In this document: piece after piece, positions 1 to 64,000 of the stretch
Layout of the letters: each line of letters begins with the position of its first letter
Numbering within the stretch: the first letter of the stretch is position 1
Translations under genes and position numbers: made by a program
The notes under the pieces: generated by a model
Told to the model about the DNA's origin: nothing
Databases searched by the model: none
The model's input: only the letters and a program-made list of their open reading frames with translations
Origin: a virus
Reading direction: 5' to 3' (one strand)
Virus record (IMG/VR): IMGVR_UViG_3300044818_000015
Coordinates: 1-64,000 of that record
Length of the DNA: 64,000 bases

Positions 1-167
1 TCAAGGTTCAGCATTTCTTTTGTCTCCATGGCGGTCACCGCGTCGAGTTTCTGCTCAATGCGGGCTAGTGCGGCTGTGTGGTTAAGGATCTGGCTGGATA
101 CCAGGGCCTCCAAAGCGGGCGAGAGATCGATCGTGACGGAGCCACTTACGTGGATAGAGAGATTCAT
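1..167 (-). CDS. hypothetical protein, runs off left edge
   Basis: Hand translation MNLSIHVSGSVTIDLSPALEAL...; ATG overlaps the recombinase stop (ATGA coupling). Confidence 0.6.
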   Translation of the reverse strand, partial: MNLSIHVSGSVTIDLSPALEALVSSQILNHTAALARIEQKLDAVTAMETKEMLNL

Positions 168-820
168 GCCGTTCTTCCTGCCTTCAATACCCGGCGTAGC
201 GTCGTAAGGGGAACTTTGAGCTGTCTGCCAATCGCGCGCATGCTCATGCCGCCGGCTTTCAGCTCCGCGGCGAGCTCTCGACGGAAAATCCTGGTTTGCC
301 CGCCGAGCGGCAGGTTTCTCTTGGACTTCGACTCGCGCTGCTTCCCTGCTCCCACTTTGCCCGCGGCGTAGAGCTTCTGGTAGTTGTCCACACCTTCCTG
401 CACGCGCTCGTGGATCATATCGAGCTCGAACTCGGCGAACACGGCCAGCAGGTGCATGAGCATCTTCGAAAGCGGGTTGCGCTTGTCCGTGTCGATTCCC
501 TGCGAGCAGGCGATAAAGCGGATGCCGAGGCTATCGAGGGTTACCGTGTTCTGGCAGAACTCGCCGGTGGAGCGCCCGAAGCGATCGATTTTCCAGACCA
601 GCACGACGTCGAACTTACGCAGGGCGGCGTCGGCCATGAGCCGTTTCAGCGCGGGGCGGTTGCTCCCGGCCTTGGCCGATTCCTTCTCCAGATACTCAGC
701 GACGTTCCATCCGCTGCGTTTGGCGAACTCCTGTAGTTCGCGCACCTGGTAGGCGTAATCCTGCTTGACGGTCGAGACGCGGCCGTAGATCCCAGCGGTA
801 AGGGGCTTGGCGTCGAGCAT
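164..820 (-). CDS. small serine recombinase (resolvase/invertase family)
   Basis: YGRVST catalytic Ser motif, NRPAL, DVVLVWKIDRFGRS, AEFELDMIHERV, C-terminal HTH. Confidence 0.95.
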   Translation of the reverse strand: MLDAKPLTAGIYGRVSTVKQDYAYQVRELQEFAKRSGWNVAEYLEKESAKAGSNRPALKRLMADAALRKFDVVLVWKIDRFGRSTGEFCQNTVTLDSLGIRFIACSQGIDTDKRNPLSKMLMHLLAVFAEFELDMIHERVQEGVDNYQKLYAAGKVGAGKQRESKSKRNLPLGGQTRIFRRELAAELKAGGMSMRAIGRQLKVPLTTLRRVLKAGRTA

Positions 821-863
821 GGGTAGGTGCGCGGTTAGTGTGCGGCGGTCTGCGGCGGGAGGC

Positions 864-1379
864 TTACGCGACCTTCAGCCACCATCCCTTACCCATGAAG
901 AAATCGATCTTCTCGAAGACGGAGCCCGCCGGGTAGTCCGCCCCGGGCGGCATGGCCGGCGTCTTGAAGGGGGACTTGCAGGTGTCGTCGCCGAGGGCGG
1001 ACCAGTAGTTGCCGCTTAAGTGGACGCCGATCGAAATGTGGTCCTTGCCCGTAGCCGCGTCCAGTTGTTCCTGGCTCTTGCTGTGATCGGCAGGAACGGG
1101 CGGCATGGCGCAAACAGGAGTCGTCCCTGGGGCGGGCCAGGCGAAGCCATCGGGACTGGTGACCACGGCATAGCCGCCAGGAGGCGTGGGCGGGTTGGTG
1201 TTGTCGTGCTTGCCGGCGAGGACTTCGGTTGTCCACGAGCCGAATCTCGACAGGTACAGGTTCTTCAGCTCGTCGTTGAGGTGGGACACCATAAAGGTGG
1301 AGCTGGCCAGGGTGTTGGCTTTGGCCGCTTCGAGAGTGGTCTGCCATAGCTGCGAAGAGAGGTCGAGAGTAGGGGACAT
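864..1379 (-). CDS. hypothetical protein
   Basis: 171-aa ORF with AGGAG RBS upstream. Confidence 0.75.
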   Translation of the reverse strand: MSPTLDLSSQLWQTTLEAAKANTLASSTFMVSHLNDELKNLYLSRFGSWTTEVLAGKHDNTNPPTPPGGYAVVTSPDGFAWPAPGTTPVCAMPPVPADHSKSQEQLDAATGKDHISIGVHLSGNYWSALGDDTCKSPFKTPAMPPGADYPAGSVFEKIDFFMGKGWWLKVA

Positions 1380-1405
1380 GGGACTCCTAAGAAATTGGGA
1401 ATTTC

Positions 1406-1672
1406 CTATCGAACTAGGAAAGTGCGTTTCGCCAGAGTGCGATTGATCAGCACAACCAGGGCGCTCTTCCGGTCATGCCCGAGCTTGAGCAAGGCATCGC
1501 GTACGCCGATCAGGCAACATTCCGCATCCTGCGCAAAGGTCGGTACGGAGCAGCGGAACCGTTGCCGTTTGGTGCGCGGCCGCGGTATGCGGCACACGAT
1601 CGCGGTGGGCTTCAAGGTACGCGGAAGTGTGGGGCTCGCGCGGCGCCGCGGGCCTGGCGCGAGGGCTTTCAT
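1406..1672 (-). CDS. hypothetical protein
   Basis: Fills the gap in the co-directional operon. Confidence 0.45.
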   Translation of the reverse strand: MKALAPGPRRRASPTLPRTLKPTAIVCRIPRPRTKRQRFRCSVPTFAQDAECCLIGVRDALLKLGHDRKSALVVLINRTLAKRTFLVR

Positions 1673-1687
1673 TGGGCGTCACAGGTT

Positions 1688-1828
1688 TTAGAAACGATAG
1701 CCGAGCAGGTAGGCGATCAGCACGACGATCAGCACGAGCCCGAGGCCTCCGCCGAGTCCGTTGTTGCCCCAGCGGTTGTAGCCGCCGCCACCAAAGACCA
1801 GCAGCAAGATGATAAGTAAGATGATCAT
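1688..1828 (-). CDS. DUF3309-like small Gly-rich membrane protein (46 aa)
   Basis: Hand translation MIILLIILLLVFGGGGYNRWGNNGLGGGLGLVLIVVLIAYLLGYRF; ATGA overlap with upstream stop; absent from the ORF track. Confidence 0.8.
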   Translation of the reverse strand: MIILLIILLLVFGGGGYNRWGNNGLGGGLGLVLIVVLIAYLLGYRF

Positions 1829-2349
1829 GGGGTAGCCTCCATTGGCTTGGGCGTTTCCGCCCGTTCGAGCAGATCGAGCGAATCGGCGTCGACTTCAGCC
1901 GAGATCGAGCGGTGCAGCATTTCGACCGACACGACGACGCGCACCAGATTCTTGGAATAGGCGACGTAACCCTCCAGGCCCGCGAGGGGGCCGCCGCGCA
2001 CTCGTACGCGGTCTCCCGCGAAGACGTAAGCGCATGGTTGGGCGAGGGAAGGGAAGGACGTAATCAGTTTCACGGCTGCAATTTCTTCGTCCGGTATCGG
2101 GATCGCGTGGCGGCCGGCTCCGAGGATCGAGACCACCTGGCTGATGGCGACTACCGGAGTTTTCTCTTCGAGGTCGAAGCGGCTGAAGACGTACCCGGGC
2201 ATGAACCTCAGTTCGGTGTCCCGCTTGCCGTCCTTGGACTTGGTGTCCAGGTGCGGGTAGAAGCTCTCGATGCCGGCGCCGTCCAGTTTCATGGCGACCA
2301 GGCCTTCGAAGTTCGAATGAACGTGTAGGGCGTACCAGAGCATGGGCAT
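1825..2349 (-). CDS. NusG-paralogue transcription antiterminator (UpxY/RfaH-like; NGN + KOW)
   Basis: WYALHV..., FMPGYVF, IPDEEI, GDRVRVRGGPLAGLEG KOW motif. Confidence 0.92.
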   Translation of the reverse strand: MPMLWYALHVHSNFEGLVAMKLDGAGIESFYPHLDTKSKDGKRDTELRFMPGYVFSRFDLEEKTPVVAISQVVSILGAGRHAIPIPDEEIAAVKLITSFPSLAQPCAYVFAGDRVRVRGGPLAGLEGYVAYSKNLVRVVVSVEMLHRSISAEVDADSLDLLERAETPKPMEATP

Positions 2350-2430
2350 GCGTTCGGACAGCCTACGGCCCCTTCCTTTATAAAAAGGGTTAGGGAAAGG
2401 AACACCGGCACCGTGCCGGGCTGAGGACGT

Positions 2431-2910
2431 TTACGCCGCGGTGGGCGTCTGGAGCAGGCCTGCGGAGATGTCACGCGAGCCGGTGCGTTCGCTTTTGATG
2501 TAGCCGGACCGCTTTTCTTCGGGCACTACACTTTCGAGCAACTTGAAGGTAATCGTAAGGCGCTCAATCAATTCGTCAAGGCCGAGAATCCGCTTGAGCG
2601 CGGCGAAGGCTTTGGACTTATCGGTGATCTCGCGCTTCATTTCACGCGCGGATAAGTCTAAGAAATAGGTGGATCCGCCAGCGCCTTTTCCGGGCGTTCC
2701 CATAAGACGTACCGGCTTATCGGACGGCTTGCTGGCGCATTCTAACTGGAATTTCGCTTTGAGGTCGGCGAGTTCATCGCGTTCGGGTTTACCGGCGCGC
2801 TCCTTTTCAATCAGGAAAGCGCAACGGTCGATATCCTTGGGAGTGAGGGCAGGAGACGCGGGTTGTAACGCCGTGACGGTTCCCATGAGGTGCTCCTCTA
2901 TGGTGTGCAC
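2431..2910 (-). CDS. hypothetical protein
   Basis: 159-aa ORF; probable start at the internal ATG after AGGAG. Confidence 0.7.
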   Translation of the reverse strand: MHTIEEHLMGTVTALQPASPALTPKDIDRCAFLIEKERAGKPERDELADLKAKFQLECASKPSDKPVRLMGTPGKGAGGSTYFLDLSAREMKREITDKSKAFAALKRILGLDELIERLTITFKLLESVVPEEKRSGYIKSERTGSRDISAGLLQTPTAA

Positions 2911-2929
2911 CGCGGACCCTCCGCGAGCC

Positions 2930-2981
2930 TATGTTTGATGCCCGTTTCTGCGTTTCGCGCGGTTTTCGGGTATCAAACATA
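2930..2981. promoter_or_regulatory. 15-bp inverted repeat in divergent intergenic region
   Basis: TATGTTTGATGCCCG (2930-2944) / CGGGTATCAAACATA (2967-2981), 14/15 match. Confidence 0.6.
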
Positions 2982-3038
2982 TTACGGAGAGGGGCTATTT
3001 ATTGGGGTTCGGCGTAAAATTGAGGGCAAGGTACGTTC

Positions 3039-3446
3039 GTGGGAAGCATCGCCACCCAACCATTCGCACGAAAAGAGAGAGAAGTCCTGGAGCTGTTGAA
3101 GGCTCGCGTGACGATCAAGAACATCGGCGCGCTACTCGAACTCAGCACCAATACCGTCCGCCAGCGCCTGCGCGTCAGTTGCGAGCTGGCACAGGTCGTC
3201 GATGAGGTCGAGATGCATCTCTTCCTGATCCAGAATCCCGACATTCTCACCAGGGGCGCCACTTGCTTGCCCGGGCTGCACATTCCCATCATGGGAACCC
3301 CCATCGAAGGCGAGGCCGTGCCAGTCAAGCCGTGCGGCTGCGGTAACCCCGAATGTCTGGGGCCCGTGGCCATGCACGTCAAGACGACGAGCCGCGAGGC
3401 GGCTTCGGCCGCCGGCGAACCCCTGCCGCCGGAAGTCTTCAGGTAA
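3039..3446 (+). CDS. LuxR-like HTH DNA-binding protein
   Basis: EREVLELL...TIKNIGALLELSTNTVRQRL HTH pattern; Cys-rich C-terminus. Confidence 0.65.
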   Translation: MGSIATQPFARKEREVLELLKARVTIKNIGALLELSTNTVRQRLRVSCELAQVVDEVEMHLFLIQNPDILTRGATCLPGLHIPIMGTPIEGEAVPVKPCGCGNPECLGPVAMHVKTTSREAASAAGEPLPPEVFR

Positions 3447-3641
3447 AGAGATGCGCCTCGACTGTAAAACCTGCCTGCTTCTCTGGGCGGAGTACGGCGC
3501 GGCGTTGGGCTCCGTTCGCCGGAAGATCCGCGGAAGCGCGGATAAGCTGAAAAAGGCCGAGGCGGCGATCGCCGGCCACGATCTGCAACACCACATCCCG
3601 AGGACCGCCGCGGCTTCGGCCCTGGCGTAAAGCATCGACCA

Positions 3642-4007
3642 ATGGAACGAATGGAACCGCCGCGCATCTTCGTCCAGGACCTGAAGCGGCAGCAGGCTCC
3701 CAACGTAAAGCCGCTACTCGGATCCAAAGTGAAACGTGTCTGGGGAACGCCGGGCGGTACGATGCTGGCCGTGCTCTTAGAGGGCGGCAAAATCCTCATG
3801 GTCGAAACCAACGAGTCCCTGCTCAACGTAACAGTCGGCGACGAAATCCCCGGTATGGACTGGTCGGCGGTCCCCGCTTATCCGGATCCACACGCCCGAT
3901 CGCTGGTCGGCCGCCGGTTCACCGGCTTTGCGGCCAACGCGGTGACATTCGGCAAGGTCCGCGCACAGTTCAACCGCGACAGTATACGCTGGGTTAGGGA
4001 GCCCTGA
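3642..4007 (+). CDS. hypothetical protein
   Basis: 121-aa ORF ending 2 nt before the vWA gene. Confidence 0.7.
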   Translation: MERMEPPRIFVQDLKRQQAPNVKPLLGSKVKRVWGTPGGTMLAVLLEGGKILMVETNESLLNVTVGDEIPGMDWSAVPAYPDPHARSLVGRRFTGFAANAVTFGKVRAQFNRDSIRWVREP

Positions 4008-4009
4008 GC

Positions 4010-4597
4010 ATGTCTGACGTCGCCGCCCCGCTGCAATCGATCATCAAGCGGCTCGCCGGCACGGACATTGTGGGCCCGGCCGCCAAAAGGGCGCAGCGCT
4101 TTACCGATGCGTCCGACGAGCTCGTCGTGCTGGCCGACTGTTCGGGATCTATGCTCGACTTCATCGGCAGCCAGGGCATTTCGAAGTTCGAGCATTTGCA
4201 GATCGCGCTCGAGGACGTGATGCTGGCCTGGCCGCGCATCAAGATCCTGGCCTTCGCATCGACGTTCCGGGAGATCGCCAACGCCAAAGACCTTCCACGC
4301 GCGGGTCTCGGCGGCGGCACCAATCTGGCGGGCGCGATTGAGTACGCCGCGAAGTGGAGGCCGCGCAAGACCATCATCATTTCGGACGGCCTGCCCGATA
4401 GCGAGGCGGAAGCGATCGCCGCGGCCCAAAAGATCACCGGCGCCGTCGACACCATCTATTGCGGACCGGACGCCCATCCCGCGGTAGCGTTCCTGCGCAA
4501 ACTCTCCCGCGAAGCCGCCGGCATCCACTTCACCTGGGAAGGCGGGCGCACCAGCATTGCGCAGACTATCCGCGGTCTGTTGCCGTCGCCGGAGTAA
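4010..4597 (+). CDS. von Willebrand factor A (vWA) domain protein
   Basis: MIDAS DCSGSM, GGGTNL, IIISDGLP. Confidence 0.9.
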   Translation: MSDVAAPLQSIIKRLAGTDIVGPAAKRAQRFTDASDELVVLADCSGSMLDFIGSQGISKFEHLQIALEDVMLAWPRIKILAFASTFREIANAKDLPRAGLGGGTNLAGAIEYAAKWRPRKTIIISDGLPDSEAEAIAAAQKITGAVDTIYCGPDAHPAVAFLRKLSREAAGIHFTWEGGRTSIAQTIRGLLPSPE

Positions 4598-4604
4598 CTC
4601 GGGA

Positions 4605-4808
4605 ATGAATTTCTATAGGGTCACCTATCCCGGCCGTTACCTCGGCGCGACCGCAATAGTTGCGGCCGATTCTGAAGAGGAAGCCATCGAACTGGTGAAT
4701 TCCGATCCACGTACTCATGACGGCCACGATGGGAAAGTAGCGATGAAGGTATTCCATATTCCTGTTCCAGGCGCGTGCGTGCTGTACAACGACAACGGAG
4801 ACTATTGA
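4605..4808 (+). CDS. hypothetical protein
   Basis: MNFYRVTY...IVAADSEEEAIELV, a common small phage protein pattern. Confidence 0.65.
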   Translation: MNFYRVTYPGRYLGATAIVAADSEEEAIELVNSDPRTHDGHDGKVAMKVFHIPVPGACVLYNDNGDY

Positions 4809-4810
4809 GT

Positions 4811-5368
4811 ATGGACCTGGGCCTCGGAGAACTCACCGACGATCAGCTACTCGAGCTGGTGAACCAGGCTTGTGCCGAGCTGGTGGTGCGGGATCCCTTT
4901 ATTCGCCAGATGGCGCAGTCCACCATCACCACCTGGTCGGAGCAGCTTATCCTCAAGCGGGCCATGATCAAGGAAGCGGTGACCGCGCTCGCCGGGGCGT
5001 ACATCGAGCAGATCAGGAAGGAGACTTTCGCGGAGGTGAAGGCGGCCGTCTCTGCCGGCGAAGCGCGCCTCTTGAGTCCCACACAGGAAGCGCGCGTCGT
5101 CGTCGAGAGCACCATCGAAGCGAAAATCCAGATGATCGATGAACTGGTCGCGCTGACAGAGAAGGGGAAGCGGCCGCCGGTACCGGCGACCGATACGGAG
5201 GATTGGCTGACGGCCAGGGCCAATAACACCATCGATCCTCGCCCGCCGGTCGATCCTTATGATGTGCATTCTGCCGCGTACATCCAACGGCTGCGGGAGG
5301 ACATGGCGAGGGTGTTGGCCGCGGGCTGCACCCCAAAACCGCGGTTCTGGACCCCACCGGGCTTCTGA
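4811..5368 (+). CDS. hypothetical helical protein
   Basis: ORF tightly packed in the operon. Confidence 0.7.
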   Translation: MDLGLGELTDDQLLELVNQACAELVVRDPFIRQMAQSTITTWSEQLILKRAMIKEAVTALAGAYIEQIRKETFAEVKAAVSAGEARLLSPTQEARVVVESTIEAKIQMIDELVALTEKGKRPPVPATDTEDWLTARANNTIDPRPPVDPYDVHSAAYIQRLREDMARVLAAGCTPKPRFWTPPGF

Positions 5369-5370
5369 AC

Positions 5371-5916
5371 GTGCCCAACGCATTCCTCACCCCGCAGATG
5401 ATCGCCCGCGGCTTCCTGGTCGCGCTGCGTAGCTCGCTGTACGGCGAGAAAATGCACGTCGGAGCAATCGAACACGACTATCGCTTGGGCCACACGGTGA
5501 GGATCGCTACATCGAGGGGCGGCCTTTTCGTCGAAGACCTGACGCCGGAAGGCCTCATGCGGCAGACGTGCCACCATGTTCACCTGGAGCATCAGATCTA
5601 CGTCGACATCGAATATCCGGACGAGGCTTTGACCGTCAGCGCGGACGCCTTCTATCGGCAAGTTCTGGAGCCCGCGGCGCAGATTCTCGCGAACGGCATC
5701 GGCGATTTATGGCCTGAAGGGGCAACGCTCGTTTGCGCGAGCCTGAACGATCTCGCCGGGGCGTCGTCCTGGGTGGTGGTGCGCTATTGCTTGAGGCGCG
5801 GGCTGAACTGGTCTCCCAGTTGGAACGACTCAAGGCCGCCTGAGCTTGTGCCACGCGCATCGATGGACGCCTCCGTTTCAGGCGCTGAGGTTGGGCCGTA
5901 CCGGAACGTGGATTAA
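5371..5916 (+). CDS. truncated P22-gp5-type major capsid protein paralogue
   Basis: MPNAFLTPQMIAR...LGHTVRI...LEHQIYVDIEY..LTVSADAFYRQVLEPAAQILAN resembles the N-terminal third of P22-coat-family proteins (recalled pattern). Confidence 0.6.
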   Translation: MPNAFLTPQMIARGFLVALRSSLYGEKMHVGAIEHDYRLGHTVRIATSRGGLFVEDLTPEGLMRQTCHHVHLEHQIYVDIEYPDEALTVSADAFYRQVLEPAAQILANGIGDLWPEGATLVCASLNDLAGASSWVVVRYCLRRGLNWSPSWNDSRPPELVPRASMDASVSGAEVGPYRNVD

Positions 5917-6002
5917 CGATTTAAATACCATTCCGGCATGGATAGTGGTAGGTTCGCGTGAAGGTATTACAGTTTATAAGACCAAGAGGAGAACCTGCAC
6001 TC

Positions 6003-6575
6003 ATGCCTAGCGAAGCCGCCACACTGAAAAGGATGCTCAATGTTGCCCCCGGCAACGCGGAGTACATCACCTGCCAGGAGGCCACGGAGTTTCTAACGAT
6101 AGGGGAGGGAAAGTCGAAACGGCCGATCAGCGCACGCCGCGTCTTGGAGTTTGCGATGGCGGGAGCGCTGCGTTCCGCGAGGCGCAAGGACGCGAAGCGG
6201 GGCAACCAGATGACCACGGTGGTTTTGCGGTCGGACGTGTTGCGCCTACAGCACGAGCGCGAGAATCCGCCGCTCGAGCCGGCAATCCCTCTACCTCAGA
6301 AGGCGCCACGAGCGCTAGACGAAGCCCCACCCTCCGCGCCGCCGAAACAGCGCCTCCTCGAAGCGCCGGCCGCGCCGCAATCGGTATGGCTCACGCTCGA
6401 TGAGGCCGCGAAAAGGCCAGAGGGATTACCTGCATCCGTGCTGGAGCGGCTGATCAAGAGCGGCAAATTGCCGGCCATGAACGTGGGTATTGAAACGGTC
6501 CGCTACCGCATTCATGTGGAGGATCTGGCGAAGTTGCGGGGCGGGAACTGCGCGGACAAGGCGCCCGCAGAGTGA
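6003..6575 (+). CDS. excisionase-like (HTH_17/MerR-type) DNA-binding protein with two HTHs
   Basis: YITCQEATEFL and WLTLDEAAK...LIKSGKLPA...YRI. Confidence 0.7.
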   Translation: MPSEAATLKRMLNVAPGNAEYITCQEATEFLTIGEGKSKRPISARRVLEFAMAGALRSARRKDAKRGNQMTTVVLRSDVLRLQHERENPPLEPAIPLPQKAPRALDEAPPSAPPKQRLLEAPAAPQSVWLTLDEAAKRPEGLPASVLERLIKSGKLPAMNVGIETVRYRIHVEDLAKLRGGNCADKAPAE

Positions 6576-7062
6576 TCGAATGGGGCGAAGAGAAGGCGTA
6601 CCGGCTTGACCCGCGTCCCTGCCGGGGCATAACCTAATTGCCATCGTGCGGTTTTTGAAAAAAGTGAGAGGGGGAGGGCGGCCAATCCTGAGCAAGGAGC
6701 CGCCCCCTTGGTATTTACTCGATTGAACTCCTCAAAACTATCACGGCCTGTGTGGAACTTCAAGCGGGGGACTGTTACAGCAGGCCCCCGCGTCCATCCT
6801 TTGATGCAGACAGTTTTCCAACCACGAAAAAAAGTCAGCGGTGAATCGCCCGGGAAAGGAAGAGGAGCCCAGACGTGAATCAGCCTATCGAATCCCGGGC
6901 CTCCTGTCTACAGGTGGAATGCCTAGTTCCCCTTTCCTCTCCGCTGTGTAATCATCAAACGGCATCGTGGGCGCTGGCCGGGAGTTCTTCTCAGGACTCA
7001 CACCATCCGGCCAGCTCCACAGCAAGCCCTTATGGTGAGGGCCGTACGTGAAAAAAGCCAAC

Positions 7063-8010
7063 TCACAAATCGAGCAGCCCGCAAGCGTTGGACTTCCACA
7101 CGTCCTGCCGCCTGAAGTACTTTCGCAGGGAACTCATGCAGCGGTGGCCGGTTTGGGAGGCGATGAGCAACTCGGAAATTCCGGCCAGTCCTGCCTCCGT
7201 GACAAAGCCACTCCGCATCGAATGGCTTCCGAATCTCAGCTTGGGGTCCAGGCCGATGCGCTTCACCGCCGCCTGCACAATCCCGCAGATCCGCTCCGGC
7301 TGCAGCGCCGACATCCCGCCTTGCCGGGAAGGGAAGAGCGGCCCGGGAGCGGTACCCCTGAGCGCGATCCAGGCCTTCAGCGCGGTCACCGGGCAGGTGT
7401 CGGCGTGCTTGCCGCTCGGAATCCCGATCATTCGTCCACGGCCCACCTGGTCCTGCTTCTCGCCGCGAATGTAGAGCGTCATGCCATGAGCGGAGAACTC
7501 GACTTCGGCCAGCAGCAACTTCACGATCGAGGCCGAGCGCAGCGCCGAACCGAAGCCCACCAGGAATATCGCGCGATTGCGAACAGCTACGCGCGTGCCG
7601 TCCTTGGCGAGCAGCAGACAGATGGCCCGCAGCGCGATGAGACTGAGCGGATTGACCTGGCGCGGGGATTCCTGGCGCAGGCGCCGCGACCCGTGCAGCA
7701 GCTCGCGCACTTCGCAGGTTACCGGCGAGGCCAGGCCGGCCTGGCGATGATTTTGCCCGATGGCCGATACGTGGCGCGCCGCCGTGGCGGTTTTTCTGCC
7801 GCGGCTCAACTGGTCGACCACATAGAGTCCGACCGTATCGGCGCTCGCCGGCAGCGAGCTTTTCCCCATCCGCTCGCACCAACGCCCGAAGGCAGCCGCG
7901 TCATACCGGTATCCGTAGCGCGTGGTGGGAGCGAGAAGCGCCTCGGTGAGTTTTCGTTGCTCGACCAAAAGGGCAGCCAAAGACGAAGGTATAGAATCGG
8001 TTTCAGCCAT
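7063..8010 (-). CDS. tyrosine recombinase, Cre-like
   Basis: RNRAIFLVGFGSALRS, KQDQVGRG, CPV, SHSMRSG, QTGH...KY catalytic residues R-K-H-R-H-Y. Confidence 0.95.
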   Translation of the reverse strand: MAETDSIPSSLAALLVEQRKLTEALLAPTTRYGYRYDAAAFGRWCERMGKSSLPASADTVGLYVVDQLSRGRKTATAARHVSAIGQNHRQAGLASPVTCEVRELLHGSRRLRQESPRQVNPLSLIALRAICLLLAKDGTRVAVRNRAIFLVGFGSALRSASIVKLLLAEVEFSAHGMTLYIRGEKQDQVGRGRMIGIPSGKHADTCPVTALKAWIALRGTAPGPLFPSRQGGMSALQPERICGIVQAAVKRIGLDPKLRFGSHSMRSGFVTEAGLAGISELLIASQTGHRCMSSLRKYFRRQDVWKSNACGLLDL

Positions 8011-8054
8011 TGCAGCTCCTTACAGCTTCAGTGGTCAAGGGCTGTCAGGGTGCT

Positions 8055-8110
8055 TGTAACATCCAGGCGGCCCAAGTGCTGTTACAGCCTAGCACTCGCT
8101 ACCTGTAACA
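8055..8110. promoter_or_regulatory. TGTAACA/TGTTACAG repeat and palindrome cluster upstream of the recombinase
   Basis: TGTAACA 8055-8061; TGTTACAG 8080-8087 / CTGTAACA 8103-8110; further TGTAAC near 8219 and 8260; TGTTACAG at 6773. Confidence 0.5.
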
Positions 8111-8442
8111 TGAGATTTTCGGTTGTGGAAAAGTACTACCGGGAGTACGGGAAAAATCGGAATTGTAGCTTACTTCCCGATGTGTCCCGCGAGCGCGGAC
8201 CGCCCCTGCGCCGCAGGTTGTAACTCATTAAGCCGGTTCATTCTTGGCAGAGAGACCGGTGTAACAAGCGATGACCCAACGCAGGTTAAGGCCTACCTCT
8301 TCAGTATAGAAGCCTTCCTGGGTTCAATCAATAACAACTAACCCCGTTTTAGAGAGGCAAGCGCATGTCTGTTCCACGCGCATCGGGAGCGCTTGGCGTT
8401 TCAGGGGATGAGATTGGGCCGGGCCGGAAGGGTTCGGAGGTA

Positions 8443-8793
8443 ATGGGCGAGGCGAAGTGGACGCCAGGCCCGTGGCGCGCCTGGGACCGGGGAATCGGCT
8501 GGGAGGTACACGCGGGGCCGGAAGATGACCGCCAGCCTGTCAACGATGGCCACCGCGGCACCTTTGACGAGGCCGACGCCCGCCTGATCGCCGCCGCGCC
8601 CGACTTATACGCCGCGCTAGCGGAAATCCAAGACGTCATCGCAGGCGCGGGGCTTGTCGAAGAATTCCCCGTCTGGATCATAGATTTGATGAATGCCGCC
8701 CTCGCGAAAGCCAACCCCGCTGGCCCACCTTCCACTCCATCAGCAGAGACGCCATCGGTGCACGAATCCCAAATTCAGGAGGCGCAGTCATGA
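8443..8793 (+). CDS. conserved phage protein (TPGPW...ARLIAAAP family)
   Basis: KWTPGPW and DARLIAAAPDLY motifs; GGAGG RBS. Confidence 0.85.
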   Translation: MGEAKWTPGPWRAWDRGIGWEVHAGPEDDRQPVNDGHRGTFDEADARLIAAAPDLYAALAEIQDVIAGAGLVEEFPVWIIDLMNAALAKANPAGPPSTPSAETPSVHESQIQEAQS

Positions 8794-9239
8794 TCTTCCC
8801 ACCTGAGACACTCACCCGTGACGAGATGGAAGCTCGCCGTTTGCTGGCGGCCGTGGACTTTCGGGCGGGCAGGCGTCAGGCGTGGGTGGCCAAGAAGTAC
8901 GGTGTGACGCGGACCACGGCGAGCCGCTGGGCCCGCTCGCTGCGCGCGGGAGGGAAGGATGCCTTGCGCAAGACGAAGGCTCCTGGCCGTCCGTTCCGGA
9001 TCTCACCGGGCGAGTCTGCCATCATCGCGGCCATGTTCCGCTCCGGCCCGCCCAAGGAGAAAGGGCTGCGGCGCGATCGCTGGACGTCTGCCGCCTTCGC
9101 CGAGGCCATCTTCGCCAGAATCGGCGTGCGCTACCACTCCGATCACGTTAGCCGGATGATGAAGCGATTCCGCGACTCCGACGACGAGCCCCGGTTTGAC
9201 GATCCCGCACAGCCTGGTCATATCGAGGCAAGGGCATGA
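8790..9239 (+). CDS. IS630-type HTH/winged-HTH protein lacking a DDE domain
   Basis: VAKKYGVTRTTASRW...GRP...WTSAAFAEAIFARIGVRYHSDHVSRMM; translationally coupled on both sides. Confidence 0.8.
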   Translation: MIFPPETLTRDEMEARRLLAAVDFRAGRRQAWVAKKYGVTRTTASRWARSLRAGGKDALRKTKAPGRPFRISPGESAIIAAMFRSGPPKEKGLRRDRWTSAAFAEAIFARIGVRYHSDHVSRMMKRFRDSDDEPRFDDPAQPGHIEARA

Positions 9240-9523
9240 AATCCCGCGCGCTCGTGCCGACGCTGACGCAGGTGGCCATCCTCAAGCACATGGCGAGCGA
9301 CGGCTGGATCTTGATCGAGGACGCCTCGCACGTAGGCCAGACCGGCGTATGGCTTCTTAATAAGGAAGGGAAGCCGAAGCGCCGGATCAGCGGCAACACC
9401 CTCAAGCCCCTGCTCGAGCATGGTTGGATCGAGCCCATTCCTAATCGCCCCGGCTTTCAGCAGATCGCGAACGAAGGCCGCCACCACCTACCTGTCTACC
9501 AAAAGGGGGCGCGTGGTGCGTAA
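9236..9523 (+). CDS. hypothetical (winged-helix-like) protein
   Basis: ATGA-coupled 95-aa ORF. Confidence 0.65.
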   Translation: MKSRALVPTLTQVAILKHMASDGWILIEDASHVGQTGVWLLNKEGKPKRRISGNTLKPLLEHGWIEPIPNRPGFQQIANEGRHHLPVYQKGARGA

Positions 9524-9721
9524 GTCCTTTGTTTTTGAATGGCGAATATCAGATCTGATATATGCTCACTGAAAACACAGAGCTTATTTCCGCGAAAAGC
9601 GCAAACCGGACGCAAATTGCGTCCGCTGGCCGCCCCGAAGTTCTCAGGCTCCTGAGAACTTCGGGAGTCGGGTCGGCACCTAAGTCCTTTAATAAAGGTA
9701 GGCGCCTATCAGATCTGATAT
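9521..9721. repeat. palindrome/direct-repeat cluster, candidate replication origin or operator
   Basis: ATATCAGATCTGATAT 9546-9561 with its core again at 9707-9720; 41-bp imperfect direct repeat offset by 160 bp; IRs at 9607-9625 and 9634-9665. Confidence 0.7.
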
Positions 9722-11702
9722 GTCCAGGGGGCGCTCATCGATGAGGAAGGGCGACGACAGACCCAAGCCATCGCAGCCGAAGTTACCGGCGAAGGAAGCG
9801 GCCCAACCCTCCAGGCAGTGCTCCATTTGCCGCCTTGTTTCCACGTCGGAAGATATCTTCCGCACGCGCAAAGACGATGGCGCCATTGTCTGCGTTGATG
9901 ACCGGGACTGCCGCACGCGGCTGCTCTCGATCGCTCTGGGAATCGAGCTCCAGCAGGCCAAGTGGCTGTTCTTCAAATACCCGCGGGATCGCGTATACCG
10001 CGAGATGGACATCCGCCCGAAGGACTGGAGGGTCACCGGCTGGGTTCCGCGCTACACCATGCGGGAGAGGGTCAAGGCGTGCATCCTCTATCACTCCTGG
10101 TGCTACCCGGTGTCACTCGATTATGCCGTGCAGCTTGCCGGCACTCTGCCCCGGGTCGGCCGGGACGACCCCGACCCCGATGCCATCCTGTGCGACGATT
10201 TCAACCGGCCCCGGCCCCTAAAGGTGATGGACATCGGCCGCATCCTCAATGAAGACTGGCAGGGCAACGTCTCCCGGGCCGTGACGCAACTCCGGGTGAT
10301 GAAGGAAATCCGCGTCGACGAGGACCATGTGCTCTCGCCCGCGGCCAAGCTGCTCGATATGTCGATCGAGGAGCGCCGCGCCTTCCAGGGCATCCAGGCG
10401 CCGGAGTCCCAGGAGGGAGTGCCGGAGGAAATTCAGGCCTTCCGCAAACTCCTCAAATCGACGCCCAAGCACCTGCGCTGGAAAGTGGCCTTAATCCAGG
10501 AGCAAGTTCCCTGGGATATCAGATCTGATATATTCCACAGGATCGAGGATGCGTGTTCAGCGTTCTCGGCAGGGCTTGGAACCCTCAGAACTGATAGGAA
10601 CACGACTATCCAAAAGGAGTGTTCACGCGCCGCCTACCTTATACCAGACTTGGAGAGGTCGAGACCCCCAGCCCAGCGAGCGAGCATTCCTTTCGTAGAC
10701 CCGTCTCCTGCCGCAGTTCCTGACGATCGCTCGCAGGTCAATCCCCCATCCTCCACAACAACGCCGGAGGGTGAGGTTGTGCGGCTACCCAGGGATACCG
10801 GCGGGGATCTGAAGAGAATCCGGACCGCGGTGGAAGAAGCATGGGGAGCCCCGCTCCAAGGTGGTGAGGCCGACCCGATACCGGCGCAGTTACTGGCCAT
10901 CGCGGAGAGTCAGAAGATTCCGGTAACCGCCCTCGAGCTTTGGTGCGCCGCCTTCGCGGCGAAGAAGGCCGCGGATAACGTGGCCATCGAGAGTCCCAAC
11001 CTGTTCGTCCATGCGGCGCCGCGCGCGCTGCGGCCGTGGTACGCCGGCAACCGCGCTCAGATCGGCGCGGAGCAGGCCCGCCGCGTGCAAGCCGCGGAGA
11101 TGGCGGCGCGCGCCAAGCAGCCGAAGATCCGGCCGCACCGGGAAGACCCCCGCACCGAGTGGGCCGCTGCCAAGGCGCGCTTGCGGGACAGCGTGAGCGA
11201 GGATAGCTTCACCAATTGGTTCGAGGGCACCTACCAGCTCGCACGGCGCGGCGACACCCTGCTGGTGGCGGTCGATTCGGACGCGAAGATATTTCTCGAA
11301 CGGGAGTACTCGCGCGAGGTCGCGGAAGCTGTCCAGCCGCTGACGGTGACCTACGTCGAGACCGACCGCGTGCAACTCTTCCACACGCTTTTCGGCCGAA
11401 TCGCCGCCATGCAGTTCGAACTGGGAGCGGCGCACGAAGATCCCGTTTCGTCGCTCGAGGAACAGGGCGACATCGACGCCGTGTGCCTGATCCTCGATGC
11501 CCTCGCCGGCGCCGACATCACCGCATTCTGCGATCACGCCGCCGCCGAGTTCAAAGGCCTCGGCAAGAAACGCGCCTTGGCGAAGATGCCGCCGCGCTCC
11601 GAAGAACTCCCCGGCCGCGCGCGATCGCTCGGCCTGCTGATGGAGTGGGCCAAGGCGTGGACCTGGAGGCAAGTCCACGGCAAAACAAACGAGGGAGGTT
11701 GA
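9720..11702 (+). CDS. putative replication initiator with DnaA N-terminal-like domain
   Basis: WAAAKARLRDSVSEDSFTNWFEGT...TLLVAV...FLEREY resembles DnaA_N; N-terminal HTH-like segment; carries a third copy of the upstream palindrome. Confidence 0.65.
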   Translation: MSRGRSSMRKGDDRPKPSQPKLPAKEAAQPSRQCSICRLVSTSEDIFRTRKDDGAIVCVDDRDCRTRLLSIALGIELQQAKWLFFKYPRDRVYREMDIRPKDWRVTGWVPRYTMRERVKACILYHSWCYPVSLDYAVQLAGTLPRVGRDDPDPDAILCDDFNRPRPLKVMDIGRILNEDWQGNVSRAVTQLRVMKEIRVDEDHVLSPAAKLLDMSIEERRAFQGIQAPESQEGVPEEIQAFRKLLKSTPKHLRWKVALIQEQVPWDIRSDIFHRIEDACSAFSAGLGTLRTDRNTTIQKECSRAAYLIPDLERSRPPAQRASIPFVDPSPAAVPDDRSQVNPPSSTTTPEGEVVRLPRDTGGDLKRIRTAVEEAWGAPLQGGEADPIPAQLLAIAESQKIPVTALELWCAAFAAKKAADNVAIESPNLFVHAAPRALRPWYAGNRAQIGAEQARRVQAAEMAARAKQPKIRPHREDPRTEWAAAKARLRDSVSEDSFTNWFEGTYQLARRGDTLLVAVDSDAKIFLEREYSREVAEAVQPLTVTYVETDRVQLFHTLFGRIAAMQFELGAAHEDPVSSLEEQGDIDAVCLILDALAGADITAFCDHAAAEFKGLGKKRALAKMPPRSEELPGRARSLGLLMEWAKAWTWRQVHGKTNEGG

Positions 11703-11703
11703 G

Positions 11704-12231
11704 ATGGAAGATCCGCTCTGGTACGCCTACATCAAGACAATTGAACTGGCGAACTCAATTTTTCAGGCGATTCAAACCAAGGATGCCGCCTCAGCTCCGC
11801 GAGAAAGTGTCCGACTGACCCCTGCGTGTCGTCACTGCGACGGCCGTGGATTCCGGCTCGACGGTAACCGCGTTGCCTCCTGGTGCACCTGCGAGACCGC
11901 CTGGGCGGTGAAGGCGAAGATGTCCACTTTTGTCGAGGAGTGGAACCAGCGCGTCGAGTTCGGCCAGTTTGGCTCCGCTCCAGCGCCGCAACCGGTAGTG
12001 GACGCGCTTCCGCGGCCGGCCATTCCCGACGCTCGATACCTTGAGCCGCAGTACACCGGTGCCGCGACACATGCCGAAACCGACGAGCCCATGTGCGAGG
12101 AGTGCGGCCGGCCTTTCGGTCCTCCCAGATGCGGAACGTGCGGCGAGCATCTGATCTGCACGTCTTGCGACCCGCAGGCGAGTCTCGGTAGCTCTTCTCA
12201 AGACGTGCCCGACGAGGAAAAACTCGGATGA
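11704..12231 (+). CDS. Zn-finger protein
   Basis: CRHCDGRG...CTC and CEEC/CGTC/CTSC motifs; GGAGG RBS. Confidence 0.75.
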   Translation: MEDPLWYAYIKTIELANSIFQAIQTKDAASAPRESVRLTPACRHCDGRGFRLDGNRVASWCTCETAWAVKAKMSTFVEEWNQRVEFGQFGSAPAPQPVVDALPRPAIPDARYLEPQYTGAATHAETDEPMCEECGRPFGPPRCGTCGEHLICTSCDPQASLGSSSQDVPDEEKLG

Positions 12232-12389
12232 CACCCGCCCAGCAACTCGAACACGACCGCCGGAACCAGGAAGCCACCGTATCCCTCGCCCGCGAAATCC
12301 TGGAGCGCCCGCAGGACTTCACCGCGGCCCAGCTCGCCATGGCCCGCGACATTCTGGCACCCCACGACGTGCCCGAAGAAACAGGCTGA
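12228..12389 (+). CDS. hypothetical protein (53 aa)
   Basis: Hand translation MTPAQQLEHDRRNQEATV...; ATGA coupling. Confidence 0.6.
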   Translation: MTPAQQLEHDRRNQEATVSLAREILERPQDFTAAQLAMARDILAPHDVPEETG

Positions 12390-12473
12390 AACCTATCGGA
12401 CGCGGGAGCCTGGCTCGACCGCGTTTGAGACATCAGAGCCAGATTGGTTCAACTTTGAAGGAGGCAAACCAAC

Positions 12474-12758
12474 ATGAACGAAATCCCAAACGCGGGAGCC
12501 ATTCCCAAACATAACAGTCCTACCCTCCTCTCCCTAAATGAAGGGGAGAGGAACGACGCCGACACTGCGCCACGCGCACCGGAGGTTCCTGCCGCCCCCG
12601 ATGCTGAGGCTGGGCCGAACCGGACGTTTACCCGGCGAGAGTACCTGGTAGCGCTTCACGATCTCCGGATTCGACGTGACGCGCTGAATCTCGCGATCCG
12701 CGGGCTGGCGTCTGCGCTCGAAACCGGAGCGATCCTGGATCCGAAGGTGCAGCCGTGA
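12474..12758 (+). CDS. hypothetical protein
   Basis: AAGGAGG RBS. Confidence 0.7.
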   Translation: MNEIPNAGAIPKHNSPTLLSLNEGERNDADTAPRAPEVPAAPDAEAGPNRTFTRREYLVALHDLRIRRDALNLAIRGLASALETGAILDPKVQP

Positions 12759-13090
12759 GCGGCGAGGTGCTCGTGCGCGGCCAGGCCGGAGAGTTGCGCG
12801 CTTCGCTTGTGCACATCTTCACGCGGGAGAATATCGGGCATTCGACGGAAGCCCCAACCATCCGCAATATGGTGCTGTCTGTCTTGGCCCTGCCAGGGGT
12901 TAACCGCGTGGCCTACCTCGTCACACGGTCGTTGGTGCCATTCTTCCTGATTGACCTGGCGGGCTACTGGGTTGACGTACTCCAGAACCCGGTGAAGATT
13001 GCGCGGTTCAATCCTGATATGCCACGCGCATCGGGGCAGGGCGCCGACACTGGTTTCGACGCTGGGCCGGGCCGGAAGGCGGGCGTATGA
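12755..13090 (+). CDS. hypothetical protein
   Basis: GTGA coupling. Confidence 0.6.
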   Translation: MSGEVLVRGQAGELRASLVHIFTRENIGHSTEAPTIRNMVLSVLALPGVNRVAYLVTRSLVPFFLIDLAGYWVDVLQNPVKIARFNPDMPRASGQGADTGFDAGPGRKAGV

Positions 13091-13365
13091 AAAAGACGAA
13101 GACCCAAAAGACGAAGACCCAAACCGATGTGGACGACGCTTTTCATATCGGCATATGCGTAGCCTTGGCTGTCATCTACGATGCAGGGGCTGAGGGCATA
13201 GCTGAAGAGCTGATAGGCTGCTGCGGCGCAGGAAACCTATTGCGAGTGGCCCGAAAGAACGCGGAGCCGTGCCGCGCCGATCTGATTAAAACCGTGCGCC
13301 AGATGCGGATGGACGAACGCTGGCGCAAGACGATGGCAAGGAAGCGAATGGAGGCTGCATCATGA
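13087..13365 (+). CDS. hypothetical protein
   Basis: ATGA coupling. Confidence 0.65.
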   Translation: MKKTKTQKTKTQTDVDDAFHIGICVALAVIYDAGAEGIAEELIGCCGAGNLLRVARKNAEPCRADLIKTVRQMRMDERWRKTMARKRMEAAS

Positions 13366-13841
13366 GCGCACCACGGCGAAAGATGCCGGCCCCTGAGCAC
13401 GAGGCGGAGATGGCGCTCCATTCTTCCCACATTCACCTGCCGAGCGTCCATATCCGCGACAAACACGGGAACGGGTTCGACTACGACGAAGATCTCTACA
13501 TCGAGCTAATCGGCCGAAGCGCGCGCCGCCGCGTTCTCCGCGTGGTTCGCCTGGTCGTGATCGAAGGCGGAGCCCCAGTGCTCGTCCGCGAAACACATGA
13601 CCAACTGTGCCGTGAGGAACTGGCCCAACTCGAAGACGACCTGCCGATTCTGATGGACGAAGGGAACCCCGCAGCGGAGGCGATCATGCAGGAATGCGCC
13701 CGCAAGGAGTGCGCGCGCCAGCTCCGGATCGCTGCCGGCGAGGAGCAGGCCTGCGCCCTCTGTGGGTGTTCCGAAACGCGCGCGTGCTCCGGTAACTGCG
13801 TGTGGGCGACGGCTACGCTCTGTTCGAGGTGCGCGTCATGA
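13362..13841 (+). CDS. hypothetical protein with C-terminal Zn finger
   Basis: CALCGCSETRAC..CVW...LCSRC. Confidence 0.75.
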   Translation: MSAPRRKMPAPEHEAEMALHSSHIHLPSVHIRDKHGNGFDYDEDLYIELIGRSARRRVLRVVRLVVIEGGAPVLVRETHDQLCREELAQLEDDLPILMDEGNPAAEAIMQECARKECARQLRIAAGEEQACALCGCSETRACSGNCVWATATLCSRCAS

Positions 13842-14068
13842 CGCCAGCAGACCATGACATACAGGCATTGGCCCAGGCGCTCGACGAGGCGTTGTTCCTG
13901 TTAGAAGTTGCATTGAGCGGATGCGGAATTCCAACTCCCCGCGTCGATAAGGTGCTGGCCCGGCACCGCGTTCTCGTCGTGCGACATAGCCCGAAGGCCC
14001 ACGCTGGCCCAACTTCTACCGCCCCCACCGAAGCGCCAACGGTGCACAAAAAAGGAGATTCCGAGTGA
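13838..14068 (+). CDS. hypothetical protein
   Basis: ATGA coupling. Confidence 0.6.
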   Translation: MTPADHDIQALAQALDEALFLLEVALSGCGIPTPRVDKVLARHRVLVVRHSPKAHAGPTSTAPTEAPTVHKKGDSE

Positions 14069-14295
14069 CCTACACCCAACACGGCGAGCGCGTCACGCTC
14101 GAAATAACCCGCGACATGTACGACCAACTGCTCAGGCTGATCGGCGCCGGGATGGCAACCATGGCCGGCGATCTACTGACCCACGCGAGTAAGGCGGAAC
14201 TTTACCGCCTCCTCGAATTCACCAACGAGCTGAACAACGGCAACCCGAACTACACGCCGTATAGCATCCCGCCCGAGTTCGAAGGGCACAAGTGA
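14065..14295 (+). CDS. hypothetical protein
   Basis: AAGGAG RBS, GTGA coupling. Confidence 0.7.
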   Translation: MTYTQHGERVTLEITRDMYDQLLRLIGAGMATMAGDLLTHASKAELYRLLEFTNELNNGNPNYTPYSIPPEFEGHK

Positions 14296-14311
14296 GAGGC
14301 TGAAACCCATC

Positions 14312-14527
14312 ATGAACGCTAATTACTACGCCAAGCTAGCAACGGAAATACGAGAGATTGAATCTGGTATCAGCACGTCCAGAGATGACAAGTACTCGCC
14401 GAAAAGGCTGGAATCGCTGGTTCACTTGAAGTTGGCAGCTTCAGGCTTACAGAGTATAGCGGAAGCTCTGGCACAGGAAGAAATTACTTCTACGGGCGCG
14501 GCGGGAGGCGCGGGCGATGGCAAATAG
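14312..14527 (+). CDS. hypothetical protein
   Basis: 71-aa ORF in operon. Confidence 0.6.
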   Translation: MNANYYAKLATEIREIESGISTSRDDKYSPKRLESLVHLKLAASGLQSIAEALAQEEITSTGAAGGAGDGK

Positions 14528-14873
14528 CACGCCGGACGGGGGCCTCGTTAGTCGTCGGGATGGAATTCTGCGGGAACTCGACGAACTTTGTGTGCGCTGT
14601 ACGATTACAGGTTTCATCGGACCCGCGATGGTGATTGCCACCTTACACGGCGCTATTTGCGGTGAGCGTGACCGCATCGCCGAGGGCCGCAGTAGAATCG
14701 ATCCGCCTGATTTCGCCCGGCGGCTCGCCATCGCTCTGTTAGATGCCGCAGAGGCCGAGGACGGATTAGTCCTCGACGACGTGCGCGGGGCATTGGGCGA
14801 CTTTTTGCCGCATCCGGCGACTTCCCCCACTGGGCCACCGCAGCACGCGCCCGAAGAAGGAGCGAAGCCGTGA
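14517..14873 (+). CDS. hypothetical protein
   Basis: GGAGG RBS. Confidence 0.55.
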   Translation: MANSTPDGGLVSRRDGILRELDELCVRCTITGFIGPAMVIATLHGAICGERDRIAEGRSRIDPPDFARRLAIALLDAAEAEDGLVLDDVRGALGDFLPHPATSPTGPPQHAPEEGAKP

Positions 14874-15118
14874 TCGCAACTCCGCAGGAGATTCAAGACG
14901 CGCAAGGCTATCTCGTCGTCGCTGGCTTCGAGCCTTTCACGGTAGGCGACATTCTGACAGGGTGGAATTCGTCAGTTCCGCTGGAGTCACTCGGGAAAGT
15001 GGTGGTCATCGGCTTGGCAACACGCCAAGAATGGGATGAGCAGTTCGCTCGGTTCCTTTGCCTAGATGTGAACCTCCCCCAAGGCATCGCCCACTTTGCG
15101 AAGGTCGTGGCGGAATGA
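14870..15118 (+). CDS. hypothetical protein
   Basis: AAGGAG RBS, coupled. Confidence 0.65.
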   Translation: MIATPQEIQDAQGYLVVAGFEPFTVGDILTGWNSSVPLESLGKVVVIGLATRQEWDEQFARFLCLDVNLPQGIAHFAKVVAE

Positions 15119-15167
15119 GTCCCGCGCCCGACACACCGCAGCACGCGCCCGAAGAAGGGAGCCAGCC

Positions 15168-15308
15168 ATGAAATCGCTGGCCTGCCATCTATTTCACCGC
15201 AAGCACTGGAAGTGCCTTACCTCTCTCAATCTGACCATTGGACCCGAGTATTTATTTATGTTCTGCACCCGTTGCCTCAGAGCTTGGGAAGAAATCGAGG
15301 AGCCATGA
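15168..15308 (+). CDS. small Zn-ribbon-like protein
   Basis: MKSLACHLFHRKHW...CTRCLRAW. Confidence 0.55.
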   Translation: MKSLACHLFHRKHWKCLTSLNLTIGPEYLFMFCTRCLRAWEEIEEP

Positions 15309-15751
15309 AAGCCCAGTCCGACCGGCTCTACTCCTACCGCGAGGCAATGCGGCTCACCGGATCCACTCCCCGGCAACTGCAATGGTGGGACGAGAAAGGG
15401 ATTGTCCAGCCGCGGCACATAGGCCACAAGCGGTGCTATCAGGCTGCCGACCTGCTCCGGCTCATGATCGTGCAGGAGCTCCGCCGAAAAGGCGTCAACC
15501 CGATCTTTGCGCGCCGGCTGAAGGTCATCGCCGCTGATTTTCTGCTGATCGAGGTGAAGCCGGGCTGTGGCCATGGCAACTGGGAGACCACACGAGGCCG
15601 CGATCGCTTCACCGCATACGTTAGCCACTGGGAACACTCGCCCGAGGCCGCAATCGCGCGGATGGAGAAATCGCCATCGGGTTTCCATCTTGTCTACGTC
15701 GGCGAGTTGCGGGCGAAGTTAGAGCAACGAACGAACGGAGGAAAACGATGA
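15305..15751 (+). CDS. MerR-family HTH protein
   Basis: YSYREAMRLTGSTPRQLQWWDEKGIVQP...RCY...LRRKG. Confidence 0.85.
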   Translation: MKAQSDRLYSYREAMRLTGSTPRQLQWWDEKGIVQPRHIGHKRCYQAADLLRLMIVQELRRKGVNPIFARRLKVIAADFLLIEVKPGCGHGNWETTRGRDRFTAYVSHWEHSPEAAIARMEKSPSGFHLVYVGELRAKLEQRTNGGKR

Positions 15752-16494
15752 AGGTTGAATTGAATGGCGAAACGTACCGGATCGAGTTCGAGCACGGGAG
15801 CGGCGACGGCCAACACACGGCGGAGTACACCACCTGCCGGATTCAACAGGTCGAAGTCGTGCACAACATGCGCGATACGGAGGCGCTGGTGACCGTGGCG
15901 GAAGGAACGGCGGTTCGCTACTACAAAGACCCACCGAATCGCGAGATGGCGCGGAAAGCGGCGCTGGCGAAGGCGCTCCAGAGGTTGGATCGCGAATTTG
16001 AAGTGGAGTCCCTCAATAAGGCCCGCCGCAAGCTGTTCTGGGATGCCTACCTCGGGCGAAAGCGCGCGCCGCCCGTTGAATTGGCGCGGATGCCGCAGAC
16101 GGCCGTGGAAGCGGCAGAGTTTTTCGCCAAATACGGAAACGTAGGCCGCGCCAAGGAACTGCTTGCGGTGCTCCCCACTGAGGCACAGCTTCGATCGGCG
16201 TGCGACATGGCCCGCGCCAACGGGCAACCCGCCGAAGTGGTCAACGCAGCCTCCGCGCTGATAATGGCGCCGCCGGCGTATAGTCCGAAGCTGGTTGGGA
16301 AGGTCACCCGGAACGGCCGGGGATGGGACGTCACGTTTTCCTGTGGCCACACCGTCTGGTGGGCCGTCGAACCACCACGGGAATACGAGATCTGCGCGGA
16401 GTGCCTCGATGAGTTCGCGACCGAGCTGCGCGAGCTGCAGAAGAGGTCGGGCAGCCTCACCGCCAAGCCTGGTCTGACCGCCCCTATCGAATAG
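15748..16494 (+). CDS. hypothetical phage protein
   Basis: KDPPNREMARKAALAKAL motif; C-terminal CGH..CAEC; GGAGG RBS. Confidence 0.75.
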   Translation: MKVELNGETYRIEFEHGSGDGQHTAEYTTCRIQQVEVVHNMRDTEALVTVAEGTAVRYYKDPPNREMARKAALAKALQRLDREFEVESLNKARRKLFWDAYLGRKRAPPVELARMPQTAVEAAEFFAKYGNVGRAKELLAVLPTEAQLRSACDMARANGQPAEVVNAASALIMAPPAYSPKLVGKVTRNGRGWDVTFSCGHTVWWAVEPPREYEICAECLDEFATELRELQKRSGSLTAKPGLTAPIE

Positions 16495-16521
16495 ATCGTT
16501 CAAATCTAAAAAGGAACCCCC

Positions 16522-16698
16522 ATGACAAAGCTAACCGGAGGAAAGACCATCACTCGGGAAACGGACGTCTACGAGCGCACACGCCCTTTAGTAGTGGAAC
16601 TGCACCCCAAGTACTTGACCATCCGTTTGAAAGGGGAAGGTGAGCCTTTAATGGTCAGCTACGGCGAGCTGTTGAAGATGGCCAGGAGGAAAAGGTGA
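16522..16698 (+). CDS. hypothetical protein (58 aa)
   Basis: Hand translation MTKLTGGKTITRETDVYERTRPLVVELHPKYLTIRLKG...; AAGGA RBS. Confidence 0.7.
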   Translation: MTKLTGGKTITRETDVYERTRPLVVELHPKYLTIRLKGEGEPLMVSYGELLKMARRKR

Positions 16699-16982
16699 CA
16701 CGCGCAAAGAAGTCGAAGGGCGGGCCCGCTACTGAGGCTGGGCCGCTGCGCGAGGTGCAATTCCTCATCGAGCGGGAGTGTCCGGAGGCGGGCGACGTCC
16801 CGACGAACCTCGAGGAGTATCCGGCTGCGGTGTTCGTCTATTGGCCGCCAACCGGGAAGCCCGTTCTCCGGTGCTCCTCGCCGCGCTTCTACATCATGCT
16901 GGACAGCGAGGCGGTCCGCCTGGGGTATAACTCCGCCGATCGCTGGTATGTCTGCGAGCACATGGGGAGGATCATCGAGTGA
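16695..16982 (+). CDS. hypothetical protein
   Basis: GTGA coupling. Confidence 0.6.
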   Translation: MTRAKKSKGGPATEAGPLREVQFLIERECPEAGDVPTNLEEYPAAVFVYWPPTGKPVLRCSSPRFYIMLDSEAVRLGYNSADRWYVCEHMGRIIE

Positions 16983-17024
16983 TCGCTCCGCGGCCCCGGT
17001 GCACGAAAAGGGAACAGGCTTAGA

Positions 17025-17363
17025 ATGCCTTCCCCCTATGATCACCACTGGCGCACGTATGACCGTCCCGCCGTACTGAAGCGAGTAGGAGGCCAGTTCC
17101 ACAAGAGGCGCTACGTCGGTTACGCCCATTGCGAACGGTGCAAGTGGAAAGAAGGCTTCCTCTATGCCGGCCAGCGCTCGAAGCTCGAGATCGCGCACCT
17201 GGACGGCAATAACCGAAACGGGAAGCCTGAGAATCTGGCGTGCGTCCCGTGCCACAAGCGCCAAGACTATCCGCTGTGGGCTGCCCGCTGCCATCGTACG
17301 CGATACGGGAAGAAGGACTGGAAGCGCCCGCTACTGATTCACCAGGAGGAACTGAGCCTATGA
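17025..17363 (+). CDS. HNH endonuclease
   Basis: CERC...LEIAHLDGNNRNGKPENLAC.PCH. Confidence 0.85.
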   Translation: MPSPYDHHWRTYDRPAVLKRVGGQFHKRRYVGYAHCERCKWKEGFLYAGQRSKLEIAHLDGNNRNGKPENLACVPCHKRQDYPLWAARCHRTRYGKKDWKRPLLIHQEELSL

Positions 17364-17614
17364 AATTCCACGAAGCGCAAGACCTGTCGAAGCGCGGCTA
17401 CTCCTGGTTAGTCGAGGGGGAAACCTACGCCGTCGTATTTCAAACCGAGTCTCCGGATATCGGGATCTTCTGCCGTCTTTGCCGCCAGATATCGCACAAC
17501 CTGAACGACATCAGCCATCTGTATTGCGGCAACTGCCATCGATTCCATGAGCGTCCGGCGAATACTCCCGCGCCCGCCGCACCCCAGCCCGTGCCCGAAG
17601 GAAAAACAAGTTGA
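17360..17614 (+). CDS. Zn-binding hypothetical protein
   Basis: IFCRLCRQISHNLNDISHLYCGNCHRFH. Confidence 0.7.
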   Translation: MKFHEAQDLSKRGYSWLVEGETYAVVFQTESPDIGIFCRLCRQISHNLNDISHLYCGNCHRFHERPANTPAPAAPQPVPEGKTS

Positions 17615-19443
17615 AACTACACCTCGCGAGCAATCTAAGCCTGCCCGTAGACACGGTAACCCAGAGCCTGGCCATCCTGGCACGGAAAAGGGCGGGGAAG
17701 AGCTATCTGGCCCGCCGGTTTGCCGAGCAGCTTCTGGCATCCGACCAACAAGTCGTAATCGTGGACCCGAAAGGCGACTGGTGGGGTATCCGATCGAGCG
17801 CTGACGGCAAGAGCCCAGGCTTCCCGGTTGTAGTTTTAGGCGGGGAGCACGGAGACCTGCCGCTTGAAAAGACGGCCGCCGAAACCGTGGCGCGGCTGAT
17901 TGTAGAGGAGCGCGTCAGTGTCTTGCTGGACCTGAGCGAGTTCCGCAAGTCCGAAATAGCCCTGTTCCTGGGTGGCGACATCCGCCAGCACCGTGACGGC
18001 CTGCTTGAAATCATCTATCGCCTGAAGGCCAAGGAGGAGTTTCGGACTCCGGTGATGGTAATCGTCGACGAGGCGGACGCCATCGCGCCACAGCGGCCCT
18101 ATCCTGGCGAGGAACGCATGCTGGGGGCGATGTCCGATATCGTGCGCCGCGGCGGACAGCGGGGAATCGGCTCGATGTTAATAACGCAGAGATCGAGCGT
18201 GATCAATAAGGACGTGCTGACCCAGAGCCAGGTGATGATCGCGCTGCGCACCATCGCCAAGCTCGATCTCAACGCCATCATGGATTGGGTGGACGTGCAC
18301 GGGGTTCCGGAGCAGGGCAAGGTACTGAAAGCCTCCCTGCCGTCGCTGCCGACAGGGGACGCCTGGATGCTCTCGCCGGGCTGGCCGACCGACGCCGGCA
18401 TCTTCGAGCGGATCCACGGCCTGCCGATCAACACGTTCGATAGCGGCGCCACCCCGAAACCCGGTGAGAAGCGGATCAAGCCGCGAAATCTGGCCGACGT
18501 GGACCTGCCCGCGCTGCAGCGCCGCATGGCCGAGACCATTGAGCGCGTCAAAGCCGACGATCCGAAGATCCTGCGCCAGGAAATAGCCAAGCTCAAGGCG
18601 GAACTGGCGAAGAAGCCGGGGCCGAGCGGAACTGGGGTTCCGGTCAAAGTGGATCCCGCGGCCGTCGAACGCGCGGTGGCCGCCGCGATCGCCAAGACGG
18701 CCGGCGCCGCGCAAAAGGAGATGGCGCGGATACTGAAGCCTATTCGGGACGCCATGCAGACCGCAGTAGGGCTGCTTGGCAGGGCGGCGCGCGAGATCGA
18801 GGCGGCCTTACCTCCGGAGTCTGTGACTCTGAAGGTAAGCGTGGATTTGCCGCAGCCCGACCATATTTCCCGATCGGTGAATATGGTCCCACCTCCCCAT
18901 CAGCCACATCAGAACAGGAGGCCGCCCGTTACCCGAGATCCGAAGCCCGCCGGCGACGGCCCGCCAGAGAGCCTTTCGAAGATGCAGCGCACGATGTTGA
19001 CTGCGCTCGCGCAGCATCCGGAAGGGCTCACGAAAGCCCAGCTTCTCCTGCATGCGGATTACTCGGCCAACGGATCGACCTCGCGAACCTTTGCCGAATT
19101 CGCGCGGTTTGGGTGGGCAATGGCAAGCCAGGGGAAGGTTGTGATCACGGCCGAGGGGCTGGCGAGCCTTGGTGAATACGAGCCGCTGCCGGTTGGTGAT
19201 GATCTTCGCCGGCATCTTCTGACGTCTCCTAAACTATCGACGATGGAAAAGGCGCTGTTGGGGCAACTGTGTGAGAGATACCCCGATTCAGTGCCCAAAG
19301 GACTACTCCTTCAGCTCGCACGCTATTCCGCCAACGGGTCAACCTCCCGCGCCTTCGCCAGGCTAGTGCGATTCGGGTACGTGACGGGCTCCGGATCGGG
19401 GATGTTGCGGGCCGCGGATGTTCTATTCCTGGAGGGCCAATGA
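17611..19443 (+). CDS. HerA/DUF87-like P-loop ATPase with tandem C-terminal winged-helix repeats
   Basis: AILARKRAGKS Walker A, IVDPKGD, IVDEAD Walker B, RGGQRGIG..LITQR; two YSANGSTSR repeats. Confidence 0.88.
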   Translation: MKLHLASNLSLPVDTVTQSLAILARKRAGKSYLARRFAEQLLASDQQVVIVDPKGDWWGIRSSADGKSPGFPVVVLGGEHGDLPLEKTAAETVARLIVEERVSVLLDLSEFRKSEIALFLGGDIRQHRDGLLEIIYRLKAKEEFRTPVMVIVDEADAIAPQRPYPGEERMLGAMSDIVRRGGQRGIGSMLITQRSSVINKDVLTQSQVMIALRTIAKLDLNAIMDWVDVHGVPEQGKVLKASLPSLPTGDAWMLSPGWPTDAGIFERIHGLPINTFDSGATPKPGEKRIKPRNLADVDLPALQRRMAETIERVKADDPKILRQEIAKLKAELAKKPGPSGTGVPVKVDPAAVERAVAAAIAKTAGAAQKEMARILKPIRDAMQTAVGLLGRAAREIEAALPPESVTLKVSVDLPQPDHISRSVNMVPPPHQPHQNRRPPVTRDPKPAGDGPPESLSKMQRTMLTALAQHPEGLTKAQLLLHADYSANGSTSRTFAEFARFGWAMASQGKVVITAEGLASLGEYEPLPVGDDLRRHLLTSPKLSTMEKALLGQLCERYPDSVPKGLLLQLARYSANGSTSRAFARLVRFGYVTGSGSGMLRAADVLFLEGQ

Positions 19444-19733
19444 TGGACGCGGAACAACTAACCCATCTCGCCGCGACGGAGGCGATGACTCCCGAGGGGC
19501 AGAAATTCGAGCTAGCCATGGTGCTCGATGTCCATTGTGCGATGATCCTCGCCGCCCAACTACAGTTGGCTCTGCGGCATCCGCATAACCAGGCCGGCCG
19601 GCAGCTTGGGGTAGTGCGGCAGTTTATCGACGGCGTGATTGCCAGATTCGAGGAAGCGGGCCTGGTGGCGTGCGCCACGCTGGCCAGGGCGGGGGACAAT
19701 CCGGAGATGGACACCTGGGAGATGGACACATGA
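19440..19733 (+). CDS. hypothetical protein
   Basis: QLQLALRHPHN motif; coupled. Confidence 0.7.
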   Translation: MMDAEQLTHLAATEAMTPEGQKFELAMVLDVHCAMILAAQLQLALRHPHNQAGRQLGVVRQFIDGVIARFEEAGLVACATLARAGDNPEMDTWEMDT

Positions 19734-19918
19734 ATCATTTTCCAAAGCTACAGGTTCTGATATTCCTTGCCTGGGTAGTCCTCTCCTGCTGGCAAAACTC
19801 CATCATTCGCGAGCAGAACAGGCTACTCGTCCGCTATCAGGGACAGGCGAACGAGCTGGCCGAGCTTGACGTGAAGGTGCAAGACGCGGCGCGAATCTGC
19901 GGCGCACTCTCCAAATGA
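19730..19918 (+). CDS. small membrane-anchored protein
   Basis: N-terminal hydrophobic helix plus coiled coil; coupled. Confidence 0.55.
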   Translation: MNHFPKLQVLIFLAWVVLSCWQNSIIREQNRLLVRYQGQANELAELDVKVQDAARICGALSK

Positions 19919-19968
19919 GATATAGGAATTGTCCGGAGTTATAGAGAAAAGAGAAGAAGGGAACACGC

Positions 19969-20304
19969 ATGGTCAAACTAACTAACGAGCTGATAGCCGC
20001 AGCAATTCTCGGCTTTGAGGAACAGAAGCGCCGGATCGACGGGCAGATCGAGGAGTTACGGAGCCTGCAGGCCGGCAGTCCCGCCGCCCCGAAGGAGCCA
20101 GAGCGAGCGCGTAAGATGACAGCAGCCGGCCGCAAGGCCATCGCTCAGGCCCAGAAGGACCGATGGGCGAAAATCCATGCGGCGAAGGCCGCGGCGGCCG
20201 AGCCGCCGGTGAAGAAGCGCACTCTCACAGCCAAGGGCCGGCGAAACATCATCGCCGCGCTCAAGAAGCGGCACGCGATGAAACGGATGGCCGCGGGGGC
20301 CTAA
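19969..20304 (+). CDS. basic putative DNA-binding protein (Acidobacteria-type)
   Basis: EL..AAILGFEEQKRRIDGQIEELR coiled coil, then two RKMTAAGRKAIAQAQKDRW-like motifs. Confidence 0.75.
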   Translation: MVKLTNELIAAAILGFEEQKRRIDGQIEELRSLQAGSPAAPKEPERARKMTAAGRKAIAQAQKDRWAKIHAAKAAAAEPPVKKRTLTAKGRRNIIAALKKRHAMKRMAAGA

Positions 20305-20456
20305 ACTTATGCCGTCCTGGCTTCCCACTGACGATTACGCCAGGCCAACCGCTTGCGCGCGCTCCTGATGCACTGGACCCCGCCCTATCACTGGTCGGTG
20401 CGTGTAAGCCGCGGGATAGTGGTGGTGATGAAGTTGAAACCATGGAAACCCATCAT

Positions 20457-20711
20457 ATGAAACAACGATTTCTACGCGGAGTACGGCAACTCCGGCTGGT
20501 GATGCTCGGATCGTCGCTGGTGATGGTCGGCTTCTGCGCCGGCCGCTGGACTCATGGAGATCTCGCCGTCGAGCTGGCGACGGCTGCGTACCTCGGCAAC
20601 GCGGTGTTATGGGCGTGGTTCCTCTGGCGCGATCACCGCCGCGATGATGCCGATCTCCGCGCCGGCCTGCGGGACTCGGCCCGTTCGTTTCGAGGCGAAC
20701 CCTACCAATGA
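20457..20711 (+). CDS. small two-TM membrane protein
   Basis: Two hydrophobic segments; coupled to the next gene. Confidence 0.5.
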   Translation: MKQRFLRGVRQLRLVMLGSSLVMVGFCAGRWTHGDLAVELATAAYLGNAVLWAWFLWRDHRRDDADLRAGLRDSARSFRGEPYQ

Positions 20712-20992
20712 CCACAATTATCTGTTGGTGCAAGACGCTGGTCGACGTGGTGGACCGCAAGATTGCCGTGCACAACACGCCCGAGGGCGAACCATGCTCT
20801 CGCGGCAGCCAGGCCTACATCCCGCAGCGGATCCACGTCGGGCATCCGCGGGGGCAGGGAAAGCCGAGCGCCTCGTTCGAAGTGATGGGCGCCAAGCCGG
20901 TGGAAATAGACTGCCGCGGCTGCGGCGGGACTCACGACATGATCGAGCTGACCGGCAAGGTTCACCACCACGGCGCCCCGGAGTTCAATTGA
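20708..20992 (+). CDS. Zn-binding hypothetical protein
   Basis: CCWC, CRGCGGTH. Confidence 0.6.
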   Translation: MTTIICWCKTLVDVVDRKIAVHNTPEGEPCSRGSQAYIPQRIHVGHPRGQGKPSASFEVMGAKPVEIDCRGCGGTHDMIELTGKVHHHGAPEFN

Positions 20993-21600
20993 CCGACCAA
21001 CTTCTCAAGGGACTCGCCGCGCAGGTCGCCAACATGGCAAAGACGGAGCTCCGGTACCGGCACGAGCTCAACGGCATCCTGGCGAGCTATCACGAGGGCG
21101 AGGGGCTGCACCGGATGCGCAAGATCGAACTGATGGTGCAGGGGGTCGCCGGTAAGGACTGGCTCAACCACGATCACGCCAAGGATATGCTCTTCGCCGT
21201 CCTGCGGGTCGCGAATCTGCGCCATGCGGCCGGTGTGACGATGCCCGACGCCCTGGTGATCGCGACGGCCGGCGATGCCTATCTGACCAATGACGCCTAC
21301 GCCGCGCTATCGGACGCGGAGCGAGCGGCACTTGAAGATCTCCTCGACCGGGGCGAGACGCATCGCCGCGATCATCCCAAGTATTTCGACACCTGGGAGT
21401 GTCTCTCGGTCGTGTCGCAGTCGGCGGATCGCGTCTGTATCTACCACCAGAAGTTTGAGCGCGGCCTGCTCATCGGCGAGCCGAAGATCGACTTCTTCGA
21501 CCAATCCCAGTTCTCCGGCCGTCTGAAACTCTACGGCGTCGATCCACCGCCCGAAGTACTGCGCGCCGTCGAGAAGCGCAAGCAGCAGCGCACCCCATAA
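20989..21600 (+). CDS. hypothetical protein
   Basis: TTG start overlapping the upstream stop; globular composition. Confidence 0.7.
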   Translation: MTDQLLKGLAAQVANMAKTELRYRHELNGILASYHEGEGLHRMRKIELMVQGVAGKDWLNHDHAKDMLFAVLRVANLRHAAGVTMPDALVIATAGDAYLTNDAYAALSDAERAALEDLLDRGETHRRDHPKYFDTWECLSVVSQSADRVCIYHQKFERGLLIGEPKIDFFDQSQFSGRLKLYGVDPPPEVLRAVEKRKQQRTP

Positions 21601-21720
21601 TCCGCCGCACTCCTACCCCTCGGACCCCCTCCGCGATTCGTCCTGGCCTCTCCCAGCGCCGGGAAACTACCCGAAAATGCGGTTATGGGCGGATACTGGA
21701 CACCAGGGAGAATTTTCACC

Positions 21721-22014
21721 ATGAAGGGTTTTATCATCATCCGGGGCTACTGCTTGTTCGCAGCAGGCATCAGCATCGGCACGTTCCAGCATCAAGCCGA
21801 CGACACTTATCGGCTCAACCTCAACCCGGGTCTCGGGACGTTGGCGGCGAAGCCGGGCCCGGGCCAACTGCCGCTCTACATCGACGCGCCGGTGGCCGAA
21901 TGGACCCCCGCGCTCAAGACCGCGCCCGAAATGGCGCTGGGCTTCCGAACGTTGGTCGCCGCGCAAACGCGCTTGAGTAAGGGGGCGACCAAAGCCAGGA
22001 CGGCCGGAAGCTAG
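21721..22014 (+). CDS. hypothetical protein
   Basis: GGAG RBS. Confidence 0.55.
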   Translation: MKGFIIIRGYCLFAAGISIGTFQHQADDTYRLNLNPGLGTLAAKPGPGQLPLYIDAPVAEWTPALKTAPEMALGFRTLVAAQTRLSKGATKARTAGS

Positions 22015-22126
22015 GGCCTAAATGAGAAACGCCGCCCCGGAGGGAGGCGGCGCCAAGAAGAGAGTCGGAAACTTAAACAATGCGGACGCGAACAAGCCAA
22101 GTATGGCACAGGCGGGCATCGACGGC

Positions 22127-22411
22127 ATGCGCCACACCATAGAGTTCAAAGCGTCGGGCCGCGGCAAGGCGCAATGTCCGCCCAATCCCGACTTTCCGCA
22201 CGGGATCGCACTCGATGCCACCACGTCCGGCGGACCAAACTGCACCGTTAGGCTCCCCTATCCCGCGCCCGAATGTGGGATGTGGGTCATTCATTGCAAG
22301 GAGTGTCCCACGTCGGTAGCGGTCACGGCAGTGGGCCGAGTCGATGATCCGATCAGCATCAAAATGGAATGCAGCGCGCAGGCTGACGGCACACCGCCCG
22401 TGCCAAGATGA
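22127..22411 (+). CDS. Cys-rich hypothetical protein
   Basis: CPPNPDFPHG..LPYPAPECG..HCKEC. Confidence 0.65.
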   Translation: MRHTIEFKASGRGKAQCPPNPDFPHGIALDATTSGGPNCTVRLPYPAPECGMWVIHCKECPTSVAVTAVGRVDDPISIKMECSAQADGTPPVPR

Positions 22412-22592
22412 TGAGTAAGCCGTGGAGATAATAGCCTCTCGCGGAAAACGGCATGCGCTCTCTCTACCCGGTGTTGTGCCGGATGCGTCGGCGAAGCTCG
22501 GACCGTACGGCGAAGTCCCGGGCCCCTGGCGGCGGACGCACCGCGCGGGTCCACACGCCGGGTTACCGGGGCGCTGAAGAACGGAGTCGACC

Positions 22593-22796
22593 ATGGATCC
22601 AGACGAACGCAAGTGGCTGCAATCGGCGATTGAAGCCGCCCAAGAGGCATCGCAGAAGAACGTCACCGTCTTGCTCGTGCGGCGGAATGAAAACGAGGCC
22701 GATCTCCTCGTGACGAACGCCAATAATTCCGAGGCCATCGCCGGCATGGCGCTGGCAATGAACGGGCCAGGCGAGGTGTGCAGCTCGGAAGGATGA
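22593..22796 (+). CDS. hypothetical protein
   Basis: GGAG RBS. Confidence 0.55.
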   Translation: MDPDERKWLQSAIEAAQEASQKNVTVLLVRRNENEADLLVTNANNSEAIAGMALAMNGPGEVCSSEG

Positions 22797-23257
22797 GGCT
22801 TCCCGTCGTCAACAAAACCGCCTGGGTGAACCCGGGCAACCGTCCGGACCGCACCACGGCGCGCGGCACGTCCATTGGATCGAGCCTGCGCGCCTCGATC
22901 GGCGGTAAAGCGGTCCACATGACGGCGCCGGGGATCGCAGCAGTCATGACGGCGCCGCGGATGTTCGCGCCGGCAGCGCTCGCGCCCCTCGCACCGCCCG
23001 AGCTCGCGCCACCGAAGCTGCGCCGCCGGCCGCAGCCCCCGATCGGCGTCGTGCGTGTCGATTGGACGCCCGCGTCCATCGCGCCCTCGGTACCGAAACC
23101 GCGCGCGGCCAGGCCGACCGGCCCGTCTCCGTTCTGCCCCTGGCCGCGCATAGAGCCGTCACGTCCGAGCATGTGTCCCCGTTGCGGCCTGTGGTTCGAG
23201 AGCCGGAAGCCGCGAGGGCGTCATCAGTTTACCTGCTCAATGGAAGGGGCGGACTGA
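22793..23257 (+). CDS. Pro-rich hypothetical protein
   Basis: ATGA coupling; C-terminal CPRC. Confidence 0.45.
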   Translation: MRLPVVNKTAWVNPGNRPDRTTARGTSIGSSLRASIGGKAVHMTAPGIAAVMTAPRMFAPAALAPLAPPELAPPKLRRRPQPPIGVVRVDWTPASIAPSVPKPRAARPTGPSPFCPWPRIEPSRPSMCPRCGLWFESRKPRGRHQFTCSMEGAD

Positions 23258-23261
23258 GTTT

Positions 23262-23489
23262 ATGATCATCGGCAGTTGGGACATTCAACCGCTCGGCGTT
23301 CGGCAGGCCGCCTACTGGCATGAGCCGGGCACTCCACCAGGAAATCTGCAGCCTTATGTCCCGATCCGAGAGGCCACACACGAGGAATGGCTGGCTGAGG
23401 CCCGCGAGCGTGCGGCGTTTCAAGGCCGCCCGCTCCCGCCGCTTGACCACGAGCGTTGCACCTACTACTACGAGATCTCGACGGACTGA
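23262..23489 (+). CDS. hypothetical protein
   Basis: IREATHEEW...YYEISTD. Confidence 0.6.
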   Translation: MIIGSWDIQPLGVRQAAYWHEPGTPPGNLQPYVPIREATHEEWLAEARERAAFQGRPLPPLDHERCTYYYEISTD

Positions 23490-23492
23490 CCT

Positions 23493-24779
23493 ATGCCCGA
23501 CGTCTGCATCCCGCCCGATTACGACACCTTCCGCCCGCCGGGCGTGTGGCAATCCTACGCGGATCCAGTCTTCGGCACGTCCATCAAGCGGATCTCGGAC
23601 GCCATGGCGACCTCGAGCTACACCGGCGATCGAAAACTGTGGTGGATCAGCGACGAGTACTCGACAGCGAGCCCGTTCAATCTCGATAACTCGAAGATCC
23701 TCCTGGTTCACGAGAGCATCTTCGCCCTCTACGACGGCGACGGCCGCTTTCTCCGCTACCTGGACGTGGAGCTCAACGCCTCGAGCGAGCCGCGCTGGTC
23801 GCGGCACGACGCTGAGATCCTCTTCTACTGCCGGAGTAACCAGCTCAAGCGCCTGAACGTGGTCACGGGCGAAAAAGCCGTGATTCGGACCTTCAAGGAA
23901 TACGAGGAGATCACGGGCAAGGGCGAATCGGACATCTCGGCCGATGGCGATCGTATGGTTTTCGCCGGCGACAGGCGCTATGTGTTCGTCTACGACCTGG
24001 CCGCGGATAAGTGCTCCCCACCCTTCGACACGATGGGCAACGCCTTCGATAGCCTCTATATTTCGGCGTCGTCGGACGATAACGAGGTCACCATCACCTG
24101 GGACCAGGCGGGGACGGCGCGCCTCACCGGGATCGAGCTCTTCGACGGCCGCGACATGAAGTTTATCCGTCAGCTCACCCGAGCCGGCGGCCACATGGAC
24201 ATCACCACGGACGATAACGGCGCCTGTCTGGTCTGGTGCAATGCGAACGACCCTAAGCCGATCGCGCCCAACGCCGTGGTGAAAGTCCCATTGGTGGGAT
24301 CCAAACAATCGGTCCTGGCGGAGTTCGATTGGAGTCTGGCGGTGCACGTCTCCGCGCCCGATATGGCGGGGTTTGTCTACGTCGAAACCTACGCGCCCAG
24401 CAATCCGATTTCGTCGGACTGGAAGCCGTACACCAACGAGCTTTTGAAGGTGGCGCTCGATGGTTCGGGCGTCACCCGCCTGGCGCACCATCGCTCGAGG
24501 TCCTTCCGCGGGAACAAGTACAACTGGCAGCCGCGGATGAGTTGCAGCCGGGATGGATCGAGGATCGTATTCAATTCGGACTTCAACTTAGAGGTGGTCC
24601 TCGACTATCCGGAGCAATACTGCGACGTGTATATGATCGGCGCCGCCGCGCCCGCGATCGACGCGCCGGTGAGTACGGAGGCCCAGGCGGCGGGTTTCTT
24701 TGGGCGCCGCTCGAAGCCGGTAGCCAAGCCCGGTTTCGGACCGCGCGCGCGGCCACGCGGCGAGCCTGTTAAGATTTGA
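23493..24779 (+). CDS. TolB/PD40-like beta-propeller protein
   Basis: YADPVFGTSIKRI, EPRWSR, SADGDR, RLAHHRS, SRDGSRIVFNSD. Confidence 0.8.
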   Translation: MPDVCIPPDYDTFRPPGVWQSYADPVFGTSIKRISDAMATSSYTGDRKLWWISDEYSTASPFNLDNSKILLVHESIFALYDGDGRFLRYLDVELNASSEPRWSRHDAEILFYCRSNQLKRLNVVTGEKAVIRTFKEYEEITGKGESDISADGDRMVFAGDRRYVFVYDLAADKCSPPFDTMGNAFDSLYISASSDDNEVTITWDQAGTARLTGIELFDGRDMKFIRQLTRAGGHMDITTDDNGACLVWCNANDPKPIAPNAVVKVPLVGSKQSVLAEFDWSLAVHVSAPDMAGFVYVETYAPSNPISSDWKPYTNELLKVALDGSGVTRLAHHRSRSFRGNKYNWQPRMSCSRDGSRIVFNSDFNLEVVLDYPEQYCDVYMIGAAAPAIDAPVSTEAQAAGFFGRRSKPVAKPGFGPRARPRGEPVKI

Positions 24780-24863
24780 AGGTCCATTCAAAAATAGCCA
24801 GCGCGATCGGGGATGGCAAATCTCGGGGGAGGTGGCTGTCCCGGGTCGCGCAAACCCTTTCAC

Positions 24864-25148
24864 TTAGGCTGACAACCCACATTTCCATTGACCACGTTTA
24901 AGGTGCGTCTCGGCCAGGAAGGCGGGGCAGGAGATTGACCCTGCCTTGCTGACGGGGTAGGCGTCGCTGGACTTCACTTCGCTCGCCTCGACCGCCACGC
25001 GCTGTGCTTCGCGGTCCCATAAGAGCCGCACGTAAGGAGTGTCGAGGAGCGTTCGGGCGCCCCGGTGCAGGGTTATAAAGCGGCGGCCGCAATATACCCT
25101 GATGCTGTTGTCCCTGCGGTTCTTGCCACCGAAAATCGTGTATGCCAT
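24864..25148 (-). CDS. hypothetical protein
   Basis: GGAGG RBS; beta-rich. Confidence 0.65.
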   Translation of the reverse strand: MAYTIFGGKNRRDNSIRVYCGRRFITLHRGARTLLDTPYVRLLWDREAQRVAVEASEVKSSDAYPVSKAGSISCPAFLAETHLKRGQWKCGLSA

Positions 25149-25163
25149 CGGAAGCCTCCCCTA

Positions 25164-25370
25164 TTAGGGTTTTCCTTTTTGGCGACTAATCCGTTTCCGC
25201 GCCCGCCAAGCGCATCGCTCCGAGCAGTATGTGGTCCGGGAATACGGGGACCGGATCGATACGCCGCATTCCGGACAGGTGACAAGCCGCGGACACCTGG
25301 GACAGGTTTTGAAATGCTCGACGATCTCAGCCGCGGTGAGCTTGGCGCCGCAGCGCCATCCGCACGGCAT
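25164..25370 (-). CDS. Zn-finger protein
   Basis: CGWRC..HFKTC, CPECG, YCSERC. Confidence 0.6.
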   Translation of the reverse strand: MPCGWRCGAKLTAAEIVEHFKTCPRCPRLVTCPECGVSIRSPYSRTTYCSERCAWRARKRISRQKGKP

Positions 25371-25548
25371 GCGGAGTTCTCGCGTCGAATGCTTCCCTGA
25401 TAGCGGCATTTGTCGGAGCCCTCCCTATTTTGAAAAAGCTGCAAGTCCGGGGCACGCGGAGCTTCTTTTTCGCCGGCCGCCTGCCAAACTCCGCCAGGAA
25501 ACACCAAACCGGCTTTTGCCGTGCCATCGATGCCGCTATCGCCAATGA

Positions 25549-25680
25549 AATCAAGGGATTGAGGCCAAAAAAGTGCGCCACGAACTTCAGTTCATGGCGC
25601 ACCCTTTTCGCTCGCGTAACCCCTTTGTTTGCGCTGCAGACACTGCAGCTTTTCAACCAGTTCGTGGCGCACCCCTTTTC
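25549..25680. promoter_or_regulatory. IHF-like site plus three 14-bp repeats (candidate att/res site)
   Basis: AATCAAGGGATTG 25549-25561 fits WATCAANNNNTTR; GTGCGCCACGAACT/AGTTCATGGCGCAC IR 25573-25602; AGTTCGTGGCGCAC 25659-25672. Confidence 0.55.
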
Positions 25681-25733
25681 CGCCCTTTTTGCCCCCTGGC
25701 CGGCGGTCCTTTACTCGAGCGGCTCATAGCGTC

Positions 25734-25901
25734 TCATCGTAGTGCCAGCCAGATCAAGGCCGCTGCCGCCACGTCCACCGCCACCAGCATCCAGAAGCGG
25801 CGCCGCCATCGATTCATCTCGACCCACGGAGAAAGTCCTTCGTCCTCCAGGTGGCGCAGGACGGCTGCGTGATCGGGGGCGTGCTCCTCAAATCTCATCA
25901 T
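25734..25901 (-). CDS. small C-terminally anchored membrane protein
   Basis: FWMLVAVDVAAAALIWLALR; coupled. Confidence 0.55.
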   Translation of the reverse strand: MMRFEEHAPDHAAVLRHLEDEGLSPWVEMNRWRRRFWMLVAVDVAAAALIWLALR

Positions 25902-26362
25902 CGGGCCTTCTTTCTTCGGGCACGGGCTGCGGTTTGCCCAGCGGGAGTATCCGCCGGACGAGTGTCCCAGTGAATGACGTGGCCGCGGAAAACGAAGGGA
26001 GCCTTCCGCTTCGCGTTGCCGTGCGTCAGCATCCAGAACCGCATCATAGCCTCGAACGATCTCCCTCGCGGGCAGTTGCGGAAGCCGTCGCGCCAGGCCA
26101 GATCGTTCTTCTCGTCGATCGACAATTCGACGCCCTCGATCACCACGCCAAAGGATCCGTCGCCGCGCTCGTAGATCTCGATGCCCTCCACCTTCGAGCA
26201 CGGCCACCTGCCCAAGAGCCGCATCGTCTTCTGACGTGGATCCACATAGCAGTGACAGGTTTCCCCGACACGCGGGGCAATCTTCCGCTCTCCACGTATG
26301 CTGTGACGCTTCGAGCCCTCCTCGACCAACGGCGCAAACTGGCGCTTAAATCCCAGGAGCAT
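25898..26362 (-). CDS. ASCH/PUA-like domain protein
   Basis: LLGFKRQFAPLVEEGSKRHSIR...LAWRDGF. Confidence 0.8.
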   Translation of the reverse strand: MLLGFKRQFAPLVEEGSKRHSIRGERKIAPRVGETCHCYVDPRQKTMRLLGRWPCSKVEGIEIYERGDGSFGVVIEGVELSIDEKNDLAWRDGFRNCPRGRSFEAMMRFWMLTHGNAKRKAPFVFRGHVIHWDTRPADTPAGQTAARARRKKAR

Positions 26363-26473
26363 CTCAGTGCTTCCTTCTTCTGTCGCCAGCCCAGCCGGCC
26401 AGCCAGATCACGCCGATTACCAGGAGCAACATGACCACTACGCCAATCACGATTCCGATCAAAAGTCTGTCCA

Positions 26474-26701
26474 TTACGCTTTTTCTCCTTCGGGCTCGTC
26501 TTGCGTTGCGGTGGGGGCGGTGGAAGTCGCCGGACGCTCAAAGCGTGCGGATATCGCGACGGCTTCGAGCACCACGCGAAGGTAATTGCCGCTGAGCGTG
26601 TGCACCAGGTTCCACAGATTGAGCGGGCAACTCAGGATGTGCAGTGCGCCGCGCCAGCCGGCATCGCCAAGCAGGCCGTGAGGGATCACGGGTGTTTTCA
26701 T
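26474..26701 (-). CDS. hypothetical protein
   Basis: ATGA coupling. Confidence 0.5.
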   Translation of the reverse strand: MKTPVIPHGLLGDAGWRGALHILSCPLNLWNLVHTLSGNYLRVVLEAVAISARFERPATSTAPTATQDEPEGEKA

Positions 26702-26886
26702 GAGAATTGCACCTCGCCGAACAGGCAGCACTGGAGGAACACGTCGCCCGTTGTCGCATCGTCATCCTCCTTGAGGAAGTCGGCGAAGGTCTTCGAGGCC
26801 GGATTGTCGCAGTTGTCGCAAACCACCAGGCCGTTCTTGATGGCGTGCAAGCGGCGCGCCCGCGCAATGATCTTAGCTATCGTCAT
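26698..26886 (-). CDS. small Zn-binding protein
   Basis: CDNCDNP...QCC; coupled. Confidence 0.55.
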   Translation of the reverse strand: MTIAKIIARARRLHAIKNGLVVCDNCDNPASKTFADFLKEDDDATTGDVFLQCCLFGEVQFS

Positions 26887-27527
26887 TTGCGCTCCAGATA
26901 CACGCCGCCTCCCAGCCTCGCGCCAGGCACAGCAATATCCGCCTTCAGATCCGCCTTGACCATCGACGTAGAGACTTCCACCTTGGCCGACCGCACCTCA
27001 CCGAGCACCTGTTCGCGAAGGTCGAGATCGAGCGAGTCGCAGACCAGTTCCCATGTCTCCGCCGGCAGCGTCACGGTGACGCGCTTGTATTTCGTGGGCA
27101 CGGCCTGCTCATCGACCACCTCGGCCCGCTTGTCGCAGCCTCGGGCATTGAAGGTGACGGTGGTGCCCTCCAGGCGCCGGCGTTTGCCCTTGGCGTCCAG
27201 TCCCAGGCTGTCGATGGTGCGCAGGACGTAGCGCTCGACAAAGGCGAAGGCGCGGGTGTAGCGCGCCTCCCTGGCCTCCTGCCGCTTGCGCTCATCGTGG
27301 GCACAGGCGATCATCGATTCGCACTGAGCCATCCAGGCGCTCACGCGATCGCGCTTGGCGACGGCCGCGAGGAGCGCGGCCTGCAGTTCCATGCCGTACT
27401 CGGCCTCCAGCTCGGCAGGGACCGTTTCCTTACTGTCGAGGAGTGTCTGAAGGTGCTGCTCAATATCGAGCATGCCGCGTGGTGCAGCCAGCGCGGATAC
27501 TTCGGGGGCTTGGGCAAGAGCTAGCAT
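26883..27527 (-). CDS. Siphovirus Gp157-family protein
   Basis: Coiled coil, DEQAVPTKY...KADLKADIAVPGARL. Confidence 0.8.
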   Translation of the reverse strand: MLALAQAPEVSALAAPRGMLDIEQHLQTLLDSKETVPAELEAEYGMELQAALLAAVAKRDRVSAWMAQCESMIACAHDERKRQEAREARYTRAFAFVERYVLRTIDSLGLDAKGKRRRLEGTTVTFNARGCDKRAEVVDEQAVPTKYKRVTVTLPAETWELVCDSLDLDLREQVLGEVRSAKVEVSTSMVKADLKADIAVPGARLGGGVYLERK

Positions 27528-28654
27528 TACGCCACCGCCTTGCGGACGATTGCATCGAGGCGCCAGTAGCATTCCCGCGCCTTCCCGTAGGCGTTGGGCG
27601 CCTTATTATCGATCGCGTTGCGCAGGTCTTGAAAGGAGCGCCAGCCGAACCGGTCCAGCTCGTCGCGCCAAGCCGTTTCGCCAGCCTTCTCGCGCATGAC
27701 TTTGAAATGCTCGGCTAGCTCCTTCATGTTCTTCCAGGGGGCGTTGCGGTCGAGGTTGCCGCTGGCAATCTTCTGCTCTGCGACGTACTGCGCCGCGGCG
27801 CGCGTGTTCGGCGGGTTGCCGCCGATATCGATGTCCTCGGCCACGGAGAAGTCCTCCACGTCCTGCGTGAAAAACTCGCTCGCGCTGGTGGCGTTCACCG
27901 TTCCTGAGATCTTCGCTCGCTTATAGGCAATTTTGAGAATGGTATTCACCACGTCGGCGACGTCGGGATTCAGCTTGCGTCCAGTCTCCTGGCTTTCGAT
28001 GGATTGGTCGCCATCATTGAATACCGTGCCGCAGCCGTCCGTCTTGCGCCAGCAATACCAGCCGCCGTCCCGGCTCTTACGGATGTTCGCCTTGCCGCAG
28101 CTCGGGCAGGTCCGCTCCGCCTTGCGCCAGCGGTACTTGCTCTCCCACGAGCTGCAGGAGCCCACGCCCTCGCCGATCAGGAAGTCGCCGCGGTATACCA
28201 ATGTGCGGATCTGGTAATAGAAGAACATCTCCCCGCCGTGGTGCTCTCCGCTCCAGTCCTCCACCTTCTCGAGGAACTCGTACTTGAGTGTGAGCCCGAA
28301 CAGGTTGCACAGCTTGTCCGCGCCCGGCTGGAGGAGCGCCGGTTTGGTGGTGCCGGGAATCTTGCCGTAGTCCACGTCCTCCGTCATGAGGCGCTTCATC
28401 GCCTGGACGATCACCTCGCGCCGCTGCACGGCTTGCTCGATGTCCATCACCGGCATGAACCGCGCCAGTTCGTTGCTACCATGCTGGGTAGCAGGGAGTG
28501 TGACCACCTCTGCCTGTTTTGCCAATTCCAGCGCGGGTGCTTCTACACCCGCGTTGGTCCTGCCGTTTAAACATTCCATCGTCCCTCTCCTTTTGAATTC
28601 GTCCTCGCCCTTCATTCGGTCTGCGTATGCGCGCTGGGCCTCCAGGGTGTTCAT
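27527..28654 (-). CDS. putative phage recombination/single-strand annealing protein with Zn ribbon
   Basis: DVDYGKIPGTTKPALLQPGADKLC, GEGVGSCSSWE, NTILKIAYKRA, FFTQDVED; adjacent to Gp157. Confidence 0.6.
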   Translation of the reverse strand: MNTLEAQRAYADRMKGEDEFKRRGTMECLNGRTNAGVEAPALELAKQAEVVTLPATQHGSNELARFMPVMDIEQAVQRREVIVQAMKRLMTEDVDYGKIPGTTKPALLQPGADKLCNLFGLTLKYEFLEKVEDWSGEHHGGEMFFYYQIRTLVYRGDFLIGEGVGSCSSWESKYRWRKAERTCPSCGKANIRKSRDGGWYCWRKTDGCGTVFNDGDQSIESQETGRKLNPDVADVVNTILKIAYKRAKISGTVNATSASEFFTQDVEDFSVAEDIDIGGNPPNTRAAAQYVAEQKIASGNLDRNAPWKNMKELAEHFKVMREKAGETAWRDELDRFGWRSFQDLRNAIDNKAPNAYGKARECYWRLDAIVRKAVA

Positions 28655-29025
28655 GCCGCCATCGCCTCCGTTGCCAGGGCGAGCGCAGCGCCCTCGAATT
28701 CGCGCAGCGCGCTGTCCCGGTGCTTGAGATAGGACTCGATCAGCGCGGGGATGATCGGATCCAGCTTCTCGGCGATCGCCAGGAATACCTTGGGGTTCTT
28801 GCGCGGCAACTGGGCGCAGAGCACGCGCACGCTCTTATCGCCGAAGAGCATGAAGGATTCGCTCGTGCCGTAGGTGTCGTGCTTTATCGTCACGGTGCTG
28901 ATGCGGAGGTAGATTCCCCGAATCCGCGCGTCTTTGTCGTAGGACAGGGCAAGTTTGGCAACTTCCCCTTCCGGAGCGCTGAGATAGCGGTAGTCTCCGT
29001 CGTGTCTGAGCGTTAGGTGTGTCAT
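28651..29025 (-). CDS. hypothetical protein
   Basis: GGAG RBS, coupled to the next gene. Confidence 0.65.
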   Translation of the reverse strand: MTHLTLRHDGDYRYLSAPEGEVAKLALSYDKDARIRGIYLRISTVTIKHDTYGTSESFMLFGDKSVRVLCAQLPRKNPKVFLAIAEKLDPIIPALIESYLKHRDSALREFEGAALALATEAMAA

Positions 29026-29054
29026 CGTCGTTTTGGCTCCCTTTTCTGCGCGGG

Positions 29055-29447
29055 TTAGGCCGCGCCCATGTCTTCGTACTGCTGTACTGCCGTCACCGCC
29101 CGCAGTCGCGCGTTCCAGCGGCTCCGGTCGTTGTGGTACTCGCAGGTAAACGGGTTGAACATATCGACGTCCGTCTGCGTGCAGGTGCATTCCGGCTCTT
29201 CGCTCTCGACCGCTGCAATGGCGCAAGCGAGACATGAGGGCCAGCCGTCGACGGCCGCCCGGTGCTCGTTGCAGAAAAGCGCGTTGCAGCCTTCGCATAC
29301 AAATGACAGGTGATCGCACCCGCCCTTGCAGAGCCGGACTGCGCAGCCTGGGTGTCCGCAGCGCACGGCCTCGAGCTCCGGTACTCCGTCTTCGTCCCGC
29401 TCTACGTGATCGAAGGTCGTTGAACAATTACTGCAAGTGGCTGTCAT
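29055..29447 (-). CDS. Cys-rich Zn-finger protein
   Basis: Multiple CxxC; AAGGAG RBS. Confidence 0.7.
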   Translation of the reverse strand: MTATCSNCSTTFDHVERDEDGVPELEAVRCGHPGCAVRLCKGGCDHLSFVCEGCNALFCNEHRAAVDGWPSCLACAIAAVESEEPECTCTQTDVDMFNPFTCEYHNDRSRWNARLRAVTAVQQYEDMGAA

Positions 29448-29761
29448 GCGGATCTCCTTTGTCTTTCGTTCCAGAGGCGGTTGTAGTGGTTGATCAGCGC
29501 CGGGATGTTCAATCCGTGGCGTTCCGCGAATGCCTGGGGATCGTCGTCGAATTCGTCGTGTTCTTTTCTGGTCAGTGGGATTGTGGAGAAGTCAGAGGAC
29601 TTCTGTCCCGTCCCGTGCGGTCCCGTGTGGCAGGCATCGCAGCCGCCATATCCCGAGACGACGGATGCCTGTGTACGGATGAAGGCCAAGTACTTCTTGT
29701 CGCGTGCCGGCTTTACCCCTTTGTAGATCGGGTTGGTTGCGACTTGGAAGGCTTGGTACAT
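29444..29761 (-). CDS. DUF968/Ref-like HNH-fold protein
   Basis: RDKKYLAFIRTQ...ACH....G.GQKSSD..TIPL....H. Confidence 0.7.
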   Translation of the reverse strand: MYQAFQVATNPIYKGVKPARDKKYLAFIRTQASVVSGYGGCDACHTGPHGTGQKSSDFSTIPLTRKEHDEFDDDPQAFAERHGLNIPALINHYNRLWNERQRRSA

Positions 29762-29768
29762 TTGGACT

Positions 29769-29853
29769 ATGCTTGCCTGTAAGTATTATGCTTGCTGGCA
29801 GGCATCACGTCAAGTACTATCTTTCTAGCAAGCATGTGCTTGCCGGAAGGTAT
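29769..29853. promoter_or_regulatory. divergent switch: four 18-bp operators overlapping a leftward sigma70 promoter
   Basis: Consensus ATGCTTGC-NN-GCAAGCAT at 29769, 29788, 29818, 29836; minus-strand TTGACG(29813-29808)-17 bp-CATAAT(29790-29785). Confidence 0.8.
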
Positions 29854-29867
29854 ATGATGGATGCCTG

Positions 29868-30029
29868 ATGGCACAGGAACAAGAAGGGAAGCCTTTGACC
29901 GTTAAGGAAATGGCCGCGATGGGGGGGAAGGCTCGCGCCAAGGGCCTGACGAAGAAGCGCCGAAAGGAAATAGCCTCCGACGCGGCAAAGAAGCGCTGGG
30001 CATCGACGAAGGCGGACGGGCCCAAGTAA
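29868..30029 (+). CDS. small basic protein (GGKARA...RKEIA..AA..RW family), candidate repressor
   Basis: Hand translation MAQEQEGKPLTVKEMAAMGGKARAKGLTKKRRKEIASDAAKKRWASTKADGPK; absent from the ORF track. Confidence 0.75.
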   Translation: MAQEQEGKPLTVKEMAAMGGKARAKGLTKKRRKEIASDAAKKRWASTKADGPK

Positions 30030-30105
30030 AGTCCTGCTGATCGGGTCTCCTACCGGACTGGCACTATCCCGAAACGCACGAACAGCCTACTGGAGGTTCC
30101 TCACC

Positions 30106-30936
30106 ATGGTTAACAACCGAACACTCGCATTGACGCTGCTCACGACTATGGCGGTCTCGACCGCGTATAGCCAAGCTGTCAACGCCCAAGCCATCAACGC
30201 GGCCAGCGGAGCTGCAATCGTGGCTCCTGGATCGCTCATTTCCGTATTTGGGAAATTTGATGCTCCCACAGGAAAGGCCACGACGCTGCCGTTGCCGACG
30301 ACAACAATACCAGGGGGATTCTCCTTCATGATGGCCGGTGGTGCAGGCATACTCGCTCGATCCGTTTCGTTGCTCTATTGGAGCCCTTCCCAGATCAACG
30401 CGCTCCTGCCGGCTTCGGCCACGTCTCAAAGCCAGTTTCTGGAATATATCTATGGCCAACCACTGTCCGGCAGGGTTTTGCTTAGTGTTGCGGCGCAAGC
30501 GCCCGGCATCTTCACCAACCCGGTTTCCGATTGCAGCCTCGCGGCGGACGGCTGTTGGCAGCGGATCTTAAGGGGGATCATCACGGACGGCTACTACTTT
30601 CCGATCAACAGTCTCAATGCCGCTCGTCCGGGCCAATCTCTTGTGATTTGGGTCACTGGATTGGGAAGCAACGTCGTCTCGCTGCCGTTAAGCGAATACC
30701 CCGTTGTCGCGCTTCTGCCAAGCGGCGCCGCGGTAACGGTCAAGGTGTTCTATGCCGGGCCGACAACGTTCGCGGGATTGGATCAGGTCAACATCACTCT
30801 ACCCGGCGGCAAGGCGCTCTCTCCGGGATGCGTAGTTGGCGCACATGTCGAGATTCCCTTATCAATGAAGTCCGTTGTCACGGGCATCCAGTCCAACACG
30901 GTTTTACTGCCGGTCGTCACCGATTCCTGTAACTAA
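30106..30936 (+). CDS. secreted TIGR03437-like (Solibacter C-terminal domain) protein
   Basis: Signal peptide; NAAS..VAPGSLISVFG, YWSPSQINALLP, APGIFT, ARPGQSLVIWVTGLG, YAGPT..GLDQVN. Confidence 0.85.
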   Translation: MVNNRTLALTLLTTMAVSTAYSQAVNAQAINAASGAAIVAPGSLISVFGKFDAPTGKATTLPLPTTTIPGGFSFMMAGGAGILARSVSLLYWSPSQINALLPASATSQSQFLEYIYGQPLSGRVLLSVAAQAPGIFTNPVSDCSLAADGCWQRILRGIITDGYYFPINSLNAARPGQSLVIWVTGLGSNVVSLPLSEYPVVALLPSGAAVTVKVFYAGPTTFAGLDQVNITLPGGKALSPGCVVGAHVEIPLSMKSVVTGIQSNTVLLPVVTDSCN

Positions 30937-31079
30937 GGGACGCGCAATGAGCCGGCCGCCCATGATGAAGCCGGGTGGGCGCTTCGAGTTAACCCAAAAC
31001 GCAGCCCAAGGCGTTTCTTCGGGCACGTATTGAGAAGCTACGATGGCAGGAGTATCACGCCGGACGGAGGATTCTCTAA

Positions 31080-31391
31080 ATGAGCGATCAAGACAAATTC
31101 GAAGCACAAGGGCGCGCCCACGCTGCGCTGAGAGCGGCCAGGTCCAACGTAGCGACACTGACGGTCGCCCTTCGCGAGTTTTCCCAAGGGCTCAGGGAGC
31201 TGAGCCAGGAGATTGAAATACTCGTTGCCGACCCCGCGCGCCACGAGTCTGGGGCGATCAAACCGCAAGCCGAGAATCTTGGTGACCACCTGCGGCGGCT
31301 CGACGTTGGCAGCGCCGCTTTTCAACTCGCTGAGATTTGCCGGGAAGCCACGAAGGCCCGTCTACTTGAAGCGGAGATTGCGAAGTTTTGA
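31080..31391 (+). CDS. hypothetical coiled-coil protein
   Basis: GGAGG RBS. Confidence 0.7.
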   Translation: MSDQDKFEAQGRAHAALRAARSNVATLTVALREFSQGLRELSQEIEILVADPARHESGAIKPQAENLGDHLRRLDVGSAAFQLAEICREATKARLLEAEIAKF

Positions 31392-31658
31392 CTAGGCGAC
31401 CGTGATTCGTGCAAAGGGGCCGACCGCCGAGCCAGTTAAGGAAGTTGGGCCAGCGTAGCGAAGGGGATTACGGCGCGAACCGGCGAAGGAATCGAGCCCT
31501 CAATCCGGGATCTTCCTTGTCGGGATTGTCGATCATGTCTTGAACGAAGCGGGGGAGGGGATTGTAAATGAGAGCCGGTCGTGCAGAAGTGGCGGACATT
31601 TTTCGCAAGTGGCTCGCCGAACGTACGTTCTTGCGTTGTGACTTCACCTTCCATAAAA

Positions 31659-31862
31659 CTAACAAATAGGATGCGTCCACGCCCAAACATTCAAAAGGAC
31701 GCCGTCAGACCTGCCCCCAATTTGCCGTTCCACGTCGGCCCGAGACGTGCCGACCGCTACTATCTTGCCATCGTCTGAGACGTAAACCCACGACTTCGGG
31801 GGAAGCCCGGATAGGTCAACTTCGAAAGGTGCCGTTGCTCGTCCATCATCGATATGTTGCAT
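31659..31862 (-). CDS. DUF5678-like small protein
   Basis: KSWVYVSDDGKIVAVGTSRADV. Confidence 0.5.
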   Translation of the reverse strand: MQHIDDGRATAPFEVDLSGLPPKSWVYVSDDGKIVAVGTSRADVERQIGGRSDGVLLNVWAWTHPIC

Positions 31863-32381
31863 AACTTCCCCTATTCTAAAGTGCCGGTAGACCACGGCAA
31901 TGCATTCCCAGAGGTCCATATCGCGATGCGCCCAGTCTTACGGGTAACGCTGCGAAGCCCAACCGGCGAGGCACCGTTTACGGCAATTGTAGATTCCGGT
32001 GCCGACTATTGCCTGTTCCCCCTGCACCTGAGGGCCAAGCTCGGGCTGCGCATGGAAGATGCCAGGAGCGTGTCGGGGATAGCGGGCTATGGATCCAGCT
32101 ACGATAATGGCCAGGATGTCTTATTCTGGCCATTGGTGCTGGACATCGCTCCAGGGCTCTCGATCAGCACGGTAGTTGGTTTTGCCGAGCGGCAGGACGA
32201 AGTAGGCTTTGGCCTTTTAGGTCAACTCGGCTTCTTCAGCAAGGTGGCGCAGGTTTATTTCGACCATAGGGCTGGATGGTTTGCGATCAAGCCTTTAGAT
32301 CCGGCGGAGTCTTTCGCTATGCCACCTGGGACCAGGCCGAGAAGGGACACGCTGCGGTTGTGGCGAGTGCGCACAAGTTAG
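31854..32381 (+). CDS. retropepsin-like aspartyl protease
   Basis: RP...V.L, AIVDSGADYCLFP, GLLGQLGFF. Confidence 0.85.
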   Translation: MLHNFPYSKVPVDHGNAFPEVHIAMRPVLRVTLRSPTGEAPFTAIVDSGADYCLFPLHLRAKLGLRMEDARSVSGIAGYGSSYDNGQDVLFWPLVLDIAPGLSISTVVGFAERQDEVGFGLLGQLGFFSKVAQVYFDHRAGWFAIKPLDPAESFAMPPGTRPRRDTLRLWRVRTS

Positions 32382-32697
32382 CCAAGGGGTGACGGCCTGC
32401 TTAAAAAGAAGCGGCTAAAAGAAGCGGCTAAGGGCGAAGAGTAATTTGACGATCAGTGCACAGTGGAGAGGAAAGATCGAGGACACCCTGCTCATCTTGT
32501 GCTGTTGCTTCTTCTATGTCGTAGCTTTCGTATCGTTCTGGGTTTTGGCGGAATGGTTGGGCGGCAAGGAGACTCTAGTGCAGGTCGTCAGCAATTTGAT
32601 GAAGCGGGTCTTCTAGCTTATAAGGGGTGACGGGCCTGTTACTTCGGGCACGTCTTGAGGAGGATGGGATGGCAGAGAATACGCCGGGCGAGGGACC

Positions 32698-33048
32698 ATG
32701 AAGAAGAAAACCGAAGTCGCCGTCATCGTCGCCGAGGAAGTCCCGCCGCCGCCGTCCGAGCTGAAGGACTGGGCACTTGTGGAATTATTCGGGCATCAGA
32801 AGATCGTCGGCTATCTCTCGCAGCAAGCGTTCGGTACCGGCGTGTTGTTCCGCGTGGACGTGCCGGACTTGCTGAAGGATTCGAAGGTAGTGCGGAAGGG
32901 TTTCACGCGCTACTTTGGACTCTCCGCGATTTACTCCATCACGCCAGTCGACGAGGCCACGGTTCGCGCGTTGCTGCCGTCTATTGATGGGACACCGGCG
33001 GCGCGCCCGCTATCACTCCGAAGCTACGACCGCGACGATTATGGTTAA
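32698..33048 (+). CDS. conserved phage hypothetical protein
   Basis: WALVELFGHQKIVG...FRVDVP...TRYFGLSAIYSITP. Confidence 0.8.
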   Translation: MKKKTEVAVIVAEEVPPPPSELKDWALVELFGHQKIVGYLSQQAFGTGVLFRVDVPDLLKDSKVVRKGFTRYFGLSAIYSITPVDEATVRALLPSIDGTPAARPLSLRSYDRDDYG

Positions 33049-33366
33049 ACTGCGTCCGGCGAGCGCTTCCGCAATAGCTGAGAATGGGTATGGCCGCCTA
33101 GTCCTGGCCTCGCGAACCTGGATGAACGTAGGAGTCCTTGACCTGCTGGCGGCCAGCTTGAGTCAAACCCGATAGCGCCTAAAACGCCTTGTGTAAAGAG
33201 ATTCGTGGTTTGCTTTACACAATGGGCCTGCGTCCGGCGAGCGCTATCGTTGGGGCATCTCAAAACGCGCCCGAAGAAGAAAAAGCCTGATTTGTCTCTT
33301 TTTGGGTGCGCTGGGAAGGCCCAGGTTGAATTGCTGGAGGGATAGGAGGGGTAAGAGTGCGGGAGT

Positions 33367-36300
33367 TTATTGCCCTGAAAGCCGATTCATCTGCTCGATA
33401 ACTTCCTGTTGCTGATTCAGCGGGAGCTTCGGCCAGGCGGTCCTGATCTTCTTGTTAAGAATGGGAGTGAACAGGATACGTTCCTCGGGCGTGGTAATGT
33501 CCATGATGTCGAGCGCCGACATCATGTCGAGGGACTCGAAGCCCGCGACATTCTTCGGCACCTTGGCGCGCTTGAGGGCTAGCTTCACGTCATTTGGCGA
33601 GATCACGCCCGCGGCAATCTGCTTGCCGATCAGCTCGTTGGCTTCGTCGATCTTGTCGTCGCGCACCAGGCTGGTGATCTGGTTCTTCACCTTCACGCGG
33701 TCGGCATTGGCCGCGCTCGATCGCTGCCGCGCCAGGAACTCCGCATGGTTGAGGGCGTCCCCAGGCCGGCTGAATAACTGCGGCGTTGCCAGATCCACAG
33801 CCATACGCAGCCAGTGATTCGCGGGGTCGTCGCCGTGCGGCATCAGGCCCTTGGTCAGCCCGGTCGCTTCGCCGACGTTCTCGAGGAAGCCGTTCATGGT
33901 GACAAGTGGCGCCAGGGCATGCGCCTTCGCCCAGCCAGCCATTCCCGGCTTCTGCGTTTCTACCGCTTTCATAAGTTGCGGGTTAAACTTGCCGCGATCG
34001 TCGCGCCAGCCGGTGACGTATGGCTCGGTTCCGCTGAGGCCCACCCAGGCCGCACTGAACGGAGGGCCGAGGAGCGGATGCGCCGCAGCGTTAAAGGCGC
34101 CGGCGACGGCCGCGTCCATCAACTGGTCCGTGCTGCCGCCGGCCTTGTAGGCGTCGAAGGCTCCGGAGATGCCGAGAGCGCGCGCGCCGCGCTTCACGAG
34201 CGGCGAGAAGAAGCCGATATCGATGTAGGCGTCTCCATTCGACGGCGGGCCCCACAACTGTTGGGCCAGCCAGGTGGCACGCTGCTTATCGGTCAGACGC
34301 ACGGCCAGGAGCTTCGAGTGCGGATCTTTCCATGGCGGGTCCCCGCGCATCGCTTCGTGCATGGCGATCCACAGGGCGATCAGTCCCACCGCTCCGCCGG
34401 TTATTGCCTGCAGGGCACGCAGGCCTGCGCCGCCCTTGGGCATCGGTCCGCGGCCGGTCCAGGCGTTGACGCCATTCCGCGCCATGGTCGAGCCCGCGGT
34501 GTAGAACGGGCTCCAGCCGCTTTCCTTCGCAGCGCGCTCGATGCTGCCCTGCAGGGCGCGGGTGTAGTTGCCGAGTTGGTTGACCACCAGATACAGGTCT
34601 TTCGTCGTCGCTTGCGGGTACAGTGCTTTAGCGGCGCGATACATCACCAGCCGCGCACGAATGTCGATCCCCTTGGGACCATACAGGAACGGGCCGAAGC
34701 CGAGGCTCGCCTCAACATCCCGCTTCGCTGGTCCCGGCTGCCGTAGAACCATCGCGGCAAAGTCTTCCGCCGTCTCACGCAAAGCCCGCTTAATTTCGCC
34801 GCCGAGGGTTGGCTCGACGTCCGCACCCATTTGCGCGGCGTATTCCCGGCTCTTCTTGAACCAAGACGAGGCCATCGAGCCATATTTCTCTGGCACCACC
34901 CCGAGCTTCGCCATGTCGATGATGTCCTGGACGCTCTCCTCGGTGGTCGGATTGGTGTTGATCAAATGGAAGATGGCCGCCGCCCGCTTGGTGAATGGGT
35001 TGCCGCCTGCGATCTTGCCGGCGAGACTCGTCCCAAGGAACGGGGTATTCGCCACCAGGGTGCCGATAAGGTTCGCCGAGTGGATCACCGCATCGAGCGG
35101 TCCGGCCAGCGTGAACTGAGTGATCTTGCCGATGAGACTCGCGGGGTCCGACAAGTTGAGGTTGTTCTTGTCGAGAATCGGCCGCAGCTCCTCTTCGAGC
35201 CACGCCGCGGTAACCATGTGCTGCGCCGGCACAAATACGGATCCCTGTCCTGGCGTCACAATCTGGCGGTCCGGCTTAACCTCGACCTTCACGGCCTTGT
35301 AATCTTTGCTGCGGATCGCGATCGAGTCCGGCAGGGATTCGCCGCGGCCCAACTTCCGGCCGAGCTTGTTGTCTTCGAGCGCCTGGATCAGCGCCCCCTT
35401 ATTGTTGGCGCGGAACGCCTGGCGCAGCCGGTCGGCCAGTGCCTCCATGCCGGCGTCGTAGAATTCTCCATGGCCGGTGGCGAAATAGTTGGCGATGTTG
35501 GGAGGCTTGCGATACGGGACCGCGCGCCCCCAGCGGCCCTTGGCGTTCGGTTGCTCTTCATCCAGGCGGACCAGCGGGTAATAGGTGTCAAGCGGCCCAA
35601 GGGCGTTTGAAAGCACGCCTTCGTTCTCTTCGTGATTCTCCCGTACCGCATCCTCCACCAGCGTTTTGTAGACCTTCAGGCCGCCGGCGAATCCAGCGTG
35701 TTGGGTGATGTCCTGGTACTCGGTCTCGGGCATCATCCGCGCCACGCGCGCCGCCGCCCGCTCGAAGGTGTCCACCAGAAACGCACGCAGGCCGTCCATG
35801 TCGCCGCGCTCGAGGAGCGCCGCGGCCGTCAGCGCCGGGCTCTGGATCGGCACGCCGATACTCTCCTCATGAATCGCCTGGAGGGCGTGCATGACGCTTG
35901 CGAGGAATGCCGGCAGGTCATCGTTGGTCGATTGCGCCGCGCCTTCGGCCATGTTGTCCCAGCGTCCGCGCAGGCCGCGCAGCCGCGATTCGATCAGCGA
36001 TCGCCGGAAATTGAGCCAGCTCGGCCCGTTCTTCCCTAGTGCCGCTTCGACTCGTGGCGCCGCAGCCCGCATGAGCGCCACAGTTTGCGCGCGCGACGTC
36101 GCGGTCTGTACCGCTGCCGCGTGGGCGGGATGGCTTACCTTTTCAAGCTGGGAGAGGTTGCGGACGAGCTTGTTTTTGAGCGCGCCGGTCTTCGACTGGT
36201 AGCTGGCTGGTTCGTTTAGGGCTTTGCGGCGCCGGGCAAAGGCCGGTCCGTCTTGTAGAAGAAGTGCGGCTTGTCCTCGGGATCCTCCGGCGGCATGATT

Positions 36301-39300
36301 TCCTCCATGGCTTCCGCGAGAGCTTTGGGGCCCTGTCTCGCCGCTGTCAGCCCCTTGCGGTAATTCGCCTTGAGGCGTTCCAGATCTTCGTTCTGTTTCG
36401 GCGTTAATTCCGGCACGTAGCACCGCCTCTTTCATCATGGGAGCAAGGTTTGTGATGGCTTGCTCGACTGCTTTGGCTCCATGCTGCTTGGTGAGCAACG
36501 TGAAGTAGTGCGTCCCTAACTCTACCGCTTGCGGGCGGGTAAGTCCCAGTTCTTCGTACTGGCCGCCCACCAGGTGCGTACCGATTTCGGCGGCGATCTC
36601 GTTTTCGGGGTATCCCTTGAGACGCAGTTGCACCGCTGCGTCTTGCGCGAACGGGTGATCGAGTAATTCCTGCTCGTGCTCGCCGAGGTGCCCCTCTAGC
36701 TGGTCGATACTGAGGTGCCACTTCTCATGGCGCAAGGTGGCCGCGGCGCGCTGCAGGCCCGCGCTTCCGTTGACCAGCAACACGGATTGCTCGTTAGCCC
36801 CTGCTTTTTCGAGAGCGAGCGCCAGCGCCGGATGGGTCGGCATCAGCGCTTTCACCGCCCTGACGACGTGGCGCGGGTGCAGGCGCATGCCATCGAGCGC
36901 CGGATCTCCCCAGACTTGGCCGATCGCGGTTACGTTGGCCTGGTTCGTGATCAGCTTACCGGGCTGTACGGTGATCCGCAGTGCGCCCGGGTCCGAGGTT
37001 TCGCCGTCCGGCGTGCGGGCGAACAGCGGCTGTCCCTGCATCACCGAATCCACCATGGCAGGCGTGATGTCGATCGAGTGCAACGGCTGCAGCGCGCCTG
37101 GATTATCGGTGGCTACCCTCGCGACGAAGGCCTCAGCCTGTGCGCGGGTTTCAAATTCCCTTACGGGTTCGGACAGAGTATCTTGGCTATCCAGAACGGA
37201 GAACATCTGGCCGGCTGCTCCGCCGTCCTGCTCGTCGATAAATAGGTCGCCGGCGATTGACGGTTTATTTATCTGCGTCGTCCCTACCTTCGCGTCCCAT
37301 TTTTTCCCGTACTTCTTGGCGTAGTCGACCAGTATCTTGTCGTAGAAGCCCTTCATCCCCTCGCCGCCGACTTTCAGGTCCAGGCCGGTGAAGGTTCTGG
37401 CGGCAGGGTCGCCAAAGTCCGACTTTTCACCCTCGCCCGCTACGATCCTTTGCGCCATCTCCTTGCCGACGATATCTTCGAGCCCTTCCGCCGTGACAGG
37501 TCCAGTGCGGCCGGTGTCGTAAATTGTCTCTCCGCCCTTGGCATCGACTGTAAGATCAAACGTCCCTCCTTTGGCTGGTTTTGCCCAAATGGATTCAAGT
37601 TGCTGGCTCAGGTCGTACCGGTCCGCATGCGTCTCGCCGGTGTCCCAGGCCAGCCTGTCGTAGCCGTTTTCCGCCGCATAGCGCAGCATCCGCTTGAAGG
37701 CGAGCTCGTGCCAGGTCTTGGCGAATGGTGCGGGAGGGACGCCGCTATCATTCTTGTGCACGGTGGACAGGGTGTTCGCCTTATCGATCCACTCCTCGCC
37801 GAAGTGCTCGCGGAGAGCTTCGAGCCGTTTCGCCTTACTCGCCTGCGCGGCTTTACTTGCCTGTGCGTTGGTGTCGCCCGGCCTTTCGAAAAGCCATCCG
37901 AAAGTGTAAGGGGATAGGCCGAGGTCAACGCTGTTGAGATACGCCTCTGCTTGATTGCGCAGCGCGTCCCACTGGCCTCCCTGGTAGCCCTTCTTCTTTC
38001 CTTCCTGGTGCCAGTCGCTCTGAAGTTCGTAGACGTGCAGGATCTTCTCAGGTGGGGTGTAAGGCGTTCCGTCGGCGCTGGTCCAGCGATCGCCGAAACG
38101 GACGTGCGCGAGGACGTTGGGCTCGCTCCAGTGGGAGGAGCGGTAAGTGCCCGCGGTCTGCCGGGTACGCTCCATCCCGTTGGCGTCGGTGTAAGTTTCG
38201 CTCTTCGCGCCGGGCAGTGTCAGTAGCAGCTCGCGGTAGTTCTCGCCGCCCGGGGTGACGTAGCCGCCGTACTTGGCTACAGATTCCCTGGCGGGGCCCT
38301 GGTCAAGGTCAATCTCGATGCGCTCTGCTTCGACGGCATCCTTGGCCGCAGCAATAGAGTCAAACTCGCCGAGCGAGCCATGGGTGCTCGTAAGGCTGAA
38401 GCCGTCGTATCCTTTATTGGGCGTGATAGTGTAGCGGCCTTCCGGCGTGTCGGCGATCCAGTCGGGAAGCTCTTCCTTCCACGCCGTAGGCTCGAGCTCG
38501 GCGCCTCCGCCCTTGACCACTTCCTCGACCTGCACCTCGTTCGCCTTCACGAACGCGAGCACCTGCTCCCGGGTCACCGGCCCCTTGCGCTCTTCGAGCC
38601 AGGTATCGAGTCCGGTCCATTTCAGCTCATCGGCCTTCACTCCACTCTGCGGGTTGCGCAGCATGGCCAGCAGTTGACCTGGCACGGCCGGTCCTTTCAT
38701 CTTGGCCGCGATCGCGCGCTCGAGCTGGGAATAGAAGCCCGGGGTTTTGCGGGAGTACTGCGGTGTGTCCTTGAAACGCTCGGCCTGCTCTGCGTGAAAG
38801 GCCTTCCATGCCGCCGCGTCCGCCTCATAGAATGCCTGAGCGGCTGCGGTGGAATCGTCGTCAAAGGGGCGGTCCGCTTGACTCTTCTGGAATGCCTGGA
38901 AGGCGCGGTCTCTCTCCTTCACGAACTCGTCGACGCGCCGGTGCTGCGCGTTGTTAAACTCCGCCCGGCTCGCTATTACCTTTTCGGCACGTTGCTGGCC
39001 GGTCTGTGCCGCCGCCGGCGAAAGCTCGGCCAGCGATTGCTCCAGCCGTTTGACGGCCGCAGCAGCCGCGGCGCGCTCGCCCGGTATGGTGGCGCGCTCC
39101 ATGAGTGCCTTCGCCGAGCGTAATTGATCGGTTAGCCTGGCGCGGGGGTCCTGGAGCACGCGCGAGTACTGCGGCTTGTCCGCTGCCTTCGGCTGGCGCG
39201 AGAAGAGCGGCGCCTGCTCCGGCTCCTGGCCCTGGTCGCCGAACAGGCTATCGCTGCCGCGGTCTTTCGCCGGCTTCAGCTTGGCGGGCCTGGCCGCCAT

Positions 39301-42300
39301 ACCGGATTTGACCTGCGCCGTCAGTTGCGCGCCGAGTAGCCGGTCCGCGGCCGATTGCGTCTCTGCTTGCGAGCTCGCTTCCGCCACGCGGTCCACCAGC
39401 GAGGCCTGGCCGGCGATTTCGTGCGCCTTCGCCCTGGCACGCTCCAAGGTCGGATAGATCGTAACCGTGGGCAGGGTCTGCTCGGCATCGAGGTCGCGCA
39501 GCGTGACCGCGTATCCGTTCGGATGCCTGGTGACCACGGACTCGAGGCCGTCTTCGTGGTTGGTATAGCGCGCCAACACTTCGGGCGCCTGGCGCGAGAA
39601 CTGCGGCGCATCGGGCGGCGCCTCGTCCGGCTTCACCGGATAGGCTTCGAGAATGCGATCGAGGATCGCCCCTGTCGTGTTGGGCCCGTCCCCGTCGTAC
39701 TTCCTGGGGATGTAATACACCGGCGTGATGCCCTTTTCGGAGAGAGCGCCAAGGGTCAACAGATTGCGGGCGACGTCCTGGTTTGGCGGGAATAGCTGAA
39801 TTACCTGGATCCGTCCAATGATCCCGCGGCGTACCTGGGTGTTGCCTTCGAGGGTGTAAGTCAGGTTGTTGCGCAGCACGTCGTCATGGAGCTGCTTGGC
39901 GTCGACGGTGCTCTTGCCGCCCGAAATGCGATCGAGCAAGGCGCGAATCCGCGATTCGGGAATGTCGATACCGACCACGCGCTCGGCAGTCTTCGAGTCC
40001 GCGGTGGTGTAGATGCTGTTGCGGATGAAGGCTGCATCGCGGATCGGATTCCAGAAGCGCATCACTTCGCCGCCAATCAGGTGGTGATGGGTGGTGGTGT
40101 GAGTCGGCGCCGCGTCGTAGCGCTCCTTCCAAATATCCTTGGCCCATTGCTGGGGATCCTTGGCGATGGCTTCCGCCGCGGCCAGCGGCGCCCGCTGCGC
40201 CTCCACTTCCTTGGTGCTGGCGTCAACCCGCTTGCGCTGCCAGCTATCCGCCGGCATCTCGTACGCCTTAGCCTTGGCAAGGGCAGTCTTCGCCCGTTCC
40301 AGTGCTTCCTCCCGCCGGGTGCGCGCGAAGTACTCGAAGTCCGGCGCCGCCGCCTCATCCGCGCGGCCTTGCGCATAGCTTAGATCGGATTCCGCGTCGC
40401 GCACCCTCGAGGTGCGGTTGTTGTCTTCGTCCCGCTTCAGTTGAGCCTGGTCGCGCTCGAGGTCCCGCTCCGCGCCCTTCAGCGCGTCCTGTGCCTTGCT
40501 CAATTCCTCCTTCGCCCAGGTGTCCACTTCCTTGAGGCCCTTGCCGCGCAGCTCCGCCTGCGTGACCTTGAGCCAGCGTCCGCGTTCCGGCTTGGCGGTG
40601 TAAGACGACGGTTCGACGTTTCCGTCCGCGTGCACGGTCGGCGGGGCGTCGATCACCAGATAGAGCACGCCCTTCTCGTTGCGCGCGATCGCCGCATGCC
40701 GCTTCTCGTGCTGCAGGAGGCGCTCGTCCAACTCCTCGGGCGACACGCGCTCCGTTTTGTTCTTGGCGTCAACGGGATAGTAGTAAGTCTCCGCGCCGGT
40801 CTTCGGATCTTTGGCGAGTAATCGCTGTTCCTTTACTTCGATCTCATCGCCCGGCAGGGTTTTGACGCCGGTATCGAGCGTGCCCGCGGCGATCGCCTGC
40901 TCAACGGCCGCATTAAAGATGTTGAAGAAATAGCGATACGTCGCGTTTTGAATGTCCGGATCGAGCGCCATCAGCCGGTTCAGCAGCTTGGTGACGTTCG
41001 TCATATCCGCGGGCGGGATTTCGGGCCCGCTCGAGCCGAGCTTGATTACTCTGAGATCGGTGAGAACCTGGAGGCCGCTGAGCCCGGTGCCGGGTACGGG
41101 TTGGTTGCGGAGGAGTTGGGTATAGAAGGAGTTGGTCGCGGCGCGGCCCTGCTCCGTCTCAATGTTGGCGTTCTCGCCCATGGCGGAGCCCGCCGCGGCG
41201 TTCTTCTGGCCTTTGGTCAACGCGCCGAGCGAACCCAGGCGCCGCTGAATGGTCGAAACGAACCGTTGCTCGCCCGCCAGGTCGGAAATCAGGAAGACGT
41301 ACTCGGGCGGCTGCTTCTGGTTGGTGCGGTGGGTGCGGCCCAGCATCTGCTGCGCCTTGTCCGCGGACCAGCCCGTCTGCAGGGTGATGTGATAGCGCTT
41401 TTGCTGGTTGGCGACGTCGTTGCCGGCGTGCAGCGAGATTCCGGTACCGCCCGCCGAGGAGAGCACCGCTACCCGCTTCTTGCCGCCTTGGAAGGCGCGC
41501 ATCTCGAAGAGGTTGATTTCTTTCTTCGAGGCCTTGGGGTCGCCGCGTGGTACGAACTTGCCGATGGAGCGGTCATACTTCTCTTTGCGTCCTGTGATCT
41601 CCGCGACGTGCTTGTCTCCGCCCAGGCTGTTGATCAGGATGTCGAGCGGATTCTCTGGCATGTGCAGATCGCGGTTGAGCTTCGCAATCAGCGCATCCCG
41701 GGCTTCGACGGCCGCCGGATTGACAACCGGGATCTTACGGCCCTGCTCATCGTTCCGGTAAACCGGCACTTTGATGGGGTTGCCGCTCGAGTCTACGTCG
41801 TCGGCATACTGCTGGGTCGGGTAACTCGTGAGGACCATGTTGACCAGGGCTTCCTTCGGCCCGAAGTCATACTCCGGTAAATCGTCCGGATCCTCGTCCT
41901 CGTCGCGCTGCTTGGCTTTCTCGCGATTCTGCGCCGCCTCGTTGGTGTTCACCAGCGTGATCACTACCGACTTACCCTCGGCCAGCGCCTTATTGGCGAG
42001 CTCTACCGCGGTGGGCGTCTTGAGCGCGGTAATCAGTAGACCGAAGAAGCGCTGCTGTGCGCCGCCGAACGCGGACATGAAGTTGCCGCGCTGCTGCCGG
42101 CCGCCATTGGTCGTATTGGCGATGGTGGCTTCGGCGTGCTGAATGACGGAGGCCCAGGCCTGCGTTGCGGTGCGGTACAGGTCTTTCTGTTCCTTGGATA
42201 GCTTGTGGGTCTCTGTCTCGTAAGTGACGCCCTTGTAACTCAGCGTCCGCGCCAGATACTTGCCCTGCGCCTTGAGTGAGCGGGCGATCAGCTCCATCGC

Positions 42301-45300
42301 GGCAATGCCGCCTGGCCCGATCTGCGACTGGAACTCGCCGAACCCTTGCGGGAAGGCTGTCCCTGGCCCCCACTGGCCCAGGCGATCGAGATAGCCGAGG
42401 TTGATTACATCGGTCGCGGCCGTCGCCGAGAGAGAGACCGTGCGCAGCTTCGGCATGCGCGCCAGCAACTCCTTGGCCGCTACGCCCCTCTGGCTTTCCG
42501 AGCCGCCTTGGGCGGCGACGGCCGATTTGAGATTGTGCGACTCGTCCCATAGGATGTACGCGCCTTCGCCGTCGTCATCGCCGCGTAGATACGCCTCCAT
42601 CTGGTCGATGCGGCGCTGCCCGGTCTTATTCTTGCCGGTGAGCAGGGCATAGGTCGAGAACAATACGCCGTCGTGCTCGATCTTCTTGCCGTAGCCGAAC
42701 TTACTGAACGCCTGCACGGCGGGGTTCTCGCCCATCACGTTCTTGCCGTCCTCGATGGAGATTCCGCGCGTCAAGGCGTCCGCGCCGATGTTGCGGAAGT
42801 CGTGAATGGCCGCGTCCATCAGGTCCCACTTCTCGGAGACCCAGATCAGGCGCTTCCGTCCCTGGAGATAGTTATCCCAGAGGATGCCGGCGGAAATGCG
42901 GCCTTTGCCCACACCGGTTCCGTCGCCGATCAGCGCACTGGCATAGTGCCCGCCGGGCAGGACGATGGAATTCTGCTGGCCCGCGAACGCGATCGCTTCC
43001 ATCTGCACGGCGGAGAGGCGGCCGTTTTCAAGGACCGAAGGCGGCAGGGAGGGCTTGTAGGAGATGGGTGGCGGCTTTACGGTCGCCATCGTGCGGGTTT
43101 CGACGATATCGCCGGGATGCGCCGGTCCGGCGATCGAGGGGCGGTACGGAACGAACGGGCCGTTGTCGGCTTCGGCTTCCGGTTGGGGGACTTCTTCGAG
43201 GTTCGGGCCTAGTGTGAGAGTAGACGGTCGTTCGTCATTTGAGTCCGGAGGACGGCTTTCAGGACGTTCAGCGGCGGGAGTTTCGGGATGTCCCGCAGAC
43301 TCAGTTCCGGGTTGGACTCCACCAGGTAGTTTATCGCCAGCACCGGCTTGAACTCCCGCATGCTGACTACCAGATCCTCCAGGCTTTCCGGCAGGTTTGC
43401 CCGCTCGGCCAGTTCCTCGGCCGCCCGGGTGTACTCCTGGCGGCACTGCATCATCATTGCCAGGATCTGCGCCCAGGCCAGTTCCGGACTTACCGGGCCG
43501 AGGGCCATTACCGCCTCGCGGGACAGGCTCGATTTGCGGGCGATCGGCTGCGACATCTCTAAGAAGATTGTACGCCTCCTCAAGCGTCTCAACATTTCCC
43601 TGGAGCACGGAGTCCCAGGTTTTCACCGCGCCGGGCTTCACCTGCGAGGGCGTGGCCCCGTTCTTGTCGATGACAATGATCCGCGTCGAGAACGTGGTGC
43701 CGTACTTCTGGTATTCCTTGCCGGCGATCCGGATGTTGGCGCGCACGTTGTACTGCGCCGCAATCCGCTCGAACCATTTGCCCGAGGGTCCGGTGGTGAG
43801 GTTGGCGCCGCCGTTGGTGTCGTCGGCGCGTCCGCCGCCCAGGATCACCACCAGCCGGCCGTTCGGGAGGAGACGCTGGAGCGCCTGGTCTACGTGGTTC
43901 AGCCCATAGATCGCGCGGTTTGTGGCTTCGTGCGATTTGATGGCGCTCGCCGAGAACGGCGGATTCATCAGCACCACGGTCGGACGGATGGCCGGATCGA
44001 GCAGCGCGTTGATCAGCTCGCCGTCGTGCGCGGTCGGCTTATTGAAGCCGATCAGCTCCATCATTTGGGCGCGGCGCTCGGAGACCTCGTTGACGTGGAC
44101 TTCGGCGCCAATGGCCTTCGGCCAGATAGCAATCCCGCCATTGCCGGCGGAGGGTTCGAGTACGACGTCAGTAGGAAGGATGCCGCCAACTCGGGCCACT
44201 ACATAGGATTCGGTTGGGGGCGTCGAGAATTGCTGGTTGGCCAGTTGTTCATCGGTCCGGACGCTCTGCGTGGTGACGCGCCCCAGCAGCTCGCGCAGAT
44301 CTTTCAACGCGGCGATGGGGTCCATTTCCATCAGCGCCTTGCCGCGTTCGAGCAGCAGCTTGTTGATGCCGGCTTCCATGGCATCGAAGGCGTCTTTCGG
44401 GGTCCAGTCGCCCGAGGCGCGGGATCCGCCCAGGTGGAGCTCCGCCAGCTTATTGAACTCGACGACGTTGCCGAGCGAGCCGCCGGATTTCAGCTTGTCG
44501 TAGACGGCATCGATGAGCGCTTGCGCGGGATGCGCCGCGGGCTCAGGCTCAGGCGCGCTCGTCGACACGCCATTAATCTTGCGGATATCCGCCGGTTTGA
44601 TGTAGACGGAGCGGGCCGGCTTGTCGGTGGCCGGGATGCGTACTTCAATCTCGCCGCTACTGCCGTAGATCGCGACGACATTACCCTTGTGGATGCCCTG
44701 CGGGGAATCGAAGACCACAACATCGCCCTTGTTGACGACGGGCATCGGCTTGTCGGCTTGTACTGGTTGCTGATCGCCGGACGCGGGTTTCTCGGCCGGG
44801 GGCTTCATGGGCTCCACGGTCTTGCCGTTAATCTTCGCCACGGCGACGGCGAGACGGTGCACCTGGCGCAGCGCGTCTTCCGGAGTCTGGCCGGTTTTCT
44901 TGGCGTACCACTGGATCACCGGGCCGACGTCCTCGTTCATGCGGGCGAGCCAGGCGGCTTCGTCGGTCACGCCATCGAGCATGTGCTCGGCGCCGACCGT
45001 GGCCAGATCGATGCGCGCCTGCTTGATACGCGGATCGGGCGGGGTGGTTCCGTTGGCGCCTTCGGTGCGCGAGTATTGCGGCTTGTCGGGCTTAGAATTG
45101 ACTTCGCCATCTTCGGGCGCGATATTGGAATCAGGTGCACCACTGTTCGGCGAAGGAGTTTCGCCGCTCCCTTTGCGGGGGGTTCCGGGAACACTCGTAG
45201 TCCTCCCGGAAGGCAGAGGAACTTGACCGCTGGTTCCCGGGGGAGTCGGTCCGGGACCTTTCGGGGCTTCACCAACGCGGATTCTGGTGGTGAGGGCCGG

Positions 45301-48300
45301 CGGTTCATCTTCATATACGGTAAGCAGCCATTTCTTCGCTTTCCCGTCATAGTCCAGGCGCACTGCGGCTTTGTGCCGATCGTCAAATAGCCGAATACGA
45401 TTCGCTCCTGAACGCTTTTCATCCACCTGCATCTTCGGAAAGAACTCCGGGAGCTCGGCAAGAATTGCGGTGCGGCCCTTAGCCACCAGCTTGGCGACGC
45501 CCTCTCCGTCCTCGAAGTCCTTTTCTGGCGTGCCCGACTTTCCCCAGATGATGTCCACGTCCCCGAGGCGGGGGTCCGGGTGATATAGTGCCGCTACCGC
45601 GTCACCGGTCTCATGTTCGAGGAGCCACGAGATCGCGCCTTTGGCGTCGTGGTGGAACTGCCGGAGAATCGGCCCGTGCGATCCCATTTCTGGCTGATCT
45701 GTCCTCCGCGAGTACTGTGGTTTGTCGTCTTCCTCCAGCAGCGCCTTCATGCGATCGCGCGCTTCCTTGCCGGCATCGGCGAGCGGATTGGCTTTGGCGG
45801 GCGGCGCGGCCTTCTTCGGAGCGGACGGGTGATTTGGCGGGAATTTGGATTTCGGGGCGGGGGTTGCCGTGCTTGCGTCAACGGTGACGACCTTGCCGCT
45901 GTCTCTCACGGCCAGGGTGAAGGCGGGCTCCTGGTCGCCGTGGTTGTCGATGCGCAATACCTCGCCAGAATGCGCGGTACCGCCAGGCCCGTTGAAAGTC
46001 ACCCTTCCGCCGATAGGAAACCGCTTTTCCATGTCGGCCGTAGTGGCGCGAGCCGTGCCGCGCTTCGCCGCAATTGCGGCAGCCGCGGCGTCGACGGCCT
46101 CTTGCTCTTCGTCGGAGATCTCGGGCTCGGCGGGCTTTCCGGAAGCGAGCGCCTTGAGATCGGAGATCTGGCCCCGGAGAAACTGCTTATTCTCCTCACC
46201 AGCCGCCGCGGCGTCTTCCAGAATGGATTCGGCTATGGCGATGTCACCCCGGATCTCGGCGCGGGCATCCGCCCGGGCTCCAGCCGAATCGGAGCTGAGT
46301 GTCAACTCCCACTGCTTTTGTTTCTCGAAGAGGCTGTCGATGATATTGGCGAGCGCTAATTCGGCCTCGTTTTTAGCCCTGTGTTCCTTTTGAAGCTGGT
46401 CTTCGAGATTGGCCGTGTGCTTCTTGCTGATAGGGATCTTCTCGGCGGTGGTCAGGTCTTCCGTCACTGGCGCGGGAGCCACCGGTCCGGTCTTCGGCGC
46501 TCCGAACGCCTTGGCGAATTCCTCGACCGGATCCGGTTGCTCGAAGAACGATTCCGCGGTGGAGCGTTCCACATAGGCGCGGACCATCTTGGCGATCGCG
46601 GTGCCGGAATCCTTGCGCAGGATGCCGGCCAGGTGCTCCGCCCGCGGCGTCGTCTCCGGCCGCTGGCTGCCGAACATCTCGGGCTGGTCCTTGGCAAGCT
46701 GGCTGTTGGCGTCGAATCCGTGCGCCTTCTTGTAGTCGGCCTCGTATTCGATCAGCGCCGTGGCCTGGCGGACGTCGGGTGAAAGCGTCCAATCCGGACG
46801 CGCTTCGATGATGCGCAATAGGGGGGCAATGCGCTCCAGTTTGTTGCGCAGCGCGGGGGCGATGCGCTTAAACTGGTCGCTGTCTTCGAACAGGCTGCCC
46901 ATCACCAGCTTGGCTACGCGCTCCTTGGCGGCCTTGGTGACCGCGCCGCTGGTCGAATCGAAAAGGACGGGCCGCTCCTCTTCGGTAAAAATGCCTTCGC
47001 TGATGAGCCGGTTGACGATGCTCGGGCCCATCTTCGAGTTCATGATGTCGTTGAGCGAATCATCGGGACCGAAGGATTCGAGGACGGAGGCGAGATACTT
47101 CGCCAACTCCGGGGTGATGCTGCGGGCGTCTTCCGTTGCCTGTTCGGCAGTCGAGAGCTTTGCCGTGGGTACTTTGTTGAGGTCGGCGATTGCGCGTTGC
47201 TTGTCGATAGTGTCGTCGGCGATAACGCGGAACAGGCCCGGCTTTTTGAATCCGTCTATCCCGGCGGGATCGATACCGAACATGGGGGCGCGCTTCCTGA
47301 GCCGCTCCTGGTACCGCTTGGCAAGTTCAGGAATCTTGTAGGCGCGCTTCAGGGTGATGAGCCGGTTGTTGCCACCGAGGGCGTTGCCTACGTCCTCAAT
47401 GACGGAGGGGCCGTTGATCGCGTCGGGGTTGTCATTGATGAGATAAGCCTCATCGAAGAAGGCGGGCAGGCTGTTTTGGATCGGACGGGCCCGGTTCAGC
47501 TCGTCGCTGTAATCTCGGCCGTTAACGTATGGATAGTCGGGGTCTTCTTCGAAAGTAAAAGGATCGTGGCTGGGGCGAACGTCGTCTATTTCTCGGATGG
47601 AGTAATAGGCTTCGTAGGGGAGGGCTCTTCCCTTGACACGAATTTGCGTCCGTTCGCCTTTAATCTCTTTTCGGCCTGTTGGAGGCGGTTCAGGAAGCGA
47701 TTCTCCTTCGTCTCCACGCTGTCCTCGGGCTGAACGTGTTTCATCGGATGGCTCCTCTACTATAGGCGTTTTGTCGGCTGGGGGTTTTTCTTGTATTGAA
47801 CCTTCCTCAGATGTGGCGGTCGGTCCAGCGGCTTCGGTGGTTGTGGCAGGCCGGATGCGCTCCCAGTAAACGGTGGCTTCAACGTCGTCATCGTCGAATT
47901 TGACGCGAATGCCGTCCCGCGTCTTCGTGTTGGCAAAGCGTTTGAGGTCGACCATTTTGACCACTGCCGGGCGGTCGGGCTTCTCGCCGGGGATGCTTAC
48001 CAGGACGTGCTGGCCCACCGCGAAATCGTGGATGCCGGCGGGCTTCTTCAGATCCGGATAGTCGGCCAACACTTCCGGCGGTATGGTCTCGCCAACGTTC
48101 ATTGCCTTCCGGATCGCGGCCTCATGGCGCCGGGAGAGTTCCGTTGTCGGGACGCGGGCGGCGCCGTAGCGCTCCGGATCGCGCAATTCTCCTTGAATCA
48201 TCTGCGCAAAATCGTTGCCGGGGTTGTTGTAGTCGCCGTAGGTATCAGCGAGCGCGTTATGGCGCGCAGTCGTATCGCGACTGTGGTTCAGGAGGTCGGC

Positions 48301-51300
48301 CAGTTCCCGGTAGGGCAACTCCCAGGCGTGTTTGCCCTCGGCGGCGGGCTTCTTCTGGCCGCCCCACTCGCGGCCCTTGGCGGATGGCTCAAATTCGGGG
48401 ATGCCGCCCAGCTCGGCGATGACCGCGGCGTGGTCGATCTTCTTCGCGGTGGCGCGCTTCCGGAATTCGGCGAGCTTCGCCTGCGCTTCCTCGATTCGCT
48501 TGTCGCGATCGCTGATGTTCTCCCACGTCTCCCATTCGTAGCGGCCCTGGCCGGCGAATTGGGCATCGGCCTCGCGGGCGTGCTTCAGGGAGTCCGCAAT
48601 TTTCTGGAGAGCGTTGAGCGAGAGCTTGACCGATTGTTTGACGCGCTCGGGAACTTCTTCGGGCGCGTGCTGTGGCGCTTCGGCGGGAGGCGCATCGCCG
48701 GACGCGGGCGCGGGGGTTCCGCGCTTCTTCGCGATCGCCGCGGCTGCCGCATCGATGGCTTCCTGTTCCTCTTCGGAAACTCCTGCCTCGACGGGCTTCT
48801 TGTCTGCCAGCGGGTGTTGCGGGGGAAGCGTCTGCTTCTTCGGCGGGGCGGGTGGCTTTGGCTTTACGGCGGCCTTCCAGAGGTGATCGTGCGATGGCAC
48901 CTGAATCACGCCGGGCTTGGCGTCCTTCGCGATGCCTTTGATGCTGTCTCGGACCGCCACACCACCGGTGCGGATCTCCGCTTCCTTCAGCCCGGTGTGC
49001 TGTGCGACGAAATCGACGTACTTCTGATCGTGCTTCGAGGGAGTCTTCTGAGCTGCAATGTACGCGGCCTTGTCCAGGTCGTTCTCGAATTCCAGGGTGA
49101 ACTGTTTCGGCCCGTAGCTGTAGCGCGGGGCGGCTCCCTGGAGAGCATGCGGGAGGATGGCGGGAGTTGCAGATTGTGGCTGTTCAGCCACATTACTTAC
49201 TTGACTAAGCTCTGGTTTTTCTTCGGGCGCCGGCGTCTCGTTTTGGAGGGGAGGCACATCGCCGGACGACGGCTGCGCTTCCGCCGCGGGCTTCCCTGTT
49301 AGCGGGATTTCGACTATCTTGCCGTCTTTTCCGCTGAACGTGAGCGAATCGAGGGTGATCGTTCGTCCGGTGACGTTGCGAATGATGCTCCCGTCGTATA
49401 ACTCGCGGTGTGTCCCTGGCTTCAGGTAGGCGATGGTGACGTGTGGCTTATAAGTGGGGAATGTGTTGCCGGTGTGGTCGACGGCATCGCCGACCAGCTT
49501 ATTCAGCTCGTGCAGCTCGGGCGAGTCTACGTCTACCTTGAGGACGTCCGGTCCGCCGTCCGTACCCTTAAATATGGAGGTCTTGCCGAAGGTGACGGTG
49601 ATCGGTCCTTGCCCTTTCAGAATTTCCTGAATCGGAGTGGGGTCCGCGCTGGGGTTGCCGTATTTGACGGTGACGTGTATTTCCTTCTCGCGGCCGTCGC
49701 TGGCGTCGCCTCCGGTTTTCTCCCCTGCTTCAACGTGTAAATGCTCATCGGGGATGGCGGCGCCGAACTTGCGCACTGCATCCGCGATATCCTCCGGCAT
49801 GTTGACCTGGGTAGAAGAGTAGTCGTGAGTTTGAGGGGCAGTATCATCATTTGATACCGGCGCTGCTTTCTCTTCGGGCGCGGGCTTCGGCTTGCCGGCC
49901 GCGGGCCGCGCCATGGCGGCGTCCACGTCGGCACGCAGGGCATTGTCGAGCGATTCGTATGGTTTACCGTGCCGCGCCATCGCAACGCGATCGCGGGCGA
50001 TGCTCTCCGGCGTTGCTTCGGGCGCGGCAGCCGCGGGTTTCGGCGGCACGTCGTCGGCACCGTCATCCGGCTTCGGCGGTTTCGGTGGCACGTCATCCGG
50101 CTTCGGTGGTTTCGGCGGAACATCATCGGGCTTTGGCGGTTTCGGCGGAACGTCCCTCTTGCCGGTCCGTTGGAATTCCTTCTCGAGAATGGAATACGCC
50201 GCTTGGTTGCGCCGGAAGATAGCCGGGTCGACGCCGGGGTTTCTGTCCGGATGGGACGCCATCGCGGCCTTGCGGTACGCGGCGCGCACCTCTTCGAACG
50301 TCGCGTTTCGGTCGACGCCTAGAATATCGCGGGCTTGGTCCTGGGAAAACTCCGGAGATCCGCGGGGCCGTCTCTGTCGCCGGGCGTCATCCTCCTCACG
50401 CTGGCGCTTTTGCCGGGCTTCTGATTCCTCACGTTCGCGCTTGAGTTTGGCTTCATATTCCGCTCGCCTTCGCGCGGAGGCATCTGCGCTTTGGTCCGGA
50501 GGTGGCTTCTTGGTGCCATCGCGTGCGGCCGTTGTCTCCTCATACATCTGCCACATGCGTTCGTCGGTGTACTGGTGGCCGCTGGCGGGGTCTTCCCACA
50601 TCCCTTGCGCGTTTTTCTTATAGAGGTTGTCGCGCCATGTCTCGTAGGGGCCGGGCTTGTAGCCGTCGTCGGGTGGGGGCTTCTTGGGTCCGCCGCCGCC
50701 TTCCCGCTTAAACTTCTCAAAGAGGGACTCTTCGTCAAATTCATTGCCGTTAGTTCGGTCCTTTGACTGCCAGCGATCTTCGGTACCGTGTTGCTCGTAA
50801 AACTTGTCTCGCCACGCATTAAATTCTGGGTCGGGGGCGCCGCCCCTTTGCTCGCTGCGTCCATGGGTGCCAAAGCGTTGGTTATACTCAGCGTGCAGCG
50901 CTTCATCGGTGAAGGTGTTGCCCGCAGTGTCTTCCCAAGTGCCTTGCGCCGTCTGCTTGTAGTTCTTATTGCGCCAGTCTGAGTAGAAGTTTCTAAATCG
51001 GTTGGGGCCCGTGCCGTGGGAGCCAGGGTCGCCGCTATCCGGTGGGGGCTCGTCAACGATTTTCTCTGCTTCGCCGGGCTTGAACTTGAAATTGAAGATG
51101 TCGCCGAGTTTCTTCTCGATGGCGGTAAGCACCTTTTCGCGGTATTCCGGACCGGCCGCGTGGACAAAGGGCAACAGGGTCATGGCGGCATGGCCCACCA
51201 GGTCGCCGGCCGTGGCTGGCGACGGGTCTTGCTTGAAGCGCTCATACACTTCAGGTAGGTCTTTCGCCATAGTGGTGGCGAAATATGCATCGACGCCCGC

Positions 51301-52992
51301 CCGCACCGAATCCGGTATCCCTGGCAGCCTTAGTCCCGCGATGGTCGCCGCGCCCTGCGGCGTGTACAAAAAATCGACGATGCCGGGAATCCCCTTGCTC
51401 GCGTGGAAGAGGAATTCCGCCGTCTTGGCTGGCGCCGGCAGCTTCCCGCGGGTCACGTCCCATGGCTCGCCGAGCGTGCCCTCAATCAGCCTCTTGGCCG
51501 ACTGCCAGGCAAGGTCCCAGATGTCTGTCAGTGTGCCGCCGCCTAGCGCTTTAATCGCGTGCGTGGTGGCAATCGTTTTCGCGCCGTCGACTACGGCGCT
51601 GGCGCGCTCCTGGATAGTCTTCGGTAGCTGGTTGGGTGGGGGCGTCGATTGGATGCCCTTCTGGAGATTGGATGCTTCGTCTTCGAGCGCTTGCGCTGTC
51701 GAGATATCTTCCTGCCGCAAGGGCCGGGTAGCGCGTAGCTGCGCGGCTTGCTGCTTCAGTTGATCGATCCGCGCTCCCGCTTCCGCTGGACGGTAGCCAG
51801 CCGGGGCGCTCTGCGCGGCCTGGTTCGCCTGCTGGATTTGAAGGCTCTGGAGTCCCGCCTTCAGCGTCTCGTCCCGCTTGAACGCCTCAACTTGCGCCTT
51901 ATAGACGCCGATCTCGTCGTTGACCTTCGCTTCGAGCGCCTGCTGCTCCTGGATCTTAGCGTTGTGCGCGTCAATCTCTCCCTGGTCGATGGCTCCGCTA
52001 CTGCCCGGGCCCGGCATGGTCCGCATGTCGATCTGCTGGCGCTCAGCATCGAGCTCCTGCCGCTTCGCGTTGGCGAAGGCAATCAGTTTGTCGACGTTCT
52101 GGCCGCGGAGCGTGAGCGTGCCGCGGCTGAGGACTTGGCTCTCAGGTGCGGCTGGCGCCGCAGTCGTCTCGTCCGGCGGGGATTCCTTTAGATCGTCGTC
52201 CAGTTCCTCATCGAGCGTTTTTCTCGTAGGGGGCCGGGGAATGACGTTTCCGGCGCTATCGACGGGCGCGGGCTTGCCCTCGTCGTCAACGTACTGGCCG
52301 GTTGGCAGGCCTTTTGCCTTGGCTGCCAGTGCTTGCGGAAGATCGAAGGCGCGATAGGTGTAGCCCGTTTCGTCCGGCGGTCCGACGCTCTTCTCGTCGT
52401 AGACGTTGGGCTCGAACAGATGATCAAGGCCATCGGAAACGGCCGGTGCCGAAGCTGCGGGCTTCGTTGCCGCCGGCGCTGCGCCACCGAACAGATCATC
52501 GAGGCCGTCTCCTGCCGGTTTTCCCGCGCTGAAGGGAATTTTGCTGGTGCCTTCGGCGTGGGATACCGCCTGCGCCAGGTCGTCCAGCCGGTCCTTATAA
52601 GTGCCGATCGGCGTAGTAACCGGAACCTTGAGCTTGGATGCAACGTTCTTAGCCCAATCCTCCGGCCGGTTGTTCCCGTCGCCCGCTGGCGCCCACACCT
52701 TACCCAGATCGAGCAAGGTGCTGTCACCGTTCAGCTTGTGCCGGGTGTTCCCCGAGATCTTGGCCGATAAGTCAGAGCGCAGAGCTTCCCACCCCGCTTC
52801 CGGCGTGTCGTAGCTGCCTATCGAGGTGGGCGTGTCGCGGATGTTGCCGGGATTGTTCCGGCCCGTAGGCGCAGATATCGCGGGAGCGGTAGGCGCGGTG
52901 GCCACCGGGGCAGGATTCGGAGCTGCGGGTTTTGGGAAGAGATCGTCCAGGCCGTCGCCGGCCTGTTGATCCTCGGGGAGATAGTTTGGCAA
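33367..52992 (-). CDS. giant (6541 aa) polyvalent DarB-like internal virion protein
   Basis: RNNPGNI lysozyme-like; J-domain HPD; 2H HVTV/HVTIAY; ParB-like GNNR; PBECR; MTase LEPSAGNG/NPPF; Strawberry-notch GDGTGVGK/DESH/GRTHR; ELQSDW module; HEKWH; lies after the ejection protein genes. Confidence 0.93.
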   Translation of the reverse strand: MPNYLPEDQQAGDGLDDLFPKPAAPNPAPVATAPTAPAISAPTGRNNPGNIRDTPTSIGSYDTPEAGWEALRSDLSAKISGNTRHKLNGDSTLLDLGKVWAPAGDGNNRPEDWAKNVASKLKVPVTTPIGTYKDRLDDLAQAVSHAEGTSKIPFSAGKPAGDGLDDLFGGAAPAATKPAASAPAVSDGLDHLFEPNVYDEKSVGPPDETGYTYRAFDLPQALAAKAKGLPTGQYVDDEGKPAPVDSAGNVIPRPPTRKTLDEELDDDLKESPPDETTAAPAAPESQVLSRGTLTLRGQNVDKLIAFANAKRQELDAERQQIDMRTMPGPGSSGAIDQGEIDAHNAKIQEQQALEAKVNDEIGVYKAQVEAFKRDETLKAGLQSLQIQQANQAAQSAPAGYRPAEAGARIDQLKQQAAQLRATRPLRQEDISTAQALEDEASNLQKGIQSTPPPNQLPKTIQERASAVVDGAKTIATTHAIKALGGGTLTDIWDLAWQSAKRLIEGTLGEPWDVTRGKLPAPAKTAEFLFHASKGIPGIVDFLYTPQGAATIAGLRLPGIPDSVRAGVDAYFATTMAKDLPEVYERFKQDPSPATAGDLVGHAAMTLLPFVHAAGPEYREKVLTAIEKKLGDIFNFKFKPGEAEKIVDEPPPDSGDPGSHGTGPNRFRNFYSDWRNKNYKQTAQGTWEDTAGNTFTDEALHAEYNQRFGTHGRSEQRGGAPDPEFNAWRDKFYEQHGTEDRWQSKDRTNGNEFDEESLFEKFKREGGGGPKKPPPDDGYKPGPYETWRDNLYKKNAQGMWEDPASGHQYTDERMWQMYEETTAARDGTKKPPPDQSADASARRRAEYEAKLKREREESEARQKRQREEDDARRQRRPRGSPEFSQDQARDILGVDRNATFEEVRAAYRKAAMASHPDRNPGVDPAIFRRNQAAYSILEKEFQRTGKRDVPPKPPKPDDVPPKPPKPDDVPPKPPKPDDGADDVPPKPAAAAPEATPESIARDRVAMARHGKPYESLDNALRADVDAAMARPAAGKPKPAPEEKAAPVSNDDTAPQTHDYSSTQVNMPEDIADAVRKFGAAIPDEHLHVEAGEKTGGDASDGREKEIHVTVKYGNPSADPTPIQEILKGQGPITVTFGKTSIFKGTDGGPDVLKVDVDSPELHELNKLVGDAVDHTGNTFPTYKPHVTIAYLKPGTHRELYDGSIIRNVTGRTITLDSLTFSGKDGKIVEIPLTGKPAAEAQPSSGDVPPLQNETPAPEEKPELSQVSNVAEQPQSATPAILPHALQGAAPRYSYGPKQFTLEFENDLDKAAYIAAQKTPSKHDQKYVDFVAQHTGLKEAEIRTGGVAVRDSIKGIAKDAKPGVIQVPSHDHLWKAAVKPKPPAPPKKQTLPPQHPLADKKPVEAGVSEEEQEAIDAAAAAIAKKRGTPAPASGDAPPAEAPQHAPEEVPERVKQSVKLSLNALQKIADSLKHAREADAQFAGQGRYEWETWENISDRDKRIEEAQAKLAEFRKRATAKKIDHAAVIAELGGIPEFEPSAKGREWGGQKKPAAEGKHAWELPYRELADLLNHSRDTTARHNALADTYGDYNNPGNDFAQMIQGELRDPERYGAARVPTTELSRRHEAAIRKAMNVGETIPPEVLADYPDLKKPAGIHDFAVGQHVLVSIPGEKPDRPAVVKMVDLKRFANTKTRDGIRVKFDDDDVEATVYWERIRPATTTEAAGPTATSEEGSIQEKPPADKTPIVEEPSDETRSARGQRGDEGESLPEPPPTGRKEIKGERTQIRVKGRALPYEAYYSIREIDDVRPSHDPFTFEEDPDYPYVNGRDYSDELNRARPIQNSLPAFFDEAYLINDNPDAINGPSVIEDVGNALGGNNRLITLKRAYKIPELAKRYQERLRKRAPMFGIDPAGIDGFKKPGLFRVIADDTIDKQRAIADLNKVPTAKLSTAEQATEDARSITPELAKYLASVLESFGPDDSLNDIMNSKMGPSIVNRLISEGIFTEEERPVLFDSTSGAVTKAAKERVAKLVMGSLFEDSDQFKRIAPALRNKLERIAPLLRIIEARPDWTLSPDVRQATALIEYEADYKKAHGFDANSQLAKDQPEMFGSQRPETTPRAEHLAGILRKDSGTAIAKMVRAYVERSTAESFFEQPDPVEEFAKAFGAPKTGPVAPAPVTEDLTTAEKIPISKKHTANLEDQLQKEHRAKNEAELALANIIDSLFEKQKQWELTLSSDSAGARADARAEIRGDIAIAESILEDAAAAGEENKQFLRGQISDLKALASGKPAEPEISDEEQEAVDAAAAAIAAKRGTARATTADMEKRFPIGGRVTFNGPGGTAHSGEVLRIDNHGDQEPAFTLAVRDSGKVVTVDASTATPAPKSKFPPNHPSAPKKAAPPAKANPLADAGKEARDRMKALLEEDDKPQYSRRTDQPEMGSHGPILRQFHHDAKGAISWLLEHETGDAVAALYHPDPRLGDVDIIWGKSGTPEKDFEDGEGVAKLVAKGRTAILAELPEFFPKMQVDEKRSGANRIRLFDDRHKAAVRLDYDGKAKKWLLTVYEDEPPALTTRIRVGEAPKGPGPTPPGTSGQVPLPSGRTTSVPGTPRKGSGETPSPNSGAPDSNIAPEDGEVNSKPDKPQYSRTEGANGTTPPDPRIKQARIDLATVGAEHMLDGVTDEAAWLARMNEDVGPVIQWYAKKTGQTPEDALRQVHRLAVAVAKINGKTVEPMKPPAEKPASGDQQPVQADKPMPVVNKGDVVVFDSPQGIHKGNVVAIYGSSGEIEVRIPATDKPARSVYIKPADIRKINGVSTSAPEPEPAAHPAQALIDAVYDKLKSGGSLGNVVEFNKLAELHLGGSRASGDWTPKDAFDAMEAGINKLLLERGKALMEMDPIAALKDLRELLGRVTTQSVRTDEQLANQQFSTPPTESYVVARVGGILPTDVVLEPSAGNGGIAIWPKAIGAEVHVNEVSERRAQMMELIGFNKPTAHDGELINALLDPAIRPTVVLMNPPFSASAIKSHEATNRAIYGLNHVDQALQRLLPNGRLVVILGGGRADDTNGGANLTTGPSGKWFERIAAQYNVRANIRIAGKEYQKYGTTFSTRIIVIDKNGATPSQVKPGAVKTWDSVLQGNVETLEEAYNLLRDVAADRPQIEPVPRGGNGPRPGKSGTGLGADPGNDDAVPPGVHPGGRGTGRAGKPAGKPGGSGSQHAGVQAGAGDKLPGGVQPGTESAGHPETPAAERPESRPPDSNDERPSTLTLGPNLEEVPQPEAEADNGPFVPYRPSIAGPAHPGDIVETRTMATVKPPPISYKPSLPPSVLENGRLSAVQMEAIAFAGQQNSIVLPGGHYASALIGDGTGVGKGRISAGILWDNYLQGRKRLIWVSEKWDLMDAAIHDFRNIGADALTRGISIEDGKNVMGENPAVQAFSKFGYGKKIEHDGVLFSTYALLTGKNKTGQRRIDQMEAYLRGDDDGEGAYILWDESHNLKSAVAAQGGSESQRGVAAKELLARMPKLRTVSLSATAATDVINLGYLDRLGQWGPGTAFPQGFGEFQSQIGPGGIAAMELIARSLKAQGKYLARTLSYKGVTYETETHKLSKEQKDLYRTATQAWASVIQHAEATIANTTNGGRQQRGNFMSAFGGAQQRFFGLLITALKTPTAVELANKALAEGKSVVITLVNTNEAAQNREKAKQRDEDEDPDDLPEYDFGPKEALVNMVLTSYPTQQYADDVDSSGNPIKVPVYRNDEQGRKIPVVNPAAVEARDALIAKLNRDLHMPENPLDILINSLGGDKHVAEITGRKEKYDRSIGKFVPRGDPKASKKEINLFEMRAFQGGKKRVAVLSSAGGTGISLHAGNDVANQQKRYHITLQTGWSADKAQQMLGRTHRTNQKQPPEYVFLISDLAGEQRFVSTIQRRLGSLGALTKGQKNAAAGSAMGENANIETEQGRAATNSFYTQLLRNQPVPGTGLSGLQVLTDLRVIKLGSSGPEIPPADMTNVTKLLNRLMALDPDIQNATYRYFFNIFNAAVEQAIAAGTLDTGVKTLPGDEIEVKEQRLLAKDPKTGAETYYYPVDAKNKTERVSPEELDERLLQHEKRHAAIARNEKGVLYLVIDAPPTVHADGNVEPSSYTAKPERGRWLKVTQAELRGKGLKEVDTWAKEELSKAQDALKGAERDLERDQAQLKRDEDNNRTSRVRDAESDLSYAQGRADEAAAPDFEYFARTRREEALERAKTALAKAKAYEMPADSWQRKRVDASTKEVEAQRAPLAAAEAIAKDPQQWAKDIWKERYDAAPTHTTTHHHLIGGEVMRFWNPIRDAAFIRNSIYTTADSKTAERVVGIDIPESRIRALLDRISGGKSTVDAKQLHDDVLRNNLTYTLEGNTQVRRGIIGRIQVIQLFPPNQDVARNLLTLGALSEKGITPVYYIPRKYDGDGPNTTGAILDRILEAYPVKPDEAPPDAPQFSRQAPEVLARYTNHEDGLESVVTRHPNGYAVTLRDLDAEQTLPTVTIYPTLERARAKAHEIAGQASLVDRVAEASSQAETQSAADRLLGAQLTAQVKSGMAARPAKLKPAKDRGSDSLFGDQGQEPEQAPLFSRQPKAADKPQYSRVLQDPRARLTDQLRSAKALMERATIPGERAAAAAAVKRLEQSLAELSPAAAQTGQQRAEKVIASRAEFNNAQHRRVDEFVKERDRAFQAFQKSQADRPFDDDSTAAAQAFYEADAAAWKAFHAEQAERFKDTPQYSRKTPGFYSQLERAIAAKMKGPAVPGQLLAMLRNPQSGVKADELKWTGLDTWLEERKGPVTREQVLAFVKANEVQVEEVVKGGGAELEPTAWKEELPDWIADTPEGRYTITPNKGYDGFSLTSTHGSLGEFDSIAAAKDAVEAERIEIDLDQGPARESVAKYGGYVTPGGENYRELLLTLPGAKSETYTDANGMERTRQTAGTYRSSHWSEPNVLAHVRFGDRWTSADGTPYTPPEKILHVYELQSDWHQEGKKKGYQGGQWDALRNQAEAYLNSVDLGLSPYTFGWLFERPGDTNAQASKAAQASKAKRLEALREHFGEEWIDKANTLSTVHKNDSGVPPAPFAKTWHELAFKRMLRYAAENGYDRLAWDTGETHADRYDLSQQLESIWAKPAKGGTFDLTVDAKGGETIYDTGRTGPVTAEGLEDIVGKEMAQRIVAGEGEKSDFGDPAARTFTGLDLKVGGEGMKGFYDKILVDYAKKYGKKWDAKVGTTQINKPSIAGDLFIDEQDGGAAGQMFSVLDSQDTLSEPVREFETRAQAEAFVARVATDNPGALQPLHSIDITPAMVDSVMQGQPLFARTPDGETSDPGALRITVQPGKLITNQANVTAIGQVWGDPALDGMRLHPRHVVRAVKALMPTHPALALALEKAGANEQSVLLVNGSAGLQRAAATLRHEKWHLSIDQLEGHLGEHEQELLDHPFAQDAAVQLRLKGYPENEIAAEIGTHLVGGQYEELGLTRPQAVELGTHYFTLLTKQHGAKAVEQAITNLAPMMKEAVLRAGINAETERRSGTPQGELPQGADSGETGPQSSRGSHGGNHAAGGSRGQAALLLQDGPAFARRRKALNEPASYQSKTGALKNKLVRNLSQLEKVSHPAHAAAVQTATSRAQTVALMRAAAPRVEAALGKNGPSWLNFRRSLIESRLRGLRGRWDNMAEGAAQSTNDDLPAFLASVMHALQAIHEESIGVPIQSPALTAAALLERGDMDGLRAFLVDTFERAAARVARMMPETEYQDITQHAGFAGGLKVYKTLVEDAVRENHEENEGVLSNALGPLDTYYPLVRLDEEQPNAKGRWGRAVPYRKPPNIANYFATGHGEFYDAGMEALADRLRQAFRANNKGALIQALEDNKLGRKLGRGESLPDSIAIRSKDYKAVKVEVKPDRQIVTPGQGSVFVPAQHMVTAAWLEEELRPILDKNNLNLSDPASLIGKITQFTLAGPLDAVIHSANLIGTLVANTPFLGTSLAGKIAGGNPFTKRAAAIFHLINTNPTTEESVQDIIDMAKLGVVPEKYGSMASSWFKKSREYAAQMGADVEPTLGGEIKRALRETAEDFAAMVLRQPGPAKRDVEASLGFGPFLYGPKGIDIRARLVMYRAAKALYPQATTKDLYLVVNQLGNYTRALQGSIERAAKESGWSPFYTAGSTMARNGVNAWTGRGPMPKGGAGLRALQAITGGAVGLIALWIAMHEAMRGDPPWKDPHSKLLAVRLTDKQRATWLAQQLWGPPSNGDAYIDIGFFSPLVKRGARALGISGAFDAYKAGGSTDQLMDAAVAGAFNAAAHPLLGPPFSAAWVGLSGTEPYVTGWRDDRGKFNPQLMKAVETQKPGMAGWAKAHALAPLVTMNGFLENVGEATGLTKGLMPHGDDPANHWLRMAVDLATPQLFSRPGDALNHAEFLARQRSSAANADRVKVKNQITSLVRDDKIDEANELIGKQIAAGVISPNDVKLALKRAKVPKNVAGFESLDMMSALDIMDITTPEERILFTPILNKKIRTAWPKLPLNQQQEVIEQMNRLSGQ
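36216..36416 (-). CDS. nested +1-frame ORF inside the giant gene (66 aa)
   Basis: AAAGAGG RBS before GTG; overlies a Gly/Ser linker of the host frame. Confidence 0.5.
   Translation of the reverse strand: MPELTPKQNEDLERLKANYRKGLTAARQGPKALAEAMEEIMPPEDPEDKPHFFYKTDRPLPGAAKP
43209..43556 (-). CDS. nested +1-frame ORF inside the giant gene (115 aa, helical)
   Basis: TACAAT -10-like box 10 nt before the ATG; amphipathic sequence over a Gly/Pro linker of the host frame. Confidence 0.6.
   Translation of the reverse strand: MSQPIARKSSLSREAVMALGPVSPELAWAQILAMMMQCRQEYTRAAEELAERANLPESLEDLVVSMREFKPVLAINYLVESNPELSLRDIPKLPPLNVLKAVLRTQMTNDRLLSH
45098..45126 (+). promoter_or_regulatory. antisense sigma70-type promoter within the giant gene
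   Basis: TTGACT(45098-45103)-17 bp-GATATT(45121-45126). Confidence 0.6.
45133..45305 (+). ncRNA. candidate antisense structured RNA: two tandem four-way-junction units
   Basis: Units 45140-45219 and 45226-45304, each a closing stem plus three hairpins; G-U pairs form only on the + strand. Confidence 0.55.
47586..47744 (-). CDS. nested +1-frame ORF inside the giant gene (52 aa)
   Basis: TATAGT-AGAGGAG-7 nt-ATG; MKHVQPEDSVETKENRFLNRLQQAEKRLKANGRKFV... Confidence 0.55.
   Translation of the reverse strand: MKHVQPEDSVETKENRFLNRLQQAEKRLKANGRKFVSREEPSPTKPITPSEK
50030..50158 (-). repeat. 30-bp tandem repeats encoding DDVPPKPPKP
   Basis: Three to four copies directly after the J-domain. Confidence 0.85.
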
Positions 52993-53001
52993 TGGAGTGG
53001 C

Positions 53002-54468
53002 TTACAGGGTTCCTGCGGCGCGCGCGGCTTTGACGGCCGCTTCCGCTTCCGGACCATCGGCTTTGAATCCGCGGCTGACTGCGCCTTGACGGATCTGGGC
53101 CTCGGTGTACTTCTTGGTTGCCGGCGGCGGATCTGCGGCGGGTTTTGCAACTTGCGCGCCACGGCCGCCGCCGTTAGGGGGAGTGGCCCCTATCTTGGTC
53201 AGCTTCCCGTCGGCTCCTACGCTGAGGCCGGGTGCCCCGCTGGTACCGCTGTTGGCGAGCTTATAGTTACGCAGGTCCCCGCCCTTGATAGCGCGCAGGG
53301 CTTTCAGCACCCCACCGCGGTTATCACCGATCGGATGATTCTCGTAATAGTCGGTGTTGGCGACGTTCTTGATCGCGTCGTCCACGCCCGCCCCACCGTT
53401 TGCGTTGCTTTCGGCAACGGCTTGGTAGGCGAGAGCCAGGTCCTCGTTGGCGCGCTGGGGAACCGTCTCGTGCTTCTTGGCCCGCTCGGCGGCGTCCTCT
53501 CTGAGTTTCAGGCTCTTAGCGCGGTCTTCTTCCGATTGCTTGGTGCGCCGTCGCGTTTCTGCGTCCATGGCCGCGGTCCGGTCGGCAGCTTCGATCTGCG
53601 CGGCGGTCATGCCCATTCGATTGAGGCTCTGCATCGCAGCCGGGTTCACCTTGCCGGCGGCGTCAAACGGTGGAGCGCCGAACGAGTCCGGCGGCAGTTC
53701 GCTGTCATTGATGATCTGGTTCCACTGATTCAGCTCGGTCACGCCGCGCAATTTGCCGCGGGTTTGATCGATCTTGGCCTGCTGCAGGGCGAGCTTCGCC
53801 TTCTCGGCCGTGGCCGTCTCCGCCGCCAGCTTGGCGTCGGCGGCGAGTGAGGCGTGCGTATTCAGCTCGTTGCGCATCGCGGTGACGCCCTCGCGGCCAG
53901 GGAATTCCCCGAATGTCTTCAGGGCTTGCGCGTGTTCGTCGTTGCTGGTCAGATTGTCCCGGTTAAACCCCTCGAGGATCTTCGGCCAGCGGGCTTTCAG
54001 CTCGTCGTCCGTCAGGTCTAAGGCCGAAGTCAGCCGGTCCCGCATGGCGCCGTTCTTCTGCGCCGTGGCGTTGAATTTCTTCACCCCCAGGTCGACGTCG
54101 GCTTCATTCTGTTTGGTCAGCGCGAGCGCGTGATCGTCCAGGCCCTTGCGGACTCGCGCGATTCCCCGCGTCGACATCCCATTCTGGGTAGCCAGATCCA
54201 GGAACTTCTTCGGATCTCCCTGCGCAATCTTGAATTGGGTGTTGCCGATCTCCTCGTCCTTCTGGTCCTGCTGCATCTCCGCGGCCTTCATGCTGGCTTC
54301 CTGCGCCTGCGCCTGGTGTTGCTGGAGAATCAACGGATTGAGCTGGGCCTGCTGTTGCTGCTGCGCCTTCATGTTCTGCAGGGACATCATCTGTCCATAC
54401 ATTTGCATGGGGTCGTTGAGCTGCTGAGTAGGATGTCCAGCTTGTAGTGGGATAGAAGCGTCGATCAT
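53002..54468 (-). CDS. DNA ejection/transfer protein (P22 gp20-like position)
   Basis: MIDASIPLQ N-terminus, Q/A-rich helical; synteny. Confidence 0.7.
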   Translation of the reverse strand: MIDASIPLQAGHPTQQLNDPMQMYGQMMSLQNMKAQQQQQAQLNPLILQQHQAQAQEASMKAAEMQQDQKDEEIGNTQFKIAQGDPKKFLDLATQNGMSTRGIARVRKGLDDHALALTKQNEADVDLGVKKFNATAQKNGAMRDRLTSALDLTDDELKARWPKILEGFNRDNLTSNDEHAQALKTFGEFPGREGVTAMRNELNTHASLAADAKLAAETATAEKAKLALQQAKIDQTRGKLRGVTELNQWNQIINDSELPPDSFGAPPFDAAGKVNPAAMQSLNRMGMTAAQIEAADRTAAMDAETRRRTKQSEEDRAKSLKLREDAAERAKKHETVPQRANEDLALAYQAVAESNANGGAGVDDAIKNVANTDYYENHPIGDNRGGVLKALRAIKGGDLRNYKLANSGTSGAPGLSVGADGKLTKIGATPPNGGGRGAQVAKPAADPPPATKKYTEAQIRQGAVSRGFKADGPEAEAAVKAARAAGTL

Positions 54469-54556
54469 AAAAAGAACCTTTTTCTTCGGGCACGTCTTGA
54501 GCGGGATTCCCGGGGAAGTTGCTCGCCGGACGTGAGTTTCCGGTAGAACTTAAAGG

Positions 54557-54793
54557 ATGGCGAACAGATTTCTCACGCCCGATGAGGCCGCAGAAGGATT
54601 ACTGCGGGATCTCCGCGAGTTGGGCGAGAAGATCAGCATGAGGGCTGGCGTTTCAGAGGAGGATGGCCAGTTCTGGGTGGCTTACGAGTTCCAGACTCGC
54701 GTCGGGCGCTTCCCCCACAATCCCCAGTCCGACGACGGACAGCGCTTCGAACGGATCAGCGAAGAGATTCGTAAAGCGGGTGGACGGATCTAG
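54557..54793 (+). CDS. small moron gene antisense to the virion operon
   Basis: TAGAAC/AAAGG upstream; fills the gap between two ejection genes. Confidence 0.6.
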   Translation: MANRFLTPDEAAEGLLRDLRELGEKISMRAGVSEEDGQFWVAYEFQTRVGRFPHNPQSDDGQRFERISEEIRKAGGRI

Positions 54794-55738
54794 TTATGAC
54801 TCCGGATCGCCGAACGATTGGAATGCGGGATTCGACCATCCTCCGCCGCTCCCGCCCGGTTTGGTGCGGCCCATTTTCGAGAGCCCATAAAGCATCGCGC
54901 TGTTGCCGACGCCGTTCAGCGCGCCGCCCCAGGCATTCGCCGCGCCCACCGTACCCGCTGCCTGCGAGTTGCCGACGCCGGTGATCAGGTCCGCGTCTTT
55001 CCCGGCACCCTGCATTTGGGCGTTGCCGATATACTCGTTGCCCTGCATGGCGGTATTCGTCTTCAGGCCAGCCGCCTGCATGTTGGTATTCACGCCCATG
55101 CCGGCGAGCGACGTCAGCTCTCCGCCGTAGATGCCGCCCGCCTGGAGATTCTGCGCGTTGGCCGTCTGGCCCATATTGGCGAGCGATTGATAGCCGGCCC
55201 GGTTGGTGTCGAACGTGGAAAGAGCGCGGGCGTACGCATCCTTATAACTGGTCCCAGCGAGTCCCTGCGAGTAGCCCTCCATGGCTTTCAGCGTGGCGCC
55301 CGATTGCAGCATTCCGCGCGAGGCGGCCGAGCTTTGCAGCGCCTTCAATCCCTGAGCCAGTTGGAACTGGTAACCCGGCTCGCTCTCGAGGTCCTTCGGG
55401 TTGAAGCTGAAGTCACCCTGCGACTTCATCTTGTCCAGGCCGTACGTCCCCGATTCCGCGTAGGGAGTCAGGCCCGCCTTCATGTCGGCGTAGACGCCTT
55501 TTTGCGCCGTGCCGGCATCGCCGATGTATTTGGTGGCAGCTCCGGTACCGGCGTCGACGGCGTTATTCGCCTGCTCGATGCCGGCGTATCCCCGCTCCAC
55601 CGCGGCGCCGGTCGCGTAGTCAACCTTCTTCTGCGCGGCTTCCCCGGCGATCCTCTGCTGTTCCGCGGCTTTCCTCGCGGAGCTCGATCCGATGAGGCCC
55701 CCGATCAAAGAAGTTCCGGCCGCGGCTAATATCGGCAT
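54794..55738 (-). CDS. DNA ejection/transfer protein (P22 gp7-like)
   Basis: Gly/Ala-rich N-terminus; PGYQFQLAQG...AASRGMLQSGATLKA. Confidence 0.85.
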   Translation of the reverse strand: MPILAAAGTSLIGGLIGSSSARKAAEQQRIAGEAAQKKVDYATGAAVERGYAGIEQANNAVDAGTGAATKYIGDAGTAQKGVYADMKAGLTPYAESGTYGLDKMKSQGDFSFNPKDLESEPGYQFQLAQGLKALQSSAASRGMLQSGATLKAMEGYSQGLAGTSYKDAYARALSTFDTNRAGYQSLANMGQTANAQNLQAGGIYGGELTSLAGMGVNTNMQAAGLKTNTAMQGNEYIGNAQMQGAGKDADLITGVGNSQAAGTVGAANAWGGALNGVGNSAMLYGLSKMGRTKPGGSGGGWSNPAFQSFGDPES

Positions 55739-55740
55739 GT

Positions 55741-56211
55741 TTATGTGACCATCGGCTTACTCGCACCCAGTAGTATCTGGTCCTGGAGTTTGCCGTCCTT
55801 TTTATAACTCTTGAGGTTTCTTCCGTACGCCTTGAGTCCCGCACGTAACCCGAATCTGTGCGCGATCGCGTTCGATTCGACGACGCTCGTCACGGCGCGA
55901 ACGCACGGCGTGTGTTTCCAGAGCCATCCGTGCGGCCCGAGCAGCTCGTGCATCGCCGTCAGCGCCCGCCGGTCGAGCGCCATCACGGTATGGAACGCCC
56001 AGGTGATCGTGTTGCCGTTGTCCGGCGCGAACATCCAGAAGCCGAGGAGTACTCCTCCATCGCGCGCCAGGATGTACCAGACGGCCGCGTTCTCAATCAC
56101 GGCTGCATCCTCGATCGAGGCCGAGAAGTCATCGCCCAGGAACGGGAACAGCCCGGGATTGCGCACCAGCTCGTTCAACATTCCGTATTCGAAGGTGCGT
56201 TCGAAGGTCAT
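55741..56211 (-). CDS. GNAT-fold protein (P22 gp14-like position)
   Basis: FHT...N.IAHRFGLRAGLKAYG..LKSYKKDGKLQDQILLG. Confidence 0.75.
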   Translation of the reverse strand: MTFERTFEYGMLNELVRNPGLFPFLGDDFSASIEDAAVIENAAVWYILARDGGVLLGFWMFAPDNGNTITWAFHTVMALDRRALTAMHELLGPHGWLWKHTPCVRAVTSVVESNAIAHRFGLRAGLKAYGRNLKSYKKDGKLQDQILLGASKPMVT

Positions 56212-56777
56212 CAGTAGAGATCGATCTGGCAGTTGAGGTTCAGATGGGTTGTGCCCACTGCCGCGCCATAGAGCCGCAAGTCTCCGGTGGTGTACAAGAA
56301 AAGCATCGCTGCGCCCCACGTATTGGACCCGCTGCTGTAGGTCGCGATGCGGCCCACCAGGGAGATATCCGCGCGGAAGTAGCCTGCGGGCATCGTGCAG
56401 AGCACTATCGCGTCGGTAATGACACCACCCGAGAGCTGCCCGCGCAGGTGCAGCTTGTCAGGCGTCGACTCTTTGGAATAGACTTGGGCGCCATAGGTGG
56501 GTACGTTTGCCGATGCCCATCCGTTTTGCGGCGCAGGCAGGGCGATCCACGCTGGCACCACAGCGCCACCGGATGCTATCACTGCCGGCGCGTCCTCAAG
56601 CGCGGTCACTGCCGCGTCCAGCTTCCCGATCGCGCGCAGGGTGCCTTTCCAGAAGTCGTACCAAACCCGGTTCACGCCTCCCAGCCTGGAGATCATGCCG
56701 GCGGATTCGTCGCTGCCGTCTCCGTCGAACATCGCCGAGCGGATCGGGACTTCATTATGGCGGTCGGGATTAACCAC
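56211..56777 (-). CDS. tail needle/plug-position structural protein
   Basis: NRVWYDFW motif; C-terminal HLRG...LCTMPAGYFR beta-domain; synteny. Confidence 0.6.
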   Translation of the reverse strand: MVNPDRHNEVPIRSAMFDGDGSDESAGMISRLGGVNRVWYDFWKGTLRAIGKLDAAVTALEDAPAVIASGGAVVPAWIALPAPQNGWASANVPTYGAQVYSKESTPDKLHLRGQLSGGVITDAIVLCTMPAGYFRADISLVGRIATYSSGSNTWGAAMLFLYTTGDLRLYGAAVGTTHLNLNCQIDLY

Positions 56778-56778
56778 C

Positions 56779-58896
56779 TTACGAGATCCCCAGTTCCACG
56801 TCCAGATAGGCGTTAATCAGGGCCTTCGGCGCATTTCCCGTCACCGTCAACCGGAATACCCGGTCATCGGCGCTGCCGAGCTGCCAGAACACTACGCGGT
56901 CCATCGTGTTTACGGTCGACGCGGTAATCGTGAATGCCGGTCCGCCGCCCTCGAATGTATGGCCGCCGTCGTCGGACCATTCGAGCTCCACCGTCAGGGC
57001 TATTCCGCCCTTGGCTGTTTCGAGATCGAGCTGCCATTTGAGGAAGAATTGCCGCAAGCGCTCTTCGCAGATATGCGGCAGAGTGCGGAAGCACGCCATC
57101 TCGTGGCTGTCGTCGGTATAGATGGTGGGCGACAACTCGTAGATCTTTCCGTTCTGGTAGTCGCCGATCCAGTGCTTGCCCCAGACGTAGCAGTGGCAAT
57201 TGGCGCGATGCCGGTGCTCTGCCGCCGGGCCGGGCACATTGCTCCAGGAAGTGCGCTCATGCCACATGGGCTTGCCCATTTCAAGCGAGGACGTGCGGTC
57301 GTACACCCAGGTCTCATCCGCATCGGGAAAGGTGACTTGCCATAATTCGTGGCCATCCAATCGATAGGAGAAGCCGATCGCATCCGAGGACTGCGCGAAG
57401 GTTTTCCAGTGCGCTTCGAGCGCGAACGTGGAAATGCGTTCCGGCTGATAGCCTTTGACGTAATAAGCCAGGGGCCCGCCGGCCAGGCTGCCTCCGATGA
57501 AGGCGAGTCCATCGCGAAATCCGGCTACCGACGCCGGCGCGAAGATGCCAACGCTCATGGTCGCCCCGTCATCGCGTTGCAGCGGGAAGCTGGTTGCATC
57601 CGCCGCTGGCCCGCGCCATACTTCGCTCTTCGATTCGCCGAGGACGTACAACTCGGAGTGGTCGGAGTAAAGAGCGCCGATATTGTCGGGGTAGGTCTCC
57701 TTGCGGGCGCTATCGAGAGGAGCGAATATGGTGCCGTCGCCCGCCGCGGAGGCCTGCATGAGCTTCGATGAGGGCGGCGCGACGATGAAATAGCTGTTGA
57801 GGAATGCCCCCGATGCGGCCTCGAGGATCGGATTCATCGCAAACGTGTAGGTTCCGGGAGCGACGACTGTCCCGAGTTCCAGGCTTGTGGGGCTCGTCAC
57901 GCTGGTCGGACTGCCCATGGATGTGCCGTCAAGCAGCAGAGTGGCCCCCACGATCCCAAAGGCGACCCCCACTCCGGCCATAGGAAACAAATCCCCTGAA
58001 TCCCAGGTAAGCGTGGTGCCCGCCACCGTTGCCGTTCCGTTCAGGCCGGCAACCACGTAGAACTGCGCGAGCGATACGCCCGGGTCCGTCGCCAGATTCA
58101 CGCGGTAGCCCGCGGGCGCGGGGACATTCGTCACCGTGTAGATCACGTTATTGATCTGGATGGCGGAGCCCGCCTGCAGGGTGGGGAAAAGAGTAAGCGT
58201 GCCGGTAGCCGGACTTGCCACGTAAACCGAGTAATCGACAGCCGCGGCGTTCGTCGTCGATTCTACGGTGACCAGGGACGTCGGACTAAGGGGGAGTTTG
58301 ACGTGGCAGGCCACGCCATCGATCGTGATCAGGTCGCCCGAGATCAAGCCCGCAAAAGTCTGCCCGCTAAACCAGGACACCAACTGCCCGGCGCTGGTGA
58401 CCCTTCCAATCCGGGAAAGGGTATCGGCTGTTCCGGTTATCGGATCTCCAGACACCGGTCCGAGTCCGTTGTCGATGTAGAACCGTCCGGCGCTCACAAT
58501 TCCCAGTTGATCGCCGTTCGGAAGCATCTGCACCGGCAGGCCGTCGTCGCCCACGTCGCCGCGCGCTGTGTGGTCGGCCGGTCCGCCGAGGCCGATGATG
58601 GTTCCGTCCTGGGCAATCTCGTAGAGCTTCGATCCCACCACCGCGAACATGCGCCCGCCCGAGCCGTCGAGAGGATACAGTGGGGAGCCGCCTGCCAGTA
58701 AGCCGCGTACGCCAGTGAACCCGGTTCCTAGCTGGACCAGCGCCGCGGCCAGCCCCGGGCATGAGCGCAGATAGCCGACACACTTCTCGCCGTCCACCTC
58801 CACCACTTCGGAGAACAGGTTGACGCTCCGCTGGCAGGCAACGTTCTTCGAGGCGAGCGAGTAACTGGGAGAGAGCCAGCCTTTAAATGGGGCCAT
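56779..58896 (-). CDS. packaged DNA stabilization protein (P22 gp10-like tail nozzle)
   Basis: QRSVNLF, PERIST.ALE, GHELWQVTFP, WHER, LEWSDDGGHTF, QLG..DRVFRL. Confidence 0.9.
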   Translation of the reverse strand: MAPFKGWLSPSYSLASKNVACQRSVNLFSEVVEVDGEKCVGYLRSCPGLAAALVQLGTGFTGVRGLLAGGSPLYPLDGSGGRMFAVVGSKLYEIAQDGTIIGLGGPADHTARGDVGDDGLPVQMLPNGDQLGIVSAGRFYIDNGLGPVSGDPITGTADTLSRIGRVTSAGQLVSWFSGQTFAGLISGDLITIDGVACHVKLPLSPTSLVTVESTTNAAAVDYSVYVASPATGTLTLFPTLQAGSAIQINNVIYTVTNVPAPAGYRVNLATDPGVSLAQFYVVAGLNGTATVAGTTLTWDSGDLFPMAGVGVAFGIVGATLLLDGTSMGSPTSVTSPTSLELGTVVAPGTYTFAMNPILEAASGAFLNSYFIVAPPSSKLMQASAAGDGTIFAPLDSARKETYPDNIGALYSDHSELYVLGESKSEVWRGPAADATSFPLQRDDGATMSVGIFAPASVAGFRDGLAFIGGSLAGGPLAYYVKGYQPERISTFALEAHWKTFAQSSDAIGFSYRLDGHELWQVTFPDADETWVYDRTSSLEMGKPMWHERTSWSNVPGPAAEHRHRANCHCYVWGKHWIGDYQNGKIYELSPTIYTDDSHEMACFRTLPHICEERLRQFFLKWQLDLETAKGGIALTVELEWSDDGGHTFEGGGPAFTITASTVNTMDRVVFWQLGSADDRVFRLTVTGNAPKALINAYLDVELGIS

Positions 58897-58931
58897 AGTG
58901 AGTGTAGAGTTAGGGAAGTGGAGGTGCGGAC

Positions 58932-59216
58932 ATGCAAACGCTGAATCTGGAGGCGCCGACGATGCGGCCCTATGGCCAACGGGTTGGCAAGCTAACCCGC
59001 TTTGGAGGAACGTGGCTCGATCTGGACCGGATCGAAGGCGTCGTATTCGGGCCGGAGGACGGTTGCGGATCTGAGGTATCCCTCAGCGGAGGCGACAGAC
59101 TGCACCTTTCCTTTGAAGATGCGGAATGCCTGCGGGTTTACCTCACCGCATTCGAGTCCATTCAAAGAGACGTGGACAGCATTCCTGTAGCGTCCGGCGT
59201 AGAATCTGCGCCGTAA
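58932..59216 (+). CDS. small moron gene antisense to the virion operon
   Basis: TAGAGT -10-like box and GGAGG RBS. Confidence 0.65.
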   Translation: MQTLNLEAPTMRPYGQRVGKLTRFGGTWLDLDRIEGVVFGPEDGCGSEVSLSGGDRLHLSFEDAECLRVYLTAFESIQRDVDSIPVASGVESAP

Positions 59217-59248
59217 GCCAACGCAGTGCGTGCCCGACGACGCATGAC

Positions 59249-60043
59249 TTAATCGCCAGTCCGGTAATTGAAGCCGCTGCGCCCGCTCCGAATCGGCATG
59301 ATCCCCGGGTTGCAGTCCATCTGCGGCGTCTGCGCGTTCAACCGTTGGATCTTCGCCAGTGCCTCGGTCGCCAGCATCACTACGCCCTCTTTGAGAGGCT
59401 TGTCCCATTCCATGGCGAGACGGATTGCCAGGTGATAGCGCACGGCATCGAGATATCCAGGCGGCACGCTGAAGGTTGTCGCTCCATCGAGAATTGCTCC
59501 CGCGATCGGCTGCCAGGAGGAAAGCCATACCAAATCGGCCGAGCTCTGCGGTACCGGCCAGAGGTTCGCGGTCGCATAGGGATAACTCGTCGCGTAGTAC
59601 AGCCGCTGCGGGATCGTGCTGCCCGTGCCCGGCAGCGGGATCGATTGAAACTGGTCGGAATTGATTACTTGCAGTTCCAGGTGCAGCGGCGATGCCGGGT
59701 TGGTCATCACCACGAGCATCGCTTTGGTGACTTTCACCGGACGGCTGGCGTCCCAGTTGCCCTGCGGCCCCACGGTGTACTGCGCCTGGCCCGCCACCAG
59801 GGCAAACGATTGTGTCAGCGTGCAGTAGGCGTTCAGCTCGTCCACTGCCCAGGAATCGAGCATGGCGTTGAGGATAAAAAGCGCGTCCGTAAGCTCGCTA
59901 TCGCTGTATCCGAATCCCGGGAGTAACTGGCCGATGCACCGGAACGAGCTGCGTAACAGATCGCTGACCAGGACGCCGGCGCCCGCGATCGTCCCGCCGC
60001 CGGCCAGGGGTTGGTTGAATAGTGCAGTGTTAAATTCGCCCAT
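59249..60043 (-). CDS. head-tail connector (P22 gp4-like), copy 1
   Basis: DALFILNAMLDSW, YTVGP.G, LWPVP, PPGYLDAVRYHLAIRLA. Confidence 0.85.
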   Translation of the reverse strand: MGEFNTALFNQPLAGGGTIAGAGVLVSDLLRSSFRCIGQLLPGFGYSDSELTDALFILNAMLDSWAVDELNAYCTLTQSFALVAGQAQYTVGPQGNWDASRPVKVTKAMLVVMTNPASPLHLELQVINSDQFQSIPLPGTGSTIPQRLYYATSYPYATANLWPVPQSSADLVWLSSWQPIAGAILDGATTFSVPPGYLDAVRYHLAIRLAMEWDKPLKEGVVMLATEALAKIQRLNAQTPQMDCNPGIMPIRSGRSGFNYRTGD

Positions 60044-60061
60044 GGTGGTGTCCTCGGGCGC

Positions 60062-62863
60062 TTAATAGGACGGATAAAACTTCGAAGTACCGGGGTCGTA
60101 GCACATTTGCATGGCCTTGCCGATGACTCCGGTGCTCGCGATCGCGATGTTGCCGGCGTTGGTGGTGGTGTAGGCCGCATCCGGGATCCAGTTGAGGCAG
60201 CCGCCCGTGAAGCCCGCAGGCAGCGTCACCGTAACAATGGCGGCCGTGCCCGTGACGTGGAACATCGCGCCAGTGGGAAGGATTGTTGCCGCGCTTGCCA
60301 CGTTGGCGCCCACCAGGTTGTTGTTGTAAGTGGGCAATCCTCCCAGCCAGAGCAGGGTGCCATCGGAGTAGTAGAACGTCGGGACATTCCGCCGTGCGGC
60401 GTAGGTGTTGCCGATGGTGGCGCCGGCGGTAAAAGCAACCACCCCATCGACGGCGGTGAAGTAGCCGCTGCGTCCGGCCCAGGCGGATCCAGACGCAGGC
60501 ACGGAGCCCGCCGGTCCGATGGCGGTGATCGTAGTTGTGCCGGTGATATTGAAATTGGGATTGAGGGGCATCGTCAGGGTCGCCGCGGAGGCCACCGTGC
60601 CTTGCACGTCCGAGACGCCCAGATTGAACCCCATCGTCAAGTGGGTCGGGAACGTAGCGCCGCCTAAATTGATAGCGATAGGCCCGGTGGTGAATGGTCC
60701 GGTGAAGGAAGCGCCCGAGAGATCGTTCCCGGCGATCACAACATTGGCGCCGCCGGCCTCGGCCAGGATTCCCCAGGCTGCCTTGCTGGAATGGATGACG
60801 TTGTTGGTAATTATGGCGCTGGCCCCGTTGAGGATGATGCAGCCAATCGAGGCCGAGGACGCCTCATTGCAGTCGGTGATCGAGTTGCCTGAGATCACCG
60901 CTTGCCGCCCCTGCGCCGCATTCAACTGAATGGCGGCGTTCTTCAGGGAGCGAAAATTGTTATCGGTGATCGAAATCACTCCGAACGGCGCTCCGCCGCT
61001 TGTAGTTTGCAGGACGGCGTAATTGCAGGTTGCCGCCCCGCCGACGTCGGAATTGTGAATATAGATGTCCCCCGCGTTGGCGCTCGCGGTGTTGGCAATT
61101 TGGAACGCGGCTCCGTTGGCGGCGCATCCATCCACCAGCAGATCATCGATATCGATGCTGGCCAGATACCAGATGGGATACCCGGTTAATCCGCCCGGTA
61201 CCATTTTTATGAACGCATCGCCGCCAGCGCCACGGACGTGCGAGATGCCGATGCCATCAGCCGCCTGGATGTTGATGGCGACCGCGCCCGAGGTTTGTGT
61301 GGTCGCTGGGCTGATCGAGAAAATCTCGCCGTTCGTGACGGTGATATCGGAGTTGCTTTGCAGCCCGACCGTGGCGGTGAACAGGATGGCGTCGAGCGCA
61401 TGGGCCTGGTTTTGCAAGTAGAAGTTGTTGAGACTCGAATTCGACGCGGCGTCGAACACTACTTGGTGCGGCCCGTCATAGATGCGGATGCCGTCAATGT
61501 GGCAGGAAACTTTGACGCAGTAGATGGCGGCCCCGGTCGATTGCGCGGCGGTGGTGTAGTTGTTGATGGTCAGGTTGCGGACATAGGTCTGCTTCACCGG
61601 GCTTGTGGAAGCCGTGTCCGCGATCAGCAACAGATCGCCATTGGCATGATCCTCCGGCCGGGTGATCGAATATTGCGCCCCGGTGTTCTTGCCGTCGAGC
61701 GTGAAGTTACCGAGCGGAAAGGTGACCTTCCCGTGCATCACGATCCCGGCCTCCGGATTCAGTTCCGCCGTCCCGCCTCCATAGGTGGCGAACAGGTAAC
61801 CCAGAGCTTCCTGGATCCCGCCCGTCGCACTGAGGACCGTCCAGGCGCCTGAGTGATTGTTGGCGGGCGACACCTGCACCGTCCCGGATGCCAGTCCCGA
61901 GGTACATGTGCCGCCGGCGGAGACCAGCGCTTCCGCCGTGCCGCTTCCACCGGTGATATAGAGTGTGCTGGCATAGACCCCGTTTGCCACGATTCCCACC
62001 GGGCAGGGAATCAGCGTGATGGATTGCAGCCCACCGCCGCCCGTCAGAGTGCCGCCGGGCGTTTGCACAGGGAAGTCGAAATCCGGAACGTATGCCGTGG
62101 CCGCTGTCTTGAAGGCCCCGCTAAAGGGCGTCGTGGCGTCCGCTCGGTACCGCTGAAACGGCGCCGTGCCGGTGGGAGTTACTGCCGGCAGCACACCCGA
62201 GTCCACCAATGCGCCGTCCGAGTCATACTTCGGCACCGTTCCTACGCCCGGGGCGCTTGAAGCGGCCATCTGCACTTTCGTGGTGTTCAATCCGCGGGTG
62301 CTGCCGTTCAGTAGCGCCTGCAGGCCCAGAGGCGCGGTGACCTGGCCCGTTCCTCCTTTATTGATAGGGATCGTGGGCCCCGAGGTTGTGCCCGGGATAT
62401 TGGCCATGCTCGCGCCGAGCGCCGTCTCGATGGCCTCTACTTCCACCCGGTTCACATTGTGGTGCCACGCCGTCATGAGCACCGCAACGCAACCGTGAGG
62501 GGTCGTCCCGACGCACGTCGCGCCAGTTGAAGTATGTACGGCGGCGGTGGTGCCATCGAAGGCGCGTCCGTTGATATTCGGGCAGGCTCCGGTGGCTCCT
62601 ACGTTCAGAACGTTCGCCCCTGCTACGCCGCAGATCGAGATAATCTCCGAATCGACGCTGACCAGCATGTTGGCGACGAAGCCCGTGGTCGAGGCCACAA
62701 CCAGCACTGTGTCGCCCACCAGCGTGGTCGAGGTCAGATTCGTCTGGAGCCGGTTGACGGCCACCTTGAGTTGGCTGTCGGCGGCTACCGCGGTCGGGAA
62801 TTGCGCCGTCTGCGCGCAGGCCGATACTACGGCCATGACAAGTAAGAGGGCGAGGTTTCGCAT
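60062..62863 (-). CDS. tailspike-like beta-helix protein with N-terminal signal/lipoprotein peptide
   Basis: IQEAL...GGG, Asn/Ile-rich beta-helix rungs (ITDNNF, ISGNSI, IITNNV, IAGND); duplicated VASAAT C-terminal domain. Confidence 0.75.
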   Translation of the reverse strand: MRNLALLLVMAVVSACAQTAQFPTAVAADSQLKVAVNRLQTNLTSTTLVGDTVLVVASTTGFVANMLVSVDSEIISICGVAGANVLNVGATGACPNINGRAFDGTTAAVHTSTGATCVGTTPHGCVAVLMTAWHHNVNRVEVEAIETALGASMANIPGTTSGPTIPINKGGTGQVTAPLGLQALLNGSTRGLNTTKVQMAASSAPGVGTVPKYDSDGALVDSGVLPAVTPTGTAPFQRYRADATTPFSGAFKTAATAYVPDFDFPVQTPGGTLTGGGGLQSITLIPCPVGIVANGVYASTLYITGGSGTAEALVSAGGTCTSGLASGTVQVSPANNHSGAWTVLSATGGIQEALGYLFATYGGGTAELNPEAGIVMHGKVTFPLGNFTLDGKNTGAQYSITRPEDHANGDLLLIADTASTSPVKQTYVRNLTINNYTTAAQSTGAAIYCVKVSCHIDGIRIYDGPHQVVFDAASNSSLNNFYLQNQAHALDAILFTATVGLQSNSDITVTNGEIFSISPATTQTSGAVAINIQAADGIGISHVRGAGGDAFIKMVPGGLTGYPIWYLASIDIDDLLVDGCAANGAAFQIANTASANAGDIYIHNSDVGGAATCNYAVLQTTSGGAPFGVISITDNNFRSLKNAAIQLNAAQGRQAVISGNSITDCNEASSASIGCIILNGASAIITNNVIHSSKAAWGILAEAGGANVVIAGNDLSGASFTGPFTTGPIAINLGGATFPTHLTMGFNLGVSDVQGTVASAATLTMPLNPNFNITGTTTITAIGPAGSVPASGSAWAGRSGYFTAVDGVVAFTAGATIGNTYAARRNVPTFYYSDGTLLWLGGLPTYNNNLVGANVASAATILPTGAMFHVTGTAAIVTVTLPAGFTGGCLNWIPDAAYTTTNAGNIAIASTGVIGKAMQMCYDPGTSKFYPSY

Positions 62864-63001
62864 TTTAGGGGAATTCCTTTAACTGCTTTTTGGGTTGAAC
62901 AATCTACTCGCGGGGCGCGGTGTTACCAGGAGCCGGCTTAAGCGGCCGGCGTAGAAGCTACCGGCGAAGCAACGCAGCAAACGTGCCCGAAGAAAACTGT
63001 C

Positions 63002-63658
63002 TTACTGTTGTTGCGCCTGCGCGCTATGTTCGCTGGCGTTGCTAGCGCCTAAAGCCGACTTACACTGGTCGGCCACCAGCTTGATGGTGGGATCGAGCTT
63101 CCGCCCGAACTTCGGCGCCAGGTCCACTGCCAGGTTGTACAGGATGGCCTTCAGGTATCCCGGCGGGAAGTCGAGATCGAGCGCGGTATCGGTGACCGCG
63201 GCTAACTGGCTCCATACCCACAGCGACAGTGTTTGGCCGCCGTTCGGGATCGGATAGATGCGAATAGTCCCCACCGGGTAGGCGGCGTCGTACGTGAGTG
63301 CGCGGATCCGCGAGCCGGTCAACGCCGCGTCGTCCACTAATGCCTCGAACGTCAGGGCGTCCACCGGCTTTCCGTCGTCGCTCGTTCCGCCCGCCGTGGT
63401 CGATGCCCACGCTTCGATCTTCTCCGGCCGTGTGGGGAAAGTCCCGCCGGGTCCAGCGGTGAGGGTGGCCTGTCCGTTTACCAGCGCCGCGGTCACGCGC
63501 CCTACCGAGTAGACCGCCTGCCCCGTTGCGTTCCACTCGCCCAACAGCATATTCAGCCCTAGCAGGCTGGTTGTCCGCGCCTCGGGGCTAATTGTCTGTC
63601 CTGGGTAGCGGACGCCGAGGAGTAAGAGCGCTTCGAGAATCAGTTGATCGCCGGTCAT
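63002..63658 (-). CDS. head-tail connector (P22 gp4-like), copy 2
   Basis: LNMLLGEW, RP.KI, IYPIP, FPPGYLKAILYNLAVDLAP.FG. Confidence 0.85.
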   Translation of the reverse strand: MTGDQLILEALLLLGVRYPGQTISPEARTTSLLGLNMLLGEWNATGQAVYSVGRVTAALVNGQATLTAGPGGTFPTRPEKIEAWASTTAGGTSDDGKPVDALTFEALVDDAALTGSRIRALTYDAAYPVGTIRIYPIPNGGQTLSLWVWSQLAAVTDTALDLDFPPGYLKAILYNLAVDLAPKFGRKLDPTIKLVADQCKSALGASNASEHSAQAQQQ

Positions 63659-63661
63659 GGG

Positions 63662-64000
63662 TTACTCCGTTGCCGGTTTCGGCGATGGTGCGGACTTTGC
63701 CTTCTTCGAGGCGGCAGCGCGCAGCTCGAGAACTTCGGCCACTCGCTCGGCGCAGTAGCTCTGCACGTCCGCGTGGTCTTTCGCCAGCCGCGCATGCTCG
63801 GCGGTCAACGTGGCGAAGGCGTCCTGCAGACGAAGGTTCTCGGCCTTCAGCTCCCCCAGTGTCGGTTCGGCCACCGGCGCCACCAACGGGATGGGCGGGT
63901 AGGGCGTATCCCTCCACGGGCTTTCGAGCGCGCGGTCTTCGGCTTCGCCGTTCACGGTCTTGGTGCTGCCATCCGGGTGATAGCGGACGCTCGGATAGGA
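63662..64000 (-). CDS. phage structural-region protein, partial at right edge
   Basis: YPSVRYHPDGSTKTV...WRDTP motif then coiled coil; frame open to the window end. Confidence 0.6.
   Translation of the reverse strand, partial: SYPSVRYHPDGSTKTVNGEAEDRALESPWRDTPYPPIPLVAPVAEPTLGELKAENLRLQDAFATLTAEHARLAKDHADVQSYCAERVAEVLELRAAASKKAKSAPSPKPATE

What the first reader, a model, noticed from the sequence alone, without database searches (positions are those of the whole stretch)
33766..45720. Repeated P-Q-[YF]-S-R motifs delimit modules of the giant protein, which has its own HExxH peptidase: possible self-processing polyprotein
Seen: PQYSR (about 45706, 45067, 39160, 38749), PQFSR (39592), PLFSR (39196), PLFAR (37015), PAFAR (36232), QLFSR (33766). 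They fall between modules: RNase | MTase+helicase | small domain | DUF2786-like helix pair | ELQSDW module | peptidase | C-terminal part. An HEKWH motif with a downstream Glu lies at about 36715-36729. Established: zincin MPTase domains occur in phage polyvalent proteins and have been proposed to release domains. Inference: these motifs are the cleavage sites that free individual effectors after ejection; alternatively they are recombination junctions for domain swapping.
Basis: partly seen in the sequence, partly recalled or inferred. Interest (0 to 1): 0.8.

Follow-up and report, generated by a model that had tools for sequence, protein, structure and literature searches.

The report
Junction peptide in giant phage protein
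A 6,541-residue virion protein of an uncultured 90-kb phage is a string of enzyme modules joined by one short repeated peptide (Pro-x-Tyr/Phe-Ser/Ala-Arg), which gives exact places to test whether such giant phage proteins are cut into separate enzymes; no cutting has been shown.

Summary
All nine motifs and HEKWH lie at the stated coordinates in one ORF (33367-52992, minus strand, 6541 aa). PQ[YF]SR occurs 5 times against 0.003 expected, and 0 of 2000 shuffles had one.

The motifs sit at module seams. Among 137 related giant proteins, such sites fall on homology breakpoints about twice as often as random positions, and control motifs do not. Alignment ends pile up exactly on the Arg/Lys. Cassettes have moved between lineages with the motif at both edges.

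Conservation is at the protein level. Its flavour is lineage-specific: S here, E in P0006, A in P0122. The basic residue follows the shared module mainly when another module comes next.

Cleavage is unproven. The HExxH...E domain is a rare family with no Pfam, NCBIfam, PDB or profile match. Motif enrichment does not depend on an HExxH in the same protein.

Verdict: a real junction peptide and a plausible processing site. This scan noted similar junction peptides, with other sequences, in other phage genomes. I found no paper describing the motif.

The parts
33367..52992 (-). Giant ORF, 6541 aa (P0001): a polyvalent virion or ejection-type protein
   Evidence: It lies just downstream of the head-tail adaptor, Hc3 hub and DNA-ejection protein genes. 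The portal, scaffold and major head protein genes lie further along on the same strand.
45706..45720 (-). PQYSR, aa 2425-2429; left edge of the PBECR-like cassette
   Evidence: The P0006 alignment starts here, on its PDYQR.
45082..45705 (-). PBECR1-like (RNase-type) module, aa 2430-2637
   Evidence: Pfam PBECR1 at E 5.7e-4 and 20.8 bits, below the cut-off; phrog_13543.
45067..45081 (-). PQYSR, aa 2638-2642; right edge of the PBECR-like cassette and start of the next module
   Evidence: It aligns to PDYER-5222, PDYER-1380 and PQYER-3386 of P0006.
40861..44304 (-). DNA methylase-like region (aa 2897-3127) plus Strawberry-notch-type helicase (aa 3291-4044)
   Evidence: PHROG 9133 and 6263; Pfam AAA_34 at E 6.9e-84 and Helicase_C_4 at E 1.2e-77.
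39592..39606 (-). PQFSR, aa 4463-4467; end of the methylase-helicase block
   Evidence: The P0005 alignment, 2771-4470, ends on its PQFMR.
39196..39210 (-). PLFSR, aa 4595-4599; end of an unassigned 127-aa segment
   Evidence: The segment has no Pfam hit and no homologue in the set.
39160..39174 (-). PQYSR, aa 4607-4611; second copy, 7 residues after PLFSR
38749..38763 (-). PQYSR, aa 4744-4748; just before the shared module (FYSxL start)
   Evidence: 115 HSP starts lie within -28 to +9 residues of it.
37030..38748 (-). Shared ~575-aa 'ELQSDW' module, aa 4749-5321; unknown function
   Evidence: Present in all 120 giant homologues, by construction of the search. Alignment A1 has invariant E, Q and S in ELQSDW. 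No Pfam, NCBIfam or PDB match. 2285 proteins of stand-alone size also match.
37015..37029 (-). PLFAR, aa 5322-5326; conserved C-terminal edge of the shared module (GQPLF + A-R)
   Evidence: HSP ends cluster between -2 and +3 residues of the Arg.
36247..37014 (-). HExxH...E domain, aa 5327-5582; a putative zincin-type peptidase
   Evidence: Alignment A2 has invariant H5422, E5423, H5426 and E5469. The family is rare: 33 representatives at E<=1e-3 among 1.84 billion proteins.
36715..36729 (-). HEKWH, aa 5422-5426
36586..36588 (-). Glu5469, candidate third metal ligand (in the AAEIGTH helix)
   Evidence: Invariant column E160 of A2; residue checked.
36232..36246 (-). PAFAR, aa 5583-5587; after the Gly/Arg-rich tail of the HExxH domain
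   Evidence: An equivalent P-x-[FY]-x-R follows the domain in P0004, P0005, P0010, P0012, P0122, P0123 and P0126.
33766..33780 (-). QLFSR (as P-Q-L-F-S-R), aa 6405-6409
   Evidence: It lies 8 residues before a ~125-aa C-terminal module shared with P0004 and P0010. Those two have AYITK and AYVTR at the same place.
33382..33744 (-). Conserved C-terminal module, aa 6417-6537
   Evidence: BLAST to P0004 and P0010.

Best explanation
The P-x-[YF]-[SA]-R pentapeptides are a junction signal that is read at the protein level. One sits at the C-terminal edge of each module in the C-terminal two-thirds of a virion-packaged, ejected polyvalent protein. Most likely they are proteolytic processing sites. 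The most likely protease is the protein's own HExxH...E domain (aa 5327-5582), which would cut the chain in the capsid or after ejection and so release the RNase-like, methylase-helicase, ELQSDW and C-terminal modules.

Shown: the motif, its seam position, its protein-level conservation, its lineage-specific flavour, and its dependence on a following module.

Inferred: that it is cut, where within the peptide it is cut, and by what.
For: 1. The motif is non-random and found only in this ORF.

2. It sits at seams.
- Alignments to 120 homologues begin at PQYSR-4744 and end at the Arg of PLFAR-5326.
- Across 137 giant relatives, 108 of 233 P.[FY].R sites lie on homology breakpoints, against 41.2 +/- 5.7 expected.
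- Leaving out the shared module's borders, it is 62 of 187 against 29.4 +/- 4.9. In both cases 0 of 1000 randomisations reached the observed value.
- Of ten control tests (five control motifs, each with and without the shared module's borders), nine were flat; [FY]SE over all sites was mildly enriched (34 against 24.2, 18 of 1000) and flat once those borders were left out.
- HSP ends peak exactly on the R/K: 742 at +2 against a background of about 20-60. The peak persists without the shared module.

3. Unrelated modules end in the same peptide, so it is not part of one fold.

4. Cassettes move with the motif at both edges.
- PQYSR-[PBECR-like]-PQYSR in P0001 aligns end to end with PDYQR-[...]-PDYER in P0006, which sits in a different place in that protein.
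- The single PQFMR of P0005 aligns to both PQFSR-4463 and PQYSR-4744. These two bracket a 277-aa insertion in P0001.

5. The peptide, not the DNA, is conserved. The four PQYSR copies differ at synonymous sites.

6. The flavour is lineage-specific, as for sites read by a co-evolving partner.
- P0001 uses S, P0006 uses P[DQ]YER and PLFER, P0122 uses PLFAR three times, and P0123 uses P.FER.
- Within-protein agreement at the fourth position is 57 of 259 pairs against 29.7 +/- 5.2 (0 of 5000 shuffles).
- Without P0001 it is 41 of 231 against 24.7 +/- 4.6 (5 of 5000).

7. The basic residue depends on a following module.
- After the shared module's terminal aromatic, R/K stands at +2 in 67 of 124 ends in giant proteins and in 3 of 93 ends in stand-alone-size proteins.
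- Counting clusters at 50% identity, it is 59 of 108 against 2 of 19, p = 3e-4.

8. The HExxH...E residues are invariant in 10 of 10 aligned sequences. In close homologues the domain is bracketed by GQPLF-x-R upstream and P-x-[FY]-x-R downstream.

9. No head protease is evident. Peptidase_S78 is absent, and the head module is P22-like with a scaffolding protein.

10. Iyer et al. 2017 predicted MPTase self-processing of such proteins (PMC5512222, passages seen).
Against: - No cleavage data exist.
- The HExxH domain matches no Pfam family, including MPTase-PolyVal PF18818. It also matches no NCBIfam family and no PDB sequence.
- hhalign against six other HExxH clusters from these proteins gave probabilities of 2-11%. 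'Peptidase' therefore rests on four residues.
- Motif enrichment does not track an HExxH in the same chain. The [FY]SR ratio is 1.84 in 93 proteins with HExxH and 2.15 in 28 without.
- After removing the shared module's borders, the ratios are 1.2-2.0 in all four HExxH clusters and 1.5 in the 31 proteins with none.
- The N-terminal 2424 aa hold DnaJ, 2H and ParB domains but no motif.
- The [SA][RK] contrast between fused and stand-alone forms weakens to p = 0.057 when counted by cluster.
- Only 36 of 509 sharp alignment ends carry the motif.
- According to Iyer et al., N4 vRNAP, ArdC and TraC1 carry MPTase domains yet travel uncut (passage).
- The related proteins are not independent samples, so the permutation counts overstate significance.
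Confidence: 0.4

Rival explanations
1. The motifs are cleavage sites, but the protease is not the built-in HExxH domain. It could be a host protease met after ejection, or another phage-encoded activity such as the unassigned ELQSDW module.
For: - Motif enrichment is equal in relatives with no HExxH.
- Dibasic contexts are frequent after the motif: PQYSRR and PAFARRRK here, and PLFARRR and PLFSRKK in P0122.
- The ELQSDW module is flanked on both sides by the best-conserved copies of the motif. It has invariant E, Q, S, H and D residues.
Against: - Lineage-specific flavours fit a phage-encoded reader better than a conserved host enzyme.
- No protease family was detected anywhere in the protein or beside it.
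- The ELQSDW module has no match to any known fold by sequence.
Confidence: 0.12
2. The motif is an uncut short linear motif. It would be a docking or handling tag at each seam, for example for packing the 700-kDa chain in the capsid, for passage through the tail channel, or for host chaperones recruited by the protein's own J-domain.
For: - It shows protein-level conservation, lineage flavour and seam position, as for the main reading.
- It does not depend on an HExxH in the same chain.
- The same chain carries a DnaJ domain, E 4.1e-10.
- Precedents exist of MPTase-bearing proteins delivered uncut (Iyer et al. 2017, passage).
Against: - No partner is known.
- The N-terminal 2424 aa would need the same handling but lack the motif.
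- An aromatic plus a basic residue in an exposed linker, needed only when another module follows, is what a cut site looks like. It would also fit a spacer.
Confidence: 0.25
3. The motif is an evolutionary seam. Modules are shuffled by recombination at, or together with, a conserved linker, and the peptide is inherited with the cassettes without being read by anything.
For: - A cassette moved with the motif at both edges, and a 277-aa insertion is bracketed by two motif copies.
- Tandem shared modules are joined by a single motif in P0002 and P0003.
- Iyer et al. raise cassette-like recombination for some polyvalent loci (passage).
Against: - DNA identity is at most about 15 nt, with synonymous differences between copies.
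- The same cassette carries the resident flavour in each lineage: S in P0001, E or Q in P0006.
- Within-protein homogeneity exceeds shuffles.
- Both the aromatic and the basic residue are kept across very different hosts and base compositions.
Confidence: 0.18
4. The motifs are a chance recurrence, or a by-product of low-complexity linkers.
For: Linkers here are rich in P, Q, A, K and D.
Against: 0 of 2000 shuffles had a single PQ[YF]SR. Control motifs are not enriched at breakpoints, apart from a mild [FY]SE signal that vanished once the shared module's borders were left out.
Confidence: 0.01

Closest known systems
Phage-type polyvalent proteins with zincin-like MPTase domains (Iyer, Burroughs, Anand, de Souza, Aravind 2017, PMC5512222; abstract and passages seen)
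   Same: - One giant polypeptide holds many unrelated enzyme domains, in a virion context.
- Domains typical of the class are present: ddrB-ParB, PBECR1-like, methylase plus SF2 helicase, and 2H phosphoesterase.
- An HExxH domain is present, and self-processing was proposed for the class.
   Different: - In the passages found, that paper names no cleavage or junction motif. The words 'linker', 'boundar' and 'interdomain' each occur 0 times.
- The HExxH domain here does not match Pfam MPTase-PolyVal.
- I could not see the paper's supplementary alignments, which may bear on this.
Phage P1 DdrB (as described in Iyer et al. 2017, passage)
   Same: It is a packaged anti-restriction protein with a ParB-type domain and a C-terminal MPTase. 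It is reported to be processed to about 76 kDa before packaging.
   Different: It is one cut in a much smaller protein. The site is not given in the passage seen, and no repeated junction peptide is described.
Stx phage phi24B gp47 (2,811 aa in the preprint), the giant ejection protein (bioRxiv 10.64898/2026.04.10.717836, passages seen); I take it to be the 2,807-aa gene at HM208303 49148-57571 read, an equation made by size only
   Same: - gp47 was detected in virions, is absent from the cryo-EM map, and was proposed to be an ejection protein with LPD domains and a metallopeptidase.
- The HM208303 gene has [FY]S[RK] 5 times against 1.3 expected. Three are YSR in linker-like contexts, one of them ending a module whose relatives in my set end in ...LFSR.
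   Different: - It does not contain the ELQSDW module at tblastn sensitivity.
- Its HExxH domains are of other types (HEWFH, HEIIH).
- The preprint passages seen do not say whether gp47 is cut.
Cleavage sites of viral polyproteins (recalled knowledge, no call)
   Same: A short peptide is repeated at every domain seam. It is similar within one virus, differs between lineages, and is read by a protease in the same chain.
   Different: Here cleavage is unproven, the 'protease' is unverified, and the protein is a packaged cargo rather than the translation product of a whole genome.
Junction motifs of polymorphic toxins, such as VENN in CdiA and DPxGL in Rhs (recalled knowledge, no call)
   Same: A conserved short peptide demarcates swappable modules. 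It has been linked both to recombination and, for Rhs, to self-cleavage.
   Different: Those mark a single constant-to-variable border. Here the same peptide recurs at many seams of one chain.
ArdC of plasmid R388 (PMC7213743; search listing and start of abstract only)
   Same: It is an anti-restriction protein with a metalloprotease domain, delivered or acting early in the recipient cell.
   Different: It is a two-domain protein with no junction-peptide array.

Membership tests
Phage-type polyvalent protein (Iyer et al. 2017) | Many functionally unrelated domains in one polypeptide | tested here: met
   DnaJ, 2H/Acb1-like, ddrB-ParB, AAA_34 and Helicase_C_4; methylase PHROGs; PBECR1-like, below the cut-off.
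Phage-type polyvalent protein (Iyer et al. 2017) | Encoded in a phage, in a virion or early-delivery context | tested here: met
   The record is a complete virus genome with direct terminal repeats. The gene follows the adaptor, Hc3 hub and DNA-ejection protein genes and shares a strand with portal, scaffold and major head genes. Packaging itself was not tested.
Zincin-like MPTase | HExxH plus a downstream Glu on a later helix | tested here: met
   H5422, E5423, H5426 and E5469 are invariant in 10 of 10 sequences of A2.
Zincin-like MPTase | Sequence or profile match to a described MPTase or zincin family | tested here: not met
   No Pfam hit at E<=5 to any zincin. PF18818 is absent from the genome at E<=10. 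No NCBIfam hit and no PDB hit. hhalign to six other HExxH clusters gave 2-11% probability.
Zincin-like MPTase | Zincin fold (three-stranded sheet, HExxH helix, Glu helix) and peptidase activity | not testable with these tools
Self-processing polyprotein | A repeated site at the domain seams | tested here: met
Self-processing polyprotein | Site sequence co-varies with the protease or lineage | tested here: inconclusive
   Flavours are lineage-specific. However, enrichment is independent of HExxH presence or cluster. The two lineages with a non-basic residue after HE (HEAMH, HEWWH) use an acidic fourth position; that is n = 2 and noticed after the fact.
Self-processing polyprotein | The chain is actually cut at the sites | not testable with these tools
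   The phage is uncultured and has no proteomic data.

The most novel reading that the evidence does not exclude
P-x-[FY]-[SA]-[RK], with lineage-tuned variants such as P-x-Y-E-R, is the long-sought cleavage code of a large class of phage polyvalent proteins. A built-in zincin of a previously undescribed family cuts the ejected 700-kDa chain at each seam and frees a set of anti-defence enzymes. New effector cassettes can be plugged in anywhere, provided they bring the tag.
Probability: 0.3. Interest if true: 0.8.

Novelty: new variant of a known kind. Interest (0 to 1): 0.6.

Why it matters
Polyvalent proteins are widespread in phages and conjugative elements. Since 2017 they have been predicted, but never shown, to be cut into separate effectors.

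A defined junction peptide turns that idea into an experiment at exact residues: nine sites here, and matching sites in hundreds of relatives. One relative belongs to a cultivable E. coli phage whose giant protein has already been detected in virions.

It also gives a practical rule for finding module borders in these very large, mostly unannotated proteins. And it suggests how new effector cassettes are added.

If the motif proves not to be cut, it is still an unexplained, selected linear motif tied to the multi-module state.

Tried and rejected
I therefore have no fold, no pLDDT at the motifs and no docking.

2. Naming the HExxH domain. Pfam, NCBIfam, a PDB profile search, PF18818 in the phage and in five genomes holding relatives, and hhalign against other HExxH clusters were all negative.

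3. Naming the ELQSDW module. Pfam, NCBIfam and PDB were negative. One plasmid annotation calls a matching protein 'LPD23 domain-containing', but no Pfam family matched this module at E<=1.

4. Link between the motif and an HExxH in the same chain. None was found. The distance from HExxH to the nearest motif shows only a weak peak at 100-150 aa on both sides.

5. Gene splits at motifs. Of 103 ORF ends (ORFs of at least 400 aa) in the fetched loci, only 1 had a motif in its last 30 residues. P0138 ends exactly in ...GYSR and P0128 ends in ...QFARRSD.

6. Disorder estimate. FoldIndex% of the protein unfolded, so it is too crude. The upstream flanks of 5 of 9 sites rank in the 77th-97th percentile on a disorder scale, and the other four rank in the 21st-47th. 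I give this little weight.

7. Unbiased logo of sharp alignment ends. It was swamped by breakpoints inside the shared module. 36 of 509 ends carry the motif, against 1.8% of random positions.

8. Close relatives for site-by-site conservation. None was found. There was no megablast hit in phages, tblastn identities were at most 35.6%, and best identities elsewhere were about 41-43%.

10. Literature. The motif strings gave no relevant paper. Searches on MPTase, polyvalent proteins and cleavage and on polyvalent virion proteomics found no report of a junction motif or of mapped cuts.

Full report
**What is there.** The window is the first 64 kb of a complete 90,044-bp virus record with direct terminal repeats, at about 62% G+C. 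The finding lies in one ORF, 33367-52992 on the minus strand, 6541 aa, kept as P0001.

The gene follows the genes for a head-tail adaptor, an Hc3-type tail hub and a DNA-ejection protein. It shares a strand with the portal, scaffolding and major head protein genes. That is the position of ejection proteins in P22-like podophages, a placement I make from recalled knowledge. No HK97-type head protease was found.

Recognisable domains are:
- DnaJ (aa 889-942), a 2H/Acb1-like phosphoesterase (aa 1101-1195) and ddrB-ParB (aa 1793-1923).
- A PBECR1-like segment (aa 2430-2637), below the Pfam cut-off.
- A methylase-like region (aa 2897-3127).
- A Strawberry-notch-type helicase (aa 3291-4044).

**The observation.** Every motif is at the stated place, and so is HEKWH.
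- PQ[YF]SR is expected 0.003 times and occurs 5 times. The looser P[QLA][YF][SA]R is expected 0.065 times and occurs 8 times.
- None of 2000 shuffles had a single PQ[YF]SR.
- In six frames of the whole genome, P[QL][YF]SR occurs only in this ORF (6 of 6).
- All 7 [YF]SR tripeptides of the protein are motif sites.
- All nine sites lie in the last 4117 residues, and the first 2424 have none. The chance of that is 0.016.

**Seam position in this protein.** BLAST against 120 giant homologues shows one shared module at aa 4745-5326. HSP starts pile up on PQYSR-4744, and HSP ends fall within a few residues of the Arg of PLFAR-5326.

For the other seven sites taken alone the endpoint excess is not significant, 12 against 7.7 expected, because few homologues cover them. 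Pairwise maps still place alignment edges on several of them:
- The PBECR-like cassette aligns from PQYSR-2425 to PQYSR-2638 with PDYQR-5064 to PDYER-5222 of P0006. There it sits next to the shared module rather than next to the methylase.
- The P0005 alignment of the methylase-helicase block ends at PQFSR-4463, and the next alignment restarts at PQYSR-4744. Both fall on the single PQFMR of P0005. P0001 therefore has a 277-aa insertion bracketed by two motif copies.
- QLFSR-6405 lies 8 residues before a C-terminal ~125-aa module shared with P0004 and P0010. Those two have AYITK and AYVTR there.

**Seam position across the family.** I ran an all-against-all BLAST of 137 giant proteins.
- 108 of 233 P.[FY].R sites lie on homology breakpoints, against 41.2 +/- 5.7 expected.
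- Leaving out the shared module's borders, it is 62 of 187 against 29.4 +/- 4.9. In both cases 0 of 1000 randomisations reached the observed value.
- [FY]SR, [FY]S[RK] and [LMQ][FY]S behave alike.
- The controls P.[LI].R, [LI]SR, [FY]TR and RS[FY] are flat. [FY]SE was mildly enriched over all sites (34 against 24.2, 18 of 1000) and flat once the shared module's borders were left out.
- HSP ends peak exactly on the R/K, 742 at +2 against about 20-60 elsewhere. HSP starts form a broad peak from -10 to +11. Both features remain without the shared module.
- Several unrelated module types end in aromatic-Ser-(Arg)...GQPLFSR...NPDIR[FY]S[RN] and ...TRExxxGxx[LF][FY]SR.
- Caveat: the proteins are related, so these counts overstate independence. 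An unbiased list of sharp alignment ends is dominated by breakpoints inside the shared module, and only 36 of 509 carry the motif, against 1.8% of random positions.

**Peptide or DNA.** The four PQYSR copies use CCA/CCG, CAG/CAA, TCG/TCC and CGG/CGC, so they differ at synonymous sites. The signal is therefore in the peptide. DNA identity never exceeds about 15 nt.

**Lineage flavour.** The sites by protein are:
- P0001: PQYSR four times, plus PQFSR, PLFSR, PLFAR and PAFAR.
- P0006: PDYER twice, plus PQYER, PDYQR and PLFER.
- P0122: PLFAR three times, plus PLFSR.
- P0123: PQFER and PAFER.
- P0005: PQFMR, PLFAR and PQFAR.

Within-protein agreement at the fourth position is 57 of 259 pairs against 29.7 +/- 5.2 in shuffles (0 of 5000). 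Without P0001 it is 41 of 231 against 24.7 +/- 4.6 (5 of 5000). The same cassette wears the resident flavour in each lineage. That fits a co-evolving reader better than a passive scar.

**Dependence on a following module.** The shared module also exists in proteins of 320-1021 aa. 2285 of them scored E <= 0.001 among 8000 candidates, and I examined the best 120.
- These keep ...GxP[LM]F. They continue with a hydrophobic Ala/Gly-rich tail of about 15-30 residues rather than Ser/Ala-Arg.
- [SA][RK] follows the aromatic in 43 of 124 module ends of giant proteins and in 2 of 93 of the short ones. R/K at +2 occurs in 67 of 124 against 3 of 93.
- Counted by clusters at 50% identity, the first contrast is marginal: 37 of 108 against 2 of 19, p = 0.057. 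The second holds: 59 of 108 against 2 of 19, p = 3e-4.
- Upstream of the module start, a motif occurs within 25 aa in 25 of 111 giant forms and 5 of 87 short forms.

So the aromatic belongs to the module, and the basic residue goes with the fused state.

**The HExxH domain.** Residues 5327-5582 belong to a rare family. There are 33 representatives at E <= 1e-3, and 5 at E <= 1e-10, among 1.84 billion proteins, mostly giant ones. Seven of the 120 homologues have it.
- In a 10-sequence alignment, H5422, E5423, H5426 and E5469 are invariant.
- In close homologues the domain is preceded by GQPLF-x-R. After a Gly/Arg-rich tail it is followed by P-x-[FY]-x-R in P0004, P0005, P0010, P0012, P0122, P0123 and P0126; P0006 has PTYES there.
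- It matches no Pfam, NCBIfam or PDB entry. hhalign against six other HExxH clusters from these proteins gave 2-11% probability.
- Calling it a peptidase is therefore an inference from four residues.

**Evidence against a strict link to a peptidase in the same chain.** HExxH occurs in 93 of 121 giant proteins, 124 copies against 10.5 expected. Yet [FY]SR is enriched 1.84-fold in proteins with HExxH and 2.15-fold in those without. After removing the shared module's borders, enrichment is 1.2-2.0-fold in each of four unrelated HExxH clusters, and 1.5-fold in the 31 proteins with none. Some of those proteins may be truncated, or served by a separate peptidase gene, but I could not check this.

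**Reach beyond this family.** The 2807-aa giant gene in the Stx phage phi24B record (HM208303 49148-57571) has [FY]S[RK] 5 times against 1.3 expected, including three YSR in linker-like contexts. By size I take it to be gp47 of the preprint, given there as 2,811 aa. I found no match to the ELQSDW module in that phage at tblastn sensitivity. A 2026 preprint detected gp47 in virions and proposes that it is an ejection protein. The passages I saw do not say whether it is cut.

**Earlier notes of this scan.** Earlier notes describe analogous junction peptides with other sequences (D-I-R-K-S-x-D-R, I/L-R-K-S-x-x-R, Q-F-x-P, F-M-P, F-K-P) in other phage genomes. They are unchecked leads, not support. 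The D-I-R-[FY]-S variant that I saw resembles two of them.

**Literature.** Iyer et al. 2017 proposed that MPTases process polyvalent proteins. They also note that N4 vRNAP, ArdC and TraC1 travel uncut (passages). I found no junction motif in the passages searched. No paper holds the motif strings in a relevant sense, and two further searches found no mapped cuts. Supplements were closed.

**Reading.** A short peptide is shared by unrelated modules and placed exactly at their C-terminal edges. It is conserved as a peptide, tuned by lineage, and needed mainly when another module follows. That makes it a functional linear motif. A processing site is the simplest function and fits the built-in HExxH...E domain and the lack of a head protease. 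I put this at 0.40 for the built-in domain, plus 0.12 for another protease. An uncut handling tag gets 0.25 and a pure recombination seam 0.18.

If a zincin does the cutting, recalled knowledge of thermolysin-type specificity suggests a cut just before the Phe/Tyr. A cut after the Arg is equally open, and nothing here decides between them.

Noticed in passing
window 52414-52956 (aa 13-193 of the giant protein): D-G-L-D-[DH]-L-F occurs three times in the first 200 residues, at aa 13, 162 and 187. Each copy follows a Pro/Ala-rich stretch. This is a different repeated short motif, in the part of the protein that has no P-x-[YF]-[SA]-R.
   Followed up: no
window 48730-48771 and 46069-46110 (aa 1408-1421 and 2295-2308): There are two near-identical copies of [VI]-S-[ED]-E-E-Q-E-A-[IV]-D-A-A-A-A-A-I-A-[KA]-K-R-G-T, 887 residues apart.
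   Followed up: no
window 50167-50328 (aa 889-942): A DnaJ (J) domain, E 4.1e-10, sits inside a protein at the ejection-protein locus. It could recruit host DnaK to pull in or refold the ejected chain. This is an idea only.
   Followed up: no
window about 49980-50130 (just after the J domain): A Pro/Lys-rich repeat, D-V-P-P-K-P-P-K-P-D-D: DVPPK and VPPKP occur 4 times each.
   Followed up: no
window 37030-38748 (aa 4749-5321) and proteins P0153-P0272: The ELQSDW module is very widespread as a protein of 320-1021 aa: 2285 hits at E<=0.001 among 8000 candidates. There it ends in GxPLF followed by a hydrophobic Ala/Gly-rich tail of about 15-30 residues and a charged end. It has invariant E, Q, S, Y and D residues and no known fold by sequence.
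   Followed up: partly
L043 29149-37572 (HM208303 49148-57571): The giant gene in the phi24B record (2,807 aa; I take it to be the preprint's gp47, given there as 2,811 aa) has three YSR in linker-like contexts and two HExxH (HEWFH, HEIIH). As a cultivable phage it could serve to test junction cutting.
   Followed up: partly
proteins P0138 and P0128: Two short proteins with the same HExxH-type domain end at or next to the motif...GYSR as the last residues, and ...QFARRSD.
   Followed up: no
window 49408-49692 (aa 1101-1195): The 2H phosphoesterase segment also hits the anti-CBASS Acb1 family, at E 8.1e-5 and 22.8 bits, below the 27-bit cut-off. Its homologues in P0005, P0006, P0010 and P0012 are 44-51% identical.
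   Followed up: no

What the first reader, a model, noticed from the sequence alone, without database searches (positions are those of the whole stretch)
36216..47744. Three overprinted +1-frame genes nested in linkers of the giant gene
Seen: ORFs 47744-47586 (52 aa; TATAGT-AGAGGAG-7-ATG), 43556-43209 (115 aa; TACAAT just upstream) and 36416-36216 (66 aa; AAAGAGG-GTG) are all on the same strand in the same +1 frame (start mod 3 = 2, versus 0 for the host gene). Each covers a low-complexity G/P/S/R linker of the host frame yet itself reads as an amphipathic helical protein. They adjoin the ParB-like, MTase/helicase and peptidase domains respectively. Inference: separately expressed inhibitors or chaperones of the neighbouring domains, i.e. 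antitoxins embedded within a polyvalent gene.
Basis: partly seen in the sequence, partly recalled or inferred. Interest (0 to 1): 0.75.

Follow-up and report, generated by a model that had tools for sequence, protein, structure and literature searches.

The report
Small genes nested in giant gene
Inside a 19.6-kb phage gene for a giant multi-enzyme protein, at least one and probably two of the floppy spacer regions are also read one base out of step as separate small conserved proteins that gene annotation misses.

Summary
The three ORFs exist as described, all in the +1 frame of a 6541-codon polyvalent phage gene. Their number and length are what chance gives (24 +1 ORFs of 50 aa or more; shuffles 25.1). 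But they are the only 3 of 24 with gene-like codon usage, and the three deepest drops in host-frame GC3 (z -9.3, -6.4, -5.5).

ORF-B (43556-43209) is a real overlapping gene. It is open in the same frame and place in 9 further loci. Selection there follows its frame: the host's third codon position becomes the most conserved. Its profile finds 161 protein clusters. The same layout, with a selectively kept ATG, holds across the methyltransferase/Strawberry-notch-helicase genes of phages, plasmids and bacterial contigs that I examined.

ORF-C (36416-36216) is probably real: the +1 frame alone is conserved in 6 relatives, but the evidence is weaker.

ORF-A (47744-47586) has only compositional support and no homologue.

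The proposed promoters are not supported.

This scan has noted the same phenomenon before on other DNA, in at least 30 genomes. My literature searches found nothing in print.

The parts
33367..52992 (-). Host gene: 6541-codon polyvalent (DarB-like) phage protein gene, with no cysteine
   Evidence: one open frame. (DnaJ, 2H/Acb1-like, ddrB-ParB-like, AAA_34, Helicase_C_4). (giant relatives at 48-66% identity). (0 Cys of 6541).
43209..43556 (-). ORF-B: 115-codon embedded gene in the +1 frame, across the methyltransferase-to-helicase spacer. A further in-frame ATG lies at 43595.
   Evidence: open in the same frame and place in 9 other loci. (codon-position reversal). (161 clusters). (family-wide dual coding and a selected ATG).
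36216..36416 (-). ORF-C: 66-codon +1 ORF (GTG start) over the end of one module and the next spacer; probably a real embedded gene
   Evidence: log-odds +0.69, host GC3 z -6.4/-6.8. (shared motif in the +1 frame of 6 relatives). (rank 1-2 of 12-24 in 6 of 6 loci). (mean Z 4.31 against 0.99 and 0.88). Weak points.
47586..47744 (-). ORF-A: 52-codon basic +1 ORF just before the ParB-like domain; a candidate only
   Evidence: log-odds +0.48, host GC3 z -5.5/-5.8. (AGAGGAG 7 nt before the ATG). No comparative support.
43543..44505 (-). N6-methyltransferase-like module of the host protein (host aa 2830-3150), directly upstream of ORF-B
   Evidence: invariant NPPF-type motif; 62-70% identity in relatives. 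(relatives annotated as class I SAM-dependent methyltransferase/helicase). No Pfam methyltransferase family was listed.
42172..43092 (-). AAA_34 (Strawberry-notch-type P-loop) module directly downstream of ORF-B
   Evidence: E 1.3e-79.
40861..41652 (-). Helicase_C_4 (Strawberry notch C-terminal) module
   Evidence: E 1.1e-77.
47224..47616 (-). ddrB-ParB-like module whose start overlaps the 3' end of ORF-A
   Evidence: E 8e-6; 26.4 bits, just under the curated 27.6. (ParB-like matches in L002, L073 and L051).

Best explanation
The giant gene is a polyvalent, DarB-like phage protein gene whose modules are joined by low-complexity spacers. At least one spacer, and probably two, is dual-coding. 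The DNA holds a small, ordinary-looking gene, and the giant ORF reads that same DNA one base earlier as a stop-free flexible linker rich in G, P, S and R.

Shown:
- ORF-B (43556-43209, 115 aa) belongs to a large unnamed family of proteins of about 115 aa. They lie in the +1 frame exactly between the methyltransferase and the Strawberry-notch helicase modules.
- Purifying selection there follows the small gene's frame, while the host frame is only kept open.
- The same layout is found across this methyltransferase-helicase gene family in phages, plasmids and bacterial contigs.
- The family's ATG is held by selection on a host wobble base.

Inferred:
- The small proteins are made by internal initiation on the giant gene's mRNA.
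- The layout arose when a fusion read through an intervening small gene. In a GC3-rich gene the -1 register rarely holds stops.
- The product acts together with the adjoining methyltransferase-helicase module as a partner, keeper or assembly factor. Nesting would then keep module and partner together when modules are shuffled.

ORF-C is probably a second gene of this kind. ORF-A is a possible third.
For: Intrinsic signal:
The other 21 score -0.40 to -1.47.
- Host GC3 over them is 0.39-0.43 against 0.73-0.77 expected from the host amino acids: z -8.8, -6.8 and -5.8.

ORF-B in relatives:
- tblastn finds it at full length in L002, L038, L090, L050 and L081/L001, with E 9e-20 to 6e-10. An HMM adds L082, L077 and L071, and marginally L068.
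- In all 10 it is the +1 frame of an ORF of 1349 to 5566 codons. The third frame is open for only 3-53 codons.
- On a host-frame-guided alignment of 6 sequences, identity at host codon positions 1/2/3 is .75/.84/.42 in the methyltransferase and .72/.81/.39 in the helicase. Over ORF-B it is .47/.54/.59, and host amino-acid identity there is .29 against .65-.69 in the flanks.
- The profile finds 161 cluster representatives at E<=1e-3, 99 of them at E<=1e-10. Of the 152 family proteins retrieved, the median length is 119.5 aa and the C-terminal end is conserved.

Across the wider family:
- Among 83 distinct spacers, pairs with E<1e-5 number 123 in frame 0, 310 in frame +1 and 108 in frame +2. Mean stops per spacer are 0, 0.48 and 8.61.
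- 64 of 97 distinct loci have an ATG at one fixed site.
- Where the host has an NAY codon followed by G at that site, the codon is T-ending in 64 of 67 loci. The same amino acids in the flanking modules are T-ending in 302 of 689 codons.

ORF-C:
- Mean pairwise Z is 4.31 in frame +1, against 0.99 (host frame) and 0.88 (+2), over 21 pairs.
- The junction ORF ranks 1st or 2nd of 12-24 by codon log-odds in 6 of 6 loci.
Against: - No evidence of translation: no RNA holder was listed, and no proteomics or Ribo-seq is on hand.
- Alternative-frame tblastn hits also arise as by-products inside the conserved core. Among the 112 alternative-frame ORFs tested, several antisense and +2 ORFs score down to E 1e-64. 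The case therefore rests on the frame comparisons, not on the hits.
- The window's ATG at 43556 has no well-spaced Shine-Dalgarno motif; GAGGAG lies about 19 nt upstream.
- ORF-C: tblastn and pairwise phmmer give the window's copy no significant match. The HMM found only its seeds. The codon-position test follows whichever frame guided the alignment. I picked the segments after seeing the motif.
- ORF-A: no homologue, and 2, 4 and 2 stops in the equivalent +1 stretch of L002, L073 and L051.
- Low GC3 alone could also reflect unusual codon use in linkers.
- The large spacer-ORF cluster and the ORF-B family are not significantly linked by profile comparison (hhalign probability 1.5%, E 0.033).
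- The function is wholly inferred.
Confidence: 0.8

Rival explanations
1. Chance ORFs. In a 62% GC gene, hydrophilic G/P/S/R linkers lack the NTA/NTG codons that create +1 stops, so long +1 ORFs appear there without being genes.
For: The ORF count and lengths equal those of synonymous shuffles: 24 against 25.1 +/- 3.0. P(+1 open | host amino acids) is 0.49, 0.32 and 0.94. ORF-A has no homologue, and the +1 frame is closed in 3 distant relatives.
Against: Host GC3 deficits of z -5.5 to -9.3 are not explained by amino-acid composition. For ORF-B there is the codon-position reversal and a family of 161 clusters. The +1 frame gives 2.5-3 times more significant pairs than frames 0 or +2. The ATG is under selection.
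Confidence: 0.04
2. Programmed +1 ribosomal frameshift. The +1 stretches are alternative C-terminal tails of truncated isoforms of the giant protein (for example N-terminus to methyltransferase plus the ORF-B domain), not separately initiated proteins.
For: P0183 reads a methyltransferase domain straight into an ORF-B-like domain after a frame switch. P0093, P0095 and P0074 carry the ORF-B domain at the C-terminus of longer proteins. The window's ATG lacks a well-placed Shine-Dalgarno motif.
Against: The ATG is kept by selection on the host's wobble base: 64 of 67 T-ending, against 44% in the flanks. All 97 distinct loci have an ATG in the open segment. In L081 only 6 codons separate the upstream +1 stop from the ATG. 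I did not search for a slippery site.
Confidence: 0.08
3. Selfish in-frame insertion. As in the ShiLan element of actinophage methylases, a mobile insertion keeps the host frame open and carries its own out-of-frame gene for its own spread.
For: A published analogue exists (PMC11855218, abstract read). 21 of 131 loci have a spacer of only 8-17 codons and no such ORF. Spacers at the ORF-C junction vary widely in length.
Against: No nuclease or any other family match was found in 9 members. The ORF sits at one fixed junction, and no copy was found elsewhere in the fetched loci: 80 loci were hit, all at the junction. Its divergence tracks that of the host gene.
Confidence: 0.05
4. Fusion scars. 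The +1 signal is the fading imprint of sequence that once coded in that frame before the modules were fused, and it is no longer expressed. This applies mainly to ORF-A and ORF-C.
For: ORF-A has compositional evidence only. Weaker GC3 dips (z -4.4 to -3.3) with negative log-odds occur at three other +1 ORFs, as decaying scars would look.
Against: This is not tenable for ORF-B, where the frame is open and conserved across relatives with 17-36% identity in the small protein. For ORF-C, +1-frame similarity persists in 6 loci.
Confidence: 0.03

Closest known systems
Rz1 embedded in Rz (lambda-type two-component spanins)
   Same: A complete small gene lies wholly inside a larger phage gene, on the same strand and in the +1 register. 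Gene callers usually miss it, and the two products work together (PMC6139136, passages read).
   Different: Rz1 is a lipoprotein with an export signal, and the host Rz is a small protein. Here the host is a multi-enzyme protein of several thousand residues, the overlapped part of the host is only a spacer, the small protein has no recognised signal or family, and no interaction is shown.
ShiLan-type out-of-frame HNH endonuclease inside an in-frame insertion of a phage DNA methylase
   Same: A stretch of a phage methylase gene reads through without stops as a loop of the host protein, while another frame holds a complete hidden gene (PMC11855218, abstract read).
   Different: That gene is a homing HNH endonuclease and the element is sporadic and mobile. 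ORF-B has no nuclease or other family match and sits at one fixed junction in the 80 loci hit by the cluster profile.
Polyvalent proteins of phages and conjugative elements (Iyer et al. 2017), including P1 DarB-like methyltransferase-helicase proteins
   Same: The host gene fits this class: many conflict-related domains in one polypeptide of a phage. Phage relatives are annotated as DarB-like antirestriction proteins.
   Different: That paper's main text does not hold the words 'overlapping', 'frameshift' or 'linker'. It does not describe nested small genes.
This scan's own earlier notes of genes nested in methyltransferase-helicase linkers (unpublished AI notes)
   Same: The same position, frame and size, with the same conclusion, on other genomes.
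   Different: Those notes concern other DNA and are unchecked. The analysis here was done before I read them.

Membership tests
Embedded same-strand overlapping gene (Rz/Rz1-type architecture) | The small ORF lies wholly inside the larger ORF, on the same strand and in the +1 register | tested here: met
   for all three ORFs. for ORF-B in 10 loci.
Embedded same-strand overlapping gene (Rz/Rz1-type architecture) | Both frames are kept open and the small frame is under purifying selection in relatives | tested here: met
   ORF-B. ORF-C: inconclusive (for; 80 and 112 not). ORF-A: not testable, as no homologue was found.
Embedded same-strand overlapping gene (Rz/Rz1-type architecture) | Own start codon maintained | tested here: met
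   ORF-B superfamily: an ATG at a fixed site in 64 of 97 loci. The host wobble base is T in 64 of 67 loci, against 302 of 689 codons in the flanks.
Embedded same-strand overlapping gene (Rz/Rz1-type architecture) | The small product is translated and works with the host gene's product | not testable with these tools
Unnamed family of ORFs in the methyltransferase/Strawberry-notch-helicase spacer | About 100-140 codons in the +1 frame, between the end of the methyltransferase module and the AAA_34 module | tested here: met
Unnamed family of ORFs in the methyltransferase/Strawberry-notch-helicase spacer | Sequence homology between the window's ORF-B family and the main cluster of spacer ORFs | tested here: inconclusive
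   hhalign gives probability 1.5% and E 0.033, collinear over 92 columns.
   No tool here tests this. The PADLOC library was not searched.
ShiLan-type out-of-frame homing endonuclease insertion | The hidden frame encodes an HNH (or other homing) nuclease | tested here: not met
   No Pfam or PHROG family at E<0.009 in 9 members. No PDB sequence match below E 0.58.
Programmed +1 frameshift product | A conserved slippery or shift site, and no need for a start codon | tested here: not met
   The start codon is under selection. I did not search for a shift site.
Polyvalent protein (host gene) | Several conflict-related enzymatic or binding domains in one polypeptide of a phage or conjugative element | tested here: met
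   (domains). (the window is a virus record). (relatives).

The most novel reading that the evidence does not exclude
Module boundaries of giant injected polyvalent proteins are, as a rule, built by reading through a small partner gene in the -1 register. Each nested protein would be the cognate keeper (inhibitor, chaperone or loading factor) of the enzyme module beside it. It would stay in the producing cell while the giant protein is injected, so the module becomes active only in the newly invaded cell. Nesting would make a module and its keeper inseparable when modules are shuffled between phages and plasmids.
Probability: 0.2. Interest if true: 0.9.

Novelty: new variant of a known kind. 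Interest (0 to 1): 0.8.

Why it matters
Long same-strand overlapping genes with solid evolutionary support are rare in bacteria and their tailed phages, and gene callers discard them by design.

Here one of them is not a curiosity of a single phage. Most of the methyltransferase/Strawberry-notch-helicase genes of phages, plasmids and bacterial contigs that I examined carry it, including a RefSeq plasmid where only the giant CDS is annotated.

It points to:
- an unannotated protein family of at least 161 clusters;
- a simple route by which 'linkers' of giant proteins can arise, namely a small GC3-rich gene read one base early;
- a testable idea about how injected anti-defence enzymes are handled in the producing cell.

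The carriers include cultured Methylomonas, Rhizobium and Agrobacterium plasmids, so it can be tested at the bench.

Tried and rejected
- Near-identical DNA: megablast of the gene against plasmids gave 1 trivial 52-nt hit, and against phages none.
- A single-protein scan of viral contigs found no relative.
- tblastn of ORF-A and ORF-C against the 240 loci gave nothing below E 0.025. ORF-C against 19 further loci gave nothing below E 0.31.
- The ORF-C HMM found only its own 7 seeds. In pairwise phmmer only L248-L251 and L248-L241 are significant, and the window's copy matches none.
- The ORF-C codon-position test depends on which frame guides the alignment. Guided by +1 it gives .415/.488/.371; guided by the host frame it gives .438/.443/.312. 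It is therefore inconclusive.
- ORF-A: L059 shares the upstream module but continues differently. The protein database gave no candidate, and there is no look-alike in this scan's notes.
- ORF-B family: no match in Pfam, PHROGs or PDB sequences. tblastn of P0067 found nothing in GenBank phages or PLSDB plasmids.
- A viral-contig scan with the close-relative alignment A3 found none.
- Extra domains of the longer family members got no Pfam name, and none matches the fetched loci except one domain of P0093.
- Five other +1 ORFs in weaker low-GC3 stretches have no Pfam family.
- Promoters: 3 sites found against 3.0 expected, none near the ORFs.
- Expression: no RNA holder was listed.
- I rejected 'the spacer is an insertion peculiar to this clade': a spacer of 100-160 codons is the norm, in 94 of 131 loci.
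- I rejected 'the tblastn hit proves the gene': by-product hits are common in the conserved core.
- Supplements of papers were not opened. They could hold annotations of such ORFs that I did not see.

Full report
**What is there.** The window comes from a virus record. The minus strand carries one open frame of 6541 codons, 52992-33367. Pfam finds these domains:
- DnaJ (aa 889-942).
- A 2H/Acb1-like phosphoesterase (about aa 1101-1195).
- A ddrB-ParB-like domain (aa 1793-1923), just under the curated cut-off.
- AAA_34 (aa 3301-3607, E 1.3e-79).
- Helicase_C_4 (aa 3781-4044, E 1.1e-77).

The stretch before AAA_34 is a methyltransferase-like module. It has an invariant NPPF-type motif, and its plasmid relatives are annotated as class I SAM-dependent methyltransferase/helicase. 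The gene is therefore a polyvalent, DarB-like protein gene. Phage relatives carry that annotation, and giant relatives with 48-66% local identity exist in metagenomes.

**The observation.** The three ORFs are at the stated coordinates and all lie in the +1 frame. The host frame over them is enriched in G/P/S/R: 0.42-0.47 against 0.27 overall. The quoted upstream motifs are present.

**Chance.** ORF counting does not single these ORFs out.
- The +1 frame holds 24 ORFs of 50 aa or more, 6 of them of 100 aa or more.
- 300 synonymous-codon shuffles give 25.1 +/- 3.0 and 7.6 +/- 1.9.
- Given only the host amino acids, the +1 frame stays open over the three spans with probability 0.49, 0.32 and 0.94. 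A +1 stop needs a host codon with T in second place, and hydrophilic linkers have few of these.

**Intrinsic signal.** The three are nonetheless exceptional.
- A codon log-odds score compares the giant gene's in-frame codon use with its +1-frame codon use. It is positive for exactly these 3 of 24 (+0.69, +0.48, +0.46) and negative for the other 21 (-0.40 to -1.47).
- In their own frame, GC at codon positions 1/2/3 is .53/.38/.66, .66/.40/.81 and .66/.42/.75. This resembles the giant gene itself (.66/.46/.76).
- Host-frame GC3 therefore falls to 0.39-0.43 where the host amino acids predict 0.73-0.77: z -5.8, -8.8 and -6.8.
- Among all 24 ORFs these are the three lowest (-9.3, -6.4, -5.5). The next are -4.4, -3.4 and -3.3.

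**ORF-B in relatives.** I fetched 240 loci that encode relatives of the methyltransferase-helicase core.
- tblastn with ORF-B gives full-length matches in L002, L038, L090, L050 and L081/L001: 30-43% identity, E 9e-20 to 6e-10.
- A control showed that such hits alone prove little. Of 112 alternative-frame ORFs in the gene, many inside the conserved core also get hits, down to E 1e-64, as by-products of host-frame conservation.
- The decisive test is which codon position varies. On a host-frame-guided alignment of 6 sequences, identity at host positions 1/2/3 is .75/.84/.42 in the methyltransferase and .72/.81/.39 in the helicase. Over ORF-B it is .47/.54/.59, and host amino-acid identity is .29 against .65-.69 in the flanks.
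- On an ORF-B-guided alignment, its own positions give .55/.62/.47. Selection follows the small frame.
- An HMM adds L082, L077 and L071, and marginally L068.
- In all 10 loci the small frame is +1 of an ORF of 1349-5566 codons, and the third frame is closed.

**A large family.**
- The 9-sequence profile (A2) finds 161 cluster representatives at E<=1e-3 among 1.84 billion proteins, 99 of them at E<=1e-10. The word-indexed search found 7.
- The 152 family proteins retrieved have a median length of 119.5 aa and end a median of 3.5 residues after the profile.
- There is no match in Pfam, PHROGs or PDB sequences.
- A few longer members carry the domain in frame with other sequence. One, P0183, runs from a methyltransferase domain into it after a frame switch.

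**The whole methyltransferase/Strawberry-notch-helicase family.**
- Of 131 loci with both anchors, 130 are fused in frame without a stop.
- In 94 of them the spacer is 100-160 codons. In 21 it is only 8-17 codons.
- In the 88 of these 94 loci that had no ORF-B hit, host GC3 in the spacer falls by 0.217 +/- 0.110 relative to the flanks. The +1 frame there holds 1 stop in 54 loci, 2 in 28, 3 in 4 and 4 in 2.
- The longest open +1 segment has a median of 133 codons, 0.98 of the spacer length.
- For 83 distinct spacer cores, all-against-all phmmer gives these pairs at E<1e-5: 123 in frame 0, 310 in frame +1 and 108 in frame +2. The largest clusters hold 16, 45 and 14 members. Mean stops are 0, 0.48 and 8.61.
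- The profile of the largest cluster hits 80 loci, always at this junction. It hits none of the 21 short-spacer loci.
- Its link to the ORF-B family is not significant (hhalign probability 1.5%, E 0.033), although the alignment is collinear.
- A RefSeq plasmid of Methylomonas sp. LL1 annotates only the giant CDS.

**Start of translation.**
- All 97 distinct loci have an ATG in the open segment, and 64 have it at one fixed site.
- That ATG is made from the last two bases of a host Asn or Asp codon plus a following G. Where the host has such a codon there, it ends in T in 64 of 67 loci. The same amino acids in the flanking modules end in T in 302 of 689 codons. The start codon is therefore selected, which favours separate initiation over a frameshift.
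Close relatives called by gene finders begin there.
- No promoter-like site lies near any of the three ORFs.
- This phage's well-defined genes mostly lack Shine-Dalgarno motifs, so such motifs say little either way.

**ORF-C.** I fetched 19 loci with the C-terminal module.
- tblastn finds nothing.
- In 6 loci (L241, L245, L246, L248, L250, L251) the +1 frame at the same junction carries a shared hydrophobic-acidic motif ending in aromatic-Pro-Pro. The host frame there is G/P/S/R-rich.
- Shuffle-based Z-scores of local alignments over the same DNA average 4.31 in frame +1 (12 of 21 pairs above 3). They average 0.99 in the host frame and 0.88 in +2. The window against the six gives 6.1, 4.5, 3.2, 2.9, 1.7 and 0.5.
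- By codon log-odds, the junction segment ranks 1st or 2nd of 12-24 +1 segments in 6 of 6 loci.
- Against it: pairwise phmmer links only L248 with L251 and L241. The HMM finds only its seeds. The codon-position test is alignment-dependent. I also chose the segments after seeing the motif.
- I rate ORF-C about 0.6.

**ORF-A.** There is no comparator.
- L002, L073 and L051 share only the ParB-like domain, at 31-39% identity. They have 2, 4 and 2 stops in the equivalent +1 stretch.
- L059 shares the upstream module but continues differently.
- The protein database gave no candidate.
- What remains is the compositional signal and a strong AGAGGAG 7 nt before the ATG.
- I rate ORF-A about 0.35.

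**How it most likely works.**
- Shown: two frames are maintained over ORF-B, and the constraint lies on the small frame.
- Inferred: in a GC3-rich gene the register one base earlier begins its codons with G or C. It therefore rarely meets a stop and yields residues rich in G, A, R, P, D and E. A fusion that reads through an intervening small gene would get a flexible linker at no cost, while the small gene lives on.
- P(host frame open | small protein's amino acids) is only 0.055 for ORF-B and 0.089 for ORF-C. The openness of the host frame is therefore also maintained.
- A role as partner of the adjoining module is a guess from the fixed position. The product is near neutral (pI 5.8 from the 43556 start).

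**Known things.**
- The polyvalent-protein paper does not mention nested or overlapping ORFs.
- My searches found no description of this layout.
- The nearest in print are Rz1 inside Rz and the out-of-frame HNH in a phage methylase insertion.
- This scan's earlier notes report the same nested gene on other DNA, with 31 and 27 findings in at least 30 and 24 genomes. I read them after my own tests.

**Limits.** No fold, no complex and no DNA of the closest relatives could be had.

Noticed in passing
window 33367-52992 (-): The 6541-residue giant protein has no cysteine at all (0 of 6541). This is unusual for a protein of this size. It may relate to passage through the envelope or to ejection.
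   Followed up: no
window 44967-45461, 47760-47936, 37440-37598 (-): Three further +1 ORFs (164, 58 and 52 aa) lie in weaker host-GC3 dips (z -4.4, -3.4, -3.3). Their codon log-odds are the least negative of the rest (-0.48, -0.41, -0.40), and none has a Pfam family. They could be decaying or further nested genes. The first overlaps the low-complexity stretch that another first-reader note (e1-6121577) read as antisense RNAs.
   Followed up: partly
21 loci listed (L117 ... L198), several from Pyrinomonadaceae or Acidobacteriota assemblies (titles): In these loci the methyltransferase and helicase modules are joined by only 8-17 codons. There is no nested ORF and no hit of the spacer-ORF profile within the fetched flanks. 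They are natural 'knock-outs' worth comparing.
   Followed up: partly
L050, L082, L071, L077 spacers: The spacer is 258-326 codons in these loci. In L050 the host frame gains an extra module after the nested ORF, and P0093 has a similar domain in frame with the ORF-B domain.
   Followed up: partly
P0183 (429 aa, Logan assembly): A called protein runs from the methyltransferase domain into an ORF-B-like domain through a frame switch at the conserved end of the methyltransferase. This is either an assembly indel or a natural in-frame fusion.
   Followed up: no
L260 = NZ_CP064652.1 22588-32298: On the Methylomonas sp. LL1 plasmid, the 3236-codon gene sits after traF, topoisomerase III and traD. 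It is annotated as a single CDS with no nested gene.
   Followed up: no
window, starts of high-GC3 genes (e.g. 62863, 60043, 58896, 55738, 54468 on the minus strand): The upstream 30 nt of this phage's well-defined genes mostly lack Shine-Dalgarno-like motifs. Ribosome-binding-site arguments therefore carry little weight here.
   Followed up: no
window 52992 (-): The giant ORF's first possible start is a TTG, 10 nt after the end of the preceding gene (54468-53002). I did not determine the true start.
   Followed up: no

What the first reader, a model, noticed from the sequence alone, without database searches (positions are those of the whole stretch)
45098..45690. Antisense promoter and two tandem four-way-junction RNAs beside a PBECR RNase domain: candidate RNA antitoxin hidden inside a virion gene
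Seen: just 3' of the PBECR-type RNase coding segment (about 45310-45690, minus strand), the + strand has TTGACT-17-GATATT followed by two units about 87 nt apart with the same fold but divergent sequence. Unit 1: closing stem 45140-47/45212-19, hairpins 45148-66, 45167-81, 45183-45211. Unit 2: closing stem 45226-35/45295-304, hairpins 45236-55, 45257-66 (UUCG loop), 45268-94. Both close with tandem U-G pairs (possible only on the + strand), both have GGAGU in loop 1, and both have a 13-nt loop 3 starting AC. Loop 1 can pair with loop 3 in both (GAGU/ACUC; GAGUC/GAUUC). Established: PBECR domains belong to the barnase/EndoU/colicin E5-D/RelE RNase superfamily; type III toxin-antitoxin systems use tandem structured RNA repeats as antitoxins. 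Inference: a tRNA-like decoy RNA neutralises the RNase in the producing cell, while the injected protein arrives in a new cell without it.
Basis: partly seen in the sequence, partly recalled or inferred. Interest (0 to 1): 0.88.

Follow-up and report, generated by a model that had tools for sequence, protein, structure and literature searches.

The report
Antisense structured-RNA gene behind RNase domain
Inside a giant phage virion-protein gene, on the opposite strand just behind an RNase-like domain, lies what looks like a real small structured RNA gene in two tandem copies; hundreds of related RNase domains in phages and bacteria keep the same RNA, so it is probably that domain's built-in RNA partner.

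Summary

From the window alone they are not significant: fold z-scores are about -2, as in 5% of the gene, and synonymous recoding folds as well.

The comparative evidence is strong.
- I fetched 159 loci with PBECR1 domains.
- A sigma70-like antisense site lies 120-149 nt behind the domain in 22 of 55 sequence clusters. Recoding the same peptides predicts 4.2.
- Downstream lies a closing stem, two or three hairpins and a U-run.
- Covariation is heavy: 88% of cells paired against 57% when shuffled, and 13 of 13 pairs compensated.
- G-U wobbles favour the antisense strand, synonymous sites in the loops are frozen, and a loop-loop pairing covaries.
- Models built without the window pick unit 2 (E=0.006) and unit 1 (E=2e-11) as their best hits in the window.
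- The window and its closest relative carry an 87-nt tandem duplication of the module.

No Rfam family matched, and four searches of the held paper library found no description. Earlier notes of this scan reported the same kind of element on other DNA.

Function is untested and I found no RNA data. An RNA antidote or partner of the RNase domain is the leading reading, and a cis-antisense regulator is the main rival. The window's domain has Arg where relatives have a near-invariant His.

The parts
33367..52992 (-). Giant 6541-residue polyvalent virion/ejection-type protein gene that contains everything below
   Evidence: ORF list and translation. Pfam finds DnaJ, 2H/Acb1-like, ddrB-ParB, and AAA_34 plus Helicase_C_4. 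The record is a 90,044-bp virus genome with direct terminal repeats. Neighbouring genes include an SU10 adaptor and a beta-helix fibre.
45319..45690 (-). PBECR1-type (BECR-fold, predicted RNase) domain coding segment, ending with the invariant WLLT motif (45319-45330)
   Evidence: PF18809 matches at E=2.1e-4, 22.2 bits, below the 27.6-bit cut-off. All 32 of 32 aligned relatives match PF18809, best E 2e-16. Thr of WLLT is present in 32 of 32. The K-x-H-P-E His is Arg here, in KGR at 45472-45480.
45094..45318 (-). Pro/Gly/Ser/Thr-rich tail (linker) of the domain; its codons are the reverse complement of the RNA gene. It contains a 29-residue tandem duplication.
   Evidence: Translation. The tail peptide is conserved across the family. 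Duplication. Homology with the relative L002 covers residues 104-302 of P0001, which is nt 45094-45690, and nothing outside that range.
45098..45126 (+). Sigma70-like promoter: -35 TTGACT (45098-45103), 17-nt spacer, -10 GATATT (45121-45126). Inferred start near 45133.
   Evidence: The homologous sites are TTGACC-17-CATACT in L002 and TTGACT-17-GATAGT in L004. Family-wide positional enrichment exceeds what the peptide predicts.
45137..45221 (+). RNA unit 1: P1 45140-47/45212-19, P2 45148-66 (loop GGAGU), P2b 45167-81, P3 45183-45211 (loop ACACUCGUAGUCCU)
   Evidence: The minimum-energy fold is the four-way junction. Model R2, built without the window, hits here at 51.9 bits, E=1.8e-11, the best hit in 64 kb. 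There are compensatory changes against L002/L007 in P2 and P3.
45224..45306 (+). RNA unit 2: P1 45226-35/45295-304, P2 45236-55 (loop GGGAGUCGGU), P2b 45257-66 (UUCG loop), P3 45268-94 (loop ACGCGGAUUCUGG)
   Evidence: Model R1, built from 27 distant relatives, hits 45224-45320 at 19.5 bits, E=0.006, the best hit in 64 kb. All three stems differ in sequence from L007 unit 2 but still pair. The four-way fold is not the minimum-energy fold.
45305..45320 (+). U-rich stretch (UUCAUCUUCAUAU) at the position of the family's U-run. A weak or doubtful terminator; the 3' end of the RNA is not known.
   Evidence: R1 aligns it to the consensus U-run. The scan finds no terminator here. In relatives a run of at least 6 T in 8 follows P3 in 55 of 72.
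45706..45720 (-). PQYSR motif at the N-terminal edge of the module. A second copy lies at 45067-45081, at the C-terminal edge.

Best explanation
Positions 45098 to about 45320 on the + strand are a small non-coding RNA gene written backwards into the linker that follows a PBECR1 RNase-like domain.

Anatomy:
- A host-type (sigma70-like) promoter starts transcription near 45133.
- The RNA contains two tandem copies of one module: closing stem P1, hairpin P2, short hairpin P2b, hairpin P3, and a P2-loop to P3-loop contact.
- It ends, poorly defined, in the U-rich reverse complement of the codons just after the domain.
- Domain, tail and RNA gene with its promoter form one cassette (45094-45690) that moves between otherwise unrelated polyvalent proteins.

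Shown by comparison with relatives:
- The module and the promoter-like site are conserved at the nucleotide level across phyla, with covariation on the antisense strand.

Inferred:
- The RNA is made.
- Its compact, sequence-specific fold binds the PBECR1 domain and keeps it harmless or regulated in the cell that carries or produces the phage.
- Protein injected into a new cell arrives without the RNA, until the incoming DNA makes more.

Odds: that the RNA gene is real, about 0.85. That it acts by direct binding as an antidote or partner of the domain, about 0.4.
For: Promoter-like site:
- It lies at offset 120-149 nt behind the WLLT motif in 33 of 119 distinct tails.
- By cluster it is present in 22 of 55 clusters at 70% identity, against 4.2 expected from synonymous recoding. 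Three control peaks elsewhere match expectation: 2/58 against 1.4, 2/61 against 2.5, 3/61 against 2.3.
- High-GC members build the -10 from rare codons such as AGT ATA and ATT GTA.
- The window, L007 and L013 sites lie at offset 217-220, about 87 nt beyond the family's usual 120-149. In the window and L007 the extra length matches the 87-nt duplication.

Structure:
- On a MAFFT alignment of 27 seeds that did not include the window, all 13 predicted pairs show compensatory changes.
- On 72 model-aligned genome loci, 88.0% of cells pair, against 57.3% when shuffled (0 of 500 shuffles as high) and 37-51% when partners are slid. The covariation score is 0.782 against 0.231.
- The closing stem is 8.9 bp within a locus against 5.5 bp between loci. 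A U-run is present in 55 of 72.
- On a MAFFT alignment of 12 sequences of the window's sub-family (window left out), 89.0% pair against 73.7% shuffled, and 15 of 23 pairs are compensated.

Strand:
- 75 G-U/U-G cells against 17 A-C/C-A cells.
- One G-U pair is kept in 10 of 12 sequences.

Sequence-specific loops:
- In 63 tails with the xDTAx motif, Asp is GAC in 63 of 63 (31 expected), Ala is GCT in 63 of 63 (15 expected), and Thr is ACA in 37 of 63 (13.8 expected).
- A loop-loop contact covaries: pair (20,87) is U-A 31, G-C 26; pair (19,88) has four pair types.

The window itself:
- R1 and R2 each rank this site first in 64 kb.
- The stems of both units changed against L007 but still pair.

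Linkage to the domain:
- Homology with L002 spans only 45094-45690.
- In 5 whole genomes all 6 R1 hits lie at PBECR1 genes.
Against: - No transcript has been seen.
- The window's promoter-like site is a 9 of 12 match, of the kind chance gives 3 times in this gene.
- There is no clean terminator in the window.
- Folding statistics from the window alone are not significant.
- Model hits across the loci are expected from protein homology alone. Alignment A6 was fitted to the model, which favours pairing.
- I picked the model seeds by eye from tails with good promoter-like sites.
- The predicted catalytic His is Arg in the window and L007. The domain may therefore not be toxic here, which weakens the need for an antidote, although both RNA units are still maintained.
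- Nothing tested here shows that RNA and protein bind.
Confidence: 0.45

Rival explanations
1. The RNA is real but works as a cis-antisense regulator, like lambda OOP or the 3'-overlapping type I antitoxin RNAs. It pairs with the giant gene's mRNA over the tail of the PBECR1 module, starting through loop-loop kissing. This triggers cleavage or blocks translation, so the effector is not made from a prophage or too early in infection.
For: - The RNA is perfectly complementary to the mRNA by construction.
- It is convergent with and nested in the gene, and has its own promoter and U-run.
- Exposed, conserved hairpin loops are typical of antisense RNAs that start pairing by kissing (own knowledge).
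- No stand-alone copies were found in 5 genomes.
- The RNA is retained where the catalytic His is lost. That fits regulation of the whole gene better than neutralising an RNase.
Against: - A cis-antisense RNA does not need conserved loop sequences, because its target is always complementary. Yet loop nucleotides, including synonymous sites, are frozen across phyla.
- An intramolecular loop-loop contact covaries, which points to a defined three-dimensional fold.
- The RNA follows the PBECR1 domain, not the gene: it moves with the domain between different proteins, and each of two tandem domains has its own copy (L023, L109, L133).
Confidence: 0.28
2. The RNA is real but has another role tied to the domain. 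It could be a cofactor, guide or cargo that the PBECR1 domain binds and carries into the virion. It could be a decoy for a host defence. Or the element could act as folded single-stranded DNA or within the sense mRNA.
For: - The elaborate conserved fold and sequence-specific loops.
- Iyer et al. 2017 (passages read) propose RNA binding for inactive PBECR domains such as that of Mu MuF. The window's domain lacks the His.
Against: - The sense-mRNA reading is disfavoured by the wobble asymmetry, 75 against 17, and by the promoter-like site and U-run lying on the antisense strand.
- A single-stranded DNA role does not explain the promoter hexamers.
- No data bear on packaging of the RNA.
Confidence: 0.17
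3. There is no functional element in the window. The hairpins are by-products of CCN/GGN codons in a duplicated Pro/Gly-rich linker, and the hexamers are by-products of a conserved N-I...V-N peptide.
For: - Recoded sequences for the same peptide fold as well.
- z of about -2 is common in the gene.
- The hexamers overlie a peptide motif conserved in distant proteins.
- The promoter match is only 9 of 12.
Against: - The peptide and codon usage predict the site in 4.2 clusters, and 22 of 55 have it.
- The stems covary strongly while the peptides vary.
- Synonymous sites are frozen.
- The window's stems changed against L007 but keep pairing.
- Independent models rank this site first in the window.
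Confidence: 0.1

Closest known systems
Phage lambda OOP RNA / cII, and similar short phage countertranscripts such as P22 sar
   Same: A short RNA with its own constitutive-type promoter and a hairpin plus U-run. It is transcribed antisense across the 3' part of a phage coding region.
   Different: - OOP is a simple hairpin RNA at the end of a gene. Here the RNA is a pseudoknotted three- or four-way junction with conserved loops.
- It lies wholly inside a 19.6-kb gene, is tied to one protein domain rather than to a gene, is spread over many phyla, and is duplicated in tandem in this window.
Type I toxin-antitoxin pairs with convergent or overlapping antisense RNAs: txpA/RatA, bsrG/SR4, symE/SymR, ralR/RalA (own knowledge)
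   Same: An antisense RNA overlaps the coding region of a potentially toxic product. SymE and RalR are nuclease-type toxins.
   Different: - The 'toxin' here is one domain of a polyvalent virion protein, not a small separate gene.
- Conserved loop sequence and a tertiary contact suggest more than duplex formation.
- No effect on the mRNA has been tested.
Type III toxin-antitoxin systems: ToxIN, CptIN, TenpIN (own knowledge)
   Same: A structured, pseudoknotted RNA, sometimes in tandem repeats, partnered with an endoribonuclease and lacking a protein antitoxin.
   Different: - Type III antitoxin RNA lies upstream of the toxin on the same strand and is cut out of a repeat array by the toxin. Here the RNA is antisense and nested in the toxin's own tail codons.
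- It is usually a single unit of about 95 nt.
- The toxin folds differ: BECR here, against the ToxN/Kid-like fold.
PBECR1 domains of polyvalent proteins (Iyer et al. 2017, PMC5512222; passages read)
   Same: The protein side is this family: a predicted metal-independent RNase domain in large virion-packaged proteins of phages and mobile elements.
   Different: The paper does not contain the word 'antisense' (0 occurrences) and describes no RNA partner. Its supplements and figures were not seen.

Membership tests
PBECR1 (Pfam PF18809) | Profile match above the curated cut-off | tested here: inconclusive
   The window scores 20.7-22.2 bits against a cut-off of 27.6. It is 35-70% identical to 31 aligned relatives, and all 32 of 32 sequences match PF18809 at E<=0.001, best 2e-16.
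PBECR1 (Pfam PF18809) | Active-site His in the N-terminal helix of the BECR core (Iyer 2017) | tested here: not met
   The K-x-H-P-E column is His in 29 of 32, Arg in the window and L007, Tyr in 1. That this His is the catalytic one is my inference from the text, because Fig. 3D was not visible. The paper says one PBECR family has Arg at that place.
PBECR1 (Pfam PF18809) | Ser/Thr in strand 4 | tested here: met
   Thr of WLLT is present in 32 of 32, the window included.
PBECR1-tail antisense RNA (defined here; not in Rfam) | Sigma70-like site on the antisense strand just beyond the tail | tested here: met
   45098-45126. It is homologous to the sites in L002 and L004 and to the family peak.
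PBECR1-tail antisense RNA (defined here; not in Rfam) | P1-P2-(P2b)-P3 fold recognised by covariance models built without the window | tested here: met
   R2 hits unit 1 at E=1.8e-11. R1 hits unit 2 at E=0.006. R2 includes the close relative L007, so its hit is not independent of that relative.
PBECR1-tail antisense RNA (defined here; not in Rfam) | U-run directly after P1 | tested here: inconclusive
   Relatives have it in 55 of 72. The window has only UUCAUCUUCAUAU, and the scan calls no terminator there.
Type III toxin-antitoxin | Antitoxin RNA repeats upstream of the toxin gene on the same strand | tested here: not met
   The RNA is antisense and lies inside the gene. There are two units here and one in most relatives.
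Type III toxin-antitoxin | The toxin binds and processes the RNA | not testable with these tools
Type I toxin-antitoxin | Antisense RNA overlapping the toxin mRNA | tested here: met
   The overlap is complete by position.
Type I toxin-antitoxin | Small, usually hydrophobic toxin gene whose mRNA is repressed by the RNA | tested here: not met
   The partner is a domain of a 6541-residue protein. Repression was not tested.
Any Rfam 15 family, including skipping-rope and STAXI | Covariance-model match | tested here: not met
   No match at E<=10 in 44500-46000, nor at E<=1 in 7 canonical loci.
tRNA / tRNA-like | Recognised as a tRNA or tmRNA | tested here: not met
   ARAGORN finds none in the window.

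The most novel reading that the evidence does not exclude
PBECR1 RNase domains carry their own RNA antidote, encoded on the opposite strand of their own tail codons. Effector and inhibitor would then be one indivisible DNA cassette that recombines as a unit between polyvalent proteins. The pseudoknotted RNA binds and silences the RNase wherever the element's DNA is present, while the protein injected from the virion is free to act until the incoming genome makes the RNA again. This would be a new class of RNA antitoxin: type III-like in mechanism, antisense-nested in layout. It would also be a built-in timer for an injected phage weapon. In addition, the conserved 'linker' peptide would be largely a passenger of RNA constraints.
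Probability: 0.35. Interest if true: 0.9.

Novelty: new variant of a known kind. Interest (0 to 1): 0.78.

Why it matters
- Gene finders and RNA-motif surveys that look only between genes cannot see an RNA gene nested antisense in a coding region. This one appears to be widespread: 74 of 80 viral loci and 69 of 79 genome loci that I fetched with PBECR1 domains have the module, including cultivable phages such as Bordetella BPP-1 and Pseudomonas Itty13.
- It offers a testable answer to how phages tolerate making RNase effectors that they package into virions.
- It explains why a 'flexible linker' is conserved down to its synonymous sites.
- It shows that the domain cassettes of polyvalent proteins can carry non-coding partners when they shuffle.
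- It also warns against reading conserved linker peptides as protein motifs.

Tried and rejected
Readings I tested and gave up:
- My first reading was that the hairpins are by-products of a Pro/Gly-rich duplicated linker and the hexamers by-products of an N-I...V-N peptide. Window-only tests fitted this. The family data overturned it.
- An overlapping antisense protein gene. None of the three antisense frames is kept open; in low-GC loci there are 4.9-8.4 stops per 540 nt on average.
- A tRNA-like gene. ARAGORN finds none.
- A known RNA family. Rfam gives nothing.

Searches that gave nothing useful:
- Nucleotide relatives in the phage and plasmid collections: none.
- A pattern scan of viral contigs found only the one close relative.
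- The metagenome scan added one distant locus.
- The look-up of sequencing runs: no RNA holder listed; 2 DNA soil runs, one of them a possible source of this DNA.
- Read laying on those contigs gave only near-identical fragments and one low-depth variant piece.
- A profile search of solved structures gave only a chance hit at E=0.71.
- Middle-hairpin tetraloops: only 18 of 72 family members have a 4-nt-loop hairpin there, 6 of them GNRA and 1 UNCG. I make no claim from this.
- The fourth proposed loop-loop pair (22,85) is not supported: 24 of 70.

Literature. I searched 'PBECR', 'polyvalent protein' + 'antisense RNA' + 'phage', 'antisense' + 'small RNA' + 'MuF' + 'toxin', and 'RNA antitoxin' + 'BECR'. 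I read only listings and abstracts, plus passages of PMC5512222 and of the BECR preprint. None describes such an RNA.

Rows dropped:
- The scripts removed duplicate tails (identical first 200 nt), tails with under 270 nt of sequence, and tails with N.
- One search also dropped tails with a stop in the first 70 residues. That removed L148 and L155, both of which have strong sites.
- This reduced 153 domain copies to 118-119 and to 107-116.
- I chose the seeds of A5 by eye from the 39 tails with at least 9 of 12 promoter matches. L040 was listed but left out of A5.
- A6 holds only the 72 hits of the genome loci, not the 75 viral hits.
- R1 did not hit L007, the window's closest relative, at E<=0.01.

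Full report
**Setting.** The window is the first 64 kb of a 90,044-bp virus record with direct terminal repeats. The finding lies wholly inside one minus-strand ORF, 33367-52992, of 6541 residues. Pfam finds DnaJ, 2H/Acb1-like, ddrB-ParB and Strawberry-notch helicase domains in it. Virion genes lie nearby, including an SU10 adaptor and a beta-helix fibre. This is a 'polyvalent protein' in the sense of Iyer et al. 2017 (PMC5512222; passages read). Residues encoded by 45319-45690 match Pfam PBECR1 below threshold: 22.2 bits against 27.6. They are 35-70% identical to 31 aligned relatives, and all 32 of 32 aligned sequences hit PF18809. Positions 45094-45318 encode a Pro/Gly/Ser/Thr-rich tail.

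**The observation.** The promoter-like site TTGACT-17-GATATT lies at 45098-45126 on the + strand.
That fold costs -32.4 to -38.1 kcal/mol against -43.5 for the minimum.
- The units are 87 nt apart, 40 of 87 positions are identical, and they encode a decayed 29-residue duplication.

Taken alone, none of this exceeds chance:
- The 178-nt stretch has z=-1.16.
- 5.3% of 489 + strand windows of the gene reach z<=-2.
- Sequences encoding the same peptide with the gene's codon usage fold better than the native one, z=+1.69.
- The giant gene has 3 promoter-like sites against 3.0 expected.

At this point I read the element as a by-product of a P/G-rich linker.

**What changed that reading.** The one close relative (L002, also held as L007) is 68% identical in protein, and only over residues 104-302 of P0001, which is nt 45094-45690. 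Its only promoter-like site in 3.6 kb is at the homologous antisense place. The same holds for a 40%-identical relative, L004. The hexamers overlie a peptide motif, N-I...V-N, that distant proteins also keep. I therefore had to separate peptide from nucleotide constraint.

I fetched 159 PBECR1 loci: 80 viral and 79 from genomes of many phyla, with GC from 0.32 to 0.71.
- Antisense promoter-like sites pile up 120-149 nt behind the WLLT motif, in 33 of 119 distinct tails.
- Recoding each tail synonymously with its own ORF's codon usage predicts 4.5 +/- 2.0 tails against 28 of 107 observed.
- By clusters at 70% identity the prediction is 4.2 against 22 of 55 observed.
- Three other positional peaks, used as controls, match their expectation.
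- High-GC members make the -10 from rare codons such as AGT ATA, AAT ATA and ATT GTA.
- The sites of the window, L007 and L013 lie at offset 217-220, about 87 nt beyond the family's usual 120-149. In the window and L007 the extra length matches the 87-nt duplication.

**The RNA.** Downstream of the -10, relatives fold into a closing stem, two or three hairpins and a U-run made from the reverse complement of the F-E-K codons. The whole is about 85-100 nt.
- On a plain MAFFT alignment of 27 seeds that I chose by eye (window, L007 and L013 not included), RNAalifold finds two hairpins, and all 13 pairs show compensatory changes.
- Model R1, built from these seeds, hits 74 of 80 viral loci and 69 of 79 genome loci, always antisense and directly behind the domain. 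Protein homology alone would give such hits.
- On the 72 model-aligned genome hits, 88.0% of cells pair, against 57.3% shuffled (0 of 500) and 37-51% with slid partners. The covariation score is 0.782 against 0.231, and 312 cells are double changes against 97. That alignment is fitted to the model.
- The closing stem, which is not in the model, averages 8.9 bp within a locus against 5.5 bp between loci. A U-run of at least 6 T in 8 follows in 55 of 72.
- G-U/U-G cells outnumber A-C/C-A cells 75 to 17, so the antisense strand is the one that folds.
- Loop nucleotides are frozen at synonymous sites. In 63 xDTAx tails, GAC occurs in 63 of 63, GCT in 63 of 63 (15 expected), and ACA in 37 of 63 (13.8 expected).
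- The 5' part of the P2 loop covaries with the 3' end of the P3 loop: pair (20,87) is U-A 31, G-C 26, U-G 4; pair (19,88) has four pair types; pair (21,86) is A-U 60. A fourth pair is not supported.
- No antisense frame is kept open.
- Rfam has no match.

**The window within the family.**
- R1 ranks 45224-45320 (+), which is unit 2 plus the U-rich stretch, first in 64 kb on both strands (19.5 bits, E=0.006).
- A model of the window's own sub-family (R2) was built from a MAFFT alignment of 12 sequences without the window. On that alignment 89.0% of cells pair against 73.7% shuffled, 15 of 23 pairs are compensated, and one G-U is kept in 10 of 12.
- R2 ranks 45137-45221 (+), unit 1, first (51.9 bits, E=1.8e-11). 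It finds nothing else in the 90-kb genome below E=0.3. R2 includes L007's units, so this hit is not independent of that relative.
- Between the window and L007, the stems of unit 1 carry compensatory changes. All three stems of unit 2 have different sequences but still pair, and L007's units fold as four-way junctions by minimum energy.
- Tandem duplication of the module also occurs in L111, which has two R1 hits.
- The window lacks a clean U-run, so its 3' end is uncertain.

**Linkage.**
- The block shared with L002 is exactly domain plus tail plus promoter.
- Loci with two PBECR1 domains have two RNA hits: L023, L109 and L133.
- In 5 whole genomes all 6 R1 hits sit at PBECR1 genes.
- Named carriers include Bordetella phage BPP-1 (bbp10) and Pseudomonas phage Itty13. 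No RNA is annotated in either.

**Mechanism.** Shown: a nucleotide-level, strand-specific, covarying structure with a promoter-like site and a U-run, inseparable from PBECR1. Inferred: that it is transcribed.
- For function I favour an RNA that binds the domain as an antidote or partner. Frozen loop sequence and a tertiary contact point to a defined three-dimensional fold read by a conserved partner, and the only constant partner is the domain.
- The main rival is a cis-antisense regulator of the OOP or type I kind.
- The window's domain has Arg where 29 of 32 relatives have the His of the K-x-H-P-E helix. [quoted passage not shown] Both RNA units are still maintained here. That weakens a pure 'antitoxin to an active RNase' reading for this phage.

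**Known or new.**
- No Rfam family matches, and none of the four literature searches turned up such an RNA. Iyer et al. never use the word 'antisense'.
- Earlier notes of this scan describe the same kind of element on other genomes, for example e1-5924176 and e1-5749456. My tests here agree with them. I had found the promoter clustering before reading those notes. The promoter-hairpin-terminator reading came after.

Noticed in passing
window 45706-45720, 45067-45081 and further sites in 33766-45720 (minus strand): P-Q-Y-S-R-like motifs sit at module boundaries of the giant protein and bracket the PBECR1-plus-tail module exactly. They may be processing sites for the protein's own HExxH peptidase. 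The + strand terminator-like hairpin at 45706-45720 is simply the reverse complement of one such motif.
   Followed up: partly
L034, L036-L039, L045, L057, L077, L113 (tails after PBECR1): In one sub-group the tail runs straight into a conserved '...FYQ...LLKNADLSTFLHESGHFFLE' segment, an HExxH metallopeptidase-like domain. There the -10 of the antisense site is built from the rare codons ATT GTA (I-V).
   Followed up: no
L111:1562-1772 (minus strand); L015 tail: An apparently independent tandem duplication of the RNA module and of its peptide (GARTDT...DDTASR twice), in a lineage other than the window's. L015's tail peptide also looks duplicated.
   Followed up: partly
L175 (Pseudomonas phage Itty13, NC_070969.1 5845-11201): The annotated CDSs (gp02, gp03) lie on the strand opposite to the PBECR1 tblastn match and to the giant-gene reading frame. 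This may be a mis-annotation of that region.
   Followed up: no
L170 (second R1 hit in the genome that holds L112, record title Oligella sp.): Here PBECR1 is the N-terminal domain of a 572-residue head-associated protein next to a 264-residue upstream gene that I took, untested, for a MuF-like head gene. It still carries the antisense RNA module (60.8 bits).
   Followed up: partly
window 46031-46115 (+): A weak R1 match (E=0.46) lies in another linker of the giant gene, encoding ...AAKRGTARATTAD.... It is probably chance. A similar peptide (AIAKKRGTPAPASGD) occurs a second time in the protein.
   Followed up: no
window 49290-49830 (minus strand): A 2H phosphoesterase segment matches both 2_5_RNA_ligase2 (29.8 bits, cut-off 27) and Acb1 (22.9 bits, cut-off 27) in the same giant protein.
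   Followed up: no
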